Origin: an uncultured Actinomycetota bacterium
GTDB lineage: Bacteria > Actinomycetota > Actinomycetes > Mycobacteriales > CADCTP01
DNA length: 64,000 bases
Assembly: GCA_963766325.1 (NCBI GenBank)
Contig: CAVXZF010000007.1
Location: forward strand, 935,794 to 999,793
Reading direction: 5' to 3'
Shown here: positions 1-64,000 of the stretch, in pieces
How the letters are laid out: each line of letters opens with the position of its first letter
Numbering within the stretch: position 1 is the first letter of the stretch
Program-made: the position numbers and the translations under genes
Notes under the pieces: model-generated
What the model was told of the DNA's origin: nothing
What the model saw: only the letters and a program-made list of their open reading frames with translations
Database searches by the model: none

Positions 1-71
1 CCGTGGTCGATGTGACCGATGGTGCCGATGTTGACGTGCGGCTTGGTCCGCTCGAACTTCGCCTTCGCCAC
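1..71 (-). CDS. tuf: elongation factor Tu, N-terminal fragment (gene continues past window start)
   Basis: The reverse complement reads a GTG start followed by [24 protein letters not shown] (EF-Tu G1 region). AGGAGGAG Shine-Dalgarno at 78-85. Canonical position downstream of fusA. Confidence 0.9.
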
Positions 72-184
72 TGTGGGCTCCTCCTGTGACTGTCGTGCTC
101 GTACGTCGTGTGGACTGCGGCGCGGGGGTGGGCCCCGGCCAGAAGTGCTTACTGGCCGGTGGCCTTGGCGGTGTCGTTACTCGA

Positions 185-236
185 CTCCGGGCCAGCTCCG
201 CTCCTCGGGCGCCTGGGGCGCCCTGCGATGCTCACT
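185..236. repeat. Solo copy of a ~50-nt intergenic repeat core (CTCCGGGC...GCTCCGCTCCTCGGGCGCCTGGGGCGCCCTGCGATGCTCACT), also present in tandem at 22114-22301
   Basis: Near-identical string to 22131-22182 and 22215-22266. Contains the hairpin GGGCGCC-TGG-GGCGCCC. Its end overlaps the fusA stop codon (232-234). Confidence 0.75.
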
Positions 237-2328
237 GGCCCGTCGCCTTCGCAATGATCTCCTTCGCCACGTTCTGCGGTACTTCGGCGTAGGAGTCGAA
301 CACCATCGTGTAGCTCGCCCGCCCCTGGGTCCTCGACCGCAGGTCGCCGACGTAGCCGAACATCTCCGACAGCGGCACCAGGGCCCGGACGACGCGGGCT
401 CCGCCGCGCTCCTCCATCGCCTGGATCATGCCGCGCCGGGAGTTGAGGTCGCCGATCACGTCACCCATGTAGTCCTCCGGGGTGACGACCTCGACGGCCA
501 TCATGGGCTCCAGCAGAGCCGGGCTGGCCTTGCGCGCGGCCTCCTTGAACGCCATCGAGCCGGCGATCTTGAAGGCCATCTCGGACGAGTCCACCTCGTG
601 GTACGCGCCGTCGGTCAGCCGGACCCTGATCCCCACCAGCGGGTAGCCGGCGAGGATGCCGTACTGCATGGCCTCCTGCGCACCCTGGTCGACCGAAGGG
701 ATGTACTCCTTCGGCACCCGGCCGCCGGTGACCTTGTTCTCGAACTCGTAGGTGGCGCCGTCCTCGGTCTTCTCCAGCGGCTCGAGGTCGATGATGACCC
801 GGGCGTACTGGCCGGACCCACCGGTCTGCTTCTTGTGGGTGTACTCGACCTTGGTGACCGCCTTGCGGATGGTCTCCCGGTAGGCGACCTGCGGCTTGCC
901 GATGTTGGCCTCGACCTTGAACTCGCGCTTCATGCGGTCGACCAGCACCTCGAGGTGCAGCTCGCCCATGCCGGCGATGATCGTCTGGCCGGTCTCGTCG
1001 TCGTTGTGGACCTGGAAGGTCGGGTCCTCCTCGGCGAGCTTCTGGATCGCGGTGCCGAGCCGCTCCTGGTCCGCCTTGGTCTTCGGCTCGATGGCGACCT
1101 GGATGACCGGCTCCGGGAAGGACATCGACTCCAGGATGACCGGCTTGTTCGAGTCGGCGAGGGTGTCACCGGTCGTGGTCTGCTTCAGGCCGTTGACCGC
1201 GACGATCTCGCCGGCCGCGACGGACGGCCGCTCCTCACGCTTGTTCGCGTGCATCTGGAAGATCTTGCCGACCCGCTCCTTGCGGTCCTTGGTCGAGTTG
1301 AGGACCGGCGAACCGGCCTCGAGCCGACCCGAGTAGACCCGGATGTAGGTCAGCTTGCCCAGGTGCTGGTCGGTCTGGATCTTGAACGCGAGAGCGGAGA
1401 ACGGCTCGTCCATGTCGGCGTGCCGCAGCACCTCGGTCTCGCCGTCCAGCGCGGTCCCGGCGATGGCCGGGACGTCCAGCGGCGAGGGCAGGTAGTCGAC
1501 GACCGCGTCGAGCATGGGCTGCACGCCCTTGTTCTTGAACGCGGTGCCGAGCAGGACCGGGGTGAAGTGCTGCGCGATGGTGCCCCGCCGGATGGCGGCC
1601 CTGGTCTCCTCGACCGACAGCTCGGTGCCGTCGAGGTAGGCCTCCATGGCCTGGTCGTCGCCCTCGGCGATGGTCTCCACCATGGTGGAGCGCCACAGCT
1701 GCGCGTCGTCCAGGAGCTCCGCCGGGATGTCGACGGTCTCGTACGTCGCGCCCTTGTCCTCGCTGGTCCAGCGCAGGCCCTTCATCTCCACCAGGTCGAT
1801 GACCCCGACGAAGTCGGCCTCGACGCCCCACGGCAGCTGGAGCACCAGCGGGGTCGCGTTCAGCCGGTCGCGGATCATGTCCACGGTGCGGAAGAAGTTG
1901 GCCCCCGTGCGATCCATCTTGTTGACGAAGCACATCCGGGGCACGCCGTACTTGTCGGCCTGCCGCCAGACCTGCTCGGTCTGCGGCTCGACACCGGCGA
2001 CCGCGTCGTACACGGCCACCGCGCCGTCCAGGACGCGCAGCGAGCGCTCCACCTCGACGGTGAAGTCGACGTGGCCCGGGGTGTCGATGATGTTGATGGT
2101 GTGGTCGCGCCACGAGGTCTTGGTCGCGGCGGACGTGATCGTGATGCCGCGCTCCTGCTCCTGCGGCATCCAGTCCATCGTCGCGGCGCCCTCGTGGACC
2201 TCGCCGATCTTGTAGTTGATCCCGGTGTAGTAAAGGATCCGCTCGGTCGTCGTGGTTTTGCCCGCGTCGATGTGAGCCATGATCCCGATGTTGCGGGTCC
2301 TGGCCAGGTTCGCGTCGGCGGTAGCCAC
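232..2328 (-). CDS. fusA: elongation factor G
   Basis: The ORF-track protein contains [24 protein letters not shown] and full-length EF-G similarity. Start set at the GTG at 2328 ([15 protein letters not shown]...), giving ~698 aa. The upstream ATG at 2367 has no RBS. Confidence 0.95.
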
Positions 2329-2384
2329 TGCTGTCTCTCTTCGCGTCGTCGTCGTCTCGCGACCCATGCGGGCCGCTGGCCGCA

Positions 2385-2855
2385 CTACCAGCGGTAGTGG
2401 GCGAAAGCCTTGTTGGACTCGGCCATCTTGTGGGTGTCCTCGCGCCGCTTGACGCTCGCGCCCAGGCCGTTGCTGGCGTCGAGCAGCTCGTTCATCAGGC
2501 GCTCGGTCATCGTCTTCTCCCGGCGACCCCGGCTGTACTGAATCAGCCAGCGAAGCGCGAGCGTGGTCTGCCGCGGGGTGCGGACCTCGACGGGCACCTG
2601 GTACGTCGCGCCACCCACCCGGCGGCTCTTCACCTCGATGGCCGGCTTCACGTTGTCCAGAGCCCGCTTGAGGGTGACCACCGGGTCGTTGCCGGACTTC
2701 TCCCGGCAACCCTCCAGAGCGCCGTAGACGATCTTCTCCGCGACGGACCGCTTGCCGTCCATCAGCACCTTGTTGACCAGCTGCGTCACCAGCGGCGAGC
2801 CGTACACCGGGTCGATGACGACCTGGTGCTTCGGGGCGGGGCCCTTGCGAGGCAC
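2385..2855 (-). CDS. rpsG: 30S ribosomal protein S7
   Basis: 156 aa, [31 protein letters not shown]... GTG start overlaps the rpsL stop by 1 nt. Confidence 0.97.
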
Positions 2856-3229
2856 TAGCTCTTCTCCTTCTTCGCGCCGTACCGGCTGCGGGCCTGCTTG
2901 CGGCCCCGCACGCCCTGGGTGTCCAGGGAGCCGCGGATGATCTTGTACCGGACGCCCGGCAGGTCCTTAACCCGGCCGCCGCGCACGAGCACCATCGAGT
3001 GCTCCTGCAGGTTGTGGCCGACGCCCGGGATGTACGCCGTGACCTCGATCTGGCTGGTCAGCCGGACCCGCGCGACCTTGCGCAGCGCCGAGTTGGGCTT
3101 CTTCGGCGTGGTCGTGTAGACGCGGGTGCAGACGCCGCGGCGCTGCGGGCTCCCCTTGAGCGCCGGGGTCTTGGTCTTCTCGACCTTGTCCTGGCGGCCC
3201 TTGCGGACCAGCTGCTGGATCGTGGGCAT
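2855..3229 (-). CDS. rpsL: 30S ribosomal protein S12
   Basis: [52 protein letters not shown]..., 124 aa from the ATG at 3229. The longer track ORF (to 3424) is an upstream extension. Confidence 0.97.
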
Positions 3230-3635
3230 GGGCGGCCTGGATCTCCCTGTCAGGTCGTGCGCGGTCGGGTGCTGCCCTGTCCGACCCCCGCGGTCGGGCG
3301 TGTCGCCCGGCCGAGGTCCACCCGCGGCAAGTCGCTGCGAATTGGGCCGATCGGCAGCCCGTGCGTGCCAGCTGCCCGAGGGCGGCGCGGCGGCGCGCGG
3401 GACGGCCCAGGTCACCCTGGGCACGAAGGAAGAGGGTACCGACTGGGAGCTGGGCGGTCAAAACCGGCCGGCACCGTCGGCGGCACCTGCGGCGCCGTCC
3501 TCCGAAGAGTAAAGCGCCGCTGGCTGCTTCCGCGAGAGGGAACGCCGGGTCTGGGCGGACAATTCCGGTCCGCCTGCGGGCGTAGCCTGGCGGGTCTCGG
3601 CGGGTGCGCGCAGGCGCGGAGGAGGCGGCGGGCCG

Positions 3636-4172
3636 TTGAACTTCGACAGCTACACCGACCGCGTCGTCGGCGTCGCGGCCGGCCTGGTCAACGCGCTGAC
3701 CGAGGGCGAGCACGGCGGCCGGCCGGTGCGGGCCGACGTGGAGCGGGCCGCCACGGTCCTGGGACGGCCGGTGGCGGCCGCCGAGGCGACCGAGCTGGCC
3801 CGGCTCGCCGGCCAGCTGCGCCCGGTCTTCCTCGCCGCCGAGGAGGGCGCCACGGACCGGGTGGCCGAGCTGGTCAACGCGCTGCTGGCCGACTACCGCA
3901 GCGAGCCGCGGCTGTCCCGGCACGACGGCGAGCCGTGGCACCTGCACTTCACCTCGGCGGCCGGCACCGAGTGGGGCGCCGCCTGCGCCACCGGGCTCGC
4001 CGTGGTGGTGGACGGCCAGGCCACCGGCCGGCTCGGGGTGTGCCGGGCCGACGGGTGCGACCGGGTCTACGTCGACGTCTCCCGCAACGCATCGCGCCGC
4101 TTCTGCTCGGAGGCCTGCCTCAACCGCACCAAGGTCGCCGCCTTCCGCGCCCGCGCCCGCAGCACCCGCTAG
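3636..4172 (+). CDS. CGNR zinc-finger domain protein (ABATE/zf-CGNR family, putative nucleic-acid binding)
   Basis: C-terminus CRADGCDRVYVDVSRNASRRFCSEACLNRTKVAAFR matches the CGNR zinc-finger pattern. TTG start. Confidence 0.7.
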   Translation: MNFDSYTDRVVGVAAGLVNALTEGEHGGRPVRADVERAATVLGRPVAAAEATELARLAGQLRPVFLAAEEGATDRVAELVNALLADYRSEPRLSRHDGEPWHLHFTSAAGTEWGAACATGLAVVVDGQATGRLGVCRADGCDRVYVDVSRNASRRFCSEACLNRTKVAAFRARARSTR

Positions 4173-4187
4173 CGGCCGCTGAGCCCG

Positions 4188-4221
4188 CGAGGGGCGGCTC
4201 CCGGTGGGGAGCCGCCCCTCG
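4188..4221. terminator. Bidirectional hairpin between the convergent CGNR gene and rpoC
   Basis: 14-bp perfect stem CGAGGGGCGGCTCC / GGAGCCGCCCCTCG with a 6-nt loop, located between the stop codons at 4170-4172 and 4235-4237. Confidence 0.6.
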
Positions 4222-4234
4222 GCGGTCGTACGGC

Positions 4235-8140
<3,906 letters not shown>

Positions 8141-8224
8141 TTGTCCCTCTTTCAGGGTTGTAGATCCATGGTCGTCGGGCGGCAGGCCGGCCGGCCCCGC
8201 TCAGGGGGCCGGCCGGCGCCACCG

Positions 8225-11674
<3,450 letters not shown>

Positions 11675-11791
11675 GATGCGTCCTTCCAAGGACAGGCGCC
11701 GTCAGTGCGCGCGCAGCCTCGGACCCCCCGGACTTCGCCGGAGGCAGGGCCCTGGACGGAGGCGGGAGGTTAGAGGGCAGCGCAAACTGGC

Positions 11792-11820
11792 AGTGTAGCC
11801 GTAACGCACACTGCTGTCGA
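11792..11820 (-). promoter_or_regulatory. Putative housekeeping-sigma promoter for rpoBC (TCGACA-17 nt-TACACT on the minus strand)
   Basis: On the minus strand, -35 TCGACA (11815-11820), a 17-nt spacer and -10 TACACT (11792-11797), about 110 nt upstream of the rpoB start. Motif reading only. Confidence 0.35.
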
Positions 11821-12110
11821 GGCCGCCGCCCTTCCCCTGACGTCCACTTCGTGCGTCAGAGTGACTCGCCGGGCGCAGGACGTCAAGAGCGTGCGGGACG
11901 GCGTGTTGCGCCGGACTCCATTCCGATGCATTTGCGGGCAGCTGACCTGCGGGGTCGCGACCGGCCGGCCCGGGGCCTCGTCACCCCGCAGCCCACGTCG
12001 ACGAGGGGTCGACAGCGGGTTACGACTGCTTGCGGGATTCGCCGCCGATTCCACTCAATGACGCAGGGTCACCGAAATGATAACTCTGTGTTATCAACCT
12101 GGAGATGCCG

Positions 12111-12142
12111 CTGCCCCGCCCGGCGGAACCCGGGCGGGGCAG
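12111..12142 (-). terminator. Hairpin (attenuator/terminator) just downstream of rplL
   Basis: 13-bp perfect GC-rich stem CTGCCCCGCCCGG / CCGGGCGGGGCAG with a 6-nt loop, 18 nt after the rplL stop. No clear U-tract, as is common in actinomycetes. Confidence 0.55.
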
Positions 12143-12159
12143 TGGTCGGGACTGCTGGA

Positions 12160-12549
12160 CTACTTGAGGGTCACGGTGGCGCCGGCGGCCTCGAGCTGCG
12201 CCTTGGCCTTCTCCGCGGTCTCCTTGTTCGCCTTCTCCAGGACCGGCTTCGGCGCGCCGTCGACCAGGTCCTTGGCCTCCTTCAGGCCCAGGCTGGTCAG
12301 CGCGCGCACCTCCTTGATGACCTGGATCTTCTTGTCGCCGGCAGCCTCGAGGACGACGTCGAACTCCTCCTGCTCCTCGACCGCCGGGGCCTCGGCGGCC
12401 GCGCCGCCGCCACCGGCCGCGGCCACGGCGACCGGCGCCGCCGCGGTCACGCCGAAGGTGTCCTCGAACTGCTTCACGAACTCGGACAGCTCGAGCAGCG
12501 TCATCTCCTTGAACGCGTCGAGCAGGTCCTCGGTGTTGAGCTTCGCCAT
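12160..12549 (-). CDS. rplL: 50S ribosomal protein L7/L12
   Basis: 129 aa, [34 protein letters not shown]...[17 protein letters not shown]. Confidence 0.97.
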
Positions 12550-12567
12550 GTCGGCGGTCCTCTCCTC

Positions 12568-13137
12568 TTACTCGGTCGCCGAGTCGGCGGGGGGCGGGTC
12601 GGCCGGGGCGGTCGCGCCGCTCTCGGCCTGCTTCTTCTCCTGCAGGGCGGCGGCGAGCCGCGCGACCTGCGACAGCGGGGCCTGGAACAGGCCGGCCGCC
12701 TTGGCCAGCGAGCCCTGCATGGCGCCGGCCAGCTTGGCCAGCAGCACCTCGCGCGGCTCGACGTCGGCCAGCTTGCGGACCTCGTCCGGGGAGAGCGCCT
12801 TGCCCTCCAGCACGCCGCCCTTGATCACCAGCAGCGGGTTTGTGCGCGAGAAGTCGCGCAGGCCCCTGGCCGCCTCGACCGGGTCGCCGCCGATGAACGC
12901 GATCGCGGTGGGTCCGGTGAGCAGGTCGTCCGGGACCGGGAAGCCGGCCTCGGCCGCGGCCCGCTTGGTCAGCGTGTTCTTCACGACCGCGTACGTCGTG
13001 TCGCCGCCGAGCGAGCGCCGCAACTGGGTCAGCTGGGCCATGGTGAGCCCGCGGTACTCGGTCAGCACCGCCGCCGACGAGCCCTGGAATCGCTCGGTGA
13101 GCTCGGCGACCGCCGCGGTCTTCTCCTGGTTCGCCAC
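12568..13137 (-). CDS. rplJ: 50S ribosomal protein L10
   Basis: 189 aa, [44 protein letters not shown]... GTG start with a GAGAGGAGG RBS. Confidence 0.96.
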
Positions 13138-13335
13138 GTGCCTCCTCTCTCGTGCTCGGGCCGGTCGGTCAGGTCCCGGAACGAGAGACGCCCCGGCGCA
13201 GGGCGCACGGGGCGGGTCGCGGCCTCGGCCGCGGCGGCACCGTCCATCCTGCGCGGGTCGCCCGTCTCGCGACGGAACCTTCGGCTGGGCGGACCCAGCG
13301 ACCGGCGGTCTTCGGTGGAACTAGCGGGAGCCATG
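13138..13335 (-). promoter_or_regulatory. rplJ 5' leader and promoter region (possible L10(L12)4 autoregulatory leader)
   Basis: 198-nt structured GC-rich untranslated gap directly upstream of rplJ, where L10 leaders are known in Gram-positives. The structure itself was not verified here. Confidence 0.35.
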
Positions 13336-14442
13336 CTACACGGGCGGGCGGATGGTCCCGTCGGCGGCGATGCGCGCGGCGGTGGCGCCGAAGTCCTCCC
13401 GGGACAGCCGCGCGACCAGCCCGACCGCGGCGCGGTCCGGGTCCGGCTCGGCGTACCCGGGCGGCACCTGCCGGGTCGGGTGCAGCCGGCCGGCGACCCA
13501 CCGCCCATCCGCGGCGAAGGTCAGGTGCAGGACCGCGGTCGTCCCGGTCACCCCGGCCGAGGACAGGGTGCGGTAGCCGACCAGGTTGCCGACCGAGTAT
13601 GCGACCGGGCGGCCGGCCACCACCTCGGCGCCCCGGACCACGTGCGGCCCGGCACCGAGCACCGCGTCCGCGCCGGCGGCGATCGCGGTCCGGGCGAAGG
13701 CGCGCAGGTCGCCGCGGTCCTCACCGAAGGCGGTCTCCCGGCCGGCCGGCACGTGCAGCGCGTCCGGCCCCTCGGCGCCGCCGTGGAAGACGACGACCAC
13801 CACGTCGGCGGCCGCGGCCGCGCGGGTGACCAGGGCGCGGACCGCGGCCGGGTCGTTGAGCGGCGCCGCCCAGCCGTACGGGGCGAAGCCGACCACGGCG
13901 ACCCGGATGCCGCGCGCGGTGCGTACGGCGATGTCGTCCGGACTGCCGGTGGGCAGGATGCCGGCACCGCGGACGGCCGCCCGGGTCTCGGCCAGCCCGG
14001 CCGGCCCGTAGTCGTGGCTGTGGTTGTTGGCCAGGCTGAGCACGTCGTAGCCGGCGTCGGCGAACAGCCGCGCGTACGCGGGCGGGGCTCGGAAGGCGAC
14101 GCAGTCCTCGCTGTCCGGCTCGCACTTGGTGCTGGTGGTGACCCCGGTGAGCGTGCCCTCCAGGTTGCCGATCATCACGTCCGGCCGGCGCAGCAGCGGG
14201 GTCACCGCGCGCAGCAACCGGCCGGGGTCGGGCGGCAGCCCCCGCTCGACGCTCGCCGGCACCGCGTCCCCGGACCATCCCACCGTGACGGTGGGCGGCG
14301 GGGCGGCGCGGGGCGAGGGTGCGGCGGCCGGGGTGGTCGGCGCCGGCGTGGTGGGCGCGGTCCTGGGCGGCGCCGGGTCCTCCCCGCCGCACCCGGCCAG
14401 CACGAGCACGACGACGGCCGCCGCCGCGGCCCGCCGCCTCAC
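13336..14442 (-). CDS. CapA-family (poly-gamma-glutamate synthesis/metallophosphatase-like) lipoprotein
   Basis: 368 aa. Signal peptide with lipobox VLVLAGC. LSLANNHSHDYGPAGL and VVVFHGGAEG motifs are typical of the CapA/PGA_cap family. Confidence 0.75.
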   Translation of the reverse strand: MRRRAAAAAVVVLVLAGCGGEDPAPPRTAPTTPAPTTPAAAPSPRAAPPPTVTVGWSGDAVPASVERGLPPDPGRLLRAVTPLLRRPDVMIGNLEGTLTGVTTSTKCEPDSEDCVAFRAPPAYARLFADAGYDVLSLANNHSHDYGPAGLAETRAAVRGAGILPTGSPDDIAVRTARGIRVAVVGFAPYGWAAPLNDPAAVRALVTRAAAAADVVVVVFHGGAEGPDALHVPAGRETAFGEDRGDLRAFARTAIAAGADAVLGAGPHVVRGAEVVAGRPVAYSVGNLVGYRTLSSAGVTGTTAVLHLTFAADGRWVAGRLHPTRQVPPGYAEPDPDRAAVGLVARLSREDFGATAARIAADGTIRPPV

Positions 14443-14617
14443 CCGGACCGGCCCGCGCGGTGCAGACCGACCGCGCCGGCGGCCAGCAGCAGGCCGGCCC
14501 GCAGCCGGCGGGCGCGGCGCGGGCCGGTCCGCTCAGGGTCACCCGGCGGCTGCACGCGGTCAGGCTAGTCGCTCGCCCGTGCCGGCACCGGCGGTCCGCA
14601 GATCCCACCCGGAGACG

Positions 14618-14655
14618 CCGCAGGCGCCTCCGGGAGTCCCGGGAGGCGCCTGCGG
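14618..14655 (-). terminator. Long hairpin downstream of rplA (rplKA operon terminator)
   Basis: CCGCAGGCGCCTCCGGGA / TCCCGGGAGGCGCCTGCGG, a ~17-bp stem with one bulge, 11 nt after the rplA stop at 14666. Confidence 0.6.
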
Positions 14656-14665
14656 GCGGGGTTGC

Positions 14666-15388
14666 TCAGGCCGGGGCGGCGGAGTCCTCGGAGAGCAGGT
14701 TGCGGGTCTGGTTCGGGTCGACCGGGATGCCGGGGCCCATCGTGGTGGTGAAGGTGACCTTGCGCAGGTACTTGCCCTTCGCCGTGGCCGGCTTGGCCCG
14801 GCTGACCTCATCCAGGGCGGCCGCGTAGTTTTCCACCAGCCGCTCGACCGGGAAGCTCGCCTTGCCGATCACCAGGTGCAGGTTGGACTGCTTGTCCACC
14901 TTGAAGGTGATCTTGCCGCCCTTGATGTCCGCGACCGCCTTGGCCACGTCCATGGTCACGGTGCCGGTCTTCGGGTTGGGCATCAGGCCGCGCGGGCCGA
15001 GGATGCGGGCGATCCGGCCGACCTTGCTCATCTGGTCCGGGGTCGCGATGGCCGCGTCGAAGTCCAGGTAGCCCTCCTGGATCCGGGCGATCAGGTCCTC
15101 CGCGCCAACCACGTCCGCGCCGGCCGCCTCGGCCTCGGCCGCCTTGTCGCCGGAGGCGAAGACGATCACCTTCGCGGTCTTGCCGGTGCCGTGCGGCAGG
15201 TTGACCGTGCCGCGGACCATCTGGTCGGCCTTGCGGGGGTCGACGCCCAGCCGCATGGCGACCTCGACGGTCGCGTCGTACTTGGTCGTCGAGGTCTCCT
15301 TGGCCAGCTTGGCCGCCTCGAGCGGGGTGTGCAGGCGGGTCTTGTCGACCTGCTCGGACGCCTGCCTGTACGCCTTGCTGCGCTTCAC
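14666..15388 (-). CDS. rplA: 50S ribosomal protein L1
   Basis: 240 aa, [70 protein letters not shown]. Confidence 0.97.
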
Positions 15389-15451
15389 TGCTCTCCTTCA
15401 GTGGTGATGGCGGACCCGGGACGGGGCCCTCCCACGGGTGGTCCGAACGCG

Positions 15452-15883
15452 TCAGTCGCGGACGGTGATTCCCATCGACCGGGCGGTGCCGGCGATGATC
15501 CGCTCGGCGTGGTCGAGGTCGGTCGCGTTGAGGTCGGGCAGCTTGGTCTGCGCGATCTCGCGGACCTGCTCCCGGCTGACCGTGGCGACCTTGGTCTTGT
15601 GCGGCTCGCCGGAGCCCTTTTCCACGCCCGCGGCGGCCAGCAGCAGCCGGGCCGCCGGCGGGGTCTTGGTGACGAAGGTGAACGAGCGGTCCTCGTACAC
15701 CGAGATCTCGACCGGCACGACCTGGCCGCGCTGCGCCTCGGTGGCGGCGTTGTACTGCTTGCAGAACTCCATGATGTTGACGCCGTGCTGGCCCAGCGCC
15801 GGACCGACCGGCGGGGCGGGCGTCGCGACACCAGCCTTGATCTGCAGCTTGATGACCGCGGTGAGCTTCCTCTTCGGGGGCAC
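15452..15883 (-). CDS. rplK: 50S ribosomal protein L11
   Basis: 143 aa, [49 protein letters not shown]. Confidence 0.97.
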
Positions 15884-15908
15884 TGACTCTTCTCTTCTCT
15901 GTGGACCT

Positions 15909-16607
15909 TCAGATCTTGGAAACCTGGTTGAACGACAGCTCGACGGGCGTCTCGCGGCCGAAGATGGAGACCAGCACCTTGACCTTCTGGGCGTCCGGGC
16001 TGATCTCCGAGATGGTGGCGGGCAGGGTGGCGAACGGGCCGTCCATGACGGTGACCGACTCGCCCACCTCGAAGTCCACGACCTTGACCTGCGGCCGCTC
16101 CGCCTTCTTCTGGGTGGCCGGGGCGAGGATCTTGACGACCTCGTCCAGCGACAGCGGGGACGGCCGGGACGTCGCGCCGACGAACCCGGTGACCCCCGGG
16201 GTGTTGCGGACCGCGCCCCACGACTCGTCGTTGAGGTCCATCCGGACCAGGATGTAGCCGGGGAAGACCTTGCGCTGGACCTGCTGGCGCTTGCCGTTCT
16301 TGATCTCGGTGACCTCCTCGGTGGGCACCTCGACCTGGAAGATGAAGTCCTCCATGTCGAGCGAGGCGATCCGGCTCTCCAGGTTGGTCTTCACCTTGTT
16401 CTCGTAGCCGGCGTAGGAGTGCACCACGTACCAGTCGCCCGGCGCGGTCTGCAGGGCCCGGCGCAGCTCGGTGGCCGGGTCCTCCTCCTCGACCTCGTCG
16501 GTCGCCGCGGCGTCGGCCGCGGCGTCGGGGTCGCCGGCCGGCGGCGCGGCGGAGGCGTCGAGCTGCTCGTCCTCCACCGGGAGGCCGGTCTCGTCGAGCT
16601 GGGACAC
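15909..16607 (-). CDS. nusG: transcription termination/antitermination factor NusG (acidic N-terminal extension)
   Basis: [21 protein letters not shown]...[11 protein letters not shown]...[24 protein letters not shown] (NGN + KOW). Start set at the in-frame GTG at 16607 (VSQLDETG...), downstream of the secE stop. The track ORF to 17030 is read-through. Confidence 0.93.
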
Positions 16608-16681
16608 GCGGGAACTCTCTTCCGTCGGTGCGGGCCGGGGCGCGGGGCGCCGGCGCGCGGTATCAGGTGGGGCGGCTGCGC

Positions 16682-16942
16682 TCAGGCGAAGATCCAGGTC
16701 ACCAGCTTGGCGAAGCCGATGTCCAAGCCGGTGACCAGCGCCGTCATGACCGAGACGAAGACGATGACCACGGTCGTGTAGGTCACCAGCTCCTTGCGGG
16801 TCGGCCAGATGACCTTGCTGAGCTCGGCCACGACCTCGCGCAGGAACCGGGACAGCCGAGCGATCGGACCACCGCGCGTGCGGGCAGCCGTCTTCGACGG
16901 CCTGGCCGGCTGCTCCGGGGAAGCGTCCCGGGTCTGGGTCAC
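16682..16942 (-). CDS. secE: preprotein translocase subunit SecE
   Basis: 86 aa from the GTG at 16942 (GAGGAG RBS): ...[59 protein letters not shown]. It forms the C-terminus of a chimeric 859-aa track ORF. Confidence 0.93.
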
Positions 16943-17000
16943 GAGGGTCTCCTCGGTCGGTGGAGCATGTGCCGCAAGCGGTGCGATGGCACCACGAGCG

Positions 17001-17073
17001 CAGGGGCGACAGGACTCGAACCTGCAACAACCGGTTTTGGAGACCGGGACTCTGCCAATTGAGCTACGCCCCT
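17001..17073 (-). tRNA. tRNA-Trp (anticodon CCA)
   Basis: The reverse complement AGGGGCGTAGCTCAATTGGCAGAGTCCCGGTCTCCAAAACCGGTTGTTGCAGGTTCGAGTCCTGTCGCCCCTG folds by eye into a cloverleaf. Anticodon loop CTCCAAA. Canonical position upstream of secE. Confidence 0.92.
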
Positions 17074-17179
17074 TCCGGGCCGGCGGGTCCTGCCCATGCT
17101 GGCGCAGGGGCCTGCCACCCCAGATCGGACAGTGTACGCACCGTCCCCCGCCGAACAAAGTCGACAGCGCGCTGTCAGG

Positions 17180-18391
17180 ATGGTCGCCATGGGAGCACGC
17201 GTGTCCGACCGCATCGGGGCGATCGCGGAGTCGGCGACCCTCGCCGTCGACGCCAAGGCGAAGGCGCTCAAGGCGGCCGGCCGGCCGGTGATCGGCTTCG
17301 GTGCCGGGGAGCCGGACTTTCCCACCCCGGAGCCGATCGTGGCCGCGGCGGCCGAGGCCTGCCGCGACCCCCGCAACCACCGCTACACGCCGGCCGCCGG
17401 GCTGCCGGAGCTGCGCGAGGCGATCGCCGCCAAGACCGACCGCGACTGCGGGCTGATCGTGCCGGCCGCCCAGGTGCTGGTCACCAACGGCGGCAAGCAG
17501 GCCGTCTACCAGGCCTTCGCCACCCTGCTCGACCCGGGCGACGAGGTGCTGCTGCCGGCGCCGTACTGGACGACCTACCCGGAGTCGATCGCGCTGGCCG
17601 GCGGGGTGCCGGTGCCGGTCGTCGCCGACGAGTCGACCGGCTACCTGGCCACCGTCGAGCAGCTCGAGGCGGCCCGGACGACGCGGACCAAGGTGCTGCT
17701 GTTCTGCTCGCCGTCCAACCCGACCGGTGCCGTCTACCCGCCCGAGCAGGTCGCGGCGATCGGCCGCTGGGCGGCGGAGGCCGGCCTCTGGGTCGTCACC
17801 GACGAGATCTACGAGCACCTGACGTACGGCGACGCCCGGCACGTCTCGATGCCGGTGGTCGCGCCGGAGATCGGGGACCGGTGCGTGGTCGTCAACGGGG
17901 TGGCGAAGACGTACGCGATGACCGGCTGGCGGGTCGGCTGGATGCTCGGCCCGGCCGACGTGATCAAGGCCGCCGCCAACCTGCAGTCCCACCTGACCAG
18001 CAACGTGGCCAACGTGGCGCAGCGGGCCGCGCTGGCCGCGGTGAGCGGCGACCTGACCGCGGTGCACGAGATGCGGGCCGCGTTCGACCGGCGCCGGCAG
18101 ACCATCGTCCGGATGCTGCGCGAGGTGCCCGGGGTGGAGTGCCCGGAGCCGTTCGGCGCGTTCTACGTCTACCCGTCGGTGCGCGGGCTGCTCGGCCGCG
18201 AGCTGCGCGGCCGCACGCCGGCGACGAGCGCCGAGCTGGCCGAGCTGATCCTGGAGGAGGCCGAGGTCGCGGTGGTGCCGGGCGAGGCCTTCGGCACCCC
18301 CGGCTACCTCCGGCTGTCGTACGCGCTCGGCGACGACGACCTGGCCGAGGGCATCACCCGCCTCCAGAAGCTGGCGGCGGAGGTTCGTTAG
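17180..18391 (+). CDS. pyridoxal-phosphate-dependent aminotransferase (aspartate aminotransferase-like, class I)
   Basis: [17 protein letters not shown]...[15 protein letters not shown]...[10 protein letters not shown]...[16 protein letters not shown] (PLP-lysine region). The start could be ATG 17180 or ATG 17189. The track start at 17096 is unlikely. Confidence 0.88.
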
Positions 18392-19848
18392 GGCAGGGCG
18401 CCGGCGTCCTGGAGGACCTTGACGGCGGCCGGCAGGGCGCTCAGCTGGGCGGCGAGGTCGGCCGGGCGGGCGATCCGCCAGGCGTTCGCGTTGACGTAGC
18501 AGCGGATGGCCGCGTCGAAGCGCACCGCGCCGGCCGCCTCCCGGGCGGCGGTCAGCGCGGACGCGCCCTTCGCGTACGTGGTCGTGTAGTAGGCCCGCTC
18601 GTCGTCCCCGTACGAGGCGGCCGAGTCGCCGACCCGGCCGGGCAGCCGCAGCGCCCGGTCGGTGGGGGTGCCGTCCACCAGCTCCTGCGCCCAGCTGGCG
18701 AACGCCTCGTCCAGCCACGGGTCGCGGGCCTGCGAGTTGCCGACCATGCCGTAGAACCACTGGTGGGCGACCTCGTGCACGGTGACCAGCCGGCTGTCGT
18801 CGAGCATCAGGATCGACCCCGGATACTCGATGCCGCCGCCGCCCAGCGGCAGCCGGGCCAGGCTGATGACCGGGTACGGCGGCGGGCCGAAGCGGCGGGC
18901 CAGCTCGCGCACCGCCCGGGTGGCCTCGGCCAGCAGCGCCTGCGGCCGGGCACCGGCCGGCACGCCGACCACCACCCGGGTGCCCGCCACGGTCCCCTCG
19001 GCCAGCTCGAACGGTCCGACCGCGACGCTGACGTCCCGGGCCCGGTCGGCCACCGAGTGCCAGCGCCGGCGGCCGTTGCCGGCGCTGGTCGGCAGGTCCG
19101 GGGTGCCGCTGCTGAGCACCGTGTACGCCGCCGGCGCGGTCACCGTGAGGTCGACCACGGCCGCCTCGCTGGTCGCGCTCTCCGCGGTGAACTGCAGCAG
19201 CGGCTCCTTGTGCCAGCCGACCCCGCGCTCCCAGGCGAGCAGCGGCTGCCCGCTGCCCCACCAGGCGTACTGCTGGAGCCGGCCGAACCGGTCGAACGCC
19301 TGCCGGCCGAGCGTGAGTGTGAAGCCGACCTGCGCGGTGACCTGCTGCCCGGCGGGCACCTCGCGGCCGAGCGGCACCACCAGGACGCCGCCCTGGGTGT
19401 CGGGCGAGGCGCCGGCCGGCTCGACCCGGTACGCGCCGCCCACCGGGTCAGCGGTGGCCGAGGTGATGTCGATCCGGTTGCCGCCGGCGACCGAGGGCGC
19501 CGTGTTGGCGGTCAACCGGAAGACCAGCTCGCGGACCGGCAGGTCGGGGGTGAAGGTGACCCGCTCGGTGCCGCGGACGGTGGCCAGGTCCTCGGCCAGG
19601 TCGAAGGTGAGCGTGATCCGCGGGCGGGCCGGGTCGGGCGCGACGTACGCGGCCGGGCAGCTGCCGCCACCGGCCGGCGGCGGCGCGCCGGGCGAGGCGG
19701 ACGGGTCGGCGGGGCTGGCCGACCCGCGGGCGTCCAGGAACGTGCCGGAGCCGCCGGAGCAGCCGGCCGCGAGCGCCGAGACCAGCGCCAGCACGGCGAG
19801 GCGGGACCGGCGGGGGGACCGGCCCGGCACGATGGTCAACAAGGGCAT
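18388..19848 (-). CDS. M1-family zinc metallopeptidase, lipoprotein
   Basis: 486 aa. Lipobox LAAGCSGG. Gluzincin motif [29 protein letters not shown] (HExxH-18-E). Confidence 0.8.
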
Positions 19849-19922
19849 CGCCGGTCGAACGAGCCGGCCCGCGCGGAGGTGCCCGACCCGCCCACCCAGC
19901 CCACGTGGGCCCTGTGGACGGC

Positions 19923-20345
19923 TCAGGTGAGCTGGACGACCGCTCGGGCCCGGGCCAGCACCGTCTCACCGGCGGACCGCGCGCTCAGCTCCACCGAAAC
20001 CCGGTTGTCCGGCAGCTTCTCCGTCACCTTGCCGCTGACCTCGAGGGTCGCGCCGGTGTCGTCGTCGGGCACCACCACCGGCCGGGTGAAGCGCACGCCG
20101 TACTCCACCACCGCGCCGGGGTCGCCGGTCCAGTCGGTGAGCACCCGGGCCGCCTCGGCCATGGTGAACATGCCGTGCGCGATCACGTCCGGCAGCCCGA
20201 CCGCCTTCGCGAACCGCTCGTTCCAGTGGATCGGGTTGAAGTCGCCCGAGGCCCCCGCATACATGACCAGGTTGACCCGCTGGACCGGGAAGGTCCGCGC
20301 GGGCAGCTCGGTGCCCACCTCGACCTCGTCGTACCGCACCGCCAC
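19923..20345 (-). CDS. MaoC-family (R)-specific hydratase/dehydratase, HadB-like catalytic subunit
   Basis: 140 aa. Hydratase-2 motif YAGASGDFNPIHWNERFA. Same position as mycobacterial hadB (rpmG-hadABC-tRNA-Trp-secE synteny). Confidence 0.8.
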   Translation of the reverse strand: MAVRYDEVEVGTELPARTFPVQRVNLVMYAGASGDFNPIHWNERFAKAVGLPDVIAHGMFTMAEAARVLTDWTGDPGAVVEYGVRFTRPVVVPDDDTGATLEVSGKVTEKLPDNRVSVELSARSAGETVLARARAVVQLT

Positions 20346-20347
20346 CG

Positions 20348-20800
20348 TCAGCCTCCCGCCGTGCCGCGCGCCACCAGGGTCGAGTACGTCGTCAGGACCG
20401 GCTCGCCATCCACCGTCGCCACGTCGCCGCGGGTGGTGAGGATGTCGTTGCCGCCCGCCGAGCGGATCGTCTCCACCGAGACCACCACGGTCAGCCGGTC
20501 GCCGGCCCGCACCGGGCGGCTGTGGACGAAGCGCTGCTCGCCGTGCACCACCCGGCTGTAGTCCAGGCCCAGCTCGGGGTCGGCGACGACCTGCACCCCG
20601 GCCCGCATGGACAGCACGATGGCGAAGGTCGGCGGCGCGATCACGTCCGGGTGGCCGAGCGCGCGGGCCGCCTCCGGGTCGCGGTAGACCGGGCTCGGGT
20701 CGCCGATCGCGTCCGCGAACTCGCGGATCTTCTCCCGGCCCACCTCGTACGGCTCCGTGGGCGGGTACTTCCGGCCGACGAAGGACTGGTCGAGCGCCAC
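20348..20800 (-). CDS. MaoC-like dehydratase N-terminal-type partner (HadA-like)
   Basis: 150 aa, MALDQSFVGRKYPPTEPYEVGREKIREFADAIGDPSPVYRDPEAARALGHPDVIAPPTF. Ends 2 nt before the HadB-like start. Confidence 0.75.
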   Translation of the reverse strand: MALDQSFVGRKYPPTEPYEVGREKIREFADAIGDPSPVYRDPEAARALGHPDVIAPPTFAIVLSMRAGVQVVADPELGLDYSRVVHGEQRFVHSRPVRAGDRLTVVVSVETIRSAGGNDILTTRGDVATVDGEPVLTTYSTLVARGTAGG

Positions 20801-21610
20801 CTACATCACTCCCAGCTGTCCACCGGTGACCGGGATGGTCACCCCGGTCACGAAGTCGCTGTCCGGGCCGGCCAGGAACGCGTGCACGGCGGCCACGTCC
20901 TCGGGGACCCCGGGCCGGCCGAGAGCGGTGATCATGACCGCCAGCTGCCGGATCTGCTCCGGCACGCCGATCTCGTCGCCCTCGCCCTTGGCCGCGGTCA
21001 GCCGGGTCTCGATGAAGCCCGGGGCGACCGCGTTGACGGTGATGCCGAACGGGCCCAGCTCGCGGGCCAGCGTCCGGGTGAACGAGATGATCGCGCCCTT
21101 GGCCGCGGTGTAGTTGGCCTGGCCGGGGTTGCCGGTGATGGCGGCCGAGCTGCTGGTGTTGATGATCTTGCGCACGTACGACACCTGGCCGGTCGCCTTG
21201 AGCTCGGCCTTGGCCACCTCGCGCATGTGCGGCATCGCCGCCTGGCAGCAGTGCACCGCGGTCTTCAGGTTGACGTTGAGGACGAGGTCGAAGACGTCGT
21301 CGTCCAGGTTGTGGAACATCTTGTCCCGGGTGATCCCGGCGTTGTTGATCAAGATGTCGAGCTTGCCGTGCTCGGCGACCGTGGCGCCGGTCAGCTCCCG
21401 GGCGGCGGTCAGGTCGACCGTATTGGCCAGGCTGACGCTGGCGGTGCCGCCGGCCTGCTTGACCAGCTCTGCGGTCTCGTGCGCCGGCTCGGCGTCCACG
21501 TCGTTGACCACGACCGCGGCGCCGTCGGCGGCCAGCCGGAGCGCGGTGGCCCGGCCGATGCCGCGGCCCGCGCCGGTGACGATCGCGACCTTGCCGTCCA
21601 GCCTGCCCAC
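20801..21610 (-). CDS. short-chain dehydrogenase/reductase (3-oxoacyl-ACP reductase-like)
   Basis: GTG start at 21610 with a GAGGAGG RBS. VGRLDGKVAIVTGAGRGIGRATA (TGxxxGxG), NNAGI and a YxxxK region. The track ORF to 21787 overlaps rpmG and is an extension. Confidence 0.85.
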   Translation of the reverse strand: MGRLDGKVAIVTGAGRGIGRATALRLAADGAAVVVNDVDAEPAHETAELVKQAGGTASVSLANTVDLTAARELTGATVAEHGKLDILINNAGITRDKMFHNLDDDVFDLVLNVNLKTAVHCCQAAMPHMREVAKAELKATGQVSYVRKIINTSSSAAITGNPGQANYTAAKGAIISFTRTLARELGPFGITVNAVAPGFIETRLTAAKGEGDEIGVPEQIRQLAVMITALGRPGVPEDVAAVHAFLAGPDSDFVTGVTIPVTGGQLGVM

Positions 21611-21669
21611 CGGCGCCTCCTCGAGCCCGAGTTCCCGGCCCGACCCTACCGGCGGGTAGGGATCTGGAT

Positions 21670-21834
21670 CTAGCGGGTCTCGCGGTGGTCGGTGTGGTGC
21701 CCGCAGTTCGGGCAGAACTTCTTCATCTCCAGGCGGTCCGGGTCGTTGCGCCGGTTCTTCCGGGTGATGTAGTTGCGGTGCTTGCACACCTGGCAGGCCA
21801 TGGTGATCTTCGGGCGGATATCGGTGGCGGCCAC
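21670..21834 (-). CDS. rpmG: 50S ribosomal protein L33
   Basis: 54 aa from the GTG at 21834: [54 protein letters not shown]. Confidence 0.93.
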
Positions 21835-21876
21835 GTCGGCGGTGCCTCTCTCGGTGCTGCGGGCGGGTGGTCGGTC

Positions 21877-21953
21877 TGGTAGCGGGGGCCGGACTTGAAC
21901 CGGCGACACAGCGATTATGAGCCGCTTGCTCTGCCTGACTGAGCTACCCCGCC
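21877..21953 (-). tRNA. tRNA-Met (anticodon CAT), encoded CCA end
   Basis: Reverse complement GGCGGGGTAGCTCAGTCAGGCAGAGCAAGCGGCTCATAATCGCTGTGTCGCCGGTTCAAGTCCGGCCCCCGCTACCA. Cloverleaf by eye; anticodon loop CTCATAA. Confidence 0.9.
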
Positions 21954-21982
21954 CCGGCGGCGGCGCGCCGGCCGCCGCACAG

Positions 21983-22055
21983 AGCCCCCTTACGGAATCG
22001 AACCGTAGACCTTCTCCTTACCATGGAGACGCTCTGCCGACTGAGCTAAGGGGGC
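21983..22055 (-). tRNA. tRNA-Thr (anticodon GGT)
   Basis: Reverse complement GCCCCCTTAGCTCAGTCGGCAGAGCGTCTCCATGGTAAGGAGAAGGTCTACGGTTCGATTCCGTAAGGGGGCT. Anticodon loop ATGGTAA. Confidence 0.9.
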
Positions 22056-22113
22056 GAGCGGAGCAAAGGGTACACGGTCGGCGGCCGCCCCCGCGCCACC
22101 CCCCTCGGGGGCT

Positions 22114-22301
22114 CTGCCCATCGGCTCGGCTCCGGGCTCGCTCCGCTCCTCGGGCGCCTGGGGCGCCCTGCGATGCTCACTCCCCCCTCACCTCACCCTG
22201 CCCATCGGCTCGGCTCCGGGCTCGCTCCGCTCCTCGGGCGCCTGGGGCGCCCTGCGATGCTCACTCCCCCCTCACCTCACCCTGCCCATCGGCTCGGCTC
22301 C
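22114..22301. repeat. 84-bp direct tandem repeat, ~2.2 copies (units start at 22114, 22198 and 22282)
   Basis: The two full units read identical by eye, and the third is truncated after ~20 nt. Each full unit carries the hairpin GGGCGCC-TGG-GGCGCCC. The array sits between the GGDEF-EAL stop (22307) and the tRNA-Thr 5' end (22055). Confidence 0.9.
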
Positions 22302-22306
22302 CTCGC

Positions 22307-24859
22307 TCAGGCAGTGAGCAGGTGCAGCCGCCGTCCGCGCACCCCGGGCTGCCCGGGCCGGATCGCGGTCCGCGCCGACAGCCAGGCGTCCAGCCGGTCC
22401 GGGTCCAGCGCGCGGCTGACCAGGTAGCCCTGGATCACGTCGCAGTCGTTGCCGGCCAGCAGGTCGCGGGCCAGCTCGTCCTCGACGCCCTCGGCCACCA
22501 CCCGCAGGCCCAGGCTGTGGCCCAGCTCGATGATCGCCCGCACGATGGCCAGGTCGCCGAGATCCGTCCCCATGCTGAAGACGAACTCCTTGTCGATCTT
22601 GACCTCGTCCACCGGCAGCCGGCGCAGCTGGGACAGCGAGGAGTAGCCCGTGCCGAAGTCGTCGATGGACAGCCCGGTGCCGAGCTCGTGCAGCCGGTGC
22701 AGCACCGGCTTCATCCGGTCCGGGTCGGTCATCACGCTGGACTCGGTCAGCTCGAAGCTGACCATCTCGGCCGGCACCTCGTGCTCGGCCAGCAGCGCGG
22801 CGACCCGGTCCGGGAACTCGGCGTCCAGCAGCGTCCGGGCCGACAGGTTGACCGCGACCGGGATGCGCAGGTCCCGGTCCAGCCAGGCCCGGCACTGCTC
22901 CAACGAGATCCGCAGCACGTGGTCGGTGAGGATGCCGATCAGCCCGGTGACCTCGGCCAGCGGGACGAACCGGTCCGGCACGACCTCGCCGAACTCCGGG
23001 TGGTTCCACCGGACCAGGGCCTCGACGCCGACCAGCTCCCGGGAGCGCAGGTTGACCTTGGGCTGGTAGCGGACCACCACCTGGCCCTCGCCGAGCGCGG
23101 CCCGCAGCTCGGTGACCAGCCGGAGCCGCTGCAGGCTCTCCTGCTCCATGGACGGGTCGTAGACGGTGATGTGCCGGCCCACGTTCTTGGCGTTGGACAG
23201 GGCCACGTCGACCCGGCGCATCATGGTGGAGCCGTCGTCGCCGTGCTCCGGGGCCAGCGCCACCCCGGCCGTGGCGGCGGCGTCGATGGTGAGCCCGGCC
23301 AGCGGGTACGAGGTCGACACCGCGGCACGCAGGGAGCGGGCCAGCTCGGCGGCGGCCGCTCCGTCCGGCACCCGGCTGACCACCGCGAACTCGTCCGCGC
23401 CGACCCGGGCGACCATCGCGTCGGGCGGGGACGCGGCCCGCAGCCGGCCGCCGACCAGCATCAGCAGCTGGTCGCCCCAGGTGTGCCCGAGCGAGTCGTT
23501 GACCTCCTTGAAGCGGTCCAGGTCGAGCTGGACCAGGGCCACCACGCCCGCGCCGCCGGCCTCGATCGCGGCGTCGATGTGCTGGCTCAGCTTGGACCGG
23601 GTGGGAAGGTCGGTGAGCTGGTCGTGGTACGCCGCGTGCCGCAGCCGGGCGACCAGCTCCTGGTTCTCCAGCGCCGAGGTGAGGTGGGCGCCGAGGTTTT
23701 CCACCAGGTGCACGTCCTCGCCGGAGAACGAGGTCATCTCGCCCTGCCGGTCCTGCAGCTCCAGGTAGCCGCGGACCCGGCTGCCGCTGCGCAGCGGCAC
23801 CGCGATGACCTCCTCGGCGCCCCGCTCGTGCAGTGCGGCGAGCACCACGTCCGGCGTACGGCGGCGGTCGAAGAGCAGCCCGCCGCGGCTGTCGAGCACC
23901 CGCTTGGTCAGCGCGTCCGCGCGCGGCGCCGGCCGGGTGACGACCGGGCCGTCGCTGACCTCCGTGACCACCAGGTCGCCGTCGTCGAGCAGCAGTCCGA
24001 GCCGGACCACCTCGGCGTTCACCCCGGCGCGGATCTCCTGCAGCGCGACCGCGAGCGGGCCGTCCATGCCGCGTACCTGCTCCAGCAGCCGGCTGAACCG
24101 GTACACCCGGTCGAGCACCTGGTGCTGCTTGCGGGAGCGCGCGTAGCCGCGGTACGCCACGTACAGCACCACGCCGAGGATCGTGATCAGCGCCCCGGAC
24201 CAGGGTGCGACCGACAGGCTCACCACGACGATCAGCGCGATCGCGGTGTTGAGCAGCGCGGACAGCAGGCCGGTGCCGAGCCCGCCGAGGGCCTCCCGCC
24301 ACGGCGGCATCAGGTCGGTGAGCACGATCACCGCCAGCACCGAGCCGTGCGACACCACCGACGCGACCGCGATCGCCGCGGCGGCCGCCAGCCAGGACCA
24401 CGGGTCGACCGCCTCGATCGGGTGCGCCGCCAGCGCGTGGAAGACGGTCAGCGCGAGCGCGGTCTCGGCCGCGAAGAGGCACAGGTTGAAGAGGATCTTG
24501 ATCGGCGGCCGCCGCCGCACGATCATCAGCGCCGCGGCGGCCACCAGCCGGACGGTGAGCAGGACGAGCGGGTCGACGAAGAAGAGACCGAGGACGAGCG
24601 GCAGGTCGGAGACCGAGATGGAGTACGTCTCCCGATGGAACTCGACGTGCAGCTGGGTCGCCTCGGCGGCGACGAAGACCGCCAGCAGGATCGCGGCGGG
24701 GAGCAGGTCGGACGTGGAGAGCGGCCCACCGTACAGCGAGCCGGTGAACAGGCCGCAGGCCACCGCGACGACCGCCAGCACGGACGCGATGACCAGCGGC
24801 GCCCGCGGCAACGAACGCGCCGGGACCGGCGCCGCTCGGACCTCGGTTGACCCTGCCAC
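22307..24859 (-). CDS. membrane-bound GAF-GGDEF-EAL signalling protein (c-di-GMP turnover; GGDEF motif degenerate, GADEF)
   Basis: 850 aa. Multi-TM N-terminus and a GAF-like segment. RVGADEFAVV in place of GGDEF. EAL domain with EALVRW, DDFGTGYSSL and KIDKEF. Confidence 0.88.
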   Translation of the reverse strand: MAGSTEVRAAPVPARSLPRAPLVIASVLAVVAVACGLFTGSLYGGPLSTSDLLPAAILLAVFVAAEATQLHVEFHRETYSISVSDLPLVLGLFFVDPLVLLTVRLVAAAALMIVRRRPPIKILFNLCLFAAETALALTVFHALAAHPIEAVDPWSWLAAAAAIAVASVVSHGSVLAVIVLTDLMPPWREALGGLGTGLLSALLNTAIALIVVVSLSVAPWSGALITILGVVLYVAYRGYARSRKQHQVLDRVYRFSRLLEQVRGMDGPLAVALQEIRAGVNAEVVRLGLLLDDGDLVVTEVSDGPVVTRPAPRADALTKRVLDSRGGLLFDRRRTPDVVLAALHERGAEEVIAVPLRSGSRVRGYLELQDRQGEMTSFSGEDVHLVENLGAHLTSALENQELVARLRHAAYHDQLTDLPTRSKLSQHIDAAIEAGGAGVVALVQLDLDRFKEVNDSLGHTWGDQLLMLVGGRLRAASPPDAMVARVGADEFAVVSRVPDGAAAAELARSLRAAVSTSYPLAGLTIDAAATAGVALAPEHGDDGSTMMRRVDVALSNAKNVGRHITVYDPSMEQESLQRLRLVTELRAALGEGQVVVRYQPKVNLRSRELVGVEALVRWNHPEFGEVVPDRFVPLAEVTGLIGILTDHVLRISLEQCRAWLDRDLRIPVAVNLSARTLLDAEFPDRVAALLAEHEVPAEMVSFELTESSVMTDPDRMKPVLHRLHELGTGLSIDDFGTGYSSLSQLRRLPVDEVKIDKEFVFSMGTDLGDLAIVRAIIELGHSLGLRVVAEGVEDELARDLLAGNDCDVIQGYLVSRALDPDRLDAWLSARTAIRPGQPGVRGRRLHLLTA

Positions 24860-24964
24860 GCGTCGCTCCGTCTCGGGGGATCCTGCGACAGCATGCCACG
24901 AGACCGGGCCAGGATCATCCGGTTCCGGCCACCCAGACAGGGGCCGGGGGTCCGGAGCTAAGGA

Positions 24965-25096
24965 TCAGTTCCAGCTGGCCCCGTCCATCACGTTCCAGCT
25001 GGCGCCGTCCATCACATTCCAGCTGGCGCCGTCCAGGAGATTCCAGCTCGCGCCGTCCAGGAGATTCCAGCTGGCGCCATCGAGGAGAGCGGACAT
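24965..25096 (-). CDS. unannotated small ORF: 43-aa tandem-octapeptide repeat peptide MSA-(LLDGASWN)x3-(VMDGASWN)x2
   Basis: ATG at 25096 with AAGGAG 6 nt upstream; TGA at 24965-24967. Within the DGASWN core, all differences between the five repeats are synonymous (gat/gac, gcc/gcg, ggc/ggg, aat/aac). Below the 60-aa cutoff of the ORF track. Confidence 0.6.
   Translation of the reverse strand: MSALLDGASWNLLDGASWNLLDGASWNVMDGASWNVMDGASWN
24968..25087. repeat. 24-bp tandem repeat x5 (the coding repeat of the small ORF), each unit carrying CCAGCTGG or a variant
   Basis: Direct reading gives five head-to-tail 24-nt units (ttccagctggcgccgtcc + atcaca/aggaga). Confidence 0.9.
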
Positions 25097-25340
25097 GGAA
25101 GGCTCCTTAACCGTCACGGGGAGGGACCGAACCGCTCGACCCGCCGCCGGTCCCCGCGAACGAGTAGATGTGCAGAGAGTAGCCGTCGCAGGCGCGATAA
25201 GGGAATTACGGGCCTAGTTCGGACACGCTCTGCAACGAAATCTGCTGGCACAGTTAGGGGGTACTGACCCGTCCTGGTGACCCATAGCGTGTCGCTCAGC
25301 GCATAAGTGACCGAACCACGACAAGCGGGAAGGTGCCTCG

Positions 25341-26567
25341 ATGGACGTCCAGGACGGGCTCGGCGGCGGTGGCGAGCAGGGGATGTGGGAGCCGGACGGC
25401 GCCGGCAGCGGGTCCGGCTCGACCGACCCGAGCGGCTACGACGGCGCGTACGACGACGGCGGCACCGACGGCTCCGGCGGCTACGACGACGGCACCGAGG
25501 ACGGCGGCACCGACGACGACGGCACCGACGACGGCTCCGGCACCGGCTCCTCCGGGGGCGAGGGCGGCGACGGCGGGACCCGGCCGGCCGGCGGCACGCT
25601 GACCGTCGAGGTGGAGGGGCAGACCCGCGAGCTGCCGGCCGAGCGGGACTACACCGGCGACGGCCGCCCGGACGCGGCCGCGGAGACCTCGGACGGCAAG
25701 GTGATCATCTTCGCCGACACCGAGAACAACGAGACCGGCGCCGTCGGGCCGGACGGCAAGGCCGACGAGGCGTACGTGGTCGACAAGGAGACCGGCCGGG
25801 TGGTGGGCGCGGCCCACATCGACCCCGCCTCCGGCGAGTGGGTCGAGGGCACCGACACAGACGGGCCGAGCGCGACCCAGCCGGCCGGGTCCGGTGGCGA
25901 CCCGGGCACCACCCGGGACGGCGGCTCCGGCGAGACGCCCGTCGTGATGGTGGAGGTCGGCGGCCAGGAGATCGGCGTCCCGCTCACCGTGGACACCGAC
26001 GGGGACGGCCAGGCCGACAGCGGGGTCATCTATCAGGACGGCAAGGCGATCGTGCTGACCAGCACCGACGCCGACCCGGCGGCGGAGCAGGCGACGGTGG
26101 TGGACCCGGCCACGGGGCAGGTCGTCCAGGTGTCGCACGTCGACCCCGAGACCGGCGAGTGGGAGGACGGCCCGGCACCGAGCCCCGGCGGCGAGCCCGG
26201 CTCCGGCGGCCCGGGCACCGGCGGCGAGCCGGGTGCTGGATCGGACACCATGGTCGTCGACCTCGGCGGGCAGAGCCGCGAGCTGCCGGCCGAGCGGGAC
26301 TACACCGGAGACGGCCGCCCGGACGCGGCCGCGGAGACCAAGGACGGCAAGGTCATCGTGTTCGCCGACACCGAGAACAACGAGACCGGCGCCGCCGGGC
26401 CGGACGGCAAGGCCGACGAGGCGTACGTGGTGGACAAGGAGACCGGCCGGGTGGTGGGCGCCGCGCACGTGGACCCGCGCACCGGTGAGTGGGTGGAGGG
26501 CGTCGACACCGACGGCTCCCCGGCGGTGCCGGCCGCCAGCGGCGGCGGGAGCGGGGTGGACAGCTGA
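25341..26567 (+). CDS. hypothetical acidic protein with a Gly/Asp-rich N-terminus and three ~90-aa internal repeats carrying DxxGDGxxD (FG-GAP/VCBS-like Ca-binding-type) motifs
   Basis: 408 aa. GGAAGG RBS 7 nt upstream of the ATG. The repeats ELPAERDYTGDGRPDAAAET.DGKVI.FADTENNETGA.GPDGKADEAYVVDKETGRVVGAAH.DP..GEWVEG.DTDG occur twice nearly identically, with a diverged middle copy (VDTDGDGQADSGVIYQDGKAIVL...). Confidence 0.7.
   Translation: MDVQDGLGGGGEQGMWEPDGAGSGSGSTDPSGYDGAYDDGGTDGSGGYDDGTEDGGTDDDGTDDGSGTGSSGGEGGDGGTRPAGGTLTVEVEGQTRELPAERDYTGDGRPDAAAETSDGKVIIFADTENNETGAVGPDGKADEAYVVDKETGRVVGAAHIDPASGEWVEGTDTDGPSATQPAGSGGDPGTTRDGGSGETPVVMVEVGGQEIGVPLTVDTDGDGQADSGVIYQDGKAIVLTSTDADPAAEQATVVDPATGQVVQVSHVDPETGEWEDGPAPSPGGEPGSGGPGTGGEPGAGSDTMVVDLGGQSRELPAERDYTGDGRPDAAAETKDGKVIVFADTENNETGAAGPDGKADEAYVVDKETGRVVGAAHVDPRTGEWVEGVDTDGSPAVPAASGGGSGVDS
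25626..25865 (+). repeat. Intragenic direct repeat, copy 1 (partner at 26277-26516, offset 651 bp)
   Basis: The nucleotide strings are near-identical by eye over ~240 bp. Confidence 0.8.
26277..26516 (+). repeat. Intragenic direct repeat, copy 2
   Basis: See 25626-25865. Confidence 0.8.
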
Positions 26568-27478
26568 CCGGTACGGACTCCCCGGACGAGCTCGCCGGCC
26601 GCGTCGACGATGCGGCCGACGAGCTCTACGGGCTGCCGCCGGAGGACTTCACCGCCGCCCGGGACGAGCGGGTGCGGGCGGCCCGGGCGGCCGGCGACCG
26701 CAAGCTGGCCGCCGCGCTGGGCCGACTGCGCCGGCCGACGGTCAGCGCCTGGGTGCTCAACCTGCTGGTCCGCGACCAGCCCGAGGTGGCCGAGCAGCTG
26801 GTCGAGCTGGGCGCTGAGCTTCGCCGGGCGCAGGAGCAGCTCAGCGGGCCGGCGCTGCGGGAGCTGGCCGGCCAGCGGCAGCGGCTGGTCTCGGCGCTGG
26901 TCCGCTCGGCCCGCAAGCTGGCCGCCGAGGCCGGGCACCCGGTGAGCGCGGCCACCGGCTTCGAGCTGGAGCAGACCCTGCACGCGGCGCTGGCCGACCC
27001 GGACGTGGCCGCCGAGGTCGGCTCCGGGCGGCTGGCCAGGCCGGCCAGCCGGACCGGCTTCGAGGCCGAGGCGCCGGCCAAGCCGGAGCGGTTGGCCCCG
27101 GTCCGCCGGCTGCGCGCGGTCCGCGACGACGAGCGGGCCGAGGACCCGGCGGTGGTCCGGGAGCGGCGCCGCCAGGAGCTGGAGCGGGAGCGGCTGCGGG
27201 GCGAGCTGGCCGAGGCCGAGCAGGCCCGGGCCGAGCAGGACGAGGCGCTGGCCGAGGCCGAGCAGGCGCTGACCGCCGCGGAGCGGCAGCGGACCGAGGC
27301 CGAGGAGACGGCCGAGGACCTGCGGACCCGGCTGTCCGAGGCCGAGGACGCCGAGCGGGACGCGCTGCGGGACGAGCGGGAGGCGCAGCGCACCCGGGAC
27401 GGGATCGCCCGGCGCCGGGACGCGGCCGCGCGCAAGGCGGCCGACCTGGCCGCCCGGCTCGGCGACCTGGAGTCCTAG
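26489..27478 (+). CDS. hypothetical protein, conserved N-terminal ELYGLPPEDFTAARD module plus a long charged coiled-coil C-terminus (start uncertain)
   Basis: ORF-track protein. The C-terminal ~110 aa are E/R/A-rich heptad-like (ELERERLRGELAEAEQARAEQDEALAEAEQALTAAERQRTEAEE...). The only canonical in-frame start upstream of the conserved N-terminus is the GTG at 26489, which overlaps the upstream gene by 79 nt. A CTG at 26564 overlaps the upstream TGA. Confidence 0.6.
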   Translation: MGGGRRHRRLPGGAGRQRRRERGGQLTGTDSPDELAGRVDDAADELYGLPPEDFTAARDERVRAARAAGDRKLAAALGRLRRPTVSAWVLNLLVRDQPEVAEQLVELGAELRRAQEQLSGPALRELAGQRQRLVSALVRSARKLAAEAGHPVSAATGFELEQTLHAALADPDVAAEVGSGRLARPASRTGFEAEAPAKPERLAPVRRLRAVRDDERAEDPAVVRERRRQELERERLRGELAEAEQARAEQDEALAEAEQALTAAERQRTEAEETAEDLRTRLSEAEDAERDALRDEREAQRTRDGIARRRDAAARKAADLAARLGDLES

Positions 27479-27527
27479 GGGGTGTCTGCCGGATGTCGGC
27501 GCCGCCAGATGTCCGGCAGCCACCCCC
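27478..27527. terminator. Bidirectional hairpin between convergent genes
   Basis: GGGGGTGTCTGCCGGA ... TCCGGCAGCCACCCCC, a 16-nt arm pair with one mismatch, spanning exactly from one stop codon to the other. Confidence 0.5.
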
Positions 27528-28948
27528 TACAGGCCGTACGTCTCCAGCAGGCGGAGCCAGACCTCGCTGACCGTCGGGTACGACGGGACCGCGTGCCAGA
27601 GCCGGTCCAGCGGCACCTCGCCGACCACGGCCACCGTCGCCGAGTGCAGCAGCTCGGCGGTGTCCGCGCCGACGAAGGTGGCCCCCACCACCACCTGCCG
27701 GTCGGTGTCCACCACCAGGGTCGCGTGCCCGGTGTAGCCGTCGGCCAGCAGCGCGGCTCCGGACACCTTGCCGAGGTCGTACGACACCGCGCGGACCGGC
27801 AGCCCCCGCTCCCGCGCCTGCGCCTCGGTCAGCCCGACCGAGCACACCTGCGGGTCGGTGAACACGACCTGCGGCACCCAGGCGTCGTCGGCGAGCGCCC
27901 GGTGGCCGGGCCGGTCGTCCGGCTCGCCGGCGGCGCGGGCCGCGATCACGTCCCCGGCCACCCGCGCCTGGTACTTGCCCATGTGGGTGAGCAGGTTGCG
28001 CCCGGTGACGTCGCCGCAGGCGTACAGCCAACCGCCGAGGGCCTGCATGCTGTCGTCCACCTCGACGTACCGGCCCGGCTCCAGTCCGACGGTCTCCAGC
28101 CCGAGGTCGGCGGTCGCCGGGGTGCGGCCGACCGCGACCAGCAGCTCGTCGCCGACCAGCTCGCGGCCGTCCTCGAGCACCAGGGTGATCTCGCCGCCGG
28201 GCTGCGGGCGGCGTACGGCGGTCGCCTTCGACCCGGTGAGCACGGTGATCCCGGCCTTCTCGAACGCGGCGGTCAGCAGCTCGCCGGCCCCCGGCTCGGT
28301 GCGCGGCAGCAGCCGCGGCCCGTGCTGGACGACGGTGACCTCCTCGCTGCCGAGCCCGCGCATGGCCTGCGCCATCTCGCAGCCGACCACGCCGCCGCCG
28401 AGCACCAGCAGCCGGCGCGGGGCGGCCGCCGCATTGGTGGCCTCGCGGCTGGTCCACGGGCGGGCCTCGCGCAGGCCGGGCACCGGCGGCACGGTCGCGA
28501 CCGTGCCGGTGGCCAGCACCACGGCGTGCCGGGCGGTCAGCGTCCGGGTGCCGCCGTCCGGGGTGGCCACCGCGACGGTCCGCTCGCCGGCCACCCGGCC
28601 GTGGCCGCGGACGAAGTCGATGCCGGCGCCGCCCAGCCACTCCACCTGCCCGGTGTCGTCGTGCCCGAAGGGCCTGTCCGGGTCCCGCCCGACGAACGAG
28701 TCGCGCCGGGCCAGCACCCCGGCCGGGTCCAGCTCGGCGGTGACGCCGGGCAGCCGGTGCGCGGCGGCGACCAGCTCGACCGGGCGGAGCAGCGCCTTGC
28801 TCGGCATGCAGGCCCAGTACGAGCACTCGCCGCCGACCAGCTCGTGCTCGACCAGCACGGCGGACAGCCCGCCGCGGTGGGCGCGGTCGGCGACGTTCTC
28901 CCCCGGCGGCCCGCCGCCGATCACGACGACGTCGTAGTCCTCGGCCAT
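27527..28948 (-). CDS. FAD/NAD(P)-dependent pyridine nucleotide-disulfide oxidoreductase (dihydrolipoamide dehydrogenase family)
   Basis: 473 aa. YDVVVIGGGPPGENVA (FAD GxGxxG), redox-active GGECSYWACMPSK, a second Rossmann LVLGGGVVGCEMA, and a C-terminal dimerisation region HAVPSYPTVSE. Confidence 0.85.
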   Translation of the reverse strand: MAEDYDVVVIGGGPPGENVADRAHRGGLSAVLVEHELVGGECSYWACMPSKALLRPVELVAAAHRLPGVTAELDPAGVLARRDSFVGRDPDRPFGHDDTGQVEWLGGAGIDFVRGHGRVAGERTVAVATPDGGTRTLTARHAVVLATGTVATVPPVPGLREARPWTSREATNAAAAPRRLLVLGGGVVGCEMAQAMRGLGSEEVTVVQHGPRLLPRTEPGAGELLTAAFEKAGITVLTGSKATAVRRPQPGGEITLVLEDGRELVGDELLVAVGRTPATADLGLETVGLEPGRYVEVDDSMQALGGWLYACGDVTGRNLLTHMGKYQARVAGDVIAARAAGEPDDRPGHRALADDAWVPQVVFTDPQVCSVGLTEAQARERGLPVRAVSYDLGKVSGAALLADGYTGHATLVVDTDRQVVVGATFVGADTAELLHSATVAVVGEVPLDRLWHAVPSYPTVSEVWLRLLETYGL

Positions 28949-28958
28949 GGTGTCCCCC

Positions 28959-29594
28959 TCAGCGCGGCCCGACGCCGAGGTCGGCGGCGAGCGTGGTCGG
29001 ATCGGTGAACAGCACGGCCCGCAGGCCGACCGCGGCCGCGCCGGCCACGTTGGCCGGGCGGTCGTCGACGAACGTCACCTCGGCCGGGTCGGCCCCCAGC
29101 TCGGCCAGCACCTCGGTGTACGCGACCGGGTCCGGCTTGGTGGCCCGCAGCCGGCAGCTGTAGAAGCGGCGCGGCACGACCTGCATCCAGTCCAGCTCGT
29201 CCACCGCGTCGGCCAGGCTGGCGGGCGCGTTGGAGAGCAGCGCCAGCCCCGTCCCGGCCTCGGCCAGCGCGGCCGCGACGGCCAGGCTGCCCGGCTGCGG
29301 GTGCAGCCAGCCGGCGACGTCGGCCGCGTCGAGCGCGGCCAGCTCGGCCGGGTCCGGGGCCCGGCCCAGGACCTGGGCCCAGTACGCCGCCAGGTCCAGC
29401 TCCGCCCGGTCGTACGCCGGCCGCTCGCGCCAGTAGCCCTCCCAGAACCGCCCCACCGCCGCCGCGTCGTCCGGGTCCAGCCCCGCCGCCGCCACCAGCG
29501 CCCGCCGGTCCCCCTCGGGCTGCCCGGTGCACAGCACCGCCCCGTAGTCGAACAACACCCACCCCACCACGCCCGCATCCTCGCAGGCCGCCAC
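28959..29594 (-). CDS. HAD-superfamily hydrolase
   Basis: VLFDYGAVL (DxG-type motif I), LALLSN (motif II) and FVDDRPANVAGA (motif IV). The start may be an internal GTG a few codons in. Confidence 0.7.
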   Translation of the reverse strand: MAACEDAGVVGWVLFDYGAVLCTGQPEGDRRALVAAAGLDPDDAAAVGRFWEGYWRERPAYDRAELDLAAYWAQVLGRAPDPAELAALDAADVAGWLHPQPGSLAVAAALAEAGTGLALLSNAPASLADAVDELDWMQVVPRRFYSCRLRATKPDPVAYTEVLAELGADPAEVTFVDDRPANVAGAAAVGLRAVLFTDPTTLAADLGVGPR

Positions 29595-29606
29595 CGGCGG
29601 GCCCGG

Positions 29607-30278
29607 TCAGGTGGCGCGGGTGGCGCCCTGGCGGGTGCCGTCGGGGGTGAAGGGCGTGTCGTCGTCGGCGAGCTCCTCGTCGCCGCGGCGCTTGAGCAGG
29701 CTGATGCCGGGCAGGCCGGCGACCGCGCGACGCAGGTCGTCCACGGACTCGAGCAGGGAGTGCAGGTCCGGCGCCATCTCGTTGAGCCGGCCGAGCAGCG
29801 GCAGCACGTCCCGGTCAACCGCGTCGAGCAGCGGCGGCAGCCGGTCGGCCAGCCCGACCAGCGCGGTGACCTGGCGCGGGGACATCAGCTCGGCCAGCCG
29901 GTCCAGGGTGGGCTGCAGGGTGGCCAGCACCGGCGCATACGCCCCCACCAGCGCGCCGGCCGACTCGCGGACCTCATCGGCACCGATGGCGACGCCTCGT
30001 GCCTCCACCGCGACCGCCCCGGACAGCTTGGCCACCCGGTCCGCCTCGATGACCACGGCGGCCGCTCCGGCCGCCACCTCGTCCGCCTGCCGGGCGGTGA
30101 CCGTCACCTCGGCCAGCAGCACGTCGAAACGGGCGGCGGTCTGCTCCAGCCGGTCCATCAGCCGGAGCACCCGCGCCGGCAGGCCGACCAGCGCGAAGGC
30201 GGTGGCGCCGGCACGACCGGCGACGGACAGGACCGTGGACGGCCCGGGCAGCGACATCACGCGGCGGTCCATACCCAT
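29607..30278 (-). CDS. hypothetical Ala/Leu-rich helical protein
   Basis: 223-aa ORF with coding-like third-position GC bias and no recognisable motif. The annotated start lies only 13 bp from the divergent xthA start, so the true start is probably internal (e.g. MSLPGPS...). Confidence 0.45.
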   Translation of the reverse strand: MGMDRRVMSLPGPSTVLSVAGRAGATAFALVGLPARVLRLMDRLEQTAARFDVLLAEVTVTARQADEVAAGAAAVVIEADRVAKLSGAVAVEARGVAIGADEVRESAGALVGAYAPVLATLQPTLDRLAELMSPRQVTALVGLADRLPPLLDAVDRDVLPLLGRLNEMAPDLHSLLESVDDLRRAVAGLPGISLLKRRGDEELADDDTPFTPDGTRQGATRAT

Positions 30279-30291
30279 CTACGGTGTCCGC

Positions 30292-31176
30292 GTGCGCCTC
30301 GCGACCTGGAACGTGAACTCGGCCAAGGTCCGGCTGCCGCGGCTGCTCGACTGGCTGGACCAGCGGCGGCCGGACGTGGTGACGCTGCAGGAGACCAAGC
30401 TGCCGGACGCGGAGTTCGCCTCGGTCTTCGACGCCGAGCTGTCCGCCCGCGGCTACGCGTACGCGCACGCCGGCGACGGCCGGTGGAACGGTGTCGCCAT
30501 CCTGTCCCGGGTCGGCCTGGACGACGTGGCGGTCGGCTTCCCCGGCCAGCCCGGCTTCCCGGACCCGGCCGGACCGCCGGAGACCCGCGCGCTCGCGGCC
30601 AGCTGCGCCGGCGTCCGGGTCTGGTCGCTGTACGTGCCGAACGGCCGCTCCCCGGACGACCCGCACTTCGCGTACAAGCTGGCCTGGCTCAAGGCGCTGA
30701 CCACCGTGCTGCCGGCGGTGGACGTGTCCCGCACGGTGCTCACCGGCGACATGAACATCGCGCCGGCCGACCAGGACGTCTGGGACATCGCCAAGTTCGG
30801 CGAGTCGACCCACGTGACGCCGCAGGAGCGGGCCGCGCTGGCCGAGTTGCAGGAGGTCGGGCTGACCGACGTGCTGCGGGCCCGGTGGCCGACCGAGCGA
30901 GTGTTCACGTACTGGGACTACCGGGCCGGCGCGTTCCACCAGGACCTGGGCATGCGGATCGACCTGGTGCTGGCCGGCTCCGCGGTGGCCGAGCGGGTGC
31001 GGGCGGTGTGGGTGGACCGGCAGGCCCGCAAGGGCACCGGCCCGAGCGACCACGCGCCGGTGATGGTGGACCTGGACGAGGCGCCGGACGGCGACCTCGG
31101 CCCGGTCGTCCCGCCGCCGTCCTCGCCGGGCGGGACCCTCAAGCCCGGCAGCGGTGCGACCCGCCGCCGGAGGTAG
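30292..31176 (+). CDS. xthA: exodeoxyribonuclease III (AP endonuclease family)
   Basis: GTG start, VRLATWNVNSAKVRLPRLLDWLDQRRPDVVTLQETK...LTGDMNIAP...SDHAPVMVDL. ~30-aa Pro-rich C-terminal tail. Confidence 0.9.
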   Translation: MRLATWNVNSAKVRLPRLLDWLDQRRPDVVTLQETKLPDAEFASVFDAELSARGYAYAHAGDGRWNGVAILSRVGLDDVAVGFPGQPGFPDPAGPPETRALAASCAGVRVWSLYVPNGRSPDDPHFAYKLAWLKALTTVLPAVDVSRTVLTGDMNIAPADQDVWDIAKFGESTHVTPQERAALAELQEVGLTDVLRARWPTERVFTYWDYRAGAFHQDLGMRIDLVLAGSAVAERVRAVWVDRQARKGTGPSDHAPVMVDLDEAPDGDLGPVVPPPSSPGGTLKPGSGATRRRR

Positions 31177-31185
31177 CGTGGTCGC

Positions 31186-31536
31186 GTGCGCCGGCTGCTC
31201 GCCCCCCAGTGGCTGGCCTGGCACGCGCTGGCGCTGGTGGTGACGGTCGTCTTCTTCCGGCTCGGGCTGTGGCAGTGGCACCAGGCGGTCGCCACCGGCT
31301 CCCCGCAGAACATGGGCTACGCCCTGCAGTGGCCGGTCTTCGCGCTCTTCGGGGTGGGCATCTGGTGGCGGGTGTGCCGGGACGCGGTCCGCCCGCGGCC
31401 GGCCGACAGGCCCCGCAAGCCGGTCCGCCGCCCCGCCCCGGAGCCGGCGCCCGCCGTCCCGGTGACCGACGAGGAGGACCCCGAGTTGGCCGCGTACAAC
31501 CGCTACCTCGCCGAGCTCAACGAGGGCCCCCGATGA
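31186..31536 (+). CDS. small membrane protein (2 predicted TM helices, Pro/Arg-rich tail)
   Basis: 116 aa, LAWHALALVVTVVFFRLGLWQW and WPVFALFGVGIWW. The stop overlaps the next start (ATGA). Confidence 0.55.
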   Translation: MRRLLAPQWLAWHALALVVTVVFFRLGLWQWHQAVATGSPQNMGYALQWPVFALFGVGIWWRVCRDAVRPRPADRPRKPVRRPAPEPAPAVPVTDEEDPELAAYNRYLAELNEGPR

Positions 31537-31928
31537 GCGAGCGCGAGGGCTCGCAGCGCGAGCCGGGAGCGACGAGGCCCGGCCGGTCGGCGCTTGCGCC
31601 TGCCGGCCTGGCCGAGGAGCGGAAGCTGCGGGGGGCGCTGGCCCGCTATCGGGTGATGGCGTACGTGGTGGGCGTCTGGCTGGTCCTGCTGGTGCTGGTG
31701 GCGATGCCGCTGAAGTATCTCGCCGACTCCCCGACCATGGTGGAGATCGTCGGCCCGGTGCACGGCTTCCTCTACATGGCCTACCTGGCCACCGCGGTCG
31801 ACCTGGCCTTCCGGGTCCGCTGGTCGGCGGTGAAGACGGTGCTGATCATGCTGGCCGGGACGGTGCCGTTCGTGTCCTTCTACGCCGAGCGCAAGGTGAC
31901 GGCCGAGCTGGCCGCGACGGTCAGCTGA
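31533..31928 (+). CDS. DUF3817-type integral membrane protein
   Basis: 131 aa, LRGALARYRVMAYVVGVWLVLLVLVAMPLKY...GPVHGFLYMAYL...LAGTVPFVSFYAERKV. This is the last part of a chimeric 993-aa track ORF. Confidence 0.7.
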   Translation: MSEREGSQREPGATRPGRSALAPAGLAEERKLRGALARYRVMAYVVGVWLVLLVLVAMPLKYLADSPTMVEIVGPVHGFLYMAYLATAVDLAFRVRWSAVKTVLIMLAGTVPFVSFYAERKVTAELAATVS

Positions 31929-32406
31929 CCCACACGCCCAGCAGCCAGACGCCGAACATCAGCGCCGCGGCGGTCAGCTCGATGAGCAGTCCGACCCCGA
32001 TGGCGACCAGCGCCGCCCGGGTCGACACCCAGGCCCGGCCGCCGTCGCGGAGCCGCGCGTACTCGGCGCCGTAGATCCCCGCCACCCCGCCGACGAGCAC
32101 GCCGACGATGGGGATGACGAAGAACCCGACCACCGCGCCCGCGGCGCCCGCCAACAGAGTGGACAGCGGGGCGCCGCGGGCGGCGGCGGAGCGGGCGGGC
32201 AGGACGTACTTGGCCACCGTGCCGAGCACGAGCAGGGCGGTGAGGACCCCGAGGACGGTCCAGCGCAGCGCGCCACCGCCGTCGGCGATCGTCCACCACA
32301 GCCCCGCCGCCCAGATGAGCAGCAGCCCCGGGATGACCGGGACGAACACCCCGACCAGGCCGGCCACCATGGCCAGCCCGACGAGGAGCTGCTCGGACTC
32401 GGACAC
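31921..32406 (-). CDS. DUF456-type membrane protein
   Basis: 161 aa, four hydrophobic helices, FVPVIPGLLLIWAAGLWW...PIVGVLVGGVAGIYGAEY. Confidence 0.65.
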   Translation of the reverse strand: MSESEQLLVGLAMVAGLVGVFVPVIPGLLLIWAAGLWWTIADGGGALRWTVLGVLTALLVLGTVAKYVLPARSAAARGAPLSTLLAGAAGAVVGFFVIPIVGVLVGGVAGIYGAEYARLRDGGRAWVSTRAALVAIGVGLLIELTAAALMFGVWLLGVWVS

Positions 32407-32417
32407 GGGACCTCAGG

Positions 32418-32672
32418 TCAGCGGCGGCGGGTGCCGACGCGCGGCCGGTAGGTGGCGCCGATGCCGGCCAGGTGCAGCGCGAGCAGCAGCATGCCGAGCA
32501 GCAGCAGCGTCATGCTGGTGAAGGCGTCGCCGAGGTCGGCCTCGGCCCAGTCGAGGATGAGAGCGAGTCCGAAGACCACGGCGGCGGCGATAGCAAGCAT
32601 CGTGCGTACCCCTTGACAGAGGAGGACCCCCGTGTGACGACGGGGGTCTACCACCACTGGTTGATCATTCAA
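32418..32672 (-). CDS. small hydrophobic protein (2 TM); true start probably the internal Met (MLAIAAAVVFGL...)
   Basis: 84-aa ORF with two clear TM segments. Confidence 0.4.
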   Translation of the reverse strand: MNDQPVVVDPRRHTGVLLCQGVRTMLAIAAAVVFGLALILDWAEADLGDAFTSMTLLLLGMLLLALHLAGIGATYRPRVGTRRR

Positions 32673-32718
32673 ACTCGTTGCAGGTGGGCCGGCCGGTCGC
32701 CCGGCCGGCCCCGCCCGG

Positions 32719-33954
32719 CTACGCCGATGGCGCCTGGATCACCTCGCCCACGAGTTTGAAGTCCTCACCCTCGAAACGGGAGATCTGCATGGCCTCGATC
32801 GGGTACGGGTCGGACTGCCCGCCGGTCTTCACCGAGATGCCGGGCAGCAGCAGGCCGGGCGTGAAGTCGAGGTTGTACGCCGCGTCCAGCAGGGCCTGCC
32901 GGGTCGGCGCGGCCATCTTCTTGACCACCTCGACCAGCGCCTCGCCGAGGATCCAACCGTAGACGCTGTACGTGTCCAGCGCGTTGGCGTCCGGGGCGTA
33001 CTTGGCGATGTCGGCCCGGTAGCTCTTCATCACCTCGTCGTTGGCCCACTGCGGGTCCTCGGGCGTCTTGAAGTACGACGCGGTCAGGATGCCCTGCGCG
33101 TACTGGAAGCCGACCGGCTTGATGACCAGCTCCTTGGAGGCGGCCACGTTGTTGAGGATGTGGGTGGTCTTCCAGCCGCTCTGCGCGACCGCGCCGATCG
33201 CCTGGGCGCCGGCCTTGGGCGTGCTGATGTCGAGGAAGACGTCGGCCTTGGACGCGGCCAGCTTCTTGACCTGCGGCGCGACGGTCGGGTCGGTCGGCTC
33301 GTACGACTCCTGGGCGACGATGGTGACCCCGCTGCCCGCGATGCCCTCGGTGAACGCGCCGAGCAGGTCCTTGCCGAAGCCGTCGTTCTGGTAGAGCACG
33401 GCCACCTTGGCGTTGGGCTTCTCCGCCTTCAGGTACTGCGCGTAGACCTTCGACTCGGTCCGGTACGTCGGCTGGAAGCCGCTGGTGAACGGGTACTTCG
33501 CCTGCTCGGAGCCGAAGAGCGTGGCCCCGGTGGCGACGAAGAGCTGCGGCACCTTGCGCTGGTTGAGGTAGTCGCGCATGGCCACGTTGTTCGCGGTGCC
33601 CAGCGGGTTGAAGACCGCGAAGACCTTGTCCTGCTCGACCAGCTTGCGGGCGTTGGTCAGCGCCCGCTGCGGCTCGTAGCCGTCGTCGTACGTGACGAAC
33701 TCGATCTTGCGGCCGTTGATCCCGCCGGCCTCGTTGACCTTCTTGAAGTAGCCGGTCAGCGACTTCGGGATCGCGCTGTACGCCGACGCCGGGCCGCTGA
33801 AGGGGTAGCTGCTGCCGATCTTGATGGTGCTGTCGGTGATGCCGGGGTCGGCCGCGGCGCCGCCGCCACCGCCGCCGGCATCCTCGTCACGGCCGCAGGC
33901 CGCGGCCAGCAGCACCAGTGCGGCCAGCAGGGGTATCGCTCGTCGGGACCACAT
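32719..33954 (-). CDS. ABC transporter substrate-binding lipoprotein, branched-chain amino acid (LivJ/K-like) family
   Basis: Start ATG at 33954 (GAGGAGG RBS). MWSRRAIPLLAALVLLAAACG lipobox. IKIGSSYPFSGPASAY...YDDGYEPQRALTNARKLVEQDKVFAVFNPLGT is typical of the Peripla_BP_6 family. Confidence 0.88.
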   Translation of the reverse strand: MWSRRAIPLLAALVLLAAACGRDEDAGGGGGGAAADPGITDSTIKIGSSYPFSGPASAYSAIPKSLTGYFKKVNEAGGINGRKIEFVTYDDGYEPQRALTNARKLVEQDKVFAVFNPLGTANNVAMRDYLNQRKVPQLFVATGATLFGSEQAKYPFTSGFQPTYRTESKVYAQYLKAEKPNAKVAVLYQNDGFGKDLLGAFTEGIAGSGVTIVAQESYEPTDPTVAPQVKKLAASKADVFLDISTPKAGAQAIGAVAQSGWKTTHILNNVAASKELVIKPVGFQYAQGILTASYFKTPEDPQWANDEVMKSYRADIAKYAPDANALDTYSVYGWILGEALVEVVKKMAAPTRQALLDAAYNLDFTPGLLLPGISVKTGGQSDPYPIEAMQISRFEGEDFKLVGEVIQAPSA

Positions 33955-34999
33955 CAGGGCCTCCTCGCTGAGGGTCGGGCAGGAAGGGGGTGGTGCCGGC
34001 CGCGGGCGTCGAGGGGGGCTCGACGACCTCGACCAGCCGCCGGTGGAGCCGGCGGAGCAGCCCGGCGGCACCGCCGGGCAGCAGGTAGATGACCACGATC
34101 AGCGCGCCGCCGTAGATGACCCCGGTGAGCGCCTGGTTGACGTCGCCGGCGTACTGCGGCACGAAGACCACGAACAGCGCGCCGAGCACGGCGCCGGCGA
34201 CCGAGCCGAGACCGCCGACCACGATCGCGCCGAGGAAGGCGAAGGACAGCGCCAGCGTGAAGGACTCCGGCGCGACGAAGCCGAGCGCGTACGCGAACAG
34301 CGCGCCGCCGACCCCGGCGAAGGCGGCGCTCCAGGCGAACAGCAGCGCCTTGGTCCGGGCCGCGTCCACGCCGTAGGTCCGCGCGGCCCGCTCGCCGTCC
34401 CGGATGGCGACCAGGGTGCGGCCCAGGCTGCCGCGGGTGAGGTTGGCCGCCAGCAGCAGCATCAGCGCCGTGACGGCCAGGCAGATCAGGTAGAGCCACT
34501 GGTCCACGTCGACGGCCAGCCAGGACGGCACCGGCGGCTGCGGCACCGCCAGCCCGGACACGCCGCCGGTGAGCGGCTCCGCCCGCTTGATCACCGGGCC
34601 GGCGGCGACCGCGAGGGCGAGCGTGACGAGCGCCAGGTAGAGCCCGCGCAGCCGCAGCGCCGGCACCCCGAAGGCGAGCCCGAGCAGGAAGCCGGCCACG
34701 CCCGCGGCCGGCACCGCCAGCGGCCACGGCAGGTCGGTCTTGGCCAGCAGTGCGCCGGCCGTGTACGCCCCCACCGCGAAGAAGGCGCCGTGCCCGAGCG
34801 AGATCTGCCCGCCGTAGCCGACCAGCAGGTTGAGCCCGAGCGCGGCCACCGCGTAGACCATGACCAGGGTCAGATCGCCGTTGAGCACCGGGCTGCTGTT
34901 GAACGGGAGCGCCACCGCGGCCACGACCGCGAGCAGCAGCCCGCCGGCCCGCAGCAGCCGGTGCGCCCGCGACCCGGCGGTGACCCTGACCAGGCTCAT
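33887..34999 (-). CDS. branched-chain amino acid ABC transporter permease (LivM-like)
   Basis: ATG at 34999 overlaps the upstream stop (ATGA). LNLLVGYGGQISLGHGAFFAVGAY. The C-terminal tail overlaps the SBP start by 68 nt. Confidence 0.85.
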   Translation of the reverse strand: MSLVRVTAGSRAHRLLRAGGLLLAVVAAVALPFNSSPVLNGDLTLVMVYAVAALGLNLLVGYGGQISLGHGAFFAVGAYTAGALLAKTDLPWPLAVPAAGVAGFLLGLAFGVPALRLRGLYLALVTLALAVAAGPVIKRAEPLTGGVSGLAVPQPPVPSWLAVDVDQWLYLICLAVTALMLLLAANLTRGSLGRTLVAIRDGERAARTYGVDAARTKALLFAWSAAFAGVGGALFAYALGFVAPESFTLALSFAFLGAIVVGGLGSVAGAVLGALFVVFVPQYAGDVNQALTGVIYGGALIVVIYLLPGGAAGLLRRLHRRLVEVVEPPSTPAAGTTPFLPDPQRGGPDVVPTSDTPAGRTGAAGRGLRP

Positions 35000-35877
35000 G
35001 CCCTGGTCACCTCCGGCGAGCCGAAGAGTCCCGCCGGGCGCACCAGCAGCACTCCGAAGATGATCGCCAGCGGCACCAGCACCTTGAGGTCGGAGCCGAT
35101 CGCGTCGACGTACGTCCCGGCCAGCCCCTCGGTGATGCCGATGATCCAGCTGCCGACGACCGCGCCGATCGGCGAGTCGAAGCCGCCGAGGGCGGCGCCG
35201 GCGAAGGAGTAGACCAGGACGCCGGCCATCATGTTGGTGTCCAGGAACAGCCGCGGCGCGACCAGCACGCCGGCGACCGCGCCGAGCAGCGCGGCCAGCC
35301 CCCAGCCGAGCATGAGCATCCGCCCGACCGGGATGCCGACCAGCCGGGCCGACGCCGGGTTCTGGGCCGCCGCCCGCATGCTCAGCCCGATCGAGGTGTG
35401 GCTGAACAGCGCCCACAGCAGCGTCACCACGACCAGCAGCACGGCGATGATGCCGAGCGACTCGACCGACAGCGAGACGCCGCCGACCCCGACCGTCCGG
35501 TTCGGGAAGATCTCCGGGAAGTCCTTGAGGGTGAAGCCCCAGATCCAGCCGGCGGTCGCGTTGACCACGATGAACAGGCCGAGCGTGACGATCACCAGGG
35601 ACAGCGGGTTGCCGCCCTCCACCGGGCGGATCAGCACCCGCTCGACCAGCATGCCGCCGGCGAAGGAGAACGCGAAGGCGCCGAGCAGGCCCAGCCACAG
35701 CGGCGCCCCGCCCTGCACCAGCGCCCAGGCCACGAAGGTGGAGAACATCGCCATCTCGCCCTGGGCGAAGTTGACCACCCCGGTGGACCGGAAGATCAGC
35801 ACCAGCGCGAGCGCGAGCGTCGCGTAGATCGAGCCGTCGGCGATCCCGTCGACGACCACCTGCAGGAAGCGTTCCAC
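34996..35877 (-). CDS. branched-chain amino acid ABC transporter permease (LivH-like)
   Basis: GTG at 35877 with an AGGAG RBS. VERFLQVVVDGIADGSIYATLALALVLIFRSTGVVNFAQGEMAMF. Confidence 0.88.
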   Translation of the reverse strand: MERFLQVVVDGIADGSIYATLALALVLIFRSTGVVNFAQGEMAMFSTFVAWALVQGGAPLWLGLLGAFAFSFAGGMLVERVLIRPVEGGNPLSLVIVTLGLFIVVNATAGWIWGFTLKDFPEIFPNRTVGVGGVSLSVESLGIIAVLLVVVTLLWALFSHTSIGLSMRAAAQNPASARLVGIPVGRMLMLGWGLAALLGAVAGVLVAPRLFLDTNMMAGVLVYSFAGAALGGFDSPIGAVVGSWIIGITEGLAGTYVDAIGSDLKVLVPLAIIFGVLLVRPAGLFGSPEVTRA

Positions 35878-35884
35878 GGTGCTC

Positions 35885-36613
35885 CTAATAGCCCAGGTAG
35901 ACGCGGCGGACGGACTCGTCGGCGCGGACGTCGGCGGCCGGCCCGGACAGCACCGTCCGGCCGGCCTCCAGCACGTACGCGGTGTCGGCCAGCTCGAGGG
36001 CCAGCGTCGCGTTCTGCTCGACCAGCAGCATGCTGGTGCCCTGCTCGGCCTTGACCCGGCCCAGCACGGCGAACAGCTCCCGGGTGACCCGCGGCGCAAG
36101 CCCGAGCGACGGCTCGTCGAGCAGCAGCAGCGACGGCCGGGACAGCAGCGCCCGGGCGATGGCAAGCATCTGCTGCTCGCCGCCGGACAGGCTGCCGGCG
36201 GCCTGGCCGCGCCGCTCGGCCAGCCGCGGGAAGACCTCGTACCAGGAGTCCAGGTCGGACCGCAGCGCGGCGGCGTCGCGGCGGCCGTAGCCGCCGAGCC
36301 GCAGGTTTTCCTCCACCGTGAGGTGGGCGAAGGTGCCGCGGCCCTCCGGCACGTGCGCGACCCCGCGCCGGACCACCTTCTCGGTGGCCAGCCCGGTCAG
36401 GTCGCGGCCGGCGAAGGTGATCCGGCCGGTGGTGCGGACCATCCCGCAGACCGCCCGCAGGGTGGTCGTCTTGCCGGCCCCGTTGGGCCCGAGCAGGGCG
36501 ACCACCTGACCGTCGCCGACGGTCAGGTCGACCCCGTGCAGGGCGCGGACCGGCCCGTACGACGCCGTCAGCCCCTCGATCTCCAGCAGACCGCGCTCCG
36601 TCCCCTCGCTCAT
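35885..36613 (-). CDS. ABC transporter ATP-binding protein (LivF-like)
   Basis: 242 aa. Walker A GPNGAGKTT, signature LSGGEQQML, Walker B LLLLDEPS. Confidence 0.92.
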   Translation of the reverse strand: MSEGTERGLLEIEGLTASYGPVRALHGVDLTVGDGQVVALLGPNGAGKTTTLRAVCGMVRTTGRITFAGRDLTGLATEKVVRRGVAHVPEGRGTFAHLTVEENLRLGGYGRRDAAALRSDLDSWYEVFPRLAERRGQAAGSLSGGEQQMLAIARALLSRPSLLLLDEPSLGLAPRVTRELFAVLGRVKAEQGTSMLLVEQNATLALELADTAYVLEAGRTVLSGPAADVRADESVRRVYLGY

Positions 36614-37404
36614 GTGGCGGCCCCGAGGTAGGCCTCCAGCACGGCCGGGTCCTCGCGCACCTCGGCCGGGGTGCCGGTCGCGATCACCCGGCCGAAGTCG
36701 AGCACCACCACGGTGTCGGACAGCCGCATCACCATGCCCATGTGGTGCTCGACCAGCAGCACGGTCAGGTCGCCGTCCCGGCGGATGTCCTCGACCAGCT
36801 CGGCCAGCTCGTCGACCTCGCCGTGGGACAGCCCGCTGGCCGGCTCGTCCAGCATCAGCAGGGACGGCCCGGCGGCCAGCGCGCGGGCCAGCTCGATCCG
36901 CTTGAGCGTCCCGTACGGCAGGCCGGCCGCGGGGTGGGTGGCGAGCGGGCCCAGCCCGAGCCGGTCCAGCACCTCGTCCGCGCGCCGGCGCAGCGCCCGC
37001 TCCTCGGTCCGGACCAGCGGCAGCCGCAGCGCGCTGGCAGCGAAGCCGACCCGCCTTCTCTGCTGGCCTTCCGACCCGCCCACCCCCGCCGTGGCGCCGA
37101 GCATGACGTTGTCCCGGACGCTCAGCGTCGAGACCAGCCCCAGGTGCTGGAACGTGCGGGCCACCCCGAGCGCGGCCACCTGGTGGGGGTGCAGCGCGAG
37201 CAGGTCGCGGCCGGCCAGCTCGATTGAGCCGGCCTGCGGCCGGGTAAGCCTGCTCACACAGTCGAAGAGCGTCGTCTTGCCGGCGCCGTTGGGCCCGATC
37301 AGCCCGCAGACCTCGCCGGCCGGCACGGCGAAGGACACCCCGTCGAGCGCCGTCACGCCCCCGAAGCGGACGGTGAGGTCACGCACCGCCAGCAGGGCCG
37401 TCAC
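36610..37404 (-). CDS. ABC transporter ATP-binding protein (LivG-like)
   Basis: 264 aa. GPNGAGKTTLF, LPYGTLKRIELARAL, LLMLDEPASGL. 4-nt overlap with the next gene. Confidence 0.92.
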   Translation of the reverse strand: MTALLAVRDLTVRFGGVTALDGVSFAVPAGEVCGLIGPNGAGKTTLFDCVSRLTRPQAGSIELAGRDLLALHPHQVAALGVARTFQHLGLVSTLSVRDNVMLGATAGVGGSEGQQRRRVGFAASALRLPLVRTEERALRRRADEVLDRLGLGPLATHPAAGLPYGTLKRIELARALAAGPSLLMLDEPASGLSHGEVDELAELVEDIRRDGDLTVLLVEHHMGMVMRLSDTVVVLDFGRVIATGTPAEVREDPAVLEAYLGAAT

Positions 37405-37544
37405 GGCGCCGCCCTACCCGACAGCGCTGGATCGTCCATCCGGCTCACCGTAGGGGTCCCCGCCGGCCGGCGTCCTCGGTGCCCGGCACCAATCTTCTAA
37501 CGGTTGTAGTTGTCGTCGGCATCCAAGTCGTGGTCACCTGGGCC

Positions 37545-38804
37545 ATGGCCGGGGTGCTCGCGCGGGTCGCGGATGCGGACGAAGTCCGCTCCGAGCGACT
37601 GCGCATCCTGGCCACGCTGCTGGCCGACGTCGAGCAGATCGCCGAGCGGGCGGTCGCCCGGATGCCCCGGGAGATCCCGGCCTACGCGGCCCAGGACCCG
37701 GAGTTCTTCGCCGACGTGCGCTACCAGGTGGTCCGGCACTACCGGGTCAAGCTCGACTCGCTGCTGACCGAGCGGCCGATCGGCCCGGGCGGCATGCCGT
37801 TCGTGCGGCCGGCGGCGATGCGGCGGGCCGCGGCCGGGCTGTCCCTGGAGGACTACCTGTGCGCGTTCCGGATCGGGCAGCAGGTCTTCTGGGAGGGGCT
37901 GCTGGAGCGGGCCGGCGACTCCCCGCTCGGTCATGAGGCAGCGCTGTCGCTGGCCACCCCGGTGATGCGGTACGCGGACTACGCGGCCACCCATGCCAGC
38001 CGGGTGTACGTCGAGCTCCAGCAGCAGCAGGTCGCCGACGCCGACCGGGTCCGCCGCGACCTGCTGGAGCACCTGCTCGCCGGCGAGGTGCCGACCCGGC
38101 GTGCGCTGCTGGCCACCGCGCAGGCGTACGGGCTGGTCGCCGACCGGCCCCTGCTGCTCGCCACGGTCGCGCCGGCCGCGATGGACGCGGACGTGCCGGC
38201 GCAGGCCACCGACGAGCTGGCCCGCCTCGACGGGCCGTGCGGGCGGGCGCTGGTGGTGAGCCGGCAGACCGAGCTGGTGCTGGTCACCGCGCTGCGGACG
38301 GCCTCCGATGCCGGCGCGGTGTGTGACCGGCTGGCCGAGGTGCAGGCCAGGTTGCGGGCGGAGGGCCTGCCGCTGGCGGTCGGCGTGGGCACGGTGGCGG
38401 CGGGGGTGGGCGAGCTGCCCCGGGCGTACCAGGAGGCGACGGCGGCGCTGGCCGACGTGGCGGTGCCCGGCGGGGTGGTGGCGCTGCCCCGGCTGTCCGC
38501 GTTCGACTACCTGACCCGGCGGGCCGACGACACCTCCCGCCGGCTGGTCGACCCGCGGCTGCGGGCCTTCCTGGCCGAGGACCGCGCCCGCGGCGGCACG
38601 CTGGTGGAGACCACGCGGGCGTTCGCCGCCGCCGACCTCAACCTCAAGGTGGCCGCGGGGCGGCTGCGGGTGCACACCAACACCGCGCAGTACCGACTGC
38701 GGAAGGTCGAGGAGCGCACCGGCCGTAACCCGCGCCGCATCGCCGACCTGCTCGACCTGCTGGTCGCGATCGCTTTGGTAGACCTACCGGATGCCGATGA
38801 CTGA
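37545..38804 (+). CDS. PucR-family transcriptional regulator
   Basis: C-terminal HTH LNLKVAAGRLRVHTNTAQYRLRKVEERTGRNPR (PucR C-terminal HTH). The start is uncertain: the track start GTG at 37479 lies in an AT-richer, promoter-like stretch, so ATG 37545 is chosen. Confidence 0.78.
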   Translation: MAGVLARVADADEVRSERLRILATLLADVEQIAERAVARMPREIPAYAAQDPEFFADVRYQVVRHYRVKLDSLLTERPIGPGGMPFVRPAAMRRAAAGLSLEDYLCAFRIGQQVFWEGLLERAGDSPLGHEAALSLATPVMRYADYAATHASRVYVELQQQQVADADRVRRDLLEHLLAGEVPTRRALLATAQAYGLVADRPLLLATVAPAAMDADVPAQATDELARLDGPCGRALVVSRQTELVLVTALRTASDAGAVCDRLAEVQARLRAEGLPLAVGVGTVAAGVGELPRAYQEATAALADVAVPGGVVALPRLSAFDYLTRRADDTSRRLVDPRLRAFLAEDRARGGTLVETTRAFAAADLNLKVAAGRLRVHTNTAQYRLRKVEERTGRNPRRIADLLDLLVAIALVDLPDADD

Positions 38805-39891
38805 GCCGGTCCGGGCCGCGGTGCTGCACGAGGTGGGCGCGCCGCCGCGGGTGCAGGAGGTGTCGCTGGACGAGCCCGGTCCAGGGCAGGTGCGGGTCCG
38901 GATCGCCGCCGCCGGGGTGTGCCACTCCGACCTGTCGCTGGCCCGCGGCACCCTGAAGATCCCGGCCCTGCCCGCGGTGCTCGGGCACGAGGGCGCCGGG
39001 CACGTGGTCTCCACCGGGCCGGACGTCACCGGCCTGGCTCCCGGCGACCCGGTGGTGCTCAACTGGTCGCCGTCCTGCGGGGCCTGCTGGTTCTGCCGGC
39101 ACGGCGAGCCCTACCTGTGCGAGCACGGCGACGACGCCACCCGCCGGCCGTACGGGCAGCTGGCCGACGGCACCCCGGTCTTCCCGAGCCTGAGCACCGG
39201 GGCCTTCGCCACCGAGACCGTGGTCTCCGCCCGGGCCTGCATCCCGCTGCCGGCCGACCTGCCGATGGCCCAGGCGGCGCTGCTCGGCTGCGCGGTGCTC
39301 ACCGGGGTCGGCGCGGTGCTCAACGCGGCCCGGGTCCGGCCCGGCGAGTCTGTCGTCGTCTTCGGGCTCGGCGGGGTCGGGCTGAGCGCGCTGCAGGGCG
39401 CCCGGCTGGCCGGCGCCGACCCGATCGTCGCGGTCGACCCGGCCGAGTCGCGCTGGGAGCTGGCCCGGACGCTGGGCGCCACCGAGGTGCTGCCGCCCGG
39501 CCGCGAGCTGGCCCGCACGGTGCGCGGGCTGACCGGCGGCCGCGGCGCCGACGTCGCGGTGGAGTGCGTCGGGCGGGCCGAGACAATGCGGGCGGCCTGG
39601 TCGGCGACCCGCCGCGGCGGCCGCGCGATCGTGGTCGGGATGGGCTCGCCGGACGACGAGCTGCGGCTGAACGCGCTGGAGATCCCGTTCTTCGCCCGCA
39701 CGCTCGCCGGCTGCATGTACGGCAGCAGCGACCCGGCCACGGACGTGCCGGTGCTGCTCGAGCACGTCCGGGCCGGCCGGCTCGACCTGGCCCCGCTGGT
39801 CACCGAGACGGTGCCGCTGGACGGGGTGGCGGACGCCTTCGCCGACCTGGAGGCCCGCCGCGGCGCCCGCACCGTGGTGCTGCCCGGCTGA
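38791..39891 (+). CDS. zinc-dependent alcohol dehydrogenase family oxidoreductase
   Basis: 366 aa. GVCHSDL, GHEGAGHVV, structural-zinc Cys cluster CGACWFCRHGEPYLC, and a Rossmann VVVFGLGGVGLSA. Confidence 0.9.
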   Translation: MPMTEPVRAAVLHEVGAPPRVQEVSLDEPGPGQVRVRIAAAGVCHSDLSLARGTLKIPALPAVLGHEGAGHVVSTGPDVTGLAPGDPVVLNWSPSCGACWFCRHGEPYLCEHGDDATRRPYGQLADGTPVFPSLSTGAFATETVVSARACIPLPADLPMAQAALLGCAVLTGVGAVLNAARVRPGESVVVFGLGGVGLSALQGARLAGADPIVAVDPAESRWELARTLGATEVLPPGRELARTVRGLTGGRGADVAVECVGRAETMRAAWSATRRGGRAIVVGMGSPDDELRLNALEIPFFARTLAGCMYGSSDPATDVPVLLEHVRAGRLDLAPLVTETVPLDGVADAFADLEARRGARTVVLPG

Positions 39892-39894
39892 CCC

Positions 39895-41257
39895 CTAGTC
39901 CGCCCGGTGGCGCGACGCGCCGATGACCTGCCAGACCGCGTCGGCCAGCGCCGGATGGCAGATGTCACTGTGCGCGCCGGAGGGGCCGGAGCCTTCCCGG
40001 ACGACCCCCGCCGCGTCGAGGTTCAGGACGACGCCCGGCCGGAGCTCGAGTGGCTTGCCTTCCACCGGGAGGACGTCGTCGGCCACCGCCACGCCGGGCC
40101 CGCGGACCCCCCAGACGCCGATGCCGCCGAACGTCGGCAGCTGGCCGGGACCGAAGTCGACCTGGTTCCGCAGGCCGGCCCCGATCGGATAGAACGCCCG
40201 GACCGCGCGGTCGTGCAACGACGTCGTCACGAGGACGGACCCGGTCACGAGGCCGTCGGCGACCAGCCGGTGGAAGTAGCCCGAGCGTCCCGGCCGGGAC
40301 GGGATCGACGCGCAGAAGGACCACAGCGACATCGCTCCCTGCACGAGCACCAGCGACGCGACCGGCACCGGTGCGATCCGGGCCGCCGGCCGCCCGGCCA
40401 CGGCGGCGGAGACGACGATGCAGCCGAAGCTGTGCCCCATCAGGTGGAGGCGCGCGCCGGGCGCCTCCCGCCGGAGGCTGCGGAGCAGCTCCGCGACCCC
40501 CGCTCTCCCCGACGATCCGGGCCCGGCGCTTCATCTGCCAGAAGGTGAACATCCGCAGCGGCGCCAGCAGGCCTCCGAGCGAGCCGCCGCCGTACGACAC
40601 GATCTCCTCGAGCTGGAACGCGCGGTAGACCTCATCCGCGTCGAAGGGAACCCGGTCGTCCCCCGGCGCCTCGCCCTCGCCGCCGGCGCCCAGCCCGAGC
40701 TCGGCGTCGATCGTCCGGTACGCCCGGCGCACCGGCTCCGGCAGGCGCCGCGGTGCGGCGTCGTCGAGCGCCGCGAGCACCACCGTCCGGACCGCCTCCC
40801 GGATCGCCGGGGAGTCGCCGAGCCGCTCGGCGTACCGGGCGACGAGCGCTTCGACCTCGTCCTGCGGGGCCGGCGGCGCGGGCGGCGGCGCCGCCGATGT
40901 CTCGGCCGTGAAGGAGGACGGCCCCAGCTCCTCGTCCCCCCACGCCTTGCTCGGCCAGTGCACCCCGACCAGCAGGGTCCGGAACTCCCCCGGCCGCTCG
41001 TCCGGTCGCTCCCGGGCCTCGCGGGCGGCGAGCATGGCCTCGATCCAGCGGCCGTACTGCTCCCGCGCGGCCGGCACATCGCCCTGCCAGCCGTGACTGA
41101 AGACGATGACGTCGGTGGGGCGGGCGGAGCCGGCCTCCGCGAGGGCACTCGCGGAGGAGGCCTCGCCACCGTCGTCGCGCTCCGTGCCGGACGCGTCGTA
41201 GCTGACGAGGTGGTAGTGGGCGTCGCGGTCGGCCACGGTCTCCAGGGCCACGGTCAC
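39895..41257 (-). pseudogene. alpha/beta-hydrolase (GHSFG serine nucleophile), last gene of the CHAT-SIR2 operon; reading frame broken at the C5 run 40497-40501
   Basis: Frame A runs from the GTG at 41257: VTVALETVADRDAHYHLVSY...VIVFSHGWQGDV...MFTFWQMKRRARIVGESG. Frame B continues VAELLRSLRREAPGARLHLMGHSFGCIVV...SLHDRAV...GAHSDICH (Ser-Asp-His order). Deleting one C in the run restores a single ~453-aa ORF. This could equally be a homopolymer sequencing error. Confidence 0.65.
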
Positions 41258-42672
41258 TCCCCACCGGTGCGGTACGCCCGGACGGCCGGGTCGCCGAGCA
41301 GGACATAGTTGCGGGCGTCGTGGTTGGCGGTCCACAACGCGGCGAGGGTGCGGTCGTCGATGATCCGGCCGAACTTGCGGTACTCCTGCATCCGGCTGGT
41401 CAGCTGGGTGGCGACGGCGGCGTACTTCGAGTTGACGTACTCCAGCGCGTGGCCGATGCGGAGGCCGTCGACCGTCGCTCGCATCGCGCTCGCGATCGCC
41501 GAGATCTGCGGGTCGATGCCGTTCCAGAGGAAGGAGCAGCTGAAGGCGCGGTCGACGTGCCCGACGAAGGCGAGCGCCGCACCGGCCCCGGTGCCCAGCA
41601 GTCGCTGCGGCAGCCGGGCGAGGAAGCCCCGCTCGGCCAGAACGGGATGGTCGTCGAAGTCGGACTCCCGGGGGGTGCCGGCGCCGTAGCAGGAGAAGGA
41701 GAAGACCACCCGCGGTCCGACCGCCCGGTCCGCCGGGATGTCCCGCCCGGCCAGGTAGTGCGTCTCGTCGACCCGTCCACCGCCGAGCAGGGGACCCTGC
41801 CACTCCTGGCAGAGGAGCGCTCCCTGCGCCTCCCGCTGGTCGGGACCGGCGGATCCCACCCCGTGCGTCGCCGTGAAGAGGACGGCCGGCCCGCCCGGCC
41901 CCGTCATCAGCTGCAGCAGCCTCTCCCGGGTCGCGGTGGCACCGACGTCCTGGGTCACCTGGAGGCCGGCGCCGAGGTCGACCAGCTCCTCGGCCAGCGG
42001 CTCGACCAGCCGGGACGCGCTGAGCGCGGTCGCCGTGTCCCCCGGATTGCGGGTGCCGAAAAGGTGGACGCGGCGGGCGGGAGCGTTCACACCCGGCGCC
42101 GCGGGTGCCTCGGGCGCCGCCGGCGCCTCGGCGGCGACGACCGCCGCGGCGTAGGCGGCGTACTCGGCCGGGGTGTCGAAGTGCAGCCGCCCCACCGCGT
42201 GCTCGACGTCGAGCTGGTACTGGAACGGGAAGGGGATCGCGTCGGGATCGCCGACGAGGAGCAGGTAGTACGGCATCCTGCGGGGATCGACCGGCCCGGG
42301 CGCGGTGCCGTGCCGGATCAGGAACGCGTCATCGTCCTCGTCCGGCAACCGGACCAGCTCCCGGTAGCGGTCGCCGGCCTGGGCACGGCGCAGGGTCCGC
42401 AGCGGCTCCAGCGCCGCCAGGATCTCGGGGTCGACGTCGTCGGCGGTGACCAGCGCCCATCCCGCCGAGGCGAGGTCGTCCGGGTCCGCTCCGTACATCA
42501 CCCCCAGGTTGGCCTCGTCGTCGGCGCGGCGGCGCCGAAGCGCATCGGCGTGCCGGCCGGCCGGCGGATGACCGCGCACCGACGCCGCGAGCGTCGCCAC
42601 CGACGAAGCGGGGAAGAGGTAGCCCCCGGTGTCCAGGTCGACCCCGTTGAAGAAGACCAGGTCGTCGGCCAT
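41254..42672 (-). CDS. clan-CD cysteine peptidase-like protein (gingipain C25/caspase-like His-Cys dyad)
   Basis: 472 aa. MPYYLLLVGDPDAIPFPFQ, VLFTATHG (His270) and VVFSFSCYGAG (Cys328) give the His-Gly...Cys order typical of clan CD. Its stop overlaps the next start (GTGA). Confidence 0.6.
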   Translation of the reverse strand: MADDLVFFNGVDLDTGGYLFPASSVATLAASVRGHPPAGRHADALRRRRADDEANLGVMYGADPDDLASAGWALVTADDVDPEILAALEPLRTLRRAQAGDRYRELVRLPDEDDDAFLIRHGTAPGPVDPRRMPYYLLLVGDPDAIPFPFQYQLDVEHAVGRLHFDTPAEYAAYAAAVVAAEAPAAPEAPAAPGVNAPARRVHLFGTRNPGDTATALSASRLVEPLAEELVDLGAGLQVTQDVGATATRERLLQLMTGPGGPAVLFTATHGVGSAGPDQREAQGALLCQEWQGPLLGGGRVDETHYLAGRDIPADRAVGPRVVFSFSCYGAGTPRESDFDDHPVLAERGFLARLPQRLLGTGAGAALAFVGHVDRAFSCSFLWNGIDPQISAIASAMRATVDGLRIGHALEYVNSKYAAVATQLTSRMQEYRKFGRIIDDRTLAALWTANHDARNYVLLGDPAVRAYRTGGE

Positions 42673-42675
42673 CCA

Positions 42676-44145
42676 TCAACCCAGCACGAGGACGAGGATC
42701 ACGACCAGCTCGATGACGGCGATCACCGAGACGATGGTCAGCGTGTAGCGGTAGGCCTGGAGCAGGAAGCGGTTGCCGACGTCCTCGTAGGACTCCCGGA
42801 GGAAGTCCCGCTCGAAGTCGGCGAGGTCCTTCCGCCGGACCGAGGGCGCCGTGGACAGCAGCTCCGACTTCAGCAGGAAGGCGCGTTGCCGGTTGTTGGC
42901 GACCCAGTCCAGAGCGGCGTTCTGCCACGGCTCGAGGTGGTCGTGGCGCCAGGCCCGGTTGCTGGCGCGGACCGCCGGGATCAGCCGGTCGTGCGCCAGC
43001 TCGTACCAGGTCGTCAGTCCCCGGGTGTCGCTGTTGACCAGGAACATCTCCCGCAGGCGGGTGAGGATCTCCCGCTCGTGGTCCCCGGTGACCGGCGGGA
43101 TGGTCGTCTGGCTGCGGAAGCCCTGGGCCGTGATCAGCTGGTGCTCGAACCAGTCGCGGATCAGCCGCTCGCTCGCGCCGAAGCTTCGGGCGAGCTCGCC
43201 GACGGAGTCCGAGTAGTAGCGGGTCAGGGCGCGCTCCACGTCCACGTGGCGCTCGACGTCCTCATCGTCGATGACGTGGAAGTCGCCCTTCGCCTTCCGG
43301 ACGTCCTTCCACAGCCGGCGGCACACCACCTGAAGCTGGAACGGCTCCACATAGGGCGCCAGCTTCGACTCCACCCCGTGCTCGGGCGCCTGCACCTTCG
43401 TCTGCGAGAGCTTTGTCACCAGCAGCTGGGCCGCCTCGTCGGTGACCGTGACCCCCTGCGCCGCCGCCGGCTTCCGGATCGCCGCGATCGCCTCCCGGTG
43501 GGTGAGGAAGTCCAGGCGGTAGCGCGAGCGGAGGTGACCGGGCACGAACCGCAGGCACCGGTCCATCCCACCGATGTAGTCCTCGCGCATCGCCAACAGG
43601 ACCCACAGCCCACGGTCGGCGATGGCTGCGCCCAGCTCCCGGAAGAACTGCTCCTTCGCGGCCCAGTCGGTCGGGTCGAGGGTGAGGATCTCCTCGACCT
43701 GGTCGAACACGACCAGCGGCAGCCGGCCCCGCTCGGCCGGCGGGAGCGCGCGGGCGAGGATCTCGCTGAGCGTGAGTTGACCGAGCTCGGGCGCGACCCC
43801 GTCCCCGTCGCCGAGCAGGTAGAGCGCCACGCTGAAGACGTAGCGGTTGTGCACCTTCCATGGGCGACCGTCGGCGTCGGTCGGCACCGGCTTGTCCACC
43901 CGCAGCGGTCCGACCGCGTGGAAGCCGTCGAGCAGCGGGAGGACCGCCGCCTGGATGATGGACGTCTTCCCGGCTCCGGAGGGAGCGTGCAGGAGCACGA
44001 CGCGCTCGGAGATGACGAGGTCGGCGAGCTCACGGGCCTCCCGCTCGCGGTTCGGCAGCCGCTGGTCGCGGCCGAAGGGGAACGGCCCGACGTACGGGTT
44101 CCGCGGCGGAGCCTTCCGGCCCGGTGCCGGCGCGCTGATCGTCAT
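42676..44145 (-). CDS. STAND-like P-loop NTPase with a C-terminal transmembrane anchor
   Basis: ATG at 44145 overlaps the upstream TGA (ATGA). NPYVGPFPFGRDQ...VVLLHAPSGAGKTS (Walker A), RLPLVVFDQVEE (Walker B, hhhhDQxEE). The last 23 aa, YTLTIVSVIAVIELVVILVLVLG, are hydrophobic. The track ORF to 44310 is an extension. Confidence 0.7.
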   Translation of the reverse strand: MTISAPAPGRKAPPRNPYVGPFPFGRDQRLPNREREARELADLVISERVVLLHAPSGAGKTSIIQAAVLPLLDGFHAVGPLRVDKPVPTDADGRPWKVHNRYVFSVALYLLGDGDGVAPELGQLTLSEILARALPPAERGRLPLVVFDQVEEILTLDPTDWAAKEQFFRELGAAIADRGLWVLLAMREDYIGGMDRCLRFVPGHLRSRYRLDFLTHREAIAAIRKPAAAQGVTVTDEAAQLLVTKLSQTKVQAPEHGVESKLAPYVEPFQLQVVCRRLWKDVRKAKGDFHVIDDEDVERHVDVERALTRYYSDSVGELARSFGASERLIRDWFEHQLITAQGFRSQTTIPPVTGDHEREILTRLREMFLVNSDTRGLTTWYELAHDRLIPAVRASNRAWRHDHLEPWQNAALDWVANNRQRAFLLKSELLSTAPSVRRKDLADFERDFLRESYEDVGNRFLLQAYRYTLTIVSVIAVIELVVILVLVLG

Positions 44146-46241
44146 GGCAGCCCGGTCCGGGTGCGGAGCTGATCCAGGAAGGAGCGGGTGTCGGACCAGA
44201 AGATGTTGACCCGGTCGGGGCCGAAGTAGGCCTCGAGGTAGCGCTGGGCCGCCTCCCGCTCGATCACCTGGCTCTGCAGCTTGAACTGGACGCCGACGTG
44301 GTCGTCCCAACGGTCCTTGAGGTTGAAACTCTTGATGCTCTGGAACACGACCCGGAAGTCCCAGTCCTCCAGGCGGTAGCCGAGGAAGAGCAGGGACGTC
44401 CCGGTGAGCGCCGCCTTCACGGCCGGCGGGACTATCTGCCGGATGTCCTTCTTCACGATCCAGGCGTCCAGCCAGTCGAAGTAGTCGTCCTCGGTCAGGA
44501 CCAGCGAGCGCGGTTCCGTGAGGCGCCCGAAGAGGTGGTACACCCAGGGCTCAGCCACGGACGGCGGATCGACGCTCGCCGGGTCCTCCCCGAGGAGGTC
44601 CCAGCCGATCCCGTCCGTCCACGGAAAGCAGATCGTTCGCGGCCTCTTCTCGGGCTGGACGTCCGCCATGGCGTCCTGCAGGAGGCCCGTAGTGCCGGTG
44701 GTCACGAAGATCTTGGCGGGCATGGACGCCACGACGCGGAACGGGTCGCCCTTGTCCGCGGCTCTGAGCCGCCGGCCGACCTCGAGGATCGCCTGCTCCG
44801 GCGTCCCGCGCTCGAGGATCTCGGGCGGAAGACCCCGGAACGGGTCGTCCCCCCGGGCATTGGTGACCCGCTCCTGCAACTCCGTGCGCAGGTATTTCTG
44901 GAGCTCTCCCGGCACCATCGCGCGGTTGTGGCTCACCCGAAGGTACTGGGCGACCTGGGCGAAGTTGTTCACCGCATGCGCGGCGATCGGCATTTGCCAT
45001 CGGCGCGCCCACCGGCGGGCCATCGATTCCCGCGAGCCCAGAATGCCGTCGGCCAGGCCCGGCCCGAGGACCGGAGTGAAGCTCCCGTTCTCGATCATCG
45101 TGTTGAGGATCTGCCAGGTCGCCTCGGCCCGGTCGGTGAATCCCGGCTCGTACCGCAACCGACCGGAGCGCAGCCGGGAGAACAGCACCGGCACCCACCA
45201 GTCGTCCCGGTCCCGGACGGCCTGGCGACCCACCGCCACCGCGGCGTCGACGACGGGATCCTCGGCCAGCGCCGCGAAGAAGGCCCGCGCGAAGTCGGAG
45301 GCGGTCCGCATGCTGACGTTGCCCTGCATCGCCACGACCGCCGCGACGCCGGACGCGGCCAGCCGCGGTCCGATCGCCGCGAGCGCGCCCCCGTCCTCGC
45401 TGTAGCGCTGATCGCCCACCCCGGCCGACTGGCAGGAGCTCAGCAGGACCACTGTGGGCCGGCGGGCGAGGTCACGCACCCGCTCCTCCATCCGCCGGGC
45501 GTCCACCGGGTCGGCGGTGCCGTCGGCCTTCTCGAGGAAGAGCAGCGGCACGTCGGACGTCTGCACGCCGTGCCCCACGACATAGAGGATGTCGAATCCC
45601 TCGTCCAGCTTCGCCAGCATGGCGGCGAGGGTTGCCTGCCCGCGGCCGGCGAGGACGACGGGACGGAAGGGCGCGAGCGCCTGCTGTGCCCGGTGGAGCT
45701 CGAGCGGGACGTCCACCGGCGCCAGCCGCGGACGTCCGGGCGTCTCGTACCCGTCCAGGTCGCTCGGGTCGGCGATCACCACGAGCGCCCGCAGCTCGCT
45801 GTCCGGCAGCTCGGACACCGGCCGCCAGTCGCCGCTGAGCAGATACCGGGAGAAGAGCACGTTCTGGCTGGTCGCGAGCGGCGAGCCGGTCCGAGGGTCC
45901 CGCATCGTCTCCCAGCGCACGGAGTGGAACCGCGCCGGTCCATCGACGTGCAGCCGGAAATGGAGCGGCACGTCGCGGGCCGCGGTGCCCACCCGGGTCA
46001 GGAACCGGCGCACTTCCTCGTCGGCGAAAAGCCACTCGGTGAGGCGCTCCCCGTACTCGGCCTCGTCGTTCGCCAGCTGGCCGAGCGCCGCCAGATCTAC
46101 TTGCACCGGCCGCTTGGGATGGGAACTGAAGTCCTCGAGGGCGTGGCCCAGCTGCCCCGTGAAACGGAGACTGACATCGAACGAATGCTGCACCGTGTCC
46201 CACACGAGGCCGAACTCGAAGTCGGCATAAGCGGCAGCCAC
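44142..46241 (-). CDS. CHAT-domain (caspase-like) protease fused to a C-terminal SIR2-like (SIR2_2-type) domain
   Basis: 699 aa. GTG start with a GGGGGA RBS. CHAT motifs: FDILYVVGHG (His224), PTVVLLSSCQSAG (Cys270), AAVVAMQGNVS. SIR2_2-like motifs: FTPVLGPGLADGILG, IFVTTGTTGLLQDAM, VYHLFGRL...LVLTEDDYFDW, SLLFLGYRLEDWDFRVV. Confidence 0.7.
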   Translation of the reverse strand: MAAAYADFEFGLVWDTVQHSFDVSLRFTGQLGHALEDFSSHPKRPVQVDLAALGQLANDEAEYGERLTEWLFADEEVRRFLTRVGTAARDVPLHFRLHVDGPARFHSVRWETMRDPRTGSPLATSQNVLFSRYLLSGDWRPVSELPDSELRALVVIADPSDLDGYETPGRPRLAPVDVPLELHRAQQALAPFRPVVLAGRGQATLAAMLAKLDEGFDILYVVGHGVQTSDVPLLFLEKADGTADPVDARRMEERVRDLARRPTVVLLSSCQSAGVGDQRYSEDGGALAAIGPRLAASGVAAVVAMQGNVSMRTASDFARAFFAALAEDPVVDAAVAVGRQAVRDRDDWWVPVLFSRLRSGRLRYEPGFTDRAEATWQILNTMIENGSFTPVLGPGLADGILGSRESMARRWARRWQMPIAAHAVNNFAQVAQYLRVSHNRAMVPGELQKYLRTELQERVTNARGDDPFRGLPPEILERGTPEQAILEVGRRLRAADKGDPFRVVASMPAKIFVTTGTTGLLQDAMADVQPEKRPRTICFPWTDGIGWDLLGEDPASVDPPSVAEPWVYHLFGRLTEPRSLVLTEDDYFDWLDAWIVKKDIRQIVPPAVKAALTGTSLLFLGYRLEDWDFRVVFQSIKSFNLKDRWDDHVGVQFKLQSQVIEREAAQRYLEAYFGPDRVNIFWSDTRSFLDQLRTRTGLP

Positions 46242-46371
46242 CGTGTCCCCCGGTCTGTGACGCCCGTCACTTTTCAGGGACGAGTGTCGAGCGGCCGGCC
46301 GGCATCGTCAAGCGCATTCAATTTCAGCGCCCCGCGAGAAACATGATTTGTGGCCAATTGTCATAGGCTCA

Positions 46372-47520
46372 CTAAAAGGCGCTGATCCCGGTGAGGGCGC
46401 GGCCGATGATCAGCTTCTGCACCTGGGTGGTGCCCTCGTAGAGGGTCATCACCCGGGCGTCGCGGAGATACTTGCCGACCGGGTACTCGTCGACGTAGCC
46501 GTACCCGCCGAAGACCTGCAGGCAGTTGTTGGCGGCGCGGACCGCGGCCTCGCTGGCGAAGAGCTTGGCCTTGCTCGCGGCGAGCGACACCTTCTCGCCC
46601 CGGTCGAGCAGGTCGGCGGCCAGCCAGGTCAGCATCCGGCCCGCGTCCACGTCCACCGCGGTGTCGGCCAGCAGCTCCTGCACCAGCTGGTGGGCCGCGA
46701 TCGGCTTGCCGAACTGGACCCGCTCCTTGGCGTACGCCGTCGCCGCGTCCAGGCAGCCCCGGGCGATGCCGACGCAGCCGGCGGCGATGCTCATCCGGCC
46801 CTTGTCCAGCGCGGCCATGGCCAGCCGGAAGCCCTGGCCCTCCTCGCCGAGCCGGTTGGCGTCCGGCACCCGCACCTCGTCCAGGTGCAGCGAGGCGGTG
46901 GCCTGGCCGCGCAGGCCGAGCTTGCCCTTGATCTCGCGGGCCTCGAAGCCGGCGCCGTCGGTGGGCACCAGGAAGGCGGTGATCCCCTTCGGCCCAGGCC
47001 CGCCGGTGCGGGCGAAGACCAGCGCCACCTGGGCCCAGGTGCCGTTGGTGATGAACACCTTCTCCCCGGTGAGGAGCCAGTCACCGCCGTCCTTCACCGC
47101 ACGGGCGGTGAGGTTGCCGGCGTCGCTGCCGGTACCCGGCTCGGTCAGCCCGAAGCAGGCCAGCGTGCTGCCGTCGACGATGCCGGGCAGCCACTGCTTG
47201 CGCTGCTCGTCGGAGCCGTACGCGGCGATGGTCTTGCCGACCAGGCCGAGGCTGACGCTGACGATCCCGCGGATCGCGGAGTCGCCGCGGCCCAGCTCCT
47301 CCATGACCAGGCAGTACGACCGGTGGTCGACCGGGGTGCCGCCGAACTCCTCGTCCAGCGTCAGGCCGAGGAAGCCCAGCTCGCCGAGGCGGGCCACGAT
47401 CTCGCGGTCCACCAGCTCGTCCCGGTCCCAGCGGGCCCGGTGCGGGACCACCTCGCGGTCGATGAAGTCGGCGGCGGTGGACCGGAGCAGCTCCTGCTCC
47501 TCGGTGAGGGCGAGCGTCAT
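46372..47520 (-). CDS. acyl-CoA dehydrogenase
   Basis: 382 aa, MTLALTEEQELLRSTAADF...GLTEPGTGSDAG...VFGGYGYVDEYPVGKYLRDARVMTLYEGTTQVQ. Confidence 0.93.
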   Translation of the reverse strand: MTLALTEEQELLRSTAADFIDREVVPHRARWDRDELVDREIVARLGELGFLGLTLDEEFGGTPVDHRSYCLVMEELGRGDSAIRGIVSVSLGLVGKTIAAYGSDEQRKQWLPGIVDGSTLACFGLTEPGTGSDAGNLTARAVKDGGDWLLTGEKVFITNGTWAQVALVFARTGGPGPKGITAFLVPTDGAGFEAREIKGKLGLRGQATASLHLDEVRVPDANRLGEEGQGFRLAMAALDKGRMSIAAGCVGIARGCLDAATAYAKERVQFGKPIAAHQLVQELLADTAVDVDAGRMLTWLAADLLDRGEKVSLAASKAKLFASEAAVRAANNCLQVFGGYGYVDEYPVGKYLRDARVMTLYEGTTQVQKLIIGRALTGISAF

Positions 47521-47660
47521 GCCCGGAGGCTAACCCCGCAGCTCGGGCAGCACCTTCTCGGCGTAGAAGTCGACGAAGCCGTCCTGCTCCGCCCGCCGCC
47601 GATCTAGAGGTTGGGGGGCGGACTGCGGCGTGTCGCCAGCCCGTTCCTCAAGATCGGCGG

Positions 47661-49217
47661 ATGTCCGGGGGCATCCGGGGCGGCGCCGGCGGGCGGGGGA
47701 TGGAGGCGCGGGTTAGGTTGGCGCGCGTGCTGCGGGCGCTGGTGGGGATGCAGCGGCGGGCGGTGGTGACGCCGCGGGCGGACCAGCCGTGGCGGGTGCC
47801 GGCGCCGGCCTCGGCGATCGTCGTGGGCGGCGGGATCGCCGGCGTCTCGGCCGCCGTGGTGCTGGCCGAGCGGGGCGTGCGGGTCACCCTGCTGGAGGCG
47901 GCCGACCACCTCGGCGGGCGGCTCGGCGCGTGGCCGCGCACGCTGGCGGACGGCTCGCGGCAGCTGGTCGAGCACGGCTTCCACGGCTTCTTCCGGCAGT
48001 ACTACACCTGGCGCGCGGTGCTGCGCCGGATCGACCCGGAGCTCGGCTTCCTGCGCCCGCTCGGCGGCTACCCTGTGATCTCCCGCCGGTGGCCGGCCGA
48101 GGACTTCGCCTCGCTGCCCGGGCTGCCGCCGGTCAACCTGCTCGCCCTGCTGGTGCGCTCACCCAGCCTGCGCCTGCGGGACCTGCGGCACGCCGACCGG
48201 GTGCTCGCCTCGGCGCTGCTCGAGTTCGACCGGGTACGGACGTACGCCGACTTCGACGGCATGACGGCCGCCGAGCTGCTGGACCGGCTGGCGCTGCCGG
48301 AGCGGGCCCGGGCGGTGCTCTTCGAGGTCTTCAGCCACTCCTTCTTCAACCGGGAGGAGGACTTCTCGGCGGCCGAGATGATCATGCTGTTCCACTACTA
48401 CTTCCTCGGCAACCCCGAGGGACTCGGCCTGGACGCCCCGGTCGACGACCACGACACCTGCATCTGGTCGCCGCTGCGGGCGCGGCTGGAGCGGCACGGG
48501 GCGGACGTACGGACCGGAGCGCCGGTCGACCGGGTCGAGCGGGACGGCGACGGGTGGTGGGCCGGCGGCGTCTGCGCGCCGCACCTGGTGCTCGCGCTCG
48601 ACCCGGCGGCGCTGCGCAAGCTGGTCGCGGGGTCGGCCGGGCTGCCGGCCGGGCTGGTCCCGCAGGTGGAGTCGCTGACGGTCAGCGCGCCGTACGCGGT
48701 CGCCCGCTACTGGACCGACCGCCCGGTGGGTGCCGACCGGCCGACCTTCTCCGGGGTGTCCCGGGAGGCCACCATGGACTCCATCACCGTCTACTCGCGA
48801 CTGGAGGACGGTGCCCGGCGATGGGCGGCGCGGTCCGGGGGCGAGGTGGTCGAGCTGCACGCGTACGCGGCCCCGGACGGCATCGGCGCGAACGAGGCGG
48901 CCGACCGGATGTGGGCCGAGCTGGGCGGGCTGTGGCCGGAGGTGCGCGACCTGCGGGTGCTGGATCGGGAGACCCGGGTGGGGCACGACGCGCCCGGCTT
49001 CCCGCCCGGCTCGGACGCGACCCGCCCCGGGGTGCGTACCGGCGACCCGACGCTGCTGCTGGCCGGCGACTGGGTCCGGCTCCCGTTCCCGTCCGCGCTC
49101 ATGGAGCGGGCCGCCGTCACCGGCGTCCTGGCCGCCAACGACGTCCTCGCCGCCGCCGGCGCCCGCGCCGAGCCCGTCACCACCACCCGCCCCACCGGCC
49201 TCCTCCACCGCGGGTAA
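47661..49217 (+). CDS. FAD-dependent oxidoreductase (amine oxidase/phytoene desaturase-like fold)
   Basis: SAIVVGGGIAGVSAAVVLAERGVRVTLLEAADHLGGR (dinucleotide-binding GxGxxG...E...GGR). The true start is probably an internal Met (47700 or 47748). Confidence 0.8.
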   Translation: MSGGIRGGAGGRGMEARVRLARVLRALVGMQRRAVVTPRADQPWRVPAPASAIVVGGGIAGVSAAVVLAERGVRVTLLEAADHLGGRLGAWPRTLADGSRQLVEHGFHGFFRQYYTWRAVLRRIDPELGFLRPLGGYPVISRRWPAEDFASLPGLPPVNLLALLVRSPSLRLRDLRHADRVLASALLEFDRVRTYADFDGMTAAELLDRLALPERARAVLFEVFSHSFFNREEDFSAAEMIMLFHYYFLGNPEGLGLDAPVDDHDTCIWSPLRARLERHGADVRTGAPVDRVERDGDGWWAGGVCAPHLVLALDPAALRKLVAGSAGLPAGLVPQVESLTVSAPYAVARYWTDRPVGADRPTFSGVSREATMDSITVYSRLEDGARRWAARSGGEVVELHAYAAPDGIGANEAADRMWAELGGLWPEVRDLRVLDRETRVGHDAPGFPPGSDATRPGVRTGDPTLLLAGDWVRLPFPSALMERAAVTGVLAANDVLAAAGARAEPVTTTRPTGLLHRG

Positions 49218-49226
49218 CAGCGGCGG

Positions 49227-49619
49227 TCACCAGTCGGCGAGCTCCAGGTCGGTGCACGGGAAGTCGTCGCCGACGCAGAGCAGCGGCTCGGCGGCGATCC
49301 GGGCGACCGCGTACGTCAGGCAGTCGCCGAAGTCGAGCGCCGCGCGGTGCCGACCCTTCCCGTACCGGGTGAAGGCGTCGACGGCCACCGTCCAGTGCCC
49401 GGGCCCGACCGCGATGACGTCGGCCGAGGTCTCCTGGACGAAGCGGGCGAGCAGGCTCTTGCCGGGGACGCCGAGCCGGGAGACCAGCACCATGCCGGTC
49501 TCGGCCAGCGTCGGACCGCCGACGGCGAGCCGCTCGGCGCCGGCCAGCGCGTTGACCAGGCGCTTGTGGTCCGGCTCCTGCAGCAGCACCGCGATGATCG
49601 CCGAGCTGTCAACGATCAC
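49227..49619 (-). CDS. vapC: type II toxin VapC (PIN-domain ribonuclease)
   Basis: 130 aa from the GTG at 49619: VIVDSSAIIAVLLQEPD...DFGDCLTYAVA...LCVGDDF (PIN acidic residues). 4-nt GTGA overlap with vapB. Confidence 0.85.
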   Translation of the reverse strand: MIVDSSAIIAVLLQEPDHKRLVNALAGAERLAVGGPTLAETGMVLVSRLGVPGKSLLARFVQETSADVIAVGPGHWTVAVDAFTRYGKGRHRAALDFGDCLTYAVARIAAEPLLCVGDDFPCTDLELADW

Positions 49620-49885
49620 AGCCCGTCCGGCCCGTAGCCGAGGACGTCCTCGCGCTCGGTCTTGGTGACCGCTCGGCGCCGCGCGGCCGCCGGCACCTGC
49701 GGCCACACCTCGTCGGTGAGGAAGGCGGTCAGCCGCTCGGCCCGCTGCCCCGCCGACCGGCGCAGCAGCCGCTCCCGACGCTCGGTCAGCGCCACTCGGA
49801 CCGCCCGCGTCTTGGTCTCGTGGGCGAGGGCGGCGACCTCGGCGGCGAGCCGCTCGGTCTCCGGGTCCTTGATGTTCAGCGCCAT
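49616..49885 (-). CDS. vapB: type II antitoxin VapB
   Basis: 89 aa, MALNIKDPETERLAAEVAALAHETKTRAVRVALTERRERL. Sits immediately upstream of, and overlaps, the PIN toxin gene. Confidence 0.8.
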   Translation of the reverse strand: MALNIKDPETERLAAEVAALAHETKTRAVRVALTERRERLLRRSAGQRAERLTAFLTDEVWPQVPAAARRRAVTKTEREDVLGYGPDGL

Positions 49886-49987
49886 GGTGTAACTCTACCC
49901 GCGAAGGTGGAAATATGCCGTGGAATGTTGCGGGTGCAAGTGCCGTTCGGTGGATGGTCTGATGGTGCGGGAGACGAGGAGACGGCG

Positions 49988-50986
49988 ATGCCTGCGGTGA
50001 CGGTGGATGACATCCTGACGCTGCCCCGGCTGCGCACGCCGGACCCGGCCGGGGACCGGCCGCGGCCGGTGGCGGCGGTGACCACCGCCCCGCGCGGCTT
50101 CGAGGGCGAGGGCTTCCCGGTGCGGCGCGCGTTCGCAGGGGTCGACCTTCGGACGCTCGACCCGTTCATCCACATGGACCAGATGGGCGAGGTCGAGTAC
50201 GCGCCCGGCGAGCCCAAGGGCACCCCCTGGCACCCGCACCGCGGCTTCGAGACCGTCACCTACATCATCGACGGCACCTTCCTGCACCAGGACTCGCACG
50301 GCGGCGGCGGGGTCATCACCAACGGCGACACCCAGTGGATGACCGCCGGCTCCGGCCTGCTGCACATCGAGACCCCGCCGGAGGAGCTGGTCGTCTCCGG
50401 CGGCCTCTTCCACGGCGTCCAGCTCTGGGTCAACCTGCCGGCCAAGGACAAGTGGGCGCCCCCGCGCTACCAGGACATCCGCGGCGGCAAGGTCGCGCTG
50501 CTGTCCTCGGCCGACGGCGGCGCGCTGCTGCGGCTCATCGCCGGCGAGCTGGACGGGCACGCCGGCCCGGGCGTGACGTACACGCCGATCACGCTGGCGC
50601 ACGCCACCGTCTCCCCCGGCGCCTCGGTCACGCTGCCGTGGCGGACCGACTTCAACGCGCTGGTGTACGTGCTGTCCGGCGAGGGCACCATCGGCGCCGA
50701 GCGACGCCCGGTCCGCTCCGGCCAGCTCGCCGTCCTCGGCGCCGGCAGCTCGATCACCGTGGCCGGCGACGGCCGCCAGGACAGCCGCACGCCGGCGCTC
50801 GATGTGCTGCTCCTCGGCGGCCGGCCGATCCGGGAGCCGGTGGCGATGTACGGCCCGTTCGTCATGAACACCCGCGACGAGGTGGTCCGCGCCTTCGAAG
50901 ACTTCCAGGCCGGCCGCCTCGGCACCGTCCCCGCCGACGCCCTGCGGCCCCACTCCGGCCTGCAGGCCGAGACCTCCGGCGACTGA
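49988..50986 (+). CDS. pirin-family protein (bicupin)
   Basis: Start at Met 49988 (MPAVTVDD...). RGFEGEGFPVRRAF...PHRGFETVTYIIDGTFLHQDSHG...QWMTAGSGLLHIE...GVQLWVNLP. Confidence 0.9.
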   Translation: MPAVTVDDILTLPRLRTPDPAGDRPRPVAAVTTAPRGFEGEGFPVRRAFAGVDLRTLDPFIHMDQMGEVEYAPGEPKGTPWHPHRGFETVTYIIDGTFLHQDSHGGGGVITNGDTQWMTAGSGLLHIETPPEELVVSGGLFHGVQLWVNLPAKDKWAPPRYQDIRGGKVALLSSADGGALLRLIAGELDGHAGPGVTYTPITLAHATVSPGASVTLPWRTDFNALVYVLSGEGTIGAERRPVRSGQLAVLGAGSSITVAGDGRQDSRTPALDVLLLGGRPIREPVAMYGPFVMNTRDEVVRAFEDFQAGRLGTVPADALRPHSGLQAETSGD

Positions 50987-51028
50987 CAGTGAGGATGTGT
51001 GAGGAGCCCCGCGGCTTAGGCTGCCGGC

Positions 51029-52057
51029 GTGGCGTACGAGGCGGCGGGTGGCCGTTACGAGCGGATGGCGTACCGGCGGTGCGGGCGGAGCGGGCTGAAG
51101 CTGCCCGAGCTGTCGCTGGGGCTGTGGCACAACTTCGGCCACGACCGGCCGTACGAGACGCAGCGGGCGATCGTGCGGCGGGCCTTCGACCTCGGCATCA
51201 CACACTTCGACCTCGCCAACAACTACGGCCCGCCGTACGGGTCGGCGGAGGTCAACTTCGGCCGGATGCTGGCCGGGGACCTCCGGCCGTACCGGGACGA
51301 GCTGGTGATCTCGACCAAGGCGGGCTACGACATGTGGCCGGGGCCGTACGGCGACCACGGGTCCCGCAAGTACCTGCTGGCCAGCTTGGACCAGTCGCTG
51401 GCCCGGATGGGCCTGGACTACGTCGACATCTTCTACTCGCACCGGCTGGACCCGGAGACACCGCTCGAGGAGACGATGGGTGCGCTGGACTCCGCGGTCC
51501 GCGCCGGCAAGGCGCTGTACGTCGGGATCTCGTCGTACAGCTCGGAGCGGACCCGGGAGGCGGCCGCGATCCTGCGTGAGCTGGGCACCCCGCTGCTGAT
51601 CCACCAGCCGTCGTACTCGATGGTGAACCGCTGGATCGAGGACGACCGGCTGCTGGACACGCTCGCCGACGTCGGCGCCGGCTGCATCGCCTTCTCGCCG
51701 CTGGCGCAGGGGCTGCTCACCGACCGCTACCTGGACGGGGTGCCGGCGGACTCCCGGGTCGCCACCGGCGGCGCGATGGGCGAGGACATGCTCACCGAGG
51801 ACCGGCTGGCCAAGGTGCGCGCGCTCAACGACGTGGCCGGCGCGCGCGGGCAGAGCCTGGCCCAGCTCGCGCTGGTCTGGGCGCTGCGCGACCCGCGGAT
51901 GACCTCGCTGGTGATCGGCGCGAGCAGCGTCGCCCAGCTGGAGGCGAACGTGGCCGCACTGGACCGGCCCGAGCTGTCCGGCGACGAGCTGGCCGAGATC
52001 GAGCGGCACGCCACCGACGCCGACATCAACCTGTGGGCATCCTCAAGCGCAGGGTGA
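51029..52057 (+). CDS. aldo/keto reductase (L-glyceraldehyde-3-phosphate reductase/YghZ-like)
   Basis: 342 aa. YRRCGRSGLKLPELSLGLWHNFG...ITHFDLANNYGPPYGSAE...DIFYSHRLDPETPLEETMGALD. Confidence 0.88.
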   Translation: MAYEAAGGRYERMAYRRCGRSGLKLPELSLGLWHNFGHDRPYETQRAIVRRAFDLGITHFDLANNYGPPYGSAEVNFGRMLAGDLRPYRDELVISTKAGYDMWPGPYGDHGSRKYLLASLDQSLARMGLDYVDIFYSHRLDPETPLEETMGALDSAVRAGKALYVGISSYSSERTREAAAILRELGTPLLIHQPSYSMVNRWIEDDRLLDTLADVGAGCIAFSPLAQGLLTDRYLDGVPADSRVATGGAMGEDMLTEDRLAKVRALNDVAGARGQSLAQLALVWALRDPRMTSLVIGASSVAQLEANVAALDRPELSGDELAEIERHATDADINLWASSSAG

Positions 52058-52122
52058 CATTGCCGGCGGTTCGTGAATAAATCGGTCGAGACACACCGAC
52101 CAGGCGTTTCACTGCCGGCCGG

Positions 52123-52560
52123 GTGGACACGAGTTCTGTCGAGACCGACCTTCCTGACGCGGGGCGGAGAGTGGACGCCGAGGTGACGCTGCCGGACGGA
52201 CCCGAGGGGGCGAGCTTCGCCCGTCGGGCGACCGCACGGGCGGCGGAGCTGTGGCGGCTGGACCGGGAGCTGACCGAGACCGCGCTGCTGCTGGTCAGCG
52301 AGCTGGCCACCAACGCGATCCGGCACGGCGCCCCGCCGGTGCGGCTGTCCCTGCGGCTGGAGTCCGACCGGCTGCGGGTCGAGATCACCGACGGCTCGCC
52401 CTCGCTGCCCCGGCTCATCCAGCCCGGCCCGGACCAGGTCGGCGGGCGCGGGCTGCAGATCGTGCAGGAGCTGGCGGCCCGCTGGGGCGCCCAGGCGTCC
52501 CGGCAGCACCTCGGCAAGACCGTCTGGTTCGAGCTCGGCGGCATGCTCCGCCGGCGCTGA
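52123..52560 (+). CDS. HATPase_c-type anti-sigma-factor-like serine kinase (RsbW/SpoIIAB-like)
   Basis: 145 aa. LLVSELATNAIRHG (N-box) and GGRGLQIVQELAARWG (G-box). Confidence 0.75.
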   Translation: MDTSSVETDLPDAGRRVDAEVTLPDGPEGASFARRATARAAELWRLDRELTETALLLVSELATNAIRHGAPPVRLSLRLESDRLRVEITDGSPSLPRLIQPGPDQVGGRGLQIVQELAARWGAQASRQHLGKTVWFELGGMLRRR

Positions 52561-52715
52561 GCCGCCCACCCCGGCCCGACACCAGCCCACCCGCCGCCCT
52601 GCCGCCGGCCCGCCACCGGTCGCCTGCCGGCCCGCCCACCGGCCCCTCCGGGCTGCGTACCCGGGAATCACCCATCGGCACCGGTCATGGCACAGTGACG
52701 ACGACACGGCAGAGG

Positions 52716-55181
52716 ATGGGCATGACGACGGAGCGGTTCCGGCTCGTCGCGGCGGCGGCCGCGGCGCTGGTGCTCGCGGTGGTCGGGATGGCCGCCGGCG
52801 GTCTCGCCCGGGACGACGCCGCCACCGCCGTGGACGTCGCGCAAGTGGTCGCGGCCGCGGCGGCCGCCGCCTGCTGCGGCCGGACCGGCTGGCGGGCGAC
52901 CGGGCCGGAGCGGCGCTGGCGGCTGCTGGTCGGGCTCGGCATCGGGCTCTGGGGCGCCGTGCAGGCGGTCCGGCTCTGGGCCGGGCTGGCCGGTGCCGAC
53001 CTGGGGTCGCCTTCGGTCGCGGACGCCGGCCAGCTCGGGCTGGCCGTCTTCGTGCTGCCCGCGCTGGCCGTCTTCGCCACCGAGGGCACCCGGCTGCCGC
53101 CGCGGCCGACGACGCCCCCCGACGACGACGTCGAGACCGGCCGGTCGGTGCCGGTGCTGGTGCTGGACGGGCTGGTGGTGGTCGGCTCGCTGCTCACCCT
53201 GGCCTGGTCGAGCACCCTGGGCGCGGCCGTCGACCGCGGCGCCCCCGGGCCGGTCGACCTGCTGGTCGCGCTGGTCGACCCGGTGGTCGACCTGGCGCTG
53301 ATCACCGTGGTGGTGCTGCTCACCGCGGTCCGCCGGGTGCGCTGGCGGCCGCCGCTGCTGCTGCTCGGCCCCGGCCTGGTCGCGATCGCGATGTCCGACA
53401 GCGTCGCCGGCTGGCTGCACAACCGGGGCGACGCCGAGGTCCACCCCCTGGTCGAGGCGGGCGCGGTGGTCGGCGCCGCGCTGGTCGCGCTGGCCGCGGT
53501 GGTGCCGGAGGCGCCGCCCGGCTCTCCGGCCCGGCGGCGGACCGCGCTGCCGGCCTGGGCGCACCTGCTGGTGCCGTACCTGCCGCTGACCGCGGTCGGC
53601 CTGCTGATGACCGGGCAGACCGCGGTCGGCGTGCAGCTGGAGCCGGTCGAGATCTACGCCGGCATGCTGGTCATGGTGCTGGTGGTGGCCCGCCAGCTGC
53701 TCACCCTGCGGGAGAACCTCACGCTCTTGCAGCGGGTCCGCGACGGCCGCCGGCAGCTGGCCCACCTCGCCTTCCACGACCCGCTGACCGGGCTGGTCAA
53801 CCGGGCGCTGTTCGGCGACCGGCTGGCGCACGCGGTCGAGCTGCACCGGCGGGACGGCCAGCCGGTGGCGCTGCTCTTCTGCGACCTCGACGACTTCAAG
53901 ACCGTCAACGACAGCCTCGGCCACAGCGCCGGCGACGAGCTGCTGCGGCAGGTCGCGCAGCGGCTGGCCGCGACCGTACGGTCCTCGGACACCGTCGCGC
54001 GGCTGGGCGGGGACGAGTTCGCGGTGCTCTTCGAGGGCGGCCAGGCGGACCGGTCCACGGTGGTGGAGCGGCTGGTCCAGGCGCTGGCGAGGCCGTTCAC
54101 GCTGGACGGGGTGGCCCGGATCGTACGGTGCAGCCTCGGCCTGGTGGCCGCGGACGAGCCAGGACCGGAGGTGTCCCCGGACCTGCTGCTGCACCAGGCC
54201 GACGGGGCGATGTACGAGGCCAAGCGGCAGGGCGGCGGCCAGGTGGTGACGTACCGGCCCGGCGAGACGCCGACCCACACCGACCCGGACCTGCCCGAGC
54301 GGCTGGCCCGGGCGCTGCGCCGCGGGGTGTCCGCGGCTGAGGACGACGGGCTGCGTGTGCATTACCAGCCGATCGTGCGGATCGCGGACGGCGCCACAGT
54401 GGCGCTGGAGGCGCTGGCCCGATGGACCGACCGGGCCCGCGGGCCGGTGTCGCCGGACGTCTTCGTGGCGGTGGCCGAGCGGACCGGGCTGGTCGGCGAC
54501 CTGGACGACCGGGTGCTCGAGCAGGCCTGCCGGGACCTGGCCGCGCTGCGCAAGAAGCTCGGCCGCGGGCTGGCCGTCCATGTCAACGTGTCCGCCACGC
54601 GGCTGCACGACCCCGGCCTGGAGCGGACCGTGCGCGCCGCGCTGGAGCGGCACGGGCTGCCCGGCGGGGCGCTGGTGCTGGAGATCACCGAGACCAGCCG
54701 GGTGCCCGACCCGGACGCCGCCTCCCGGATCCTGCAGCGGCTGCGCAAGGCCGGCGTCCGGGTCGCGCTGGACGACTTCGGCACCGGCTACGGCACGCTT
54801 GCCCACCTGCACCTGCTGCCGGTCGACGTGGTCAAGCTGGACCGCACGCTCACCACCCCGGACCCGGAGCAGGCGGAGCGGCTGCGCCGCTCGGTGGTCA
54901 CCATCTCCCGCGCGCTCGGCATGCTGGTCGTCGCCGAGGGGGTGGAGACGATCCGGCAGGCCGCCGGGCTGCACCGGCTGGGCTGCGACCTCGCCCAGGG
55001 CTGGCTCTACGGCCGGCCGGTCGCGGTGGGCGACCTGCGCCTGGTGCCGGCCCGCGTCCCCGACCTGCCGGAGCCCGCCGGCGCCGGGCCCGACGCCGGC
55101 CCGGTCGCCGAGCCGTCCGCGAACGGCAGCGGACCCCACCCGGTCGTCGTCCCGGCCCGGCTCCTCGGGCCGGCCACCTGA
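52716..55181 (+). CDS. membrane-bound GGDEF-EAL protein (canonical GGDEF; diguanylate cyclase/phosphodiesterase)
   Basis: Multi-TM N-terminus. HDPLTGLVNR...RLGGDEFAVLF. EAL domain EALARW...DDFGTGYGTL...KLDRTL...EGVET. The start could be ATG 52716 or ATG 52722 (the latter has a GAGGA RBS). The track start at 52251 overlaps the upstream gene and was rejected. Confidence 0.9.
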   Translation: MGMTTERFRLVAAAAAALVLAVVGMAAGGLARDDAATAVDVAQVVAAAAAAACCGRTGWRATGPERRWRLLVGLGIGLWGAVQAVRLWAGLAGADLGSPSVADAGQLGLAVFVLPALAVFATEGTRLPPRPTTPPDDDVETGRSVPVLVLDGLVVVGSLLTLAWSSTLGAAVDRGAPGPVDLLVALVDPVVDLALITVVVLLTAVRRVRWRPPLLLLGPGLVAIAMSDSVAGWLHNRGDAEVHPLVEAGAVVGAALVALAAVVPEAPPGSPARRRTALPAWAHLLVPYLPLTAVGLLMTGQTAVGVQLEPVEIYAGMLVMVLVVARQLLTLRENLTLLQRVRDGRRQLAHLAFHDPLTGLVNRALFGDRLAHAVELHRRDGQPVALLFCDLDDFKTVNDSLGHSAGDELLRQVAQRLAATVRSSDTVARLGGDEFAVLFEGGQADRSTVVERLVQALARPFTLDGVARIVRCSLGLVAADEPGPEVSPDLLLHQADGAMYEAKRQGGGQVVTYRPGETPTHTDPDLPERLARALRRGVSAAEDDGLRVHYQPIVRIADGATVALEALARWTDRARGPVSPDVFVAVAERTGLVGDLDDRVLEQACRDLAALRKKLGRGLAVHVNVSATRLHDPGLERTVRAALERHGLPGGALVLEITETSRVPDPDAASRILQRLRKAGVRVALDDFGTGYGTLAHLHLLPVDVVKLDRTLTTPDPEQAERLRRSVVTISRALGMLVVAEGVETIRQAAGLHRLGCDLAQGWLYGRPVAVGDLRLVPARVPDLPEPAGAGPDAGPVAEPSANGSGPHPVVVPARLLGPAT

Positions 55182-55190
55182 CGACCGGGA

Positions 55191-56078
55191 TCAGCCGGGG
55201 CGGCGGGCGGACAGATAGGTGACCGCGAACCGGCCGCGGCGGCGCTCCGGCGGCTGGGACTCGAGATGGCTCAGCAGCTCCTCCCGCTCGGCCGGGTCGA
55301 GCGCCCGGTCGAGCAGCTCCCCGTACGTCGGCGCGGTCGGGTTGGGCGCGATGCCGAGCATCTGCCGGATCGGCAGCCGGGTCAGGCCGAAGCCGAGGTC
55401 GGTGCCGATCCGCGCCTCGTACGCCAGCGTGAGCTCGCCGAACCCGGCCGCCTCGGCCGCGGCCAGCAGGTCCCGCTCGTCGAAGTCGACGATCGGGTCG
55501 TCGACCGGCCGGTCGGCCCGGGCCGCCGCGGCCACCCGGTCGGCCAGCTTCTGCACGCCGGACACGTCGAAGGTCCACAGCCGGCCCGGTGGCTCCGGGA
55601 AGGCGAAGCGGTTGACCGGCTCGAAGAGGGACAGCCGGCCGCCCGGGCGGAGCACCCGGTGCAGGGCGCGCAGGCAGGCGGGCCTGTCGCGGACGTACAT
55701 GAGCACGGAGCGGAGCACGACGACGTCGACCGACCCGGCCGGGATGCCGGCCAGCTCCGGCAGCCCGGTGCGGACGAAGCGGCACCGCTCGGCGACGCCC
55801 AGCCCGGCCGCGGTCCCGCGGCAGTGGTCGAGCAGCGCCGCCGAGACGTCGCTGAACACGACCGTCCCGCCCGGCCCCACCCGGTCCAGCGCGGCGAAGC
55901 CGAGCAGACCGTCGCCGCAGCCGACGTCGAGCACGGTCTCCCCCGGCGCCGGCGCGGCCGCGTCGAGGACGCGGTCCCGGATCGGCCCCAGCACCGCGAG
56001 CGCGTCATGGTGCCGGGCCTGGTCGCCGCCGTGCCGCGCCCGCAGCACCCAGTCCGCCCATCGGTCGCTAGTCGCCAC
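55191..56078 (-). CDS. class I SAM-dependent methyltransferase
   Basis: 295 aa from the GTG at 56078 (GGGAGGA RBS). VLDVGCGDGLLG (motif I), VVFSDVS, LRPGGRLSLFEP. The C-terminal part of a chimeric 663-aa track ORF. Confidence 0.85.
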   Translation of the reverse strand: MATSDRWADWVLRARHGGDQARHHDALAVLGPIRDRVLDAAAPAPGETVLDVGCGDGLLGFAALDRVGPGGTVVFSDVSAALLDHCRGTAAGLGVAERCRFVRTGLPELAGIPAGSVDVVVLRSVLMYVRDRPACLRALHRVLRPGGRLSLFEPVNRFAFPEPPGRLWTFDVSGVQKLADRVAAAARADRPVDDPIVDFDERDLLAAAEAAGFGELTLAYEARIGTDLGFGLTRLPIRQMLGIAPNPTAPTYGELLDRALDPAEREELLSHLESQPPERRRGRFAVTYLSARRPG

Positions 56079-56180
56079 CCGCGGATCCTCCCTGCTGCCC
56101 GCGAGTCGGGACAAGGCGGGCAGACGATGCCGGACGGGACGGCTACGGTGGGGAGCGACCCGACCCGAGGAGGCGGTGGG

Positions 56181-57521
56181 ATGGCGGACCTGCGCGTCGC
56201 CGTGGTCGGTTCCGGCCCGGCGGGGGTGTACGCGGCGGATGCGCTGACGCGCGGCTCCACGGGGGTCACCGTCGACGTGCTGGACCGGCTGCCGGCGCCG
56301 TACGGGCTGGTCCGCTACGGGGTGGCCCCGGACCACGTGAAGATGAAGTCGGTCGACGCCGCGCTGCGCAAGGTGCTGGAGCGGGACACCGTCCGCTTCG
56401 TCGGCAACGTCGAGGTGGGCACCGACCTCACCCTGGACGACCTGCGCCGGCACTACGACGCGGTGCTCTTCGCCACCGGCGCCGCGGTGGACCGGCGGCT
56501 CGGGGTGCCCGGCGAGGACCTGCCCGGCAGCTTCTCCGCGACCGACTTCGTCGCCTGGTACAGCGGGCATCCCGACGCCGAGCTGGACCGCTTCACGCTG
56601 CGCGCGCGGCGGGTGGTGGTGGTCGGGGTCGGCAACGTGGCCGTCGACGTGGCCCGCGTGCTGTCCAAGACCGCGGCCGAGCTGAGCTCGACGGACGTGC
56701 CCGGACACGTGCTCGACGTGCTCGACGCCAGCGCGGTGGAGGAGGTCACGATGGTCGGCCGGCGCGGCCCGGCCCAGGCCCGCTTCACCACCAAGGAGCT
56801 GCGCGAGCTCGGCGAGCTGGCCAACGCGGACGTGGTCCTCGACCCGGCCGACCTGGAGCTGTCCGAGGACGACCTGGCCACGGTCGACGCCGACCGGACG
56901 CTGCGCGCGAACCTCGAGGTGCTGCGCGGCTGGGCCGGCCGGGCGCCGGAGGGCCGGCCGCGGACGCTGACGCTGCGCTTCTGGCTGCGGCCGGCCGAGG
57001 TGCTCGGGGTCGAGGCGGTCAGCGGGCTGCGCACCGAGCGGACCCGGCTGGAGGGCGGCCGGCTGGTCGGCACCGGGGAGACCGTCGACCTGCCGGCGGA
57101 GATGGTGCTGCGCTCGGTCGGCTATCGCGGGGTGGCGCTGCCCGGGCTGCCGTTCGACGAGCGCACCGGGTGCGTGCCGCACGCCGCCGGGCGGGTGCTG
57201 ACCGAGGCCGGCCCGCTGCCGGGGCTGTACGTCGCCGGCTGGGTCAAGCGCGGGCCGACCGGCGTGATCGGCACCAACAAGTCGGACGCGGCCGAGACGG
57301 TGGCCACCCTGCTGGCCGACGCCGACGGGCTGCCGCGGGCGCCCGAGCGGGACCCGGACGCGGTGGTCGCGCTGCTCTGCCGGCGCGGGGTCGACCCGGT
57401 CGAGTGGGCCGGCTGGCAGGCCATCGACGCGGCCGAGCAGGCGCTGGGCGCCGACCGCGGGTGCGCCCGGGTCAAGATCGCCGACCGGGCCACCCTGCTG
57501 TCCACCGCCCGCGGGTCCTGA
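56181..57521 (+). CDS. fprA: NADPH-ferredoxin reductase (FprA/adrenodoxin reductase-like)
   Basis: ATG at 56181 with a GAGGAGG RBS. LRVAVVGSGPAGVYAADAL...PAPYGLVRYGVAPDH...VVVVGVGNVAVDVARVL...YVAGWVKRGPTGVIGTNK. Confidence 0.9.
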   Translation: MADLRVAVVGSGPAGVYAADALTRGSTGVTVDVLDRLPAPYGLVRYGVAPDHVKMKSVDAALRKVLERDTVRFVGNVEVGTDLTLDDLRRHYDAVLFATGAAVDRRLGVPGEDLPGSFSATDFVAWYSGHPDAELDRFTLRARRVVVVGVGNVAVDVARVLSKTAAELSSTDVPGHVLDVLDASAVEEVTMVGRRGPAQARFTTKELRELGELANADVVLDPADLELSEDDLATVDADRTLRANLEVLRGWAGRAPEGRPRTLTLRFWLRPAEVLGVEAVSGLRTERTRLEGGRLVGTGETVDLPAEMVLRSVGYRGVALPGLPFDERTGCVPHAAGRVLTEAGPLPGLYVAGWVKRGPTGVIGTNKSDAAETVATLLADADGLPRAPERDPDAVVALLCRRGVDPVEWAGWQAIDAAEQALGADRGCARVKIADRATLLSTARGS

Positions 57522-57542
57522 CCGCCGCGCTCAGCGCGGCGG
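57522..57542 (+). terminator. Hairpin immediately after the fprA stop
   Basis: CCGCCGCGC-TCA-GCGCGGCGG (9-bp GC stem) starting 1 nt after the TGA. Confidence 0.5.
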
Positions 57543-57657
57543 CTGGCAGGCGAGCCGGTCCAGGTCGAGCGCACCCAGCGCCGGGTCGGCGCGCTCCTGC
57601 ACCTGGGAGCGGTCGTGATCCTCCTCCCGAGGCCTGGACCTCGACGTACGGTGGGGT

Positions 57658-58758
57658 GTGCGTGCGGGCGCGTGGCGGTGGGCGGTGGTCGCGGTCGGCG
57701 TCGCCGTGCTGGTCAGCCTGCCGCTCGCGGTCGGCGCGCTGCCGGCCCGGTCGGACTCCCGGTCCGCCGGCGAGCTGGTCGAGGCGGTGCGCCGGTCCGC
57801 GGCGACCGGCTACTCCGGCTACGCGGAGGCGGTCGGCGGGCTGTCGCTGCCGCTGACCGAGGACTTCTCCGGGCTCACCGACCTCTTCGGCGACCGCAGC
57901 CGGCTGCGGGTGTGGTGGCGCGGCGACCAGGACTGGCGGGTCGACACCGTGCTGGCCGGCGGCGAGACCGGGGTGCGGCGGGACGCCGAGGGCCTGTGGA
58001 CCTGGGAGTACGAGCGGGGCACGGCACTGCGGACCACCGACCCGGCGGTGCGGCTGCCCCGGGGGGCCGACCTCGAGCCAGGCGCGCTTGGCCGCCGGCT
58101 GCTGTCCGAGTCCCGGCCACCGGAGCTCAGCCGGCTGCCGGCCCGCCGGGTGGCCAACCGGAGCGCGCCCGGGCTGCGGCTGCGACCGGCCGACCCGGGC
58201 ACCACCGTCGACCGGGTGGACGTCTGGGTGGACGGCGCCACCGGCGTGCCGCTGCGGGTGGAGGTGTACGGCGCGGGCTCGGGGCGGCCGGTGGTGGAGA
58301 CCGCGTTCCTCGACTTCAGCGCCGAGCGGCCGGGGCCGGGCAGGACCCGGTTCGCGCCGCCGTACCCGGGCCGGGTGCGGACGGAGCTCAACCCGGACCT
58401 GGCCGCGTCGATCAACGTCTTCTCCTCTGCGGTGCCCCCGCAGCGGCTGGCCGGGCTGCCCGTGCGGACCCGGGTGGAGGGCCTGGGTTCGGTGGGGACG
58501 TACGGCACCGGCCTGACCGTGCTGGTCGCGGTGCCGCTGCCCGGCCGGGTGTCCCGGCCGCTGCGCGAGCAGCTGGCCGGCACCCCCGGGATCACGTCGA
58601 CCGGCACCGGGCTGCGGCTCACCGTCGGCCCGCTCGCACTGCTGCTCGTCGACCCGCCGGGCCGGCGCGACTGGCTGCTCACCGGCACCGTGGACGCGGC
58701 CACCCTGGACCGCGCGGCCGCCGAGATCGCCGCCGACCCGGCTTTGGAGCCACGTTGA
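57658..58758 (+). CDS. hypothetical exported/membrane-anchored protein (N-terminal signal anchor) preceding an ABC-2 exporter
   Basis: 366 aa. WRWAVVAVGVAVLVSLPLAVGALPA hydrophobic N-terminus. No catalytic motif recognised. Its stop overlaps the next start (TTGA). Confidence 0.55.
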   Translation: MRAGAWRWAVVAVGVAVLVSLPLAVGALPARSDSRSAGELVEAVRRSAATGYSGYAEAVGGLSLPLTEDFSGLTDLFGDRSRLRVWWRGDQDWRVDTVLAGGETGVRRDAEGLWTWEYERGTALRTTDPAVRLPRGADLEPGALGRRLLSESRPPELSRLPARRVANRSAPGLRLRPADPGTTVDRVDVWVDGATGVPLRVEVYGAGSGRPVVETAFLDFSAERPGPGRTRFAPPYPGRVRTELNPDLAASINVFSSAVPPQRLAGLPVRTRVEGLGSVGTYGTGLTVLVAVPLPGRVSRPLREQLAGTPGITSTGTGLRLTVGPLALLLVDPPGRRDWLLTGTVDAATLDRAAAEIAADPALEPR

Positions 58759-59897
58759 CGGCCGGTGGAGCCACGTCGACGGCCGATGGAGCAGCGGTCA
58801 CGGCGGCGATCCGGACCCAGGGGCTGACCAAGCGCTTCGGGTCGCTCACCGCGGTCGACTCGGTCGACCTCGACGTGCAGCCCGGCGACGTGTACGGCTT
58901 CCTCGGGCCGAACGGGTCCGGCAAGACCACCATGGTCCGGATGCTGCTCGGCCTGGTGCTGCCGACGTCCGGCACCGTCGAGGTGCTCGGCGAGCCGATC
59001 CCGCGGCACTCCCGGCGGGTGCTGCACCGGGTCGGGGCGCTGGTCGAGGCGCCGGCGGCGTACGGGCACCTGGGCGCCCGGGCGAACCTGGCGCTGCTCG
59101 ACGCCGCCGGCCCGGGTGGACCGCGGCGCACCCGGCGGCACCGCATCGACGAGGCGCTGGAGCAGGTCGGGCTGGCCGGGGTCGGGCGTCGGCCGGTGAA
59201 GGCGTACTCGCTCGGCATGCGGCAGCGGCTCGGTATCGCGGCCGCGCTGATCCGCCGTCCGGAGCTGCTGGTGCTGGACGAGCCCACCAACGGGCTCGAC
59301 CCGCGGGGGATCCACGAGATCCGCGACCTGCTGCTGGGCCTGAACGCGGACGGCACCACCGTCTTCCTGTCCAGCCACCTGCTGGCCGAGGTCGAGCAGC
59401 TGTGCAAGCGGGTCGGCGTGGTCGACCGCGGGCGGCTGGTGCTGCAGGAGTCGCTGGCCACCCTGCGGGCGCCGACCGGGCAGGTGGTGCTGCGCACGCC
59501 CGACCCGGAGTGGGCGGTGTCGCTGCTGGACGGCTCGGTGCGCCGGCGGGACGGCGACCGGCTGTGGGTCGGCGCGGCCGACCCGGCCGAGCTGAACGCC
59601 CGCTTGGTCAAGCACGGGATCCGGGTCAGCGAGATCGCCGCCGAGCGGCGGTCGCTGGAGGACGTCGTGCTCGCCGCCACCTCGGCCGGCACCGACCGCG
59701 TCGATCCCGGCGCCGGCCCCGACCCCGACCGCGCGTCCGCCCCCGCCGCGCCCGCCCCCGCCGCAACCGCCGCAGCCCCCGCAGCCCCCGCAGACTCCGC
59801 CGACTCAGCAGCCGCGGCCGAGCCGCTGCCCCGCCGTACTCCCGCCGCCGACCCCGAGCCGGACCGCGGGGAGCCGGATCGGGAGGGGGCGGCGTGA
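58755..59897 (+). CDS. ABC transporter ATP-binding protein (ABC-2/DrrA-like) with a Pro/Ala-rich C-terminal tail
   Basis: TTG start at 58755, the only in-frame start after the upstream stop. GPNGSGKTT, YSLGMRQRLGIAAAL, LLVLDEPTNGLDP. ~70-aa low-complexity tail. Confidence 0.88.
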   Translation: MTAGGATSTADGAAVTAAIRTQGLTKRFGSLTAVDSVDLDVQPGDVYGFLGPNGSGKTTMVRMLLGLVLPTSGTVEVLGEPIPRHSRRVLHRVGALVEAPAAYGHLGARANLALLDAAGPGGPRRTRRHRIDEALEQVGLAGVGRRPVKAYSLGMRQRLGIAAALIRRPELLVLDEPTNGLDPRGIHEIRDLLLGLNADGTTVFLSSHLLAEVEQLCKRVGVVDRGRLVLQESLATLRAPTGQVVLRTPDPEWAVSLLDGSVRRRDGDRLWVGAADPAELNARLVKHGIRVSEIAAERRSLEDVVLAATSAGTDRVDPGAGPDPDRASAPAAPAPAATAAAPAAPADSADSAAAAEPLPRRTPAADPEPDRGEPDREGAA

Positions 59898-60709
59898 TCG
59901 GCGTCGAGCTGCGCAAGCTGCTGCGCCGCCCGCGCACCTGGATCGTCATCGCGCTGATCGACGCCCTGCCCACGCTGGTCGCCGTCCTGCTCGCGATCAC
60001 CGACCTGGCGCCCCGCCCGGGCACCGGACCCGCCTTCCTGTCCGCGGTGCTCGGCAACGGCGTGCTCTTCCCCGCCGCCGCGCTTGCCATCGTGCTGCCG
60101 CTCTTCCTGCCGGTCTCGGTCGCGATCATCGCCGGCGACTCGATCGCCGGCGAGGCGCAGGCCGGCACCCTGCGCTACCTGCTGGCCCGCCCCGCCGGCC
60201 GGACCCGGCTGCTGGTGGCCAAGCTGGCCGCCGTGCTGGTCTTCGTCGCGCTGGCCGTCGTGGTGGTGACCGTGACCGCGTACTTCGTCGGCACCGGCCT
60301 GTTCGGCAGCCAGCCGCTCGGCGGCTCGACCGTCTCGGTCTCCGGCAGCACGCTGACCGTCCGGCAGGCGGTGCTGCGGACCCTGCTGGCGATGGCGTAC
60401 GTCGCCTTCTCCATGCTCGGCGTGGCCGCGGTCGCGCTGTTCCTGTCGACCGTCACCGACTCCCCGCTGGCGGCCGCGATGGGCGCGCTCGCCTTCCTGG
60501 TCACCTCATCGCTGCTGCTCACGCTGGACGCCGCCGGCGCGCTGCAGCCGTACCTGCCGACCCGCTACTGGCTGGCCTTCGTCGACCTCTTCCGCGACCC
60601 GATCCTGTGGCGCGACATCCTGCGCGGCATCGGCCTGCAGGCCGTCTACCTGGTCGTCCTGCTCGGCGCCGCCTGGGCCAACTTCACCACCAAGGACATC
60701 AAGTCCTGA
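59894..60709 (+). CDS. ABC-2 type transporter permease
   Basis: GTG start overlapping the upstream TGA (GTGA). 271 aa, six hydrophobic segments, IAGEAQAGTLRYLLARP motif typical of ABC-2 permeases. Confidence 0.8.
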   Translation: MIGVELRKLLRRPRTWIVIALIDALPTLVAVLLAITDLAPRPGTGPAFLSAVLGNGVLFPAAALAIVLPLFLPVSVAIIAGDSIAGEAQAGTLRYLLARPAGRTRLLVAKLAAVLVFVALAVVVVTVTAYFVGTGLFGSQPLGGSTVSVSGSTLTVRQAVLRTLLAMAYVAFSMLGVAAVALFLSTVTDSPLAAAMGALAFLVTSSLLLTLDAAGALQPYLPTRYWLAFVDLFRDPILWRDILRGIGLQAVYLVVLLGAAWANFTTKDIKS

Positions 60710-60733
60710 GCTGGCGGCCAGCCCGGTGCCGGG

Positions 60734-61606
60734 TCATCGGCTGGGCTCCCGGTAGTGGTCGTGGACCTCGGGCAGCGCCTCGAAGCCGGCCGCCTGGTAC
60801 GTGGCGACCGCGCCGACGTTGGCGCTCGGCGTGGCGACGAGCGCGCTGCACGAGCCCATGTCCCGCAGCGCGCCGGCCGCCGCGACGGTGACCGCCCGGC
60901 CGTGGCCGTGACCGCGGTGGTCCCGGTGCACGCCCATCGGCTCCAGCAGCCCGGGCCGGCCCGGGCCGGCCGACCACACCGTCACCGCGGCCACCGCCTC
61001 GCCGCGGTCGTCGTACGCGAGCAGGCAGCGGGCGTCGGCGTACGGCAGCCCGGCCGCCGCCGCGCGCCAGCTCTCCTCGCCGAACGTGGACCGGTCGAAC
61101 GACGCCCGGTGGACGGCGGCCCGCACCGGCGCCAGCTCGGGCCCGACCACCTCGATCCGTACGCCCGGGTCCGGCACCGGCTCCGCGAGGTCGTGGCGCA
61201 GCGGCGTCCACGGCTCGTCGGCGGGCCAGCCGGCCGCGGCCAGCAGGTCGTGGACGAGGGCACCGCTCGGCGCCTCGACGTTCACCCGGCCCGCGGGCAG
61301 CACGCCGCGGCCCGGGTCGGCCACATCCTCGACCAGCTGCCGGGCCAGCTCGCCGTCCTGCTGGGCGTCCGGCGCGATCGCCACCCGGACCAGCCCGGGA
61401 CCGTCCAGCAGCCCGATGGCGAGGACCTGCCCGTCCCGGCGCCAGGTCCGGACCGCCGCCGCCGTCGCCTCCGCGCCGAACCGCCAGAACCAGCCGAGGT
61501 CACCCGGGTGCAGCTGGAACGGCACACCGTCCCGCTGCCACTCCCGCAGCACCCCCACGGCCTCGCCCAGCCCGCCCACGTCCGGCACCCCGAGCTCGAT
61601 CGCCAT
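60734..61606 (-). CDS. GNAT-family N-acetyltransferase (two-domain)
   Basis: C-terminal acetyl-CoA-binding signature GVHRDHRGHGHGRAVTVAAAGALRDMG (R/Q-x-x-G-x-G/A). Start at Met 61606 (MAIELGV...) or GTG 61624. Confidence 0.75.
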   Translation of the reverse strand: MAIELGVPDVGGLGEAVGVLREWQRDGVPFQLHPGDLGWFWRFGAEATAAAVRTWRRDGQVLAIGLLDGPGLVRVAIAPDAQQDGELARQLVEDVADPGRGVLPAGRVNVEAPSGALVHDLLAAAGWPADEPWTPLRHDLAEPVPDPGVRIEVVGPELAPVRAAVHRASFDRSTFGEESWRAAAAGLPYADARCLLAYDDRGEAVAAVTVWSAGPGRPGLLEPMGVHRDHRGHGHGRAVTVAAAGALRDMGSCSALVATPSANVGAVATYQAAGFEALPEVHDHYREPSR

Positions 61607-61715
61607 CCCCCGATCCCACCCCACCAGCCACGGGACCGCGCTCCATTTTCATGCGGTCAGTGCCTGGACTCCCGTACCGCATCGCCTCGGCCGCGTCGTT
61701 CGAGTCGACCCTGAG

Positions 61716-61731
61716 TCGAACATGTGTTCGA
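61716..61731. promoter_or_regulatory. Perfect actinobacterial LexA/SOS box TCGAAC-ATGT-GTTCGA
   Basis: 16-bp perfect palindrome matching the TCGAAC-N4-GTTCGA consensus known from Mycobacterium and Streptomyces. It lies in an AT-richer gap ~90-110 nt upstream of the GNAT gene, on the minus-strand side. Confidence 0.6.
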
Positions 61732-61849
61732 TCAATGGAGTAGGCTGATGGAACCTGTCGTTCGGACCGATTCCTAGCACTCAGGACGCGCTCGGCTACG
61801 TCGTGACATGCAACTTCACCACCCTCGGACTACCGCTTAAGGCGGCCGG

Positions 61850-62479
61850 TCAGCGGACGTCGTTGGGGGGACCGAGGGCCTTGACGAGGAACTCCAGCCG
61901 GGCCGCCGGCTCGTCGGCGAAGTGGCCGCGGTAGTCCTCGGTGACGGTGTCGGCGCCGTGGGCACGGGCACCGCGCGAGGACATGCAGGAGTGGTCGGAC
62001 CGGACCAGCACCGCGACCCCGCGGGTGGCCAGACACTCCTCCACCGCGTCGGCGATCTGGGTGGTGAGCCGCTCCTGCACGGTGGCGCGGGCCGCGTACT
62101 CCTGCGCCACCCGGGCCAGCTTGGACAGCCCGACGATGCGCGCCCCCTCGTCCGGCAGGTACTCGACGGTGGCGATCCCGTCGAAGACCAGCAGGTGGTG
62201 CTCGCAGACCGAGGTCACCGGGATGCCGCGGACCGCGATCGAGGTCCGCCCCTCCGGCCGGAACGTCGTGGCCAGGTGCCGCCGCGGGTCCAGCCGCCGG
62301 CCCCAGGTCAGCTCGTCCAGCGCGCGGACGAACCGCTCCGGGGTGCGCTCCACCCCGTCCCGGTCGGTGTCGAAGCCGAGCGCGGTGAGGGCGGCCCGCA
62401 TGTGCTCGGTGGCGGTCGCGATGTCGGCCGGCGAGGTCGTCGGCGGCACCCCCACGGAAGCCAGGTCGATAGCGCTCAT
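61850..62479 (-). CDS. folE: GTP cyclohydrolase I (FolE type) dedicated to the 7-deazaguanine pathway
   Basis: 209 aa from the ATG at 62479 (ATGA overlap with the queE stop). VTSVCEHHLLVFDG and DHSCMSSRG motifs. Confidence 0.88.
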   Translation of the reverse strand: MSAIDLASVGVPPTTSPADIATATEHMRAALTALGFDTDRDGVERTPERFVRALDELTWGRRLDPRRHLATTFRPEGRTSIAVRGIPVTSVCEHHLLVFDGIATVEYLPDEGARIVGLSKLARVAQEYAARATVQERLTTQIADAVEECLATRGVAVLVRSDHSCMSSRGARAHGADTVTEDYRGHFADEPAARLEFLVKALGPPNDVR

Positions 62480-63246
62480 CGGGCCCGCTCCTCGCCCCAG
62501 AGCAGGGTGTGCATCCGCAAGGTCAGGTGCCAGCCGCGGGCCAGCACCGGGTCGGCCAGGGCCCGGCCGCCGTCCAGCACGGTCCGGGCGTCGATCCCCT
62601 CCGGCATGATCCACACCGCGTCCGCCGGCAGCCGGTGGTCGGCGACGATCCCGGCCACCTCGTCGAGCTGCCCGACCGCCCCGACCACGAACTTGAACCG
62701 CGCCCGCCCCCGCCCGGCCAGCTCTCGGAACGCGGCCAGCGCGGGCGCGTCGATCCGCAGCTCGACCGGGTCGCCGGCGTGGGCCAGTTTCGGCGAGACG
62801 TTGAAGACCGGGTCGCCGGGCAGGTCCGGCAGCGGCACCCGGGTGCCGTTGGTCTCCACCTCGATCTCCAGCCCGAGCCCGGCCGCGGCCGCCAGCAGCC
62901 TCCGGAACGCCGGCCGTCCCTGGTGGCCGAGCGGCTCGCCGCCGGTGACTACCAGCACCGGCGCCGTCCCGGCCGGCACCGCCGCCGCCAGCTGCGCCAC
63001 GATCCGCTGCCACGCCACCGGCCGTATCTGCTCCCGCAGATCCCAGCGCCGCGCATCCCATGTATAGGGGGTGTCGCACCAGGTGCAGTGGAGGTTGCAG
63101 CCGCCGAGGCGGACGAAGAGCGCCAGCCGGCCGGTCGACGGGCCCTCGCCCTGGAAGGTAGGGCCGAAGACCTCGGCGACGTAGAGGACGTCGGCAGGCG
63201 ACTCGGCGCCGGCGGCAGCGTCGGTAAGCGACGGGAAGGCGCTCAT
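62476..63246 (-). CDS. queE: 7-carboxy-7-deazaguanine synthase (radical SAM)
   Basis: 256 aa from the ATG at 63246. FQGEGPSTGRLALFVRLGGCNLHCTWCDTPYTW. ATGA overlap with the queD stop. Confidence 0.88.
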   Translation of the reverse strand: MSAFPSLTDAAAGAESPADVLYVAEVFGPTFQGEGPSTGRLALFVRLGGCNLHCTWCDTPYTWDARRWDLREQIRPVAWQRIVAQLAAAVPAGTAPVLVVTGGEPLGHQGRPAFRRLLAAAAGLGLEIEVETNGTRVPLPDLPGDPVFNVSPKLAHAGDPVELRIDAPALAAFRELAGRGRARFKFVVGAVGQLDEVAGIVADHRLPADAVWIMPEGIDARTVLDGGRALADPVLARGWHLTLRMHTLLWGEERAR

Positions 63247-63788
63247 CCGGACACCCCGCTCGCCTGGACGGCGACCCGCCGGCCGCTGCCCGAGCGGACC
63301 GGTGCGGGCACGCCGTACGCGGCGCAGTTGACCGCGGTCTCCTGCACCTCGACCAGGCTGATCCACCCGCCGGGGGCGTGCTCGACGCCGTCCAGGACCT
63401 GCTCGCCGACCCGGTGCAGCAGGACCGCCACGTTCTCCACCGTCGGCCACTCCAGGTCGGCGGCCAGCTTCTCCTCCCCGGCGGCGCTGTTCCCGCGGCC
63501 GAAGACGAAGAGCTTGCTCTCGGGAAACCGGGCCAGGACCGGCATCAGCGGGTCACCGGCGCCGAGCATCGTGCCGTGGTCGAGGTTCGTGTCGACCCAG
63601 CCGCGCAGGCCGGCCTTGAACGCGCCGAACTCCGCGCCGATGCTCCGCCGCAACGCCGGGAAGCTGGCGGTGACCTGGATCTGCCAGGAGTGGCCGTGCA
63701 GGCTCGTGCACTTCCCGGCCAGGTGCGGCAGCCGGTGCGCGGCCTCCGAGTTGTGCTGGAGCTTCACGGAGTGGTGGGCGCCGCTCAC
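63243..63788 (-). CDS. queD: 6-carboxy-5,6,7,8-tetrahydropterin synthase with a ~60-aa C-terminal extension
   Basis: GTG at 63788 overlaps the queC stop (GTGA). NSEAAHRLPHLAGKCTSLHGHSW and a conserved His/Glu pattern. Confidence 0.85.
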   Translation of the reverse strand: MSGAHHSVKLQHNSEAAHRLPHLAGKCTSLHGHSWQIQVTASFPALRRSIGAEFGAFKAGLRGWVDTNLDHGTMLGAGDPLMPVLARFPESKLFVFGRGNSAAGEEKLAADLEWPTVENVAVLLHRVGEQVLDGVEHAPGGWISLVEVQETAVNCAAYGVPAPVRSGSGRRVAVQASGVSG

Positions 63789-64000
63789 GATGTCACCGCT
63801 CCGAGCCGCGGCGTGGAGTCTGCGTAAGTGGTCGGGTCGGGCACGCCGGCGTCCCGGAACGCCTCTTGCCGCTCGCGGCAGGTCGCGCAGACCCCGCACT
63901 GTGTGTCGCCGCCCTTGTAGCAGGACCAGGTCAGATGCAGCGGTGCGCCGAGCTCCGAGCCGCGGCGGGTGACGTCGGTCTTGCTCATGTAGATGAACGG
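63785..64000 (-). CDS. queC: 7-cyano-7-deazaguanine synthase, C-terminal fragment (gene continues past window end)
   Basis: ...FIYMSKTDVTRRGSELGAPLHLTWSCYKGGDTQCGVCATCRERQEAFRDAG (zinc-binding C-x-x-C-x-x-C tail of QueC). The frame stays open to position 64000. Confidence 0.85.
   Translation of the reverse strand, partial: PFIYMSKTDVTRRGSELGAPLHLTWSCYKGGDTQCGVCATCRERQEAFRDAGVPDPTTYADSTPRLGAVTS

Follow-up and report, generated by a model that had tools for sequence, protein, structure and literature searches.

The 64,000-nt stretch of actinobacterial DNA analysed here (the window) carries on its minus strand a short open reading frame (sORF) of 43 codons that is almost certainly a real peptide-coding gene. 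Its predicted product is a leaderless micropeptide made solely of tandem octapeptide units, three to six of them depending on the locus, and the gene lies directly upstream of a membrane-bound c-di-GMP enzyme. We favour, with a probability of roughly 40% for the explanation as a whole, that the peptide partners this adjacent enzyme in trans. Small ORFs are routinely missed, and this one makes a clean and statistically strong case for a micropeptide gene from sequence alone. An architecture in which the whole product is a tandem repeat without a leader is also unusual.

The sORF occupies positions 24965–25096 (minus strand), and its 43 codons and TGA (24965–24967) translate as MSALLDGASWNLLDGASWNLLDGASWNVMDGASWNVMDGASWN*, that is, MSA followed by five units in which LL, LL, LL, VM and VM precede DGASWN. 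Direct reading placed a Shine-Dalgarno (SD) sequence, AAGGAG, at 25103–25108 (minus strand), six nucleotides (ccttcc) before the ATG at 25094–25096, and 105 nt separate the stop codon from the GTG (24857–24859) of the enzyme gene. The architecture described in the initial annotation, from AAGGAG through the 6-nt gap, ATG, five 24-nt units and TGA to the GAF-GADEF-EAL gene 105 nt further on, was reproduced base for base. The five-unit array, with one octapeptide repeat per 24-nt unit, spans 24968–25087 (minus strand) in a listing of the units; Tandem Repeats Finder placed it at 24969–25088, with a period of 24, 5.0 copies, 90% matches and no indels. No second such array was found elsewhere in the 64-kb window. 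The GC profile of the sORF is of the coding type (GC1 0.56, GC2 0.51, GC3 0.88), and the enzyme gene, with GGAG and GTG, has a weaker SD and start codon than the sORF. The encoded peptide has neither a signal sequence nor a transmembrane segment, is devoid of His and Cys, carries a single acidic residue in each unit, and gave an AF2 model with a pLDDT of 52 and no confident fold. Read unit by unit, the DGASWN cores of the window differ only by GAT/GAC, GGC/GGG, GCC/GCG and AAT/AAC, all synonymous, and unit 2 (GCG AGC) disrupts the CCAGCTGG palindrome; both had been noted earlier, and both were found to be correct.

An sORF of the same kind was present in 12 distinct loci of uncultured actinobacteria (the window, L001/L002, L003, L004, L024/L091, L125, L126, L127, L131, L132, L133 and L134), all carried on metagenomic contigs or MAGs. 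In every one of the 12, an ATG with a purine-rich SD (AAGGAG, GGGAG or GAGGAG) in the 20 nt shown upstream opens a frame that remains open through all units, and in 11 of them a UGA stop codon follows directly after the last W-N or W-T. Only four to six residues (MSxx(xx)) stand ahead of the first unit in most loci. Wherever the available sequence reaches the downstream flank (11 of 11 loci), the sORF lies upstream of an orthologous membrane GAF-GADEF-EAL gene on the same strand, at a distance of 104–121 nt, or 171 nt in L001. Frame, start codon, repeat-number variation and GGDEF-EAL linkage, which the initial annotation had proposed to follow across orthologous loci, were all borne out by these 12 distinct loci. 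Among the matches listed, the sORF was recovered only beside this gene family; more distant enzyme homologues (about 30% identity; L129 and L130) were found without it. On the other side of the sORF, at least seven loci carry a divergent DUF6802 gene, and the recurring gene order is a divergent DUF6802 gene, the sORF, and the gene for the S-component-like membrane/GAF/GADEF/EAL protein.

The number of repeats varies from three to six per locus, around a consensus unit of [hydrophobic]-x-D-G-[A/S/G]-[S/T/G]-W-[N/T] in which D, G and W are invariant. The core reads DGASWN, DGSTWN, DGSSWN, DGGSWT or DGAGWT and is uniform within the locus in 11 of the 12. Among 49 core units from 10 loci, the core Trp was encoded by TGG in all 49, and D and G did not vary. 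All 29 core codons that vary within a locus do so synonymously (37 extra alleles), against a chance expectation of only 17–20%, the share of random single-base core changes that would be synonymous. Ser is encoded by both AGC/AGT and TCC/TCG, within L126 and L127 as well as between clades, and these two-class swaps retain the amino acid while two to three bases change. The linkers vary in sequence and in length (two or three residues in L001), always keeping the frame and always by multiples of three nucleotides. GC3 was 0.83–0.93 in 11 of the 12 sORFs, with GC1 and GC2 at about 0.5. By this pattern, selection acts on the amino-acid sequence of the sORF; the earlier proposal of selection on the peptide and not on a DNA repeat is supported by the 12 loci and by core variation that is exclusively synonymous.

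The same data effectively refute a non-coding repeat at the DNA or RNA level, be it an operator array, a minisatellite or an RNA repeat bound by proteins, in which the ORF would be incidental. The CCAGCTGG palindrome does recur in the window units, UGGA and GAYGG are invariant in the RNA (as W-N/T and D-G demand), and the antisense co-phased frame is stop-free in all loci, but the residues of that frame change. Variation is confined to the synonymous positions of one frame, the Ser codon swaps preserve the amino acid at the cost of two to three bases, linker length changes only by multiples of three, and the start codon, the SD and the placement of the stop are conserved. The palindrome itself is missing in clades where Ser is TCC or TCG, and a DNA operator or palindrome array was rejected on this ground. 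Two related members, P0014 and P0015, share an N-terminus and have five and four units, respectively, and the units of L134 are identical in DNA, indicating a recent expansion. As judged from such comparisons, units are gained, lost and re-expanded in 24-nt steps.

Two further ideas were discarded at this stage. Tuning by the rare codon AAT, which had been raised from the window alone, did not survive the comparison: of the 43 Asn codons in relatives, 39 are AAC and 4 are AAT. Stop-codon readthrough or an ancestral fusion with the enzyme gene was rejected because the relative frame of the two genes varies in the relatives (0, 0, 1, 1, 1, 2, 2, 0), which also have extra in-frame stops. The sORF and the enzyme gene share a frame in the window, which is a coincidence given these relatives.

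Database searches recovered few further members. An exhaustive HMM search of 1.84 billion representatives returned 70 matches, and most of those inspected were unrelated, eukaryote-looking tandem repeats, e.g. MEYHGISWNI and PPGASWRLL. Only P0001, P0002, P0015, P0016 and P0076 belong to the family, with P0069 as a possible member, and the large proteins P0083 and P0086, found in the same clusters as HMM matches, were dismissed as unrelated. A pattern scan of metagenomes gave at least 120 stretches; among the matches listed, two were true loci (L024 and L091) and 118 had no clustered core repeat and look like chance. Because this count is a lower bound, the true abundance of the sORF family is underestimated. 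None of seven exact family sequences was found in a collection of 15 billion proteins, and few relatives have ever been called as genes. Pfam searches with four peptide variants yielded sub-threshold noise only, Prion_octapep (PF03991) included, and in full-text literature 'DGASWN' gave one chance match and 'DUF6802' none, with S-components and diguanylate cyclases never linked. The motif, not recognised at the outset, has no family in Pfam, Rfam or the full-text literature; further members can be sought with (x2-D-G-[AGS]-[STG]-W-[NT])n.

The downstream gene (22307–24859, minus strand) encodes an 850-aa membrane protein in which a multi-helix N-terminus of ~260 aa is followed by GAF, GGDEF and EAL domains. 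These Pfam matches agree with the membrane GAF-GADEF-EAL protein previously predicted there. The protein has GADEF at its GGDEF motif and retains EALVR, DDFGTGYSS and EGVE; by these motifs the enzyme is probably a phosphodiesterase. An AF2 model of residues 1–270 had a pLDDT of 72, and its best PDB matches were S-components of ECF transporters (TmRibU, E 5e-4, TM 0.63–0.68, target-normalised). In this medium-confidence model (TM-scores 0.4–0.68), the membrane domain resembles an S-component-like ligand-binding bundle. The sORF is locked to one c-di-GMP enzyme, the sensor domain of which, in this model, resembles a small-molecule-binding transporter subunit. Among the loci that keep DGASWN, the N-terminal domains of the enzyme are only 38–62% identical.

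The divergent neighbour (25341–26567, plus strand) encodes an acidic repeat protein of 408 aa that resembles DUF6802 (Pfam E 6e-7 for the window copy), and its DxDGDG-type loops look calcium-binding by eye. A divergent gene with an MDV(Q/H)DG..MWEP-type start was found at the same position in L004, L125, L126, L131 and L134, and one with another start in L001. The divergent product of L133 resembles the DUF6802 repeat of the window by eye. Pfam analysis of ten neighbouring ORFs identified the c-di-GMP enzyme, DUF6802, an FAD disulfide reductase, HAD, SDR, a MaoC-type dehydratase and an M1 peptidase, and three ORFs had no match. No radical-SAM, ATP-grasp, YcaO, P450, dedicated peptidase or transporter was detected by Pfam within ~5 kb of the sORF, a span in which three ORFs had no match; the M1 peptidase lies ~5 kb away, at 18388–19848. 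Synteny conserved in L001, L125, L131 and L133 holds only the c-di-GMP enzyme and DUF6802.

This neighbourhood bears on a multi-core precursor of the RiPP or signal-peptide type, which would be cut to hexa- or octapeptides, possibly modified at Trp, Asp or Ser/Thr, and exported, with the enzymes encoded elsewhere. Fungal alpha-factor is one peptide with tandem identical cores, and cyanobactins (PatE) and graspetides (such as plesiocin) are others. The sORF shares with PatE, plesiocin and alpha-factor a small precursor-like product with tandem identical cores in variable copy number (three to six), and cores that are uniform within a locus and different between lineages. The stop exactly at the core end in 11 of 12 loci also means that the last copy needs no C-terminal trimming. 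In contrast to those precursors, the sORF has no leader, follower, signal or recognition sequence, its linkers are not conserved cleavage sites, and no tailoring enzyme, protease or exporter lies near it or in the conserved synteny. A longer precursor or an N-terminal leader encoded by the upstream block was considered and rejected. One frame of that block is open in the window, L004, L125, L131 and L134, but it is interrupted by stops in L001, L126 and L127 and broken by a frameshift in L003/L024, and it keeps no fixed phase with respect to the sORF; the block is therefore non-coding, and only the four to six residues mentioned above remain ahead of the first unit in most loci. The RiPP-like role suggested by the initial annotation is weakened accordingly, its repeated cores holding up but its leader and its tailoring enzyme both missing from the places searched, and we consider it very unlikely.

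The non-coding DNA that flanks the sORF is unusually conserved and looks like two promoters. Upstream, alignments delimited a putative, conserved 5' UTR (25117–25184, minus strand) with a box GGCTACTCTCTGCACAT (25168–25184) and a hairpin-capable, GC-rich block (25117–25158, minus strand; CGCGGGGACCGG..GGGTCGAG..GTTCGGTCCC..CCCCG), and the upstream region as a whole showed 78% mean column identity over 167 nt. Further out lies a putative promoter or operator of the sORF (25205–25240, minus strand), proposed from its conservation pattern and its resemblance to the consensus. It comprises a near-invariant block TTTCGTTGCAGAGCGTGTCCGAAC (25217–25240, minus strand) with a -35-like TTGCAG (25230–25235), a constant 19-nt spacer (25211–25229, minus strand) of which eight bases (25211–25218) are variable, and a -10-like CGTAAT (25205–25210, minus strand), the last recognised by conservation pattern. 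The divergent locus L133 keeps ATAAT ~20 nt before the GGCTACTCTCTGC box. A strict sigma-70 scan gave nothing at the putative sORF promoter.

On the other side, alignments of the 105-nt spacer between sORF and enzyme gene (24860–24964, minus strand) showed the boxes CGGAACCGGATGA (24915–24927) and TGGCATGCTGT (24888–24898) and the SD GGAG (24866–24869). The 19 nt between the boxes vary in sequence but not in number, and in L127 TTGCAC replaces GGATGA. Together with a TGn-CATGCT shape, these features suggest an internal extended -10 promoter within the spacer. In RNA terms, RNAalifold draws a hairpin in the 5' block with a covariation term of +0.71, which gives no support. In each homologue, the minimum-energy fold pairs the enzyme SD and start region with an invariant GCAUGCUGU box; 76.7% of the cells of this SD-sequestering helix are paired, 106 of 500 shuffles scored equally high, and covariation gave no support. 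Conservation of RNA structure across the 5' region and the spacer is thus unsupported on both tests. A known RNA element, such as a riboswitch or leader, was rejected: Rfam covariance models yielded no relevant match in 10 kb at E<=1, nor in a 506-nt region at E<=10.

The scan for terminators returned no terminator-like site and no attenuator was found, no C-over-G bias or C-rich tract that could serve as a Rho loading site followed the sORF stop, and in 8 of 10 loci the hairpins after the stop did not exceed shuffled sequence in stability (z +0.2 to -1.1). The missing terminator or attenuator, the shuffle-like hairpins, the promoter-like spacer boxes and the stronger SD and ATG of the sORF all favour a product that acts in trans, and we lean towards such action over one solely as a nascent chain. 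The invariant gene order and the S-component-like ligand-binding membrane domain favour the enzyme as its partner, an assignment that we make tentatively, at slightly less than even odds. We hypothesize that the peptide is the functional product, and that it would act in trans on the adjacent enzyme and in this way set c-di-GMP turnover. It would either bind the enzyme as a multivalent repeat peptide or supply multiple copies of a short ligand with Trp to the membrane or GAF sensor of the enzyme, which is of the ligand-binding type. A peptide ligand or modulator of this kind would link ribosomal peptides directly to c-di-GMP control. By analogy, MgrB is a small protein that modulates the membrane sensor PhoQ, and the sORF product, also under 60 residues long, is linked genetically to a membrane signalling protein, its proposed target. 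MgrB-type modulators are single-pass membrane proteins without repeats, whereas the sORF peptide is predicted to be soluble, is made up of repeats throughout and lacks a hydrophobic helix. The classical position of an upstream leader ORF, inside very conserved non-coding sequence, counts against a role in trans.

That position is the starting point of the main rival explanation, a cis-acting leader ORF, to which we give perhaps one chance in several. The nascent repeat would slow or arrest the ribosome, perhaps when a small molecule (for instance tryptophan) is sensed, at each xxDGxxWx or at the terminal W-N-UGA, and ribosome occupancy would thereby set transcription or translation of the enzyme gene. 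TnaC, SecM and MifM are leader peptides that act in this manner, by nascent-chain arrest or sensing, and TnaC has W12 and D16. The sORF resembles them as a short ORF located 104–121 nt (171 nt in L001) before the potentially regulated gene, with the amino-acid-level conservation typical of arrest peptides, an invariant Trp and Asp in the W-x3-D spacing of the essential pair of TnaC, and, in 11 of 12 loci, a final W-N or W-T that runs straight into UGA. DGASWN is kept although the sensor domains of the enzyme are only 38–62% identical, which fits a target more conserved than the receptor domain, e.g. the ribosome tunnel. The conserved spacer boxes and the recurrent pairing of the enzyme SD and start region with GCAUGCUGU point the same way. 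Yet neither an intrinsic terminator nor any rut-like element was found at the sORF loci, the hairpins after the stop and the SD-sequestering helix fared no better than described above, and the promoter-like geometry of the spacer boxes would uncouple the two genes. Known arrest peptides, to our knowledge, hold one motif, whereas the sORF has three to six identical eight-residue motifs in varying copy number, no C-terminal Pro and a c-di-GMP enzyme as its downstream gene. A switch of all units to DGSTWN, DGGSWT or DGAGWT would also be unexpected for contacts with the ribosome tunnel, and UGA is in any case the expected commonest stop codon in very GC-rich genomes. Should the repeat nevertheless cause ribosome arrest, it would represent a new type of translational sensor. 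In either case, the sORF and the enzyme gene form a compact pair amenable to testing in a heterologous actinobacterial host.

Attenuator leader ORFs that respond to amino acids offer a related comparison, among them trpL and the polycysteine short ORFs of mycobacteria (bioRxiv 10.1101/834739). Like these, the sORF is a short actinobacterial ORF before a larger gene and is enriched in one codon (Trp, one per eight). However, its Trp codons stand apart instead of in a cluster, selection on the intervening residues is strict (D and G are invariant, and the other core positions admit only conservative alternatives), and the downstream GAF-GADEF-EAL gene is unrelated to Trp metabolism. The sORF also has a strong SD and not a leaderless start, and no terminator or antiterminator structure was found.

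A different possibility, raised like the cis-acting leader in the initial annotation, is a small repeat protein, here taken as autonomous, independent of the enzyme and merely co-located and co-regulated with it and with the DUF6802 protein, for example a repeat that binds a metal or calcium, a Trp repeat that attaches to the membrane interface or the cell wall, or an oligomerising beta-hairpin repeat. Several features would suit such a protein: it is repetitive throughout, with a D-G dipeptide of the turn type at regular intervals and a Trp every eight residues, its gene apparently has its own promoter and a strong SD, and its acidic divergent neighbour carries the calcium-binding-looking loops mentioned above. 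The L127 variant, (FADGGSWT)x6, moreover gave the best score to the copper-binding octarepeat profile of prion proteins (PF03991; 18.9 bits, E 0.0016). The likeness to the prion repeat (PHGGGWGQ) lies in the eight-residue period and the G-G/small-small-W pattern, and is closest for DGGSWT, but the score is far under the curated cut-off of 32 bits, the window peptide gave no match to the profile, Asp replaces the copper-anchoring His and the organisms are unrelated, so that we regard it as a pattern analogy only. Against an autonomous protein, the peptide has no His or Cys and a single acidic residue per unit, AF2 gave no confident fold, and three units (L003 and L134) are too few for a stable solenoid. 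The strict linkage to one gene family among the matches listed likewise argues for a functional tie, and we consider an independent protein unlikely.

Within the trans-acting explanation that we prefer, a more specific version is a self-contained, leaderless, multi-copy peptide signal bound by the membrane domain of the enzyme, which resembles a vitamin transporter (ECF S-component type), in an autocrine or quorum circuit of two genes leading directly from ribosomal peptide to c-di-GMP turnover. We regard this version as speculative and improbable. A role as an extracellular ligand would require further machinery, because the peptide has no signal sequence or transmembrane segment and no exporter or protease is adjacent. 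In such a circuit, general peptidases would free several copies of a Trp-containing hexa- or octapeptide from the sORF product, and the lineage-specific cores DGSTWN, DGSSWN, DGGSWT and DGAGWT would represent pherotypes. The monoisotopic mass of DGASWN, calculated from residue masses, is ~648.25 Da.

The small ORF (sORF) lies at window positions 24965-25096 on the minus strand and consists of AAGGAG, a 6-nt gap, ATG TCC GCT, five 24-nt units and TGA; its translation, read from the window up to the stop, is MSALLDGASWNLLDGASWNLLDGASWNVMDGASWNVMDGASWN. Tandem Repeats Finder placed the array at 24969-25088 (period 24, 5.0 copies, 90% matches, 0 indels). Within the six-residue DGASWN cores the units differ only by GAT/GAC, GGC/GGG, GCC/GCG and AAT/AAC, all four silent, and the GCG of unit 2 disrupts the CCAGCTGG palindrome. 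Between cores, the LL to VM linker switch amounts to three base changes. The base profile is of coding type (GC1 0.56, GC2 0.51, GC3 0.88; G+C of the window 73%). The stop is 105 nt from the GTG (24857-24859) of the gene for an 850-aa membrane GAF-GADEF-EAL protein (22307-24859, minus strand), here called the enzyme. All details of the initial annotation, including the start context, silent core changes and distance to the enzyme, were reproduced from the window sequence.

A peptide query against 5.8 billion proteins gave two matches, P0001 and P0002, each encoded directly upstream of a homologue of the membrane GAF-GGDEF-EAL gene. In the metagenomic locus L001 this homologue is followed by rpmG, an SDR gene and genes for HadA/B-like dehydratases, in an order resembling that of the window. 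Reverse searches with the N-terminal 400 residues of the enzyme found one locus (L004, a ‘Mycobacteriales bacterium’ MAG) among 185,579 species genomes and 11 proteins in a large protein collection. The sORF was present at all five enzyme homologues above ~45% identity with a recovered 5' flank (L125, L126, L127, L131 and L132), and is absent from distant homologues (~30% identity; L129 and L130). In L129 (5001-8896) one gene encodes the membrane domain (430 aa) and the gene next to it the GAF-GGDEF-EAL part (848 aa); genes for a subtilisin-like peptidase and an Flp pilin lie ahead of this pair, which has no repeat sORF. A degenerate DNA pattern added at least two further metagenomic loci (L024 and L091), a profile search P0014, P0015 and P0016/L133, and an exhaustive HMM search P0076/L134. 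The profile also matched many unrelated predicted proteins (P0021, P0025, P0031, P0040, P0041, P0049 and P0067) that consist of ...HGISWNIMEY... or ...PPGASWRLLG... repeats; they have the look of eukaryotic satellite DNA in translation, and any search using the motif may pick up such false positives.

The family thus comprises at least 12 distinct loci, all from metagenomes or MAGs labelled Mycobacteriales or Streptosporangiaceae. Its distribution is narrow, with about a dozen loci, all uncultured; this number underestimates its abundance, the metagenome count being a lower bound. The sORF shows the linkage to GGDEF-EAL genes that the initial annotation had proposed to look for: wherever a locus extends far enough, the sORF has the same c-di-GMP enzyme as its neighbour. 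None of seven exact family sequences, the window's included, occurs in a 15-billion-protein collection, and the family is essentially unannotated.

The core DGASWN occurs five times in the window, L004 and L125, six times in L131, three times with one decayed unit in L003, five times with one decayed unit in L024/L091, and four times in L001/L002, which have a longer N-terminus and a RAYAAAAA tail. Other arrays contain DGSTWN (five, L126), DGSSWN (five in L132 and P0014, four in P0015), DGSSWN and DGSTWN (three and one, L133), DGGSWT (six, L127) or DGAGWT (three, L134). Copy number varies from 3 to 6, a variation that the initial annotation had proposed to look for, and P0015 has one unit fewer than P0014. 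The three units of L134 are identical in DNA, indicating recent expansion. In L126 and L127 the units have existed long enough to differ in serine codon class. The arrays turn over by birth and death of units. On the L131 contig many genes are broken, that of the enzyme into calls of 205 aa and 101 aa, a pattern typical of indel errors in long-read assembly; the six-unit sORF of this contig is intact despite this.

Codons were counted in 49 core units from 10 loci. TGG is present in all 49, Asp is encoded by GAC or GAT, and Gly by GGC, GGT or GGG. All 29 core codons that vary within a locus (37 extra alleles, 10 loci) vary synonymously, compared with a silent share of 17-20% for random single-base core changes; for ten independent events, the chance of an all-silent outcome is ~1e-7. 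Serine is swapped between AGC/AGT and TCC/TCG among clades and also inside L126 and L127, so that the residue was kept across two or three base changes. The linkers are diverse (LL, VM, LY, VC, LC, LW, FQ, LQ, LI, LF, FA, YA, CL, RY, RMT and LMT), and in L001 their length also varies, by whole codons only. The co-phased antisense frame is stop-free, yet its residues vary (VPAGAV, VPARAV, VPGRPV etc.). Frame and start are kept across loci: the ATG is conserved and has a purine-rich SD in the 20 nt ahead of it, and in 11 of 12 loci the last unit runs straight into a TGA. These sequence patterns show that selection acts on the peptide, not on DNA or RNA, in agreement with the initial annotation, and that the sORF is a real small gene whose repeat peptide is under purifying selection. 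Such peptide-level selection effectively excludes a non-coding repeat.

The ~200 nt upstream of the sORF are also conserved as DNA (78% mean column identity), and the non-coding flanks (25117-25240 and 24860-24964, minus strand) are more conserved than the neighbouring proteins. The upstream region comprises a near-invariant TTTCGTTGCAGAGCGTGTCCGAAC block, a gap of constant length (19 nt) from TTGCAG to a -10-like box, the other 8 bases of this gap varying in sequence, an nnTAAT box, ~20 variable bases, a GGCTACTCTCTGCACAT box and a GC-rich hairpin-capable block. The 105-nt spacer is laid out in like manner: CGGAACCGGATGA, 19 bases of constant length and variable sequence, TGG-CATGCT, and a variable stretch before GGAG and the start codon; L127 has TTGCAC at the GGATGA position. 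By geometry and consensus resemblance, both arrangements are putative promoters, that of the spacer of the extended -10 type. A strict promoter scan of the flanks found none, Rfam gave nothing, and RNA-structure readings of the flanks were without covariation support. CCGAAC or CGGAAC, or the complement GTTCGG, occurs three times (25217-25222, 25127-25132 and 24922-24927) and could be a shared operator. A 7-bp inverted repeat, TGCAGAG (25229-25235) and CTCTGCA (25171-25177), has its arms 51 nt apart.

The conserved upstream block is open in one frame in some loci. A longer precursor starting there was rejected because of stops in L001, L126 and L127, a frameshift in L003/L024 and a varying phase to the sORF. 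Readthrough or fusion with the enzyme was likewise rejected, the relative frames being 0,0,1,1,1,2,2,0 with further in-frame stops in relatives; the in-frame relation in the window is coincidental. On present evidence a classical attenuator is ruled against: a scan found no terminator at the locus, the post-stop hairpin is not unusually stable in 8 of 10 loci, no C-rich tract follows the stop, and the Trp codons lie apart instead of forming a cluster. Rare AAT codons, previously suggested as a tuning signal, do not hold up either, as the window's AAT positions are AAC elsewhere.

No described family fits the sORF, which we rate as belonging broadly with conserved upstream small ORFs or micropeptide genes. 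Attenuator leaders differ from it in codon clustering, peptide constraint and terminator, and RiPP precursors in leader and enzymes. Pfam gave only sub-threshold noise on the peptides, and in the full-text literature ‘DGASWN’ turned up once, by chance, and ‘DUF6802’ not at all, consistent with the motif not having been recognized initially. Within ~5 kb lie the enzyme, tRNA-Thr, tRNA-Met, an SDR, a MaoC-type dehydratase, an M1 peptidase, a DUF6802 protein, an FAD disulfide reductase, a HAD hydrolase and three ORFs without Pfam match; only the enzyme and DUF6802 genes recur in the loci read. This neighbourhood gives no support for a RiPP cluster, and the earlier remark that no tailoring enzyme is adjacent was borne out by Pfam, the three unmatched ORFs aside. 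That the peptide is a precursor of a RiPP or signal and is processed by the products of distant genes is very improbable. The most suggestive Pfam match, the prion copper octarepeat profile with the DGGSWT variant, reached 18.9 bits, below the 32-bit cut-off; an autonomous repeat protein binding metal, membrane or wall seems doubtful.

The enzyme contains GAF, GGDEF and EAL domains (Pfam). Its GGDEF signature is GADEF, and EALVR, DDFGTGYSS and EGVE are intact, as in those orthologues whose sequence covers the motif concerned; judged by these domains, the enzyme is probably a c-di-GMP phosphodiesterase. Pfam found no domain in the first 270 residues, which AF2 modelled as a helical membrane bundle (pLDDT 72). 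The best PDB matches of the model were all ECF-transporter S-components (RibU, ThiT, FolT, BioY, PanT and CbiM; best E 5e-4, target-normalised TM 0.63-0.68). The predicted membrane domain (residues 1-260; 24080-24859, minus strand) thus resembles S-components, whose fold binds small ligands. The literature yielded no description of an S-component-like sensor fused to GAF-GGDEF-EAL. A second open frame of 875 codons (22272-24899, same strand, other frame) spans the whole gene from a GTG within the conserved TGGCATGCTGT box; it is probably a high-GC shadow ORF, since by its GC3 the frame at 22307-24859 is the coding one.

We propose, with a probability of roughly 0.6, that the sORF peptide acts in trans. 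In favour of this are the lack of detectable attenuator machinery, the promoter-like spacer, translation signals that are stronger for the sORF than for the enzyme gene, the variable copy number, and switches of core type across whole arrays. The leading, though tentative, candidate for its target is the adjacent enzyme; the peptide could bind it multivalently or, alternatively, supply its ligand-binding-type sensor with several copies of a short Trp peptide. A multi-copy peptide signal that has no leader and is sensed by an S-component-like c-di-GMP enzyme is improbable; if true, it would be something categorically new. The main rival, a cis-acting nascent-chain sensor of the TnaC/SecM/MifM kind, is unlikely but draws on the position upstream of the enzyme, the W-x3-D spacing, and a DGASWN core better conserved than the enzyme's sensor domain (38-62% identity). 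Arrest peptides resemble the sORF in position and peptide-level constraint; unlike them, the sORF has a repeat architecture.

The DUF6802 gene (25341-26567, plus strand) is divergent from the sORF in the window and in at least seven other loci. It encodes a very acidic, D/G/T-rich protein of 408 aa, without a signal peptide, that has three internal repeats of ~100 aa each (DUF6802) with DYTGDGRPD and VDTDGDGQAD loops, which look calcium-binding; the gene contains 15-nt tandem repeats at 25438-25535. On the other side of the sORF, a perfect 84-bp tandem duplication (22114-22301; 2.2 copies, 100% identity) overlaps the 3' end of the enzyme ORF (stop 22307-22309) with its last six bases and otherwise extends into the spacer before tRNA-Thr (21982-22055, minus strand) and tRNA-Met (21877-21953, minus strand). 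Its appearance suggests either a duplication event of very recent date or an artefact of the assembly.

Follow-up and report, generated by a model that had tools for sequence, protein, structure and literature searches.

Pairs of a caspase-like protease and an alpha/beta-hydrolase have been described in the NTP-dependent conflict systems of multicellular bacteria (Kaur et al. 2020, PMC7159879). In LcCaspase-LcHydrolase, the caspase-like protease cuts the alpha/beta-hydrolase zymogen at two sites and thereby renders it toxic, as biochemical work has shown (Evans et al. 2025, PMC12642450). Proteases can also act on proteases: in type III-B CRISPR/CBASS, SAVED-CHAT cuts and activates PCaspase, a second caspase-like protease, leading to abortive infection (Steens et al., 10.1101/2023.06.23.546230). 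In Avs and EACC1-caspase-STAND systems, a P-loop STAND switch is tied to a caspase-like effector (PMC13581612, PMC12642450, PMC7159879). The nSTAND1 NTPases are already a named family (Kaur et al. 2021; PMC8195603).

Here we analyse a four-gene operon within a 64,000-nucleotide stretch of DNA from an uncultured Actinomycetota bacterium (hereinafter, the window). The operon encodes a CHAT protease fused to a SIR2-like domain (gene 1), an nSTAND1 NTPase (gene 2), a C25-like protease (gene 3) and a probable alpha/beta-hydrolase (gene 4). We regard it as a variant, so far without a name, of an established type of bacterial immune system. The initial annotation did not recognise the arrangement as a named system, and we likewise found no name for it in the literature searched. 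With PADLOC-DB v2 models, only gene 1 gives matches, which are weak and partial (SAVED_CHAT, 1.4e-5; ThsA, 7.6e-5), genes 2-4 give none, and no system is called. No NCBIfam family scores above its own cutoff. The novelty had been overstated, since both nSTAND1 and the caspase/hydrolase pairing were known.

The operon resembles the caspase/alpha-beta-hydrolase module (PMC7159879, PMC12642450) in several respects. Specifically, a clan-CD protease gene lies directly beside a hydrolase gene, actinomycetes are among the hosts, STAND NTPases or sensors of the beta-transducin (WD40) type are linked to the pair, and in the hydrolase additional sequence separates the N-terminal strands from a catalytic C-terminal part of ~20 kDa. 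Unlike that module, the operon includes CHAT as a further protease and encodes its NTPase in a gene of its own. Its hydrolase, a possible homologue of LcHydrolase, is also longer (453 versus ~295 residues).

Like SAVED-CHAT/PCaspase, the operon brings two caspase-fold proteases together at a single locus, with a regulatory domain fused to the CHAT member, and activation of CHAT by oligomerisation is the likely logic of both. Unlike SAVED-CHAT/PCaspase, it has no SAVED domain, cyclic-oligonucleotide synthase or CRISPR, and an nSTAND1 ATPase is in control. Its second protease, gene 3, is C25-like; the PADLOC library, which includes SAVED_CHAT, gave no match to it. The P-loop STAND switch tied to a caspase-like effector is shared with Avs and EACC1-caspase-STAND systems, and the cyanobacterial relatives of the operon encode a classical effector-NTPase-repeat protein of the Avs kind. 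In the window, by contrast, effector, NTPase and, in relatives, sensor are split over separate genes, the NTPase is tail-anchored and devoid of sensor repeats, and the EACC1 gene is absent.

Organisation and conservation of the operon

Genes 1-4 are consecutive on the minus strand, with coding-type GC3 of 0.92-0.95. The stop of gene 1 overlaps the start of gene 2 in ATGA (44142-44145), the TGA of gene 2 (42676-42678) is separated by tgg from the ATG of gene 3 (42670-42672), and the stop of gene 3 overlaps the start of gene 4 in GTGA (41254-41257). These junctions and all motifs quoted in the initial annotation are present in the sequence. Upstream of gene 1 lies an intergenic segment of 130 nt (46242-46371, minus strand), in which neither a sigma-70 consensus nor a terminator was found. 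Transcription presumably starts from a promoter in this segment or reads through from the acyl-CoA dehydrogenase gene (46372-47520). On the other side, the operon faces a convergent Zn-alcohol dehydrogenase gene (38791-39891). As first described, the flanks are metabolic, and the GC content does not shift at the locus. The flanks do not form a defence island here, and the closest tRNA lies at a distance of more than 17 kb.

The gene 3 family occurs in at least 597 species-level genomes from many phyla (more than six), and filamentous actinomycetes, cyanobacteria and Chloroflexota figure prominently among its taxa. Neighbourhoods were compared at 80 gene 3 loci, and also at the 46 loci with at least 6 kb of flank. 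CHAT and nSTAND1 adjoin the C25-like gene in 38 of these 46 loci, which come from many phyla. CHAT-SIR2 and nSTAND1 are both present in 38 of the 80 loci, adjacent and in the same order in nearly all. Gene 4 is found at 28 loci; in nearly all of them it lies near gene 3, and in most the two genes adjoin.

All four genes stand in exactly this order in Kitasatospora, Kibdelosporangium, Streptomyces, an Actinomycetota MAG and a contig from a soil metagenome, and the genomic surroundings of these loci are unrelated. Two natural fusions were found. In Amycolatopsis, the four-gene order is kept with genes 2 and 3 fused; specifically, in Amycolatopsis sp. NPDC049691, nSTAND1 is joined in frame to the C25-like protease. 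In cyanobacteria, a single CHAT-nSTAND1-WD40 protein of 1600 residues adjoins homologues of gene 4 and gene 3. The cross-phylum synteny and the two gene fusions support the proposal, originally drawn from gene packing, that the four genes form one functional unit.

Domain structure of the four proteins

Gene 1 (44142-46241, minus strand; 699 residues) has a GTG start preceded by a GGGGGA ribosome-binding site. Residues 62-347 (45201-46058) match Pfam CHAT (PF12770, clan CD) with E = 5.3e-24 and 85.6 bits, above the gathering score of 24. The catalytic pair consists of His224 (45570-45572) in VVGHG and Cys270 in SSCQSAG, and both residues are kept in all 36 full-length relatives compared.

The remainder of gene 1 (approximately residues 385-699; 44145-45089) is a SIR2-like domain with the glycine-rich loop LGPGL. 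It matches SIR2_2 with E = 7.4e-16 and 59 bits (gathering cutoff 24.5), and the family profile matches ThsA 6lhx (2.4e-11), 7uxt (1.6e-13), DSR2 and KomC. Gene 1 shares the SIR2_2 fold with Thoeris ThsA, DSR2 and KomC (profile E 1e-11 to 1e-3). Unlike in those proteins, Phe571 aligns to the catalytic His (ThsA H152, DSR2 H171, KomC H146), and Gly516 aligns to ThsA N112. The SLOG domain and the TIR partner are absent as well. Among the 36 relatives, the catalytic-His column contains Phe in 30, Leu in three, Tyr in two and Met in one, and never His. Asn occupies the ThsA N112 column in only 16, and the actinomycete clade of gene 1 has Gly there. Because both catalytic residues are absent, the SIR2-like domain is probably inactive and is predicted not to be an NADase.

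Gene 2 (42676-44145, minus strand; 489 residues) matches nSTAND1 (PF20703) with E = 1.5e-25 and 91 bits (cutoff 27.1). Walker A is GAGKTS (43960-43977), with Lys60, and Walker B is VVFDQVEE at residue 145. In an alignment of 40 family members, GAGKTS and FDQxEE are invariant. A transmembrane helix is predicted at the extreme C-terminus, at residues ~467-489 (42679-42747), with a 19-residue Kyte-Doolittle maximum of 3.14 at residues 471-489. The proposed CHAT and SIR2_2 folds, STAND NTPase and C-terminal membrane helix are all borne out by these matches and the hydropathy profile.

In most relatives of gene 2, the NTPase is followed by one transmembrane helix and then by WD40 repeats, while in the gene 2 lineage the protein ends directly after the helix. 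The WD40 sensor has been lost in this lineage, in which no recognisable sensor domain was found, and there is no WD40 anywhere in the 64-kb window. The tripartite layout of Avs-type proteins, with an N-terminal effector and a C-terminal repeat sensor on the NTPase, is accordingly absent from gene 2 and present only in relatives. In WD40-bearing relatives, Lys and Arg number 130 on the NTPase side of the helix versus 77 on the WD40 side, a bias that favours placement of the WD40 repeats outside the cell.

Gene 3 (41254-42672, minus strand; 472 residues) is a C25-like protease. Its AF2 model (pLDDT 87, pTM 0.91) is matched best in Foldseek by gingipains K (Kgp) and R (RgpB), with E from 1e-9 to 1e-6, probability 1.0 and ~450 aligned columns, at 10-15% identity and a TM-score of ~0.45. 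The TPR-CHAT of Craspase ranks after the gingipains. The Pfam C25 profile (PF01364) gives 18 bits on gene 3, below its cutoff of 23, and 39.1 bits on the Nostoc orthologue, and several other homologues carry a precomputed match. The dyad, His270 in ATHG and Cys328 in FSCYGAG, is invariant among homologues. Gene 3 thus has the two-subdomain catalytic fold and His/Cys dyad of gingipains, and the second clan-CD protease had been assigned correctly. Unlike gingipains, gene 3 appears to be cytoplasmic: it has no hydrophobic N-terminus (maximum Kyte-Doolittle 1.08) or signal peptide, stops right after the catalytic domain, and lacks the Ig-like and T9SS C-terminal domains.

Gene 4 (39895-41257, minus strand) was read in the initial annotation as one continuous reading frame. 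Its span of 1363 nt is not a multiple of three, and the GC3 frame plot and three-frame translation place a +1 frameshift at a G5 homopolymer (40497-40501, minus strand). Removal of one G yields a protein of 453 residues that aligns end to end with intact homologues of 430-474 residues. Among the matches listed, 120 homologues are all single ORFs, nearly all cover 94-99% of the repaired protein, and the frameshift is seen in the window sequence alone. It reflects a sequencing error or else a recent mutation that inactivates the gene.

The other part of that assignment, the alpha/beta-hydrolase itself, holds as probable. The Ser/Asp/His triad (Ser276 in GHSFG, Asp349 and His429) is invariant among homologues, and an insert of ~170 residues precedes the nucleophile strand; the insert has no obvious pair of invariant R-G sites comparable to the two conserved R|G cleavage sites of LcHydrolase. 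Abhydrolase_8 (Pfam cutoff 20.5) scores 20.7 bits with the gene 4 fragment and, once the frame is repaired, 18.9 bits. The best interpretable Foldseek matches are minimal lipases, with probability 0.75-0.84 but E no lower than 0.1, and a PDB sequence search returned no match. Gene 4 is probably a lipase-like alpha/beta-hydrolase, with moderate support. The operon had been credited with four potentially destructive activities; it probably encodes two proteases and one hydrolase, the gene of the latter being frameshifted here.

A proposed mechanism and its alternatives

We propose, with a probability of roughly 0.6, that the operon is a proteolytic conflict system, for abortive infection or programmed death, gated by a STAND NTPase. 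The gene 2 ATPase, which looks active, would be held at the cytoplasmic side of the membrane by its C-terminal helix and would serve there both as the switch and as the platform for assembly. Upon a trigger, gene 2 would oligomerise and bring the CHAT domains of gene 1 together, with the dead SIR2-like domain probably acting as an oligomerisation or ligand-binding module. Activated CHAT would then process the stand-alone gene 3, the putative executioner protease. At loci that include gene 4, gene 3 would remove the ~170-residue insert of a hydrolase zymogen and thereby release a toxic, lipase- or esterase-like activity. The order from CHAT to the C25-like protease is suggested by analogy only, and the two proteases could act in parallel. 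Of the 38 split-type loci with gene 3, 28 have no gene 4, so the hydrolase cannot be the only substrate of gene 3. Because gene 4 is frameshifted in the window, the final step may be non-functional here.

A more elaborate form of the model is speculative, and we doubt it. In this form, the operon would be an apoptosome-like, two-tier caspase-fold cascade, running from the membrane STAND ATPase to an initiator CHAT scaffolded by a pseudo-SIR2 domain, to a gingipain-fold executioner and to a lipase-like zymogen; the ancestral ATPase would have been an NLR-like receptor spanning the membrane, with its WD40 propellers on the extracytoplasmic side. As in the eukaryotic apoptosome (Apaf-1, caspase-9 and caspase-3), a STAND ATPase, with WD40 repeats in relatives, would stand over initiator and executioner caspase-fold proteases. 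The likeness is one of analogy only: nSTAND1 takes the place of NB-ARC, CHAT and C25-like proteases take that of C14, and CARD adaptors are absent.

The initial annotation had counted the SIR2-like domain as an NAD-consuming effector, and depletion of NAD+ in parallel with the proteases, of the kind seen in Thoeris ThsA, DSR and SIR2-STAND systems, would be consistent with the SIR2_2 and family-profile matches, with the retained glycine-rich loop and with a His that precedes the canonical position by two residues in 31 of the 36 relatives. We consider it very unlikely. The canonical column never contains His, the window and its clade have Gly for Asn, and the inactivating mutants in the PDB sit exactly at these columns (DSR2 H171A and KomC H146N, so named; 8bto has Ala aligned to the ThsA Asn). 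It is similarly improbable that the window copy is a decaying, functionless remnant, even though it has no WD40 sensor, lacks the SIR2 catalytic residues and alone carries the gene 4 frameshift. At least five more loci, from actinomycetes or metagenomes and 46-71% identical, share the tail-anchored form that lacks WD40 and has Gly at the SIR2 Asn column, with all ORFs intact; this form is therefore a maintained variant. Genes 1-3 also retain their coding-type GC3 and, SIR2 excepted, all catalytic residues, and a single-base homopolymer change at ~72-78% GC is a common assembly error.

Regulated proteolysis at the membrane could instead have a non-antiviral role, in development, kin discrimination or envelope-stress-induced death of filamentous or multicellular bacteria, with an ancestral receptor sensing an extracytoplasmic cue through WD40 propellers. 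The NTPase-TM-WD40 order of most relatives, their charge bias, the filamentous taxa and the metabolic flanks are in keeping with such a role. We nevertheless hold it to be unlikely, as the varying genomic context, the patchy phyletic spread and the Spd-type (SPDY) and Mrr-like neighbours of the operon in Streptomyces are typical of an accessory conflict system, and the STAND-plus-caspase-like modules characterised so far are all antiphage (PMC12642450, PMC13581612).

If the STAND-gated proteolytic model holds, the operon would be a third case in bacterial immunity of one protease signalling to another, would define a new class of executioner protease with a gingipain fold, and would show a SIR2 NADase turned into a non-catalytic module, in a cassette spread over hundreds of species and more than six phyla. 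If the apoptosome-like form were true, prokaryotic immunity would gain its first C25-type executioner protease and its first STAND immune receptor that spans the membrane and senses the outside. From the NTPase-TM-WD40 relatives it appears possible that some STAND receptors do their sensing outside the cytoplasm. The split, fused and sensor-less natural forms provide a ready construct series for studying how STAND NTPases are coupled to caspase-like effectors.

Genomic setting and organization of the operon

The four genes lie consecutively on the minus strand at 39895–46241 and show third-position GC of the coding type (GC3 of 0.92–0.95) in high-GC actinomycete DNA (~72–78% GC around the locus). 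Genes 1 and 2 share an ATGA overlap at 44142–44145, genes 2 and 3 are joined by TGA-tgg-ATG at 42670–42678, and genes 3 and 4 share a GTGA overlap at 41254–41257, all on the minus strand. Thus, the three coupling junctions described in the initial annotation are present, and its motifs and residue numbers (K60, H224/C270, H270/C328, and GHSFG) are correct. A promoter and terminator scan at the operon found none.

The flanking genes are metabolic, as originally described: an acyl-CoA dehydrogenase gene lies upstream, and a Zn-alcohol dehydrogenase gene converges on the operon. No tRNA lies within 17 kb and GC has no local shift, and integration beside a tRNA or within a compositional island is rejected on these grounds. 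The window further contains rpoC (NADFDGD motif; minus strand, 4235–8200) with a probable rpoB upstream at 8225–11701, tRNA-Trp, tRNA-Met, and tRNA-Thr in 17000–22055, and a gene for a 1007-aa GGDEF-EAL protein at 52158–55181. Because these are ordinary chromosomal core genes, the operon resides in the chromosome, in no obvious island.

The four proteins

The Pfam matches of gene 1 (CHAT, 5e-24; SIR2_2, 7e-16) both exceed the Pfam thresholds, in line with the domains first assigned. The CHAT His and Cys are kept in 36/36 family members; a PDB sequence search with the CHAT part returned no usable relatives. A profile built from the C-terminal halves of the family members matches ThsA, DSR2, and KomC (E-values of 1e-13 to 1e-3). 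Specifically, Phe571 aligns with the catalytic His of ThsA (H152), DSR2 (H171), and KomC (H146), positions that occur in the PDB as inactivating mutants, and Gly516 aligns with ThsA N112. The His column is never His among the 36 relatives (Phe in 30, Leu in 3, Tyr in 2, and Met in 1), and the Asn column is Asn in just 16 of them and Gly in the clade of the window. The NAD-consuming role proposed at first is therefore unsupported, and the SIR2-like domain is probably dead as an NADase, judging from these alignments. A His two residues upstream of the canonical column, found in 31 of the 36 relatives, leaves a slight chance of a non-canonical mechanism, but an NADase effector role for the SIR2 domain is very unlikely.

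Gene 2 encodes an nSTAND1 NTPase (Pfam, 1.5e-25), a family named by Kaur et al. 2021 (PMC8195603), consistent with the early assignment to STAND NTPases. Walker A and Walker B are invariant in 40 relatives, and the final ~20 residues form a strongly hydrophobic helix. A PDB sequence search with gene 2 gave no usable relatives. The nSTAND1 ORF of Cellulomonas, Geodermatophilus, and most relatives outside the actinomycetes spans 1100–1770 aa and encodes, in order, the NTPase, a single predicted TM helix, a coiled-coil stretch, and WD40 propellers. This arrangement occupies a single ORF in six of the homologous loci fetched from other genomes (L003, L006, L019, L032, L039, and L041) and in ~25 further loci. 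Lys and Arg number 130 on the NTPase side of the helix versus 77 on the WD40 side (29 sequences), and this charge distribution suggests that the WD40 portion lies outside the cytoplasm. If so, the long homologues would be transmembrane STAND receptors. Gene 2 of the window ends directly after the helix, as in five other actinomycete loci, and no WD40 was found anywhere in the window. Because the short form is common to other loci at 46–71% identity with all ORFs intact, the WD40-less form is a maintained variant rather than a product of decay.

Pfam matches of gene 3 are all sub-threshold, and a PDB sequence search found no usable relatives. His270-Gly and Cys328 are invariant in the family alignment. 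The AlphaFold2 model is confident (pLDDT 87, pTM 0.91), and its best Foldseek matches are gingipains K and R (~450 columns, E-values of 1e-9 to 1e-6, probability 1.0), followed by Craspase TPR-CHAT. The gene 3 product is a predicted cytoplasmic C25-fold protease with no signal peptide, in agreement with the second clan-CD protease proposed from the motifs.

The coding frame of gene 4, initially read as one ORF, jumps (+1) at a G5 run at 40497–40501 on the minus strand. Removal of one G gives a 453-aa product collinear with the homologues of 430–474 aa, all of which are intact. The frameshift may therefore be either a homopolymer sequencing or assembly error or a very recent inactivation that left a fresh pseudogene. 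The GHSFG elbow, Asp349, and His429 are invariant in the family, as expected of the serine hydrolase of the alpha/beta type first proposed, but Pfam matches to alpha/beta-hydrolases are marginal, and Foldseek with a medium-confidence AF2 model (pLDDT 73) returned nothing significant, the best interpretable matches being minimal lipases (probability 0.75–0.84, E-values of at least 0.1). A PDB sequence search with the family gave no usable relatives. Gene 4 is thus a probable, not a proven, alpha/beta-hydrolase. Between its N-terminal strands and the nucleophile strand, the product carries an insert of ~170 residues with invariant PGDDRxPFD and LAPLRxLTFWxMKRRA motifs.

Linkage and gene fusions across phyla

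Scanned at one genome per species, the gene 3 family occurs in at least 597 species of Actinomycetota, Cyanobacteria, Chloroflexota, Acidobacteriota, Planctomycetota, Proteobacteria, and other phyla. Both the CHAT-SIR2-like and the nSTAND1 genes occur in 38 of the 80 loci fetched, nearly always side by side and in a constant order. When both sides of gene 3 have at least 6 kb of sequence (46 loci), CHAT and nSTAND1 are found beside it in 38, as a split pair in 30 and in fused form in 8; the neighborhood comparison thus bears out the view of the operon as one functional unit. Gene 4 occurs in 28 of the 80 loci, close to gene 3 in nearly all and mostly directly adjacent.

In the fused form, known from Nostoc, Calothrix, Microcoleus, and others, one ~1600-aa protein combines CHAT (3e-20), nSTAND1 (1e-113), and WD40, and its gene adjoins the hydrolase and C25-like genes. 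In Nostoc and Calothrix (L034:212–8013 and L028:6508–14711), the hydrolase and C25-like genes, in that order, precede the CHAT-nSTAND1-WD40 gene. This cyanobacterial locus is the fused counterpart of the split system of the window, minus the SIR2-like domain. In Amycolatopsis sp. NPDC049691 (L004:6693–9299), nSTAND1 and the C25-like gene form one continuous reading frame that has lost the TM helix, a putative natural Rosetta-stone fusion as read from the assembly. Given the synteny and these fusions, the four genes are not unrelated neighbors brought together by chance.

The complete operon, with the same four genes in the same order, is also found in Kitasatospora, Kibdelosporangium, an Actinomycetota MAG, a soil metagenome contig, and Streptomyces sp. 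NBC_01276. Its neighbors vary (NRPS and radical-SAM genes at one locus, Spd and Mrr-like genes at another), and the cassette is a mobile, co-inherited unit. The Streptomyces operon (L083; CP108442.1, 6580154–6601608) has an intact 474-aa hydrolase; because SPDY (Spd plasmid-spread) genes and a weak Mrr_cat gene surround it, the region is suggested to derive from a mobile element. Geodermatophilus sp. SYSU D01105 (L084) carries the cassette with WD40 in a convergent layout, flanked by Pirin, PucR-type regulator, and FAD oxidoreductase genes that resemble those at 37479–38804 and 47661–50986 of the window, which hints at a Geodermatophilus-related actinomycete in which the cassette was remodeled in place. 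The cassette of Calothrix anomala is immediately preceded by a lipoxygenase gene (L028:3563–5701; Pfam, 2e-56); lipoxygenases are unusual in bacteria.

Proposed mechanism and relation to known systems

All forms share a core of CHAT, nSTAND1 (with or without WD40), and the C25-like protease, with or without the hydrolase. Cleavage by SAVED-CHAT switches on PCaspase, a second caspase-like protease whose cuts in many proteins lead to abortive infection (10.1101/2023.06.23.546230). In a second precedent, a caspase-like protease renders the neighboring alpha/beta-hydrolase zymogen toxic by cutting it at two sites (PMC12642450), a pairing that Kaur et al. 2020 had described in NTP-dependent conflict systems (PMC7159879). 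On the basis of this conserved core and these precedents, we propose that ATP-dependent assembly on the membrane-anchored nSTAND1 would activate the CHAT protease of gene 1, whose probably dead SIR2 domain would serve as an oligomerization or ligand-binding module; CHAT would process the C25-like protease, which in turn would license the hydrolase by excising its insert. Protein identities, residue conservation, linkage, and fusions are shown here; how the steps follow one another, and that they end in death or defense, is inferred. We favor a STAND-NTPase-gated proteolytic conflict system in general (probability of roughly 0.6); the specific order from CHAT through the C25-like protease to the hydrolase, drawn by analogy, is tentative.

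A non-antiviral membrane-signaling or developmental death pathway is unlikely but deserves some weight. A decaying remnant in the window genome would explain why gene 4 is interrupted here and intact elsewhere, but five other actinomycete loci share the truncated gene 2 with intact ORFs, and decay is improbable.

PADLOC-DB v2, checked for an already catalogued system, matched gene 1 only weakly and in part and genes 2–4 not at all, and none of the four genes has an NCBIfam family. Literature searches found no named system of this composition, though a computational description may already exist. Every part fits the known paradigm of STAND-controlled caspase-like protease-effector modules, and the protease-hydrolase logic is already established. 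What is new is that the second, C25-fold protease is free-standing, that gene 1 is fused to a pseudo-SIR2 domain, and that the NTPase of gene 2 is tail-anchored and sensor-less.

Follow-up and report, generated by a model that had tools for sequence, protein, structure and literature searches.

Within the window, i.e., the whole stretch of 64,000 nucleotides from an uncultured Actinomycetota bacterium that was analyzed here, one gene encodes a protein combining an N-terminal CHAT domain with a C-terminal SIR2-like domain. According to its structure model, the C-terminal domain genuinely adopts the SIR2 fold of defence proteins; the canonical NAD+-cleaving site is missing, and NADase activity has most likely been lost. 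We give an even chance to the explanation that this dead NADase is kept as a module coupling an effector to an NTPase; it would have been retained because it is the constant element linking the N-terminal effector to a translationally coupled NTPase of the nSTAND1 type.

The CHAT-SIR2-like gene (44142..46241; this and all other genes and features described below lie on the minus strand) was taken from the list of open reading frames. It begins with a GTG start codon, ends with the stop codon at 44142-44144 and encodes 699 aa, full-length relatives of the protein comprising approximately 690-720 aa. The CHAT domain (aa 62-347, 45201..46058), a caspase-like protease domain of clan CD, was recognized by Pfam (E 5e-24). 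It contains the catalytic residues His224 (45570-45572) and Cys270 (45432-45434), with H224-G225 and C270 being invariant in close relatives, and its closest solved fold in Foldseek searches was the SAVED-CHAT filament 8tl0 (E 8e-8). Between the CHAT and SIR2-like domains lies a conserved Arg-rich linker (FSRLRSGRLRY, aa 353-363, 45153..45185), of which L353, R356, L357, R358, G360, and R361 are nearly invariant in alignment A2. The SIR2-like domain itself comprises aa 375-699 (44145..45119); the span 45119..44142 additionally includes the stop codon.

A SIR2 fold had been assigned to the C-terminal region in the preliminary description of this DNA, and this assignment is supported by a confident AF2 model (pLDDT 92, pTM 0.91) showing the SIR2 Rossmann fold with a helical lid, as found in ThsA, KomC, and DSR2. 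The top Foldseek matches of the model, all with a probability of 1.00, were SeThsA (7uxt, E 1e-10), KomC (9v0g), BcThsA (8btp), DSR2, and EfAvs5 (9jap), with E-values from 1e-10 to 1e-7 and TM values of ~0.6 against ThsA, KomC, and DSR2. With these three proteins the domain also shares the order and spacing of its motifs and the scaffold motifs AQY, DDY, and G[FY]xxD. The Pfam SIR2_2 match (aa 555-644, E 7e-16, 59 bits at a cut-off of 24.5) spans only positions 31-112 of the 141 profile positions, while relatives bearing TTNPD match positions 2-136.

The motifs quoted previously are located where they had been placed, namely FTPVLGPGLADGILG at aa 388-402, IFVTTGTTGLLQDAM at aa 511-525, VYHLFGRL at aa 567-574, and SLLFLGYRLEDWDFRVV at aa 616-632. 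Their register was determined by a HMMER profile compared with PDB sequences, by hhalign (97.9%), and by BLASTP (E 1e-6). All three methods equate G516 with N112 and T518 with D114 of BcThsA, TTGTTG (aa 514-519, 44685..44702) standing in place of TTNxD. The alignment of this segment to TTNYD, made by eye, was thus correct, and the conserved Asn and Asp are indeed missing; the divergence furthermore extends to the His, PxxxH, GAGxS, and GxS motifs. In all three alignments the position of the catalytic His (ThsA H152; changed from His to Ala in the KomC structure 9v12) is occupied by F571, and the canonical HG motif therefore reads FG in this protein (HLFG, aa 569-572, 44526..44537). H569, taken earlier for the retained His of the HLxG block, is situated two residues upstream of F571 and corresponds to ThsA K150, so that the claim of a preserved catalytic His has to be corrected. 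F501 (44739..44741) is found at the His position of the sirtuin PxxxH..LA motif (ThsA H97) by both HMMER and hhalign. In the Gly-rich loop GPG (aa 393-395, 45057..45065) of GPGLA, the counterpart of sirtuin GAGxS, as well as in GYR (aa 621-623, 44373..44381), which replaces the phosphate-contact motif G[FY]S, the glycines including G621 are kept. Both Ser positions are exchanged, to A397 and R623, respectively. In comparison with ThsA, KomC, and DSR2, the active-site Asn, Asp, and His are hence G, T, and F, and the Ser contacts A and R.

Mutational data exist for several of these positions. In ThsA, N112A and H152A each lead to the loss of both binding and cleavage of NAD+ (PMC7272460), N110A and D112A abolish immunity in PaAvs5, and the KomC structures were obtained with N-to-A and H-to-A mutants at these same columns of the PDB alignment. 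About half of the Avs5 proteins do not possess the His of HG but have NG. One of these NG proteins, PaAvs5-1, is active as an NADase, and PaAvs5 needs E202. Loss of HG alone consequently proves nothing, and it is chiefly the missing N and D that carry the argument. As Asn, Asp, the canonical His, the His of PxxxH, and two phosphate-contacting Ser residues are all gone, a function other than that of an NADase is favoured. The preliminary description had suggested a sensor binding NAD+ or a nucleotide rather than an NADase; the second part of this suggestion is the favoured one, whereas an NAD+-binding sensor is not supported, given that NAD+ binding is lost in ThsA N112A.

Family statistics were obtained from 145 cluster representatives (50% clustering). 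Judged from this alignment, the loss of NAD-site residues is a property of the family, beyond the window protein alone. Among the representatives, 55% have N at position 516 and 51% have D at position 518. At position 571, F is found in 128/145 and H in a single one (1/145), and position 623 is R in 51, Q in 47, and S in only five of the 145. Both N and D are kept in ~38% of the family, usually together with H501, position 501 being H in 79% of the members keeping N and D compared with 31% of those without N. Genuine NADases may exist among the members keeping N and D; the module would then be primarily an effector and secondarily a coupler. As a control, ThsA homologues (51-100% identity) were inspected, in which N and D are present in 118/118 sequences each, H likewise in 100%, and the S of the G[FY]S motif in 102/108. 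On the tree of the family, position 516 underwent ~84 changes, corresponding to the 44th percentile of all columns, while G393, G572, G621, Q432, D585, and R630 changed no more than seven times each (<=7). By this measure the active-site positions evolve like ordinary sites across the family, unlike the CHAT dyad, with H224 present in 127/131 representatives and C270 in 131/135 (each 97%).

These numbers also bear on the idea of a non-canonical enzyme, which would cleave or transfer NAD+ or another nucleotide by means of a rearranged site, e.g., H569 together with E584, D585, and D626. In favour of it, 102 of the 145 representatives (70%) have H569, conservation is high at E584, D585, and D626, purifying selection acts on the domain, and PaAvs5 functions without the HG His while needing E202. 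However, N and D, essential in ThsA and PaAvs5, are both absent from the query, the remaining 30% have Q, Y, R, or C in place of H569, the presence of which is not associated with N516 or D518 (Fisher p 0.15-0.46), and EDDY as well as the acidic residue following G[FY]x belong to the generic SIR2_2 scaffold that is also found in ThsA. Such an enzyme is therefore considered improbable.

At 50% identity and E <= 1e-30, the family numbers at least 1825 clusters; in GTDB genomes it is represented by 278 stretches. Its members are mostly from filamentous Actinomycetota and Chloroflexota. For the closest pairs, the dN/dS of the SIR2-like domain amounts to 0.23-0.25 and is the same as for CHAT, and more than 40 columns of the domain are conserved at >=87%. 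Besides H569, the polar residues conserved in the domain include Q432, E584, D585, R630, H648, and Q652. Although the canonical catalytic residues are gone, it is scarcely conceivable that the SIR2 part represents a functionless relic decaying after the loss of its activity: besides this conservation, which already contradicts such a relic, the confident structure model and the retention of the module in so many clusters argue against it.

The gene is part of a compact operon of four genes. Directly downstream of it, a STAND NTPase of 489 aa (42676..44145; Pfam nSTAND1, E 2e-25, 90.6 bits) is encoded, the ATG of which overlaps with the stop codon of the SIR2-like gene (ATGA at 44142-44145). 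This nSTAND1-type protein, encoded beside the effector gene, possesses a Walker A motif (GAGKT, 43963-43986), a Walker B motif (LVVFDQVEE, 43690-43716), and a C-terminal hydrophobic helix (42682-42738, Kyte-Doolittle maximum 3.1). The NTPase itself lacks an N-terminal adaptor domain, its Pfam match already beginning at approximately aa 17 when counted from the M start. In 71/78 loci the SIR2-like gene is followed immediately by an nSTAND1 gene, with no adjacent nSTAND1 in the other 7/78. The N-terminal partner of the SIR2-like module, on the other hand, varies between CHAT, TIR, CHAT-TIR, and EAD1, and the EAD1-SIR2 versions also precede nSTAND1 with stop and start codons touching. This constant partnership with nSTAND1 in combination with varying effectors, taken together with the corrected register of the His, points to a role in coupling or assembly.

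The third gene encodes a C25-like clan-CD peptidase of 472 aa (41254..42672) with weak Pfam matches to Peptidase_C25 and CHAT. All 16 orthologues compared share its residues H270, G271, and C328 (His270 at 41863-41865, Cys328 at 41689-41691). Of 80 loci, 35 contain the peptidase gene; in P0158 it forms a fusion with CHAT-SIR2, and in locus L004 it lies in frame with nSTAND1. The fourth gene (39895..41257), whose GTG start overlaps with the stop codon of the peptidase gene, codes for an alpha/beta-hydrolase with a GHSFG elbow (Ser at 40429-40431) and weak Pfam matches to Abhydrolase_8 and Abhydrolase_1. A -1 shift in a run of five G (C5 on the plus strand, 40497-40501) interrupts its reading frame, and the orthologues in L004, L006, L007, L013, and L044 are encoded in a single frame.

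The operon and its flanks contain no signal-generating enzyme such as a TIR or a cyclase. This absence is of importance for the rather unlikely possibility that the SIR2-like domain is a ligand-sensing regulatory domain, the pocket of which would bind a nucleotide or NAD-derived molecule without cleaving it and control CHAT allosterically, similar to SAVED in SAVED-CHAT or SLOG in ThsA. The lid subdomain and the Gly-rich loop are kept (G393 in 144/144, G395 in 115/144, i.e., 79%), which is compatible with some residual nucleotide binding; Q432 is conserved in 97% within the AQY motif common to SeThsA, and the R or Q at position 623 could contact phosphate instead of Ser. Besides the missing signal source, the behaviour of ThsA N112A speaks against this possibility, and so does the high variability of the pocket positions 397 (L/T/A/S/V), 516-519, and 623, which would be unexpected for a conserved ligand site.

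A further and very improbable alternative is that of a decoy, in which the inactive SIR2 copy would capture phage proteins targeting SIR2 NADases and, as a sensor, trigger CHAT. Inactive enzyme domains are recurrent in conflict systems of multicellular bacteria, where a decoy role has been proposed for inactive effector domains (Kaur et al., 2020), and no sensor domain follows the hydrophobic helix of the short nSTAND1 in the window. In most relatives, however, nSTAND1 itself bears large WD40 or other sensor regions, the active-site positions are averagely variable rather than hypervariable, and there is no sign of diversifying selection (dN/dS 0.2-0.5).

If the domain acts as a coupling module, the nSTAND1 NTPase would dock to it, switch on and oligomerize, whereupon the SIR2-like domains would assemble. 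Their assembly would bring the CHAT domains together and might activate them by proximity. Activated CHAT would then be the working effector, probably processing the co-encoded C25-like peptidase, with or without the alpha/beta-hydrolase, and CHAT followed by the C25-like peptidase would constitute a two-step proteolytic cascade.

Several elements of this proposal have counterparts in known systems. ThsA, KomC, and DSR2 are activated by higher-order assembly, and the solved active defence SIR2s assemble in filaments. In contrast to these systems, SLOG, a HAM1 partner, and a tail-tube sensor are all absent here, and the domain is joined to a protease and accompanied by a STAND NTPase. Thoeris, which is characterized by a ThsB partner with a TIR domain and by a SLOG or Macro sensor on the effector, was rejected, as neither the operon nor its flanks contain a TIR, SLOG, or Macro domain; the PADLOC matches to ThsA were weak and confined to the SIR2 core. 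Avs5, one member of which (EfAvs5, 9jap) was among the structural matches, shows the same linear order of SIR2 followed by a STAND NTPase, with STAND-driven assembly controlling the N-terminal module. Avs5, however, is one polypeptide in which TTNxD is intact and essential, whereas here TTNxD is lost, CHAT is attached, and SIR2 has a gene separate from, and translationally coupled to, that of the NTPase, which belongs to the nSTAND1 clade and bears a hydrophobic helix. Membership in Avs5 as a single SIR2-STAND chain was rejected on account of the separate genes with their ATGA overlap and the lost TTNxD; the PADLOC Avs models gave no match. An apparent SIR2-NTPase fusion in P0116 was discarded as it lies in a fragmented locus.

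SAVED-CHAT, a protease that becomes active within filaments and has another caspase-like protease as its substrate (the PCaspase cascade of type III-B CRISPR), similarly has CHAT fused to a regulatory oligomerizing domain and a second caspase-like peptidase co-encoded. In the present operon the regulatory domain is SIR2-like, the upstream switch is a STAND NTPase, and a CRISPR system and a source of cyclic oligoadenylate are absent. Membership in SAVED-CHAT was rejected since the C-terminal domain is SIR2-like and not SAVED; the PADLOC SAVED_CHAT match (E 1e-5) covers the CHAT part only (aa 132-367). The nSTAND1/EAD conflict systems (Kaur, Burroughs, Iyer, Aravind 2020-2021) share nSTAND1, caspase-fold effectors, EAD1 variants, the pairing of alpha/beta-hydrolase and caspase, and the enrichment in filamentous Actinomycetota and Chloroflexota. 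In the literature texts searched, the SIR2-like module is not described as a constant partner of nSTAND1; the term "SIR2" occurs 0 times in the 2020 Kaur paper, that of 2021 uses it a single time on a different matter, and "CHAT-SIR2" occurs in no paper.

In human SAMD9, a non-catalytic SIR2-like domain is located between effector and STAND module, and SIR2/SIR2 contacts are needed for activity (PMC13600222). SAMD9 and SAMD9L thus resemble the present arrangement in that such a domain is flanked by an effector on its N-terminal side and by a STAND NTPase on the other. Differences are that SAMD9 is eukaryotic, a single chain with a tRNase as effector, and devoid of the lid subdomain, which is kept here, and the HMMER profile detected no sequence relationship to SAMD9 among PDB sequences. 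On a more speculative note, and only tentatively, the SIR2-like pseudoenzyme might be the bacterial counterpart of a CARD/death-fold adaptor, i.e., a constant assembly platform by way of which nSTAND1, possibly anchored to the membrane via its hydrophobic helix, would nucleate and activate interchangeable effectors (CHAT, TIR, EAD1-recruited). In this operon it would drive a two-tier, apoptosome-like cascade of caspase-like proteases, and human SAMD9 and SAMD9L would follow the same logic of effector, SIR2-like domain, and STAND.

SIR2 domains in bacterial immunity are taken as NAD+-depleting effectors. The large family described here is evidently not selected for that chemistry; its SIR2-like domain is strictly retained beside a STAND NTPase, with effectors that are interchangeable. 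Should the proposed role in coupling hold true, this would serve as a warning that the annotation "SIR2" does not imply NADase activity. It would also represent an independent case of the SIR2-pseudoenzyme logic seen in SAMD9/9L, and it would mean that a bacterial NLR-like switch could activate a caspase-like protease without death-fold adaptors.

The CHAT-SIR2-like protein is encoded by an ORF at 44142..46241 on the minus strand, which translates into 699 aa. Since full-length relatives measure ~690–720 aa, this long ORF represents the real gene; the shorter homologues of 551–578 aa are truncated gene calls. Pfam assigns a CHAT domain to aa 62–347 (E 5e-24) and a SIR2_2 domain to aa 555–644 (E 7e-16). 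The four motif blocks quoted in the preliminary description were recovered at aa 388–402, 511–525, 567–590 and 616–632, and the span noted there (45119..44142) corresponds to aa 375–699 plus the stop codon. Between the CHAT and the SIR2-like domain lies a nearly invariant Arg-rich linker (FSRLRSGRLRY, aa 353–363, window positions 45153–45185). As related caspase-like proteases are Arg-specific, (auto)processing may take place at this linker.

AlphaFold2 modelling of aa 370–699 with 109 homologues gave a confident result (pLDDT 92, pTM 0.91), and its best Foldseek matches in the PDB were defence-type SIR2 NADases, namely SeThsA (7uxt; E 1e-10, TM 0.60), KomC (9v0g), BcThsA (8btp and 8bto), EcThsA, DSR2 and EfAvs5 (9jap). 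The possibility, raised initially, that no SIR2 fold would be modelled for this region can thus be dismissed. Approximately 118 helical residues separate strand 1 from the TT strand, and therefore the lid subdomain is retained.

The register of the active site was derived from three methods: a search of the family profile against PDB sequences, hhalign (probability 97.9%) and a simple pairwise BLASTP (E 1e-6), the latter two giving, gap-free, a register identical to that of the profile search. In the profile search, ‘vYvTTnptdLLedAL’ aligned with ‘TYWTTNYDRLIEKAL’ of BcThsA and ‘IYTTNYDKHVEGAL’ of KomC, and ‘PlVYhLFGrldepdSLVLteDDY’ with ‘AVVYKMHGDVEHPSEAVLIKDDY’ of ThsA and ‘VIKFHGTLDQPDTIVLTESSY’ of KomC. 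G516, T518 and F571 of the query consequently correspond to N112, D114 and H152 of BcThsA, H569 to K150, and F501 to H97, which is the His in the PxxxH..LA motif of sirtuins. The inactive mutants deposited as 8bto (TTAYD) and 9v12 (TTAYD and KFAG), altered at exactly these columns, corroborate the numbering, as do the ThsA mutations N112A and H152A, which abolish both cleavage and binding of NAD+ (PMC7272460). The placement of TTGTTG at the TTNYD position was hence correct, the three alignments being in agreement, whereas the assumption that H569 is the retained catalytic His was mistaken: the HG motif reads FG, and H569 occupies another position. Two more NAD contacts are altered as well, with GAGxS changed to GPGLA and G[FY]S to GYR. 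Furthermore, the Pfam SIR2_2 match of the query begins only at profile position 31, whereas relatives with TTNPD match from position 2, which is an independent sign of an aberrant TT region. The FG substitution alone is no proof of inactivity, because PaAvs5-1 has NG in place of HG and still depletes NAD+; its essential residues are N110, D112 and E202, and among Avs5 proteins NG is about as common as HG (bioRxiv 10.1101/2025.07.08.663546). The decisive loss in the query is that of the Asn and the Asp, together with the changes represented by F501, A397 and R623.

The SIR2 part of the query retrieved 360 proteins from a 90%-clustered database, and its profile matched 9047 representatives of a 50%-clustered library at E ≤ 1e-3 and 1825 at E ≤ 1e-30. 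Residue frequencies were computed on 145 of the best 150 representatives of the latter. Among these, position 516 is N in 55% (otherwise D, T, S, Q, A or G), position 518 is D in 51%, position 571 is F in 88% and H in a single protein (1/145), and position 623 is R or Q in 68% and S in 3%. G393, G572, G621, Q432, D585, W627, R630 and Q652 are 96–100% conserved, and H224 and C270 of the CHAT domain are each present in 97% of the same proteins. A UPGMA tree of 254 sequences implies ~84 changes at position 516, corresponding to the 44th percentile of 321 columns, and at least 54 switches between N and another residue. As a control, 118–120 ThsA homologues of 51–100% identity were inspected, which retain N112, D114 and H152 in 100% and S197 in 94% of cases. 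The query's own clade (45–66% identical, mainly actinomycetes) reads TT[GAS]WT[DN]; TTG(T/L)TG is the form seen in the query and in P0001, the relative closest to it.

N516 and D518 tend to be present in the same proteins (Fisher p 6e-6), where H501 is likewise more frequent (79% vs 31%), so that part of the family may still keep an NAD site. A role of the domain in ligand sensing is conceivable, though unlikely. An enzyme with a rearranged site that relies on H569 or acidic residues is rather improbable: position 569 is H in 70% of the representatives, with Q, Y and R also occurring, and H569 is not associated with N516/D518 (Fisher p 0.15–0.46). Since H569 shows no such association and the N state switches so often, there is no support either for a neat division of the family into active and dead clades. 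In only one of the 145 representatives, P0228, is the canonical position occupied by His (VFHLHG); this protein of 1265 aa has a long N-terminal extension ahead of CHAT and may be an informative intermediate.

Most gene pairs were saturated for dN/dS, leaving only the two closest ones informative; in these, values of 0.23–0.25 were obtained for the SIR2-like part vs 0.17–0.22 for the CHAT part. The identity of both parts is similar in all pairs. Such purifying selection contradicts the idea that the SIR2-like domain is a relic, a reading that hardly deserves credence and that, in its simple form, is excluded.

The same module with an HLFG-type strand was also found in EAD1-SIR2 (P0092, P0093), TIR-SIR2 (P0165) and CHAT-TIR-SIR2 (P0151) proteins and in a 1177-aa CHAT-SIR2 protein with a C-terminal C25-like peptidase (P0158), whose last 500 aa are thus not nSTAND1 (BLASTP E 0.14). 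Next to the EAD1-SIR2 genes, too, come nSTAND1 genes, the stop codon of the one touching the start codon of the other. With N-terminal partners this varied and nSTAND1 next to EAD1-SIR2, the constant pair is the SIR2-like domain and nSTAND1, and the element N-terminal to the former is interchangeable. In the 80 loci from GTDB genomes, CHAT is always N-terminal to the SIR2-like domain (80/80), and nSTAND1 lies directly downstream in 71/78 loci with enough downstream sequence. The C25-like peptidase occurs in 35 of the 80 and the hydrolase in 6, the latter including the closest actinomycete relatives. Hosts comprise Actinomycetota (Amycolatopsis, Kibdelosporangium, Lentzea, Nocardioides, Cellulomonas), many Chloroflexota and some Desulfobacteraceae. 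Second CHAT-SIR2 copies, tandem or nearby, are present in L039, L065 and L079, and second nSTAND1 copies in L032 and L039.

In the window, the nSTAND1 ATG overlaps the stop codon of the CHAT-SIR2 gene (ATGA, 44142–44145). The nSTAND1 protein has Walker A and Walker B motifs, no N-terminal adaptor domain of its own and a terminal, strongly hydrophobic helix of 19 residues (42682–42738, minus strand). Every long-form relative examined (L013, L017, L025, L036, L083, L086) has the same helix at ~aa 455–495, followed by 700–1200 residues (WD40, Amidase_2 and others). This might imply that nSTAND1 is membrane-anchored with an extracytoplasmic sensor and that the version in the window is tail-anchored without one. 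After a gap of 3 bp follows a 472-aa C25-like clan-CD peptidase (41254..42672, minus strand), in which His270 and Cys328 are shared without exception by 16 orthologues. Searches with its profile against PDB sequences and PADLOC models yielded no relative. The GTG start of an alpha/beta hydrolase (39895..41257, minus strand) overlaps the peptidase stop (GTGA, 41254–41257). A -1 shift within a run of five G (C5 on the plus strand; 40497–40501) splits the hydrolase gene into two frames, owing either to an error in sequencing or to recent pseudogene formation; the orthologues in L004, L006, L007, L013 and L044 are single ORFs. The overlaps and the short gap suggest that the four genes form one operon with tight coupling. 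A VapBC-like toxin-antitoxin pair (PIN domain and Rv0623-like antitoxin; 49227–49885, minus strand) lies 3 kb away, the flanks otherwise being housekeeping or metabolic (acyl-CoA dehydrogenase, amine oxidase, Zn-dependent alcohol dehydrogenase, PucR-type regulator, pirin).

In Amycolatopsis sp. NPDC049691 (L004:8990-11602), the nSTAND1 ORF is in frame with the C25-like peptidase, giving 872 aa and no hydrophobic helix. This natural fusion and that in P0158 suggest that CHAT-SIR2, nSTAND1 and the peptidase act as one complex. P0116 was rejected as a natural SIR2-nSTAND1 fusion: its locus, L002 (ERZ25039463 contig_43946), is split among separate gene calls for CHAT, SIR2+nSTAND1(N), nSTAND1(C) and WD40, with the SIR2 C-terminus out of register. 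Frame changes split the operon in several metagenome loci, e.g., L002 and L008; these fragments probably reflect long-read indel errors, a source of false fusions such as P0116.

Avs5 shares the order SIR2 then STAND but in one chain, and SAMD9 the order effector, SIR2-like, STAND; the SIR2-like domain of SAMD9 is non-catalytic, with SIR2/SIR2 contacts needed for activity (PMC13600222). Structurally closest to the CHAT half is the SAVED-CHAT filament (8tl0; E 8e-8), an enzyme that is activated by assembly and has another caspase-like protease as its substrate. Pairing of alpha/beta hydrolases with caspases is recurrent in conflict systems of multicellular bacteria (Kaur et al., 2020). In the literature searched, no paper was found to name a CHAT-SIR2 protein or to describe this family and its module, and the papers defining nSTAND1, EADs and caspase systems do not discuss the SIR2-like module. 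Neither PADLOC nor NCBIfam has a model for this system, the four operon proteins being unnamed in NCBIfam except for a sub-threshold caspase_w_EACC1 match.

We give about even odds to the view that the SIR2-like domain is a dead NADase retained as a coupling and assembly module: it would join the CHAT domain, as the working effector, to nSTAND1 and mediate assembly on it, and the C25-like peptidase, alone or together with the hydrolase, would serve as downstream or partner protease. The data demonstrate the SIR2 fold, the residue equivalences, the family statistics, the selection on the domain and the gene linkage, from which the loss of activity, the docking and the protease cascade are inferred. 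There is little chance that the domain is instead a decoy for phage inhibitors. The parts, i.e., SIR2 fold, CHAT and STAND NTPase, are of known kinds; what is new is that a SIR2 domain with relaxed constraint on its catalytic residues acts as constant partner to a STAND NTPase.
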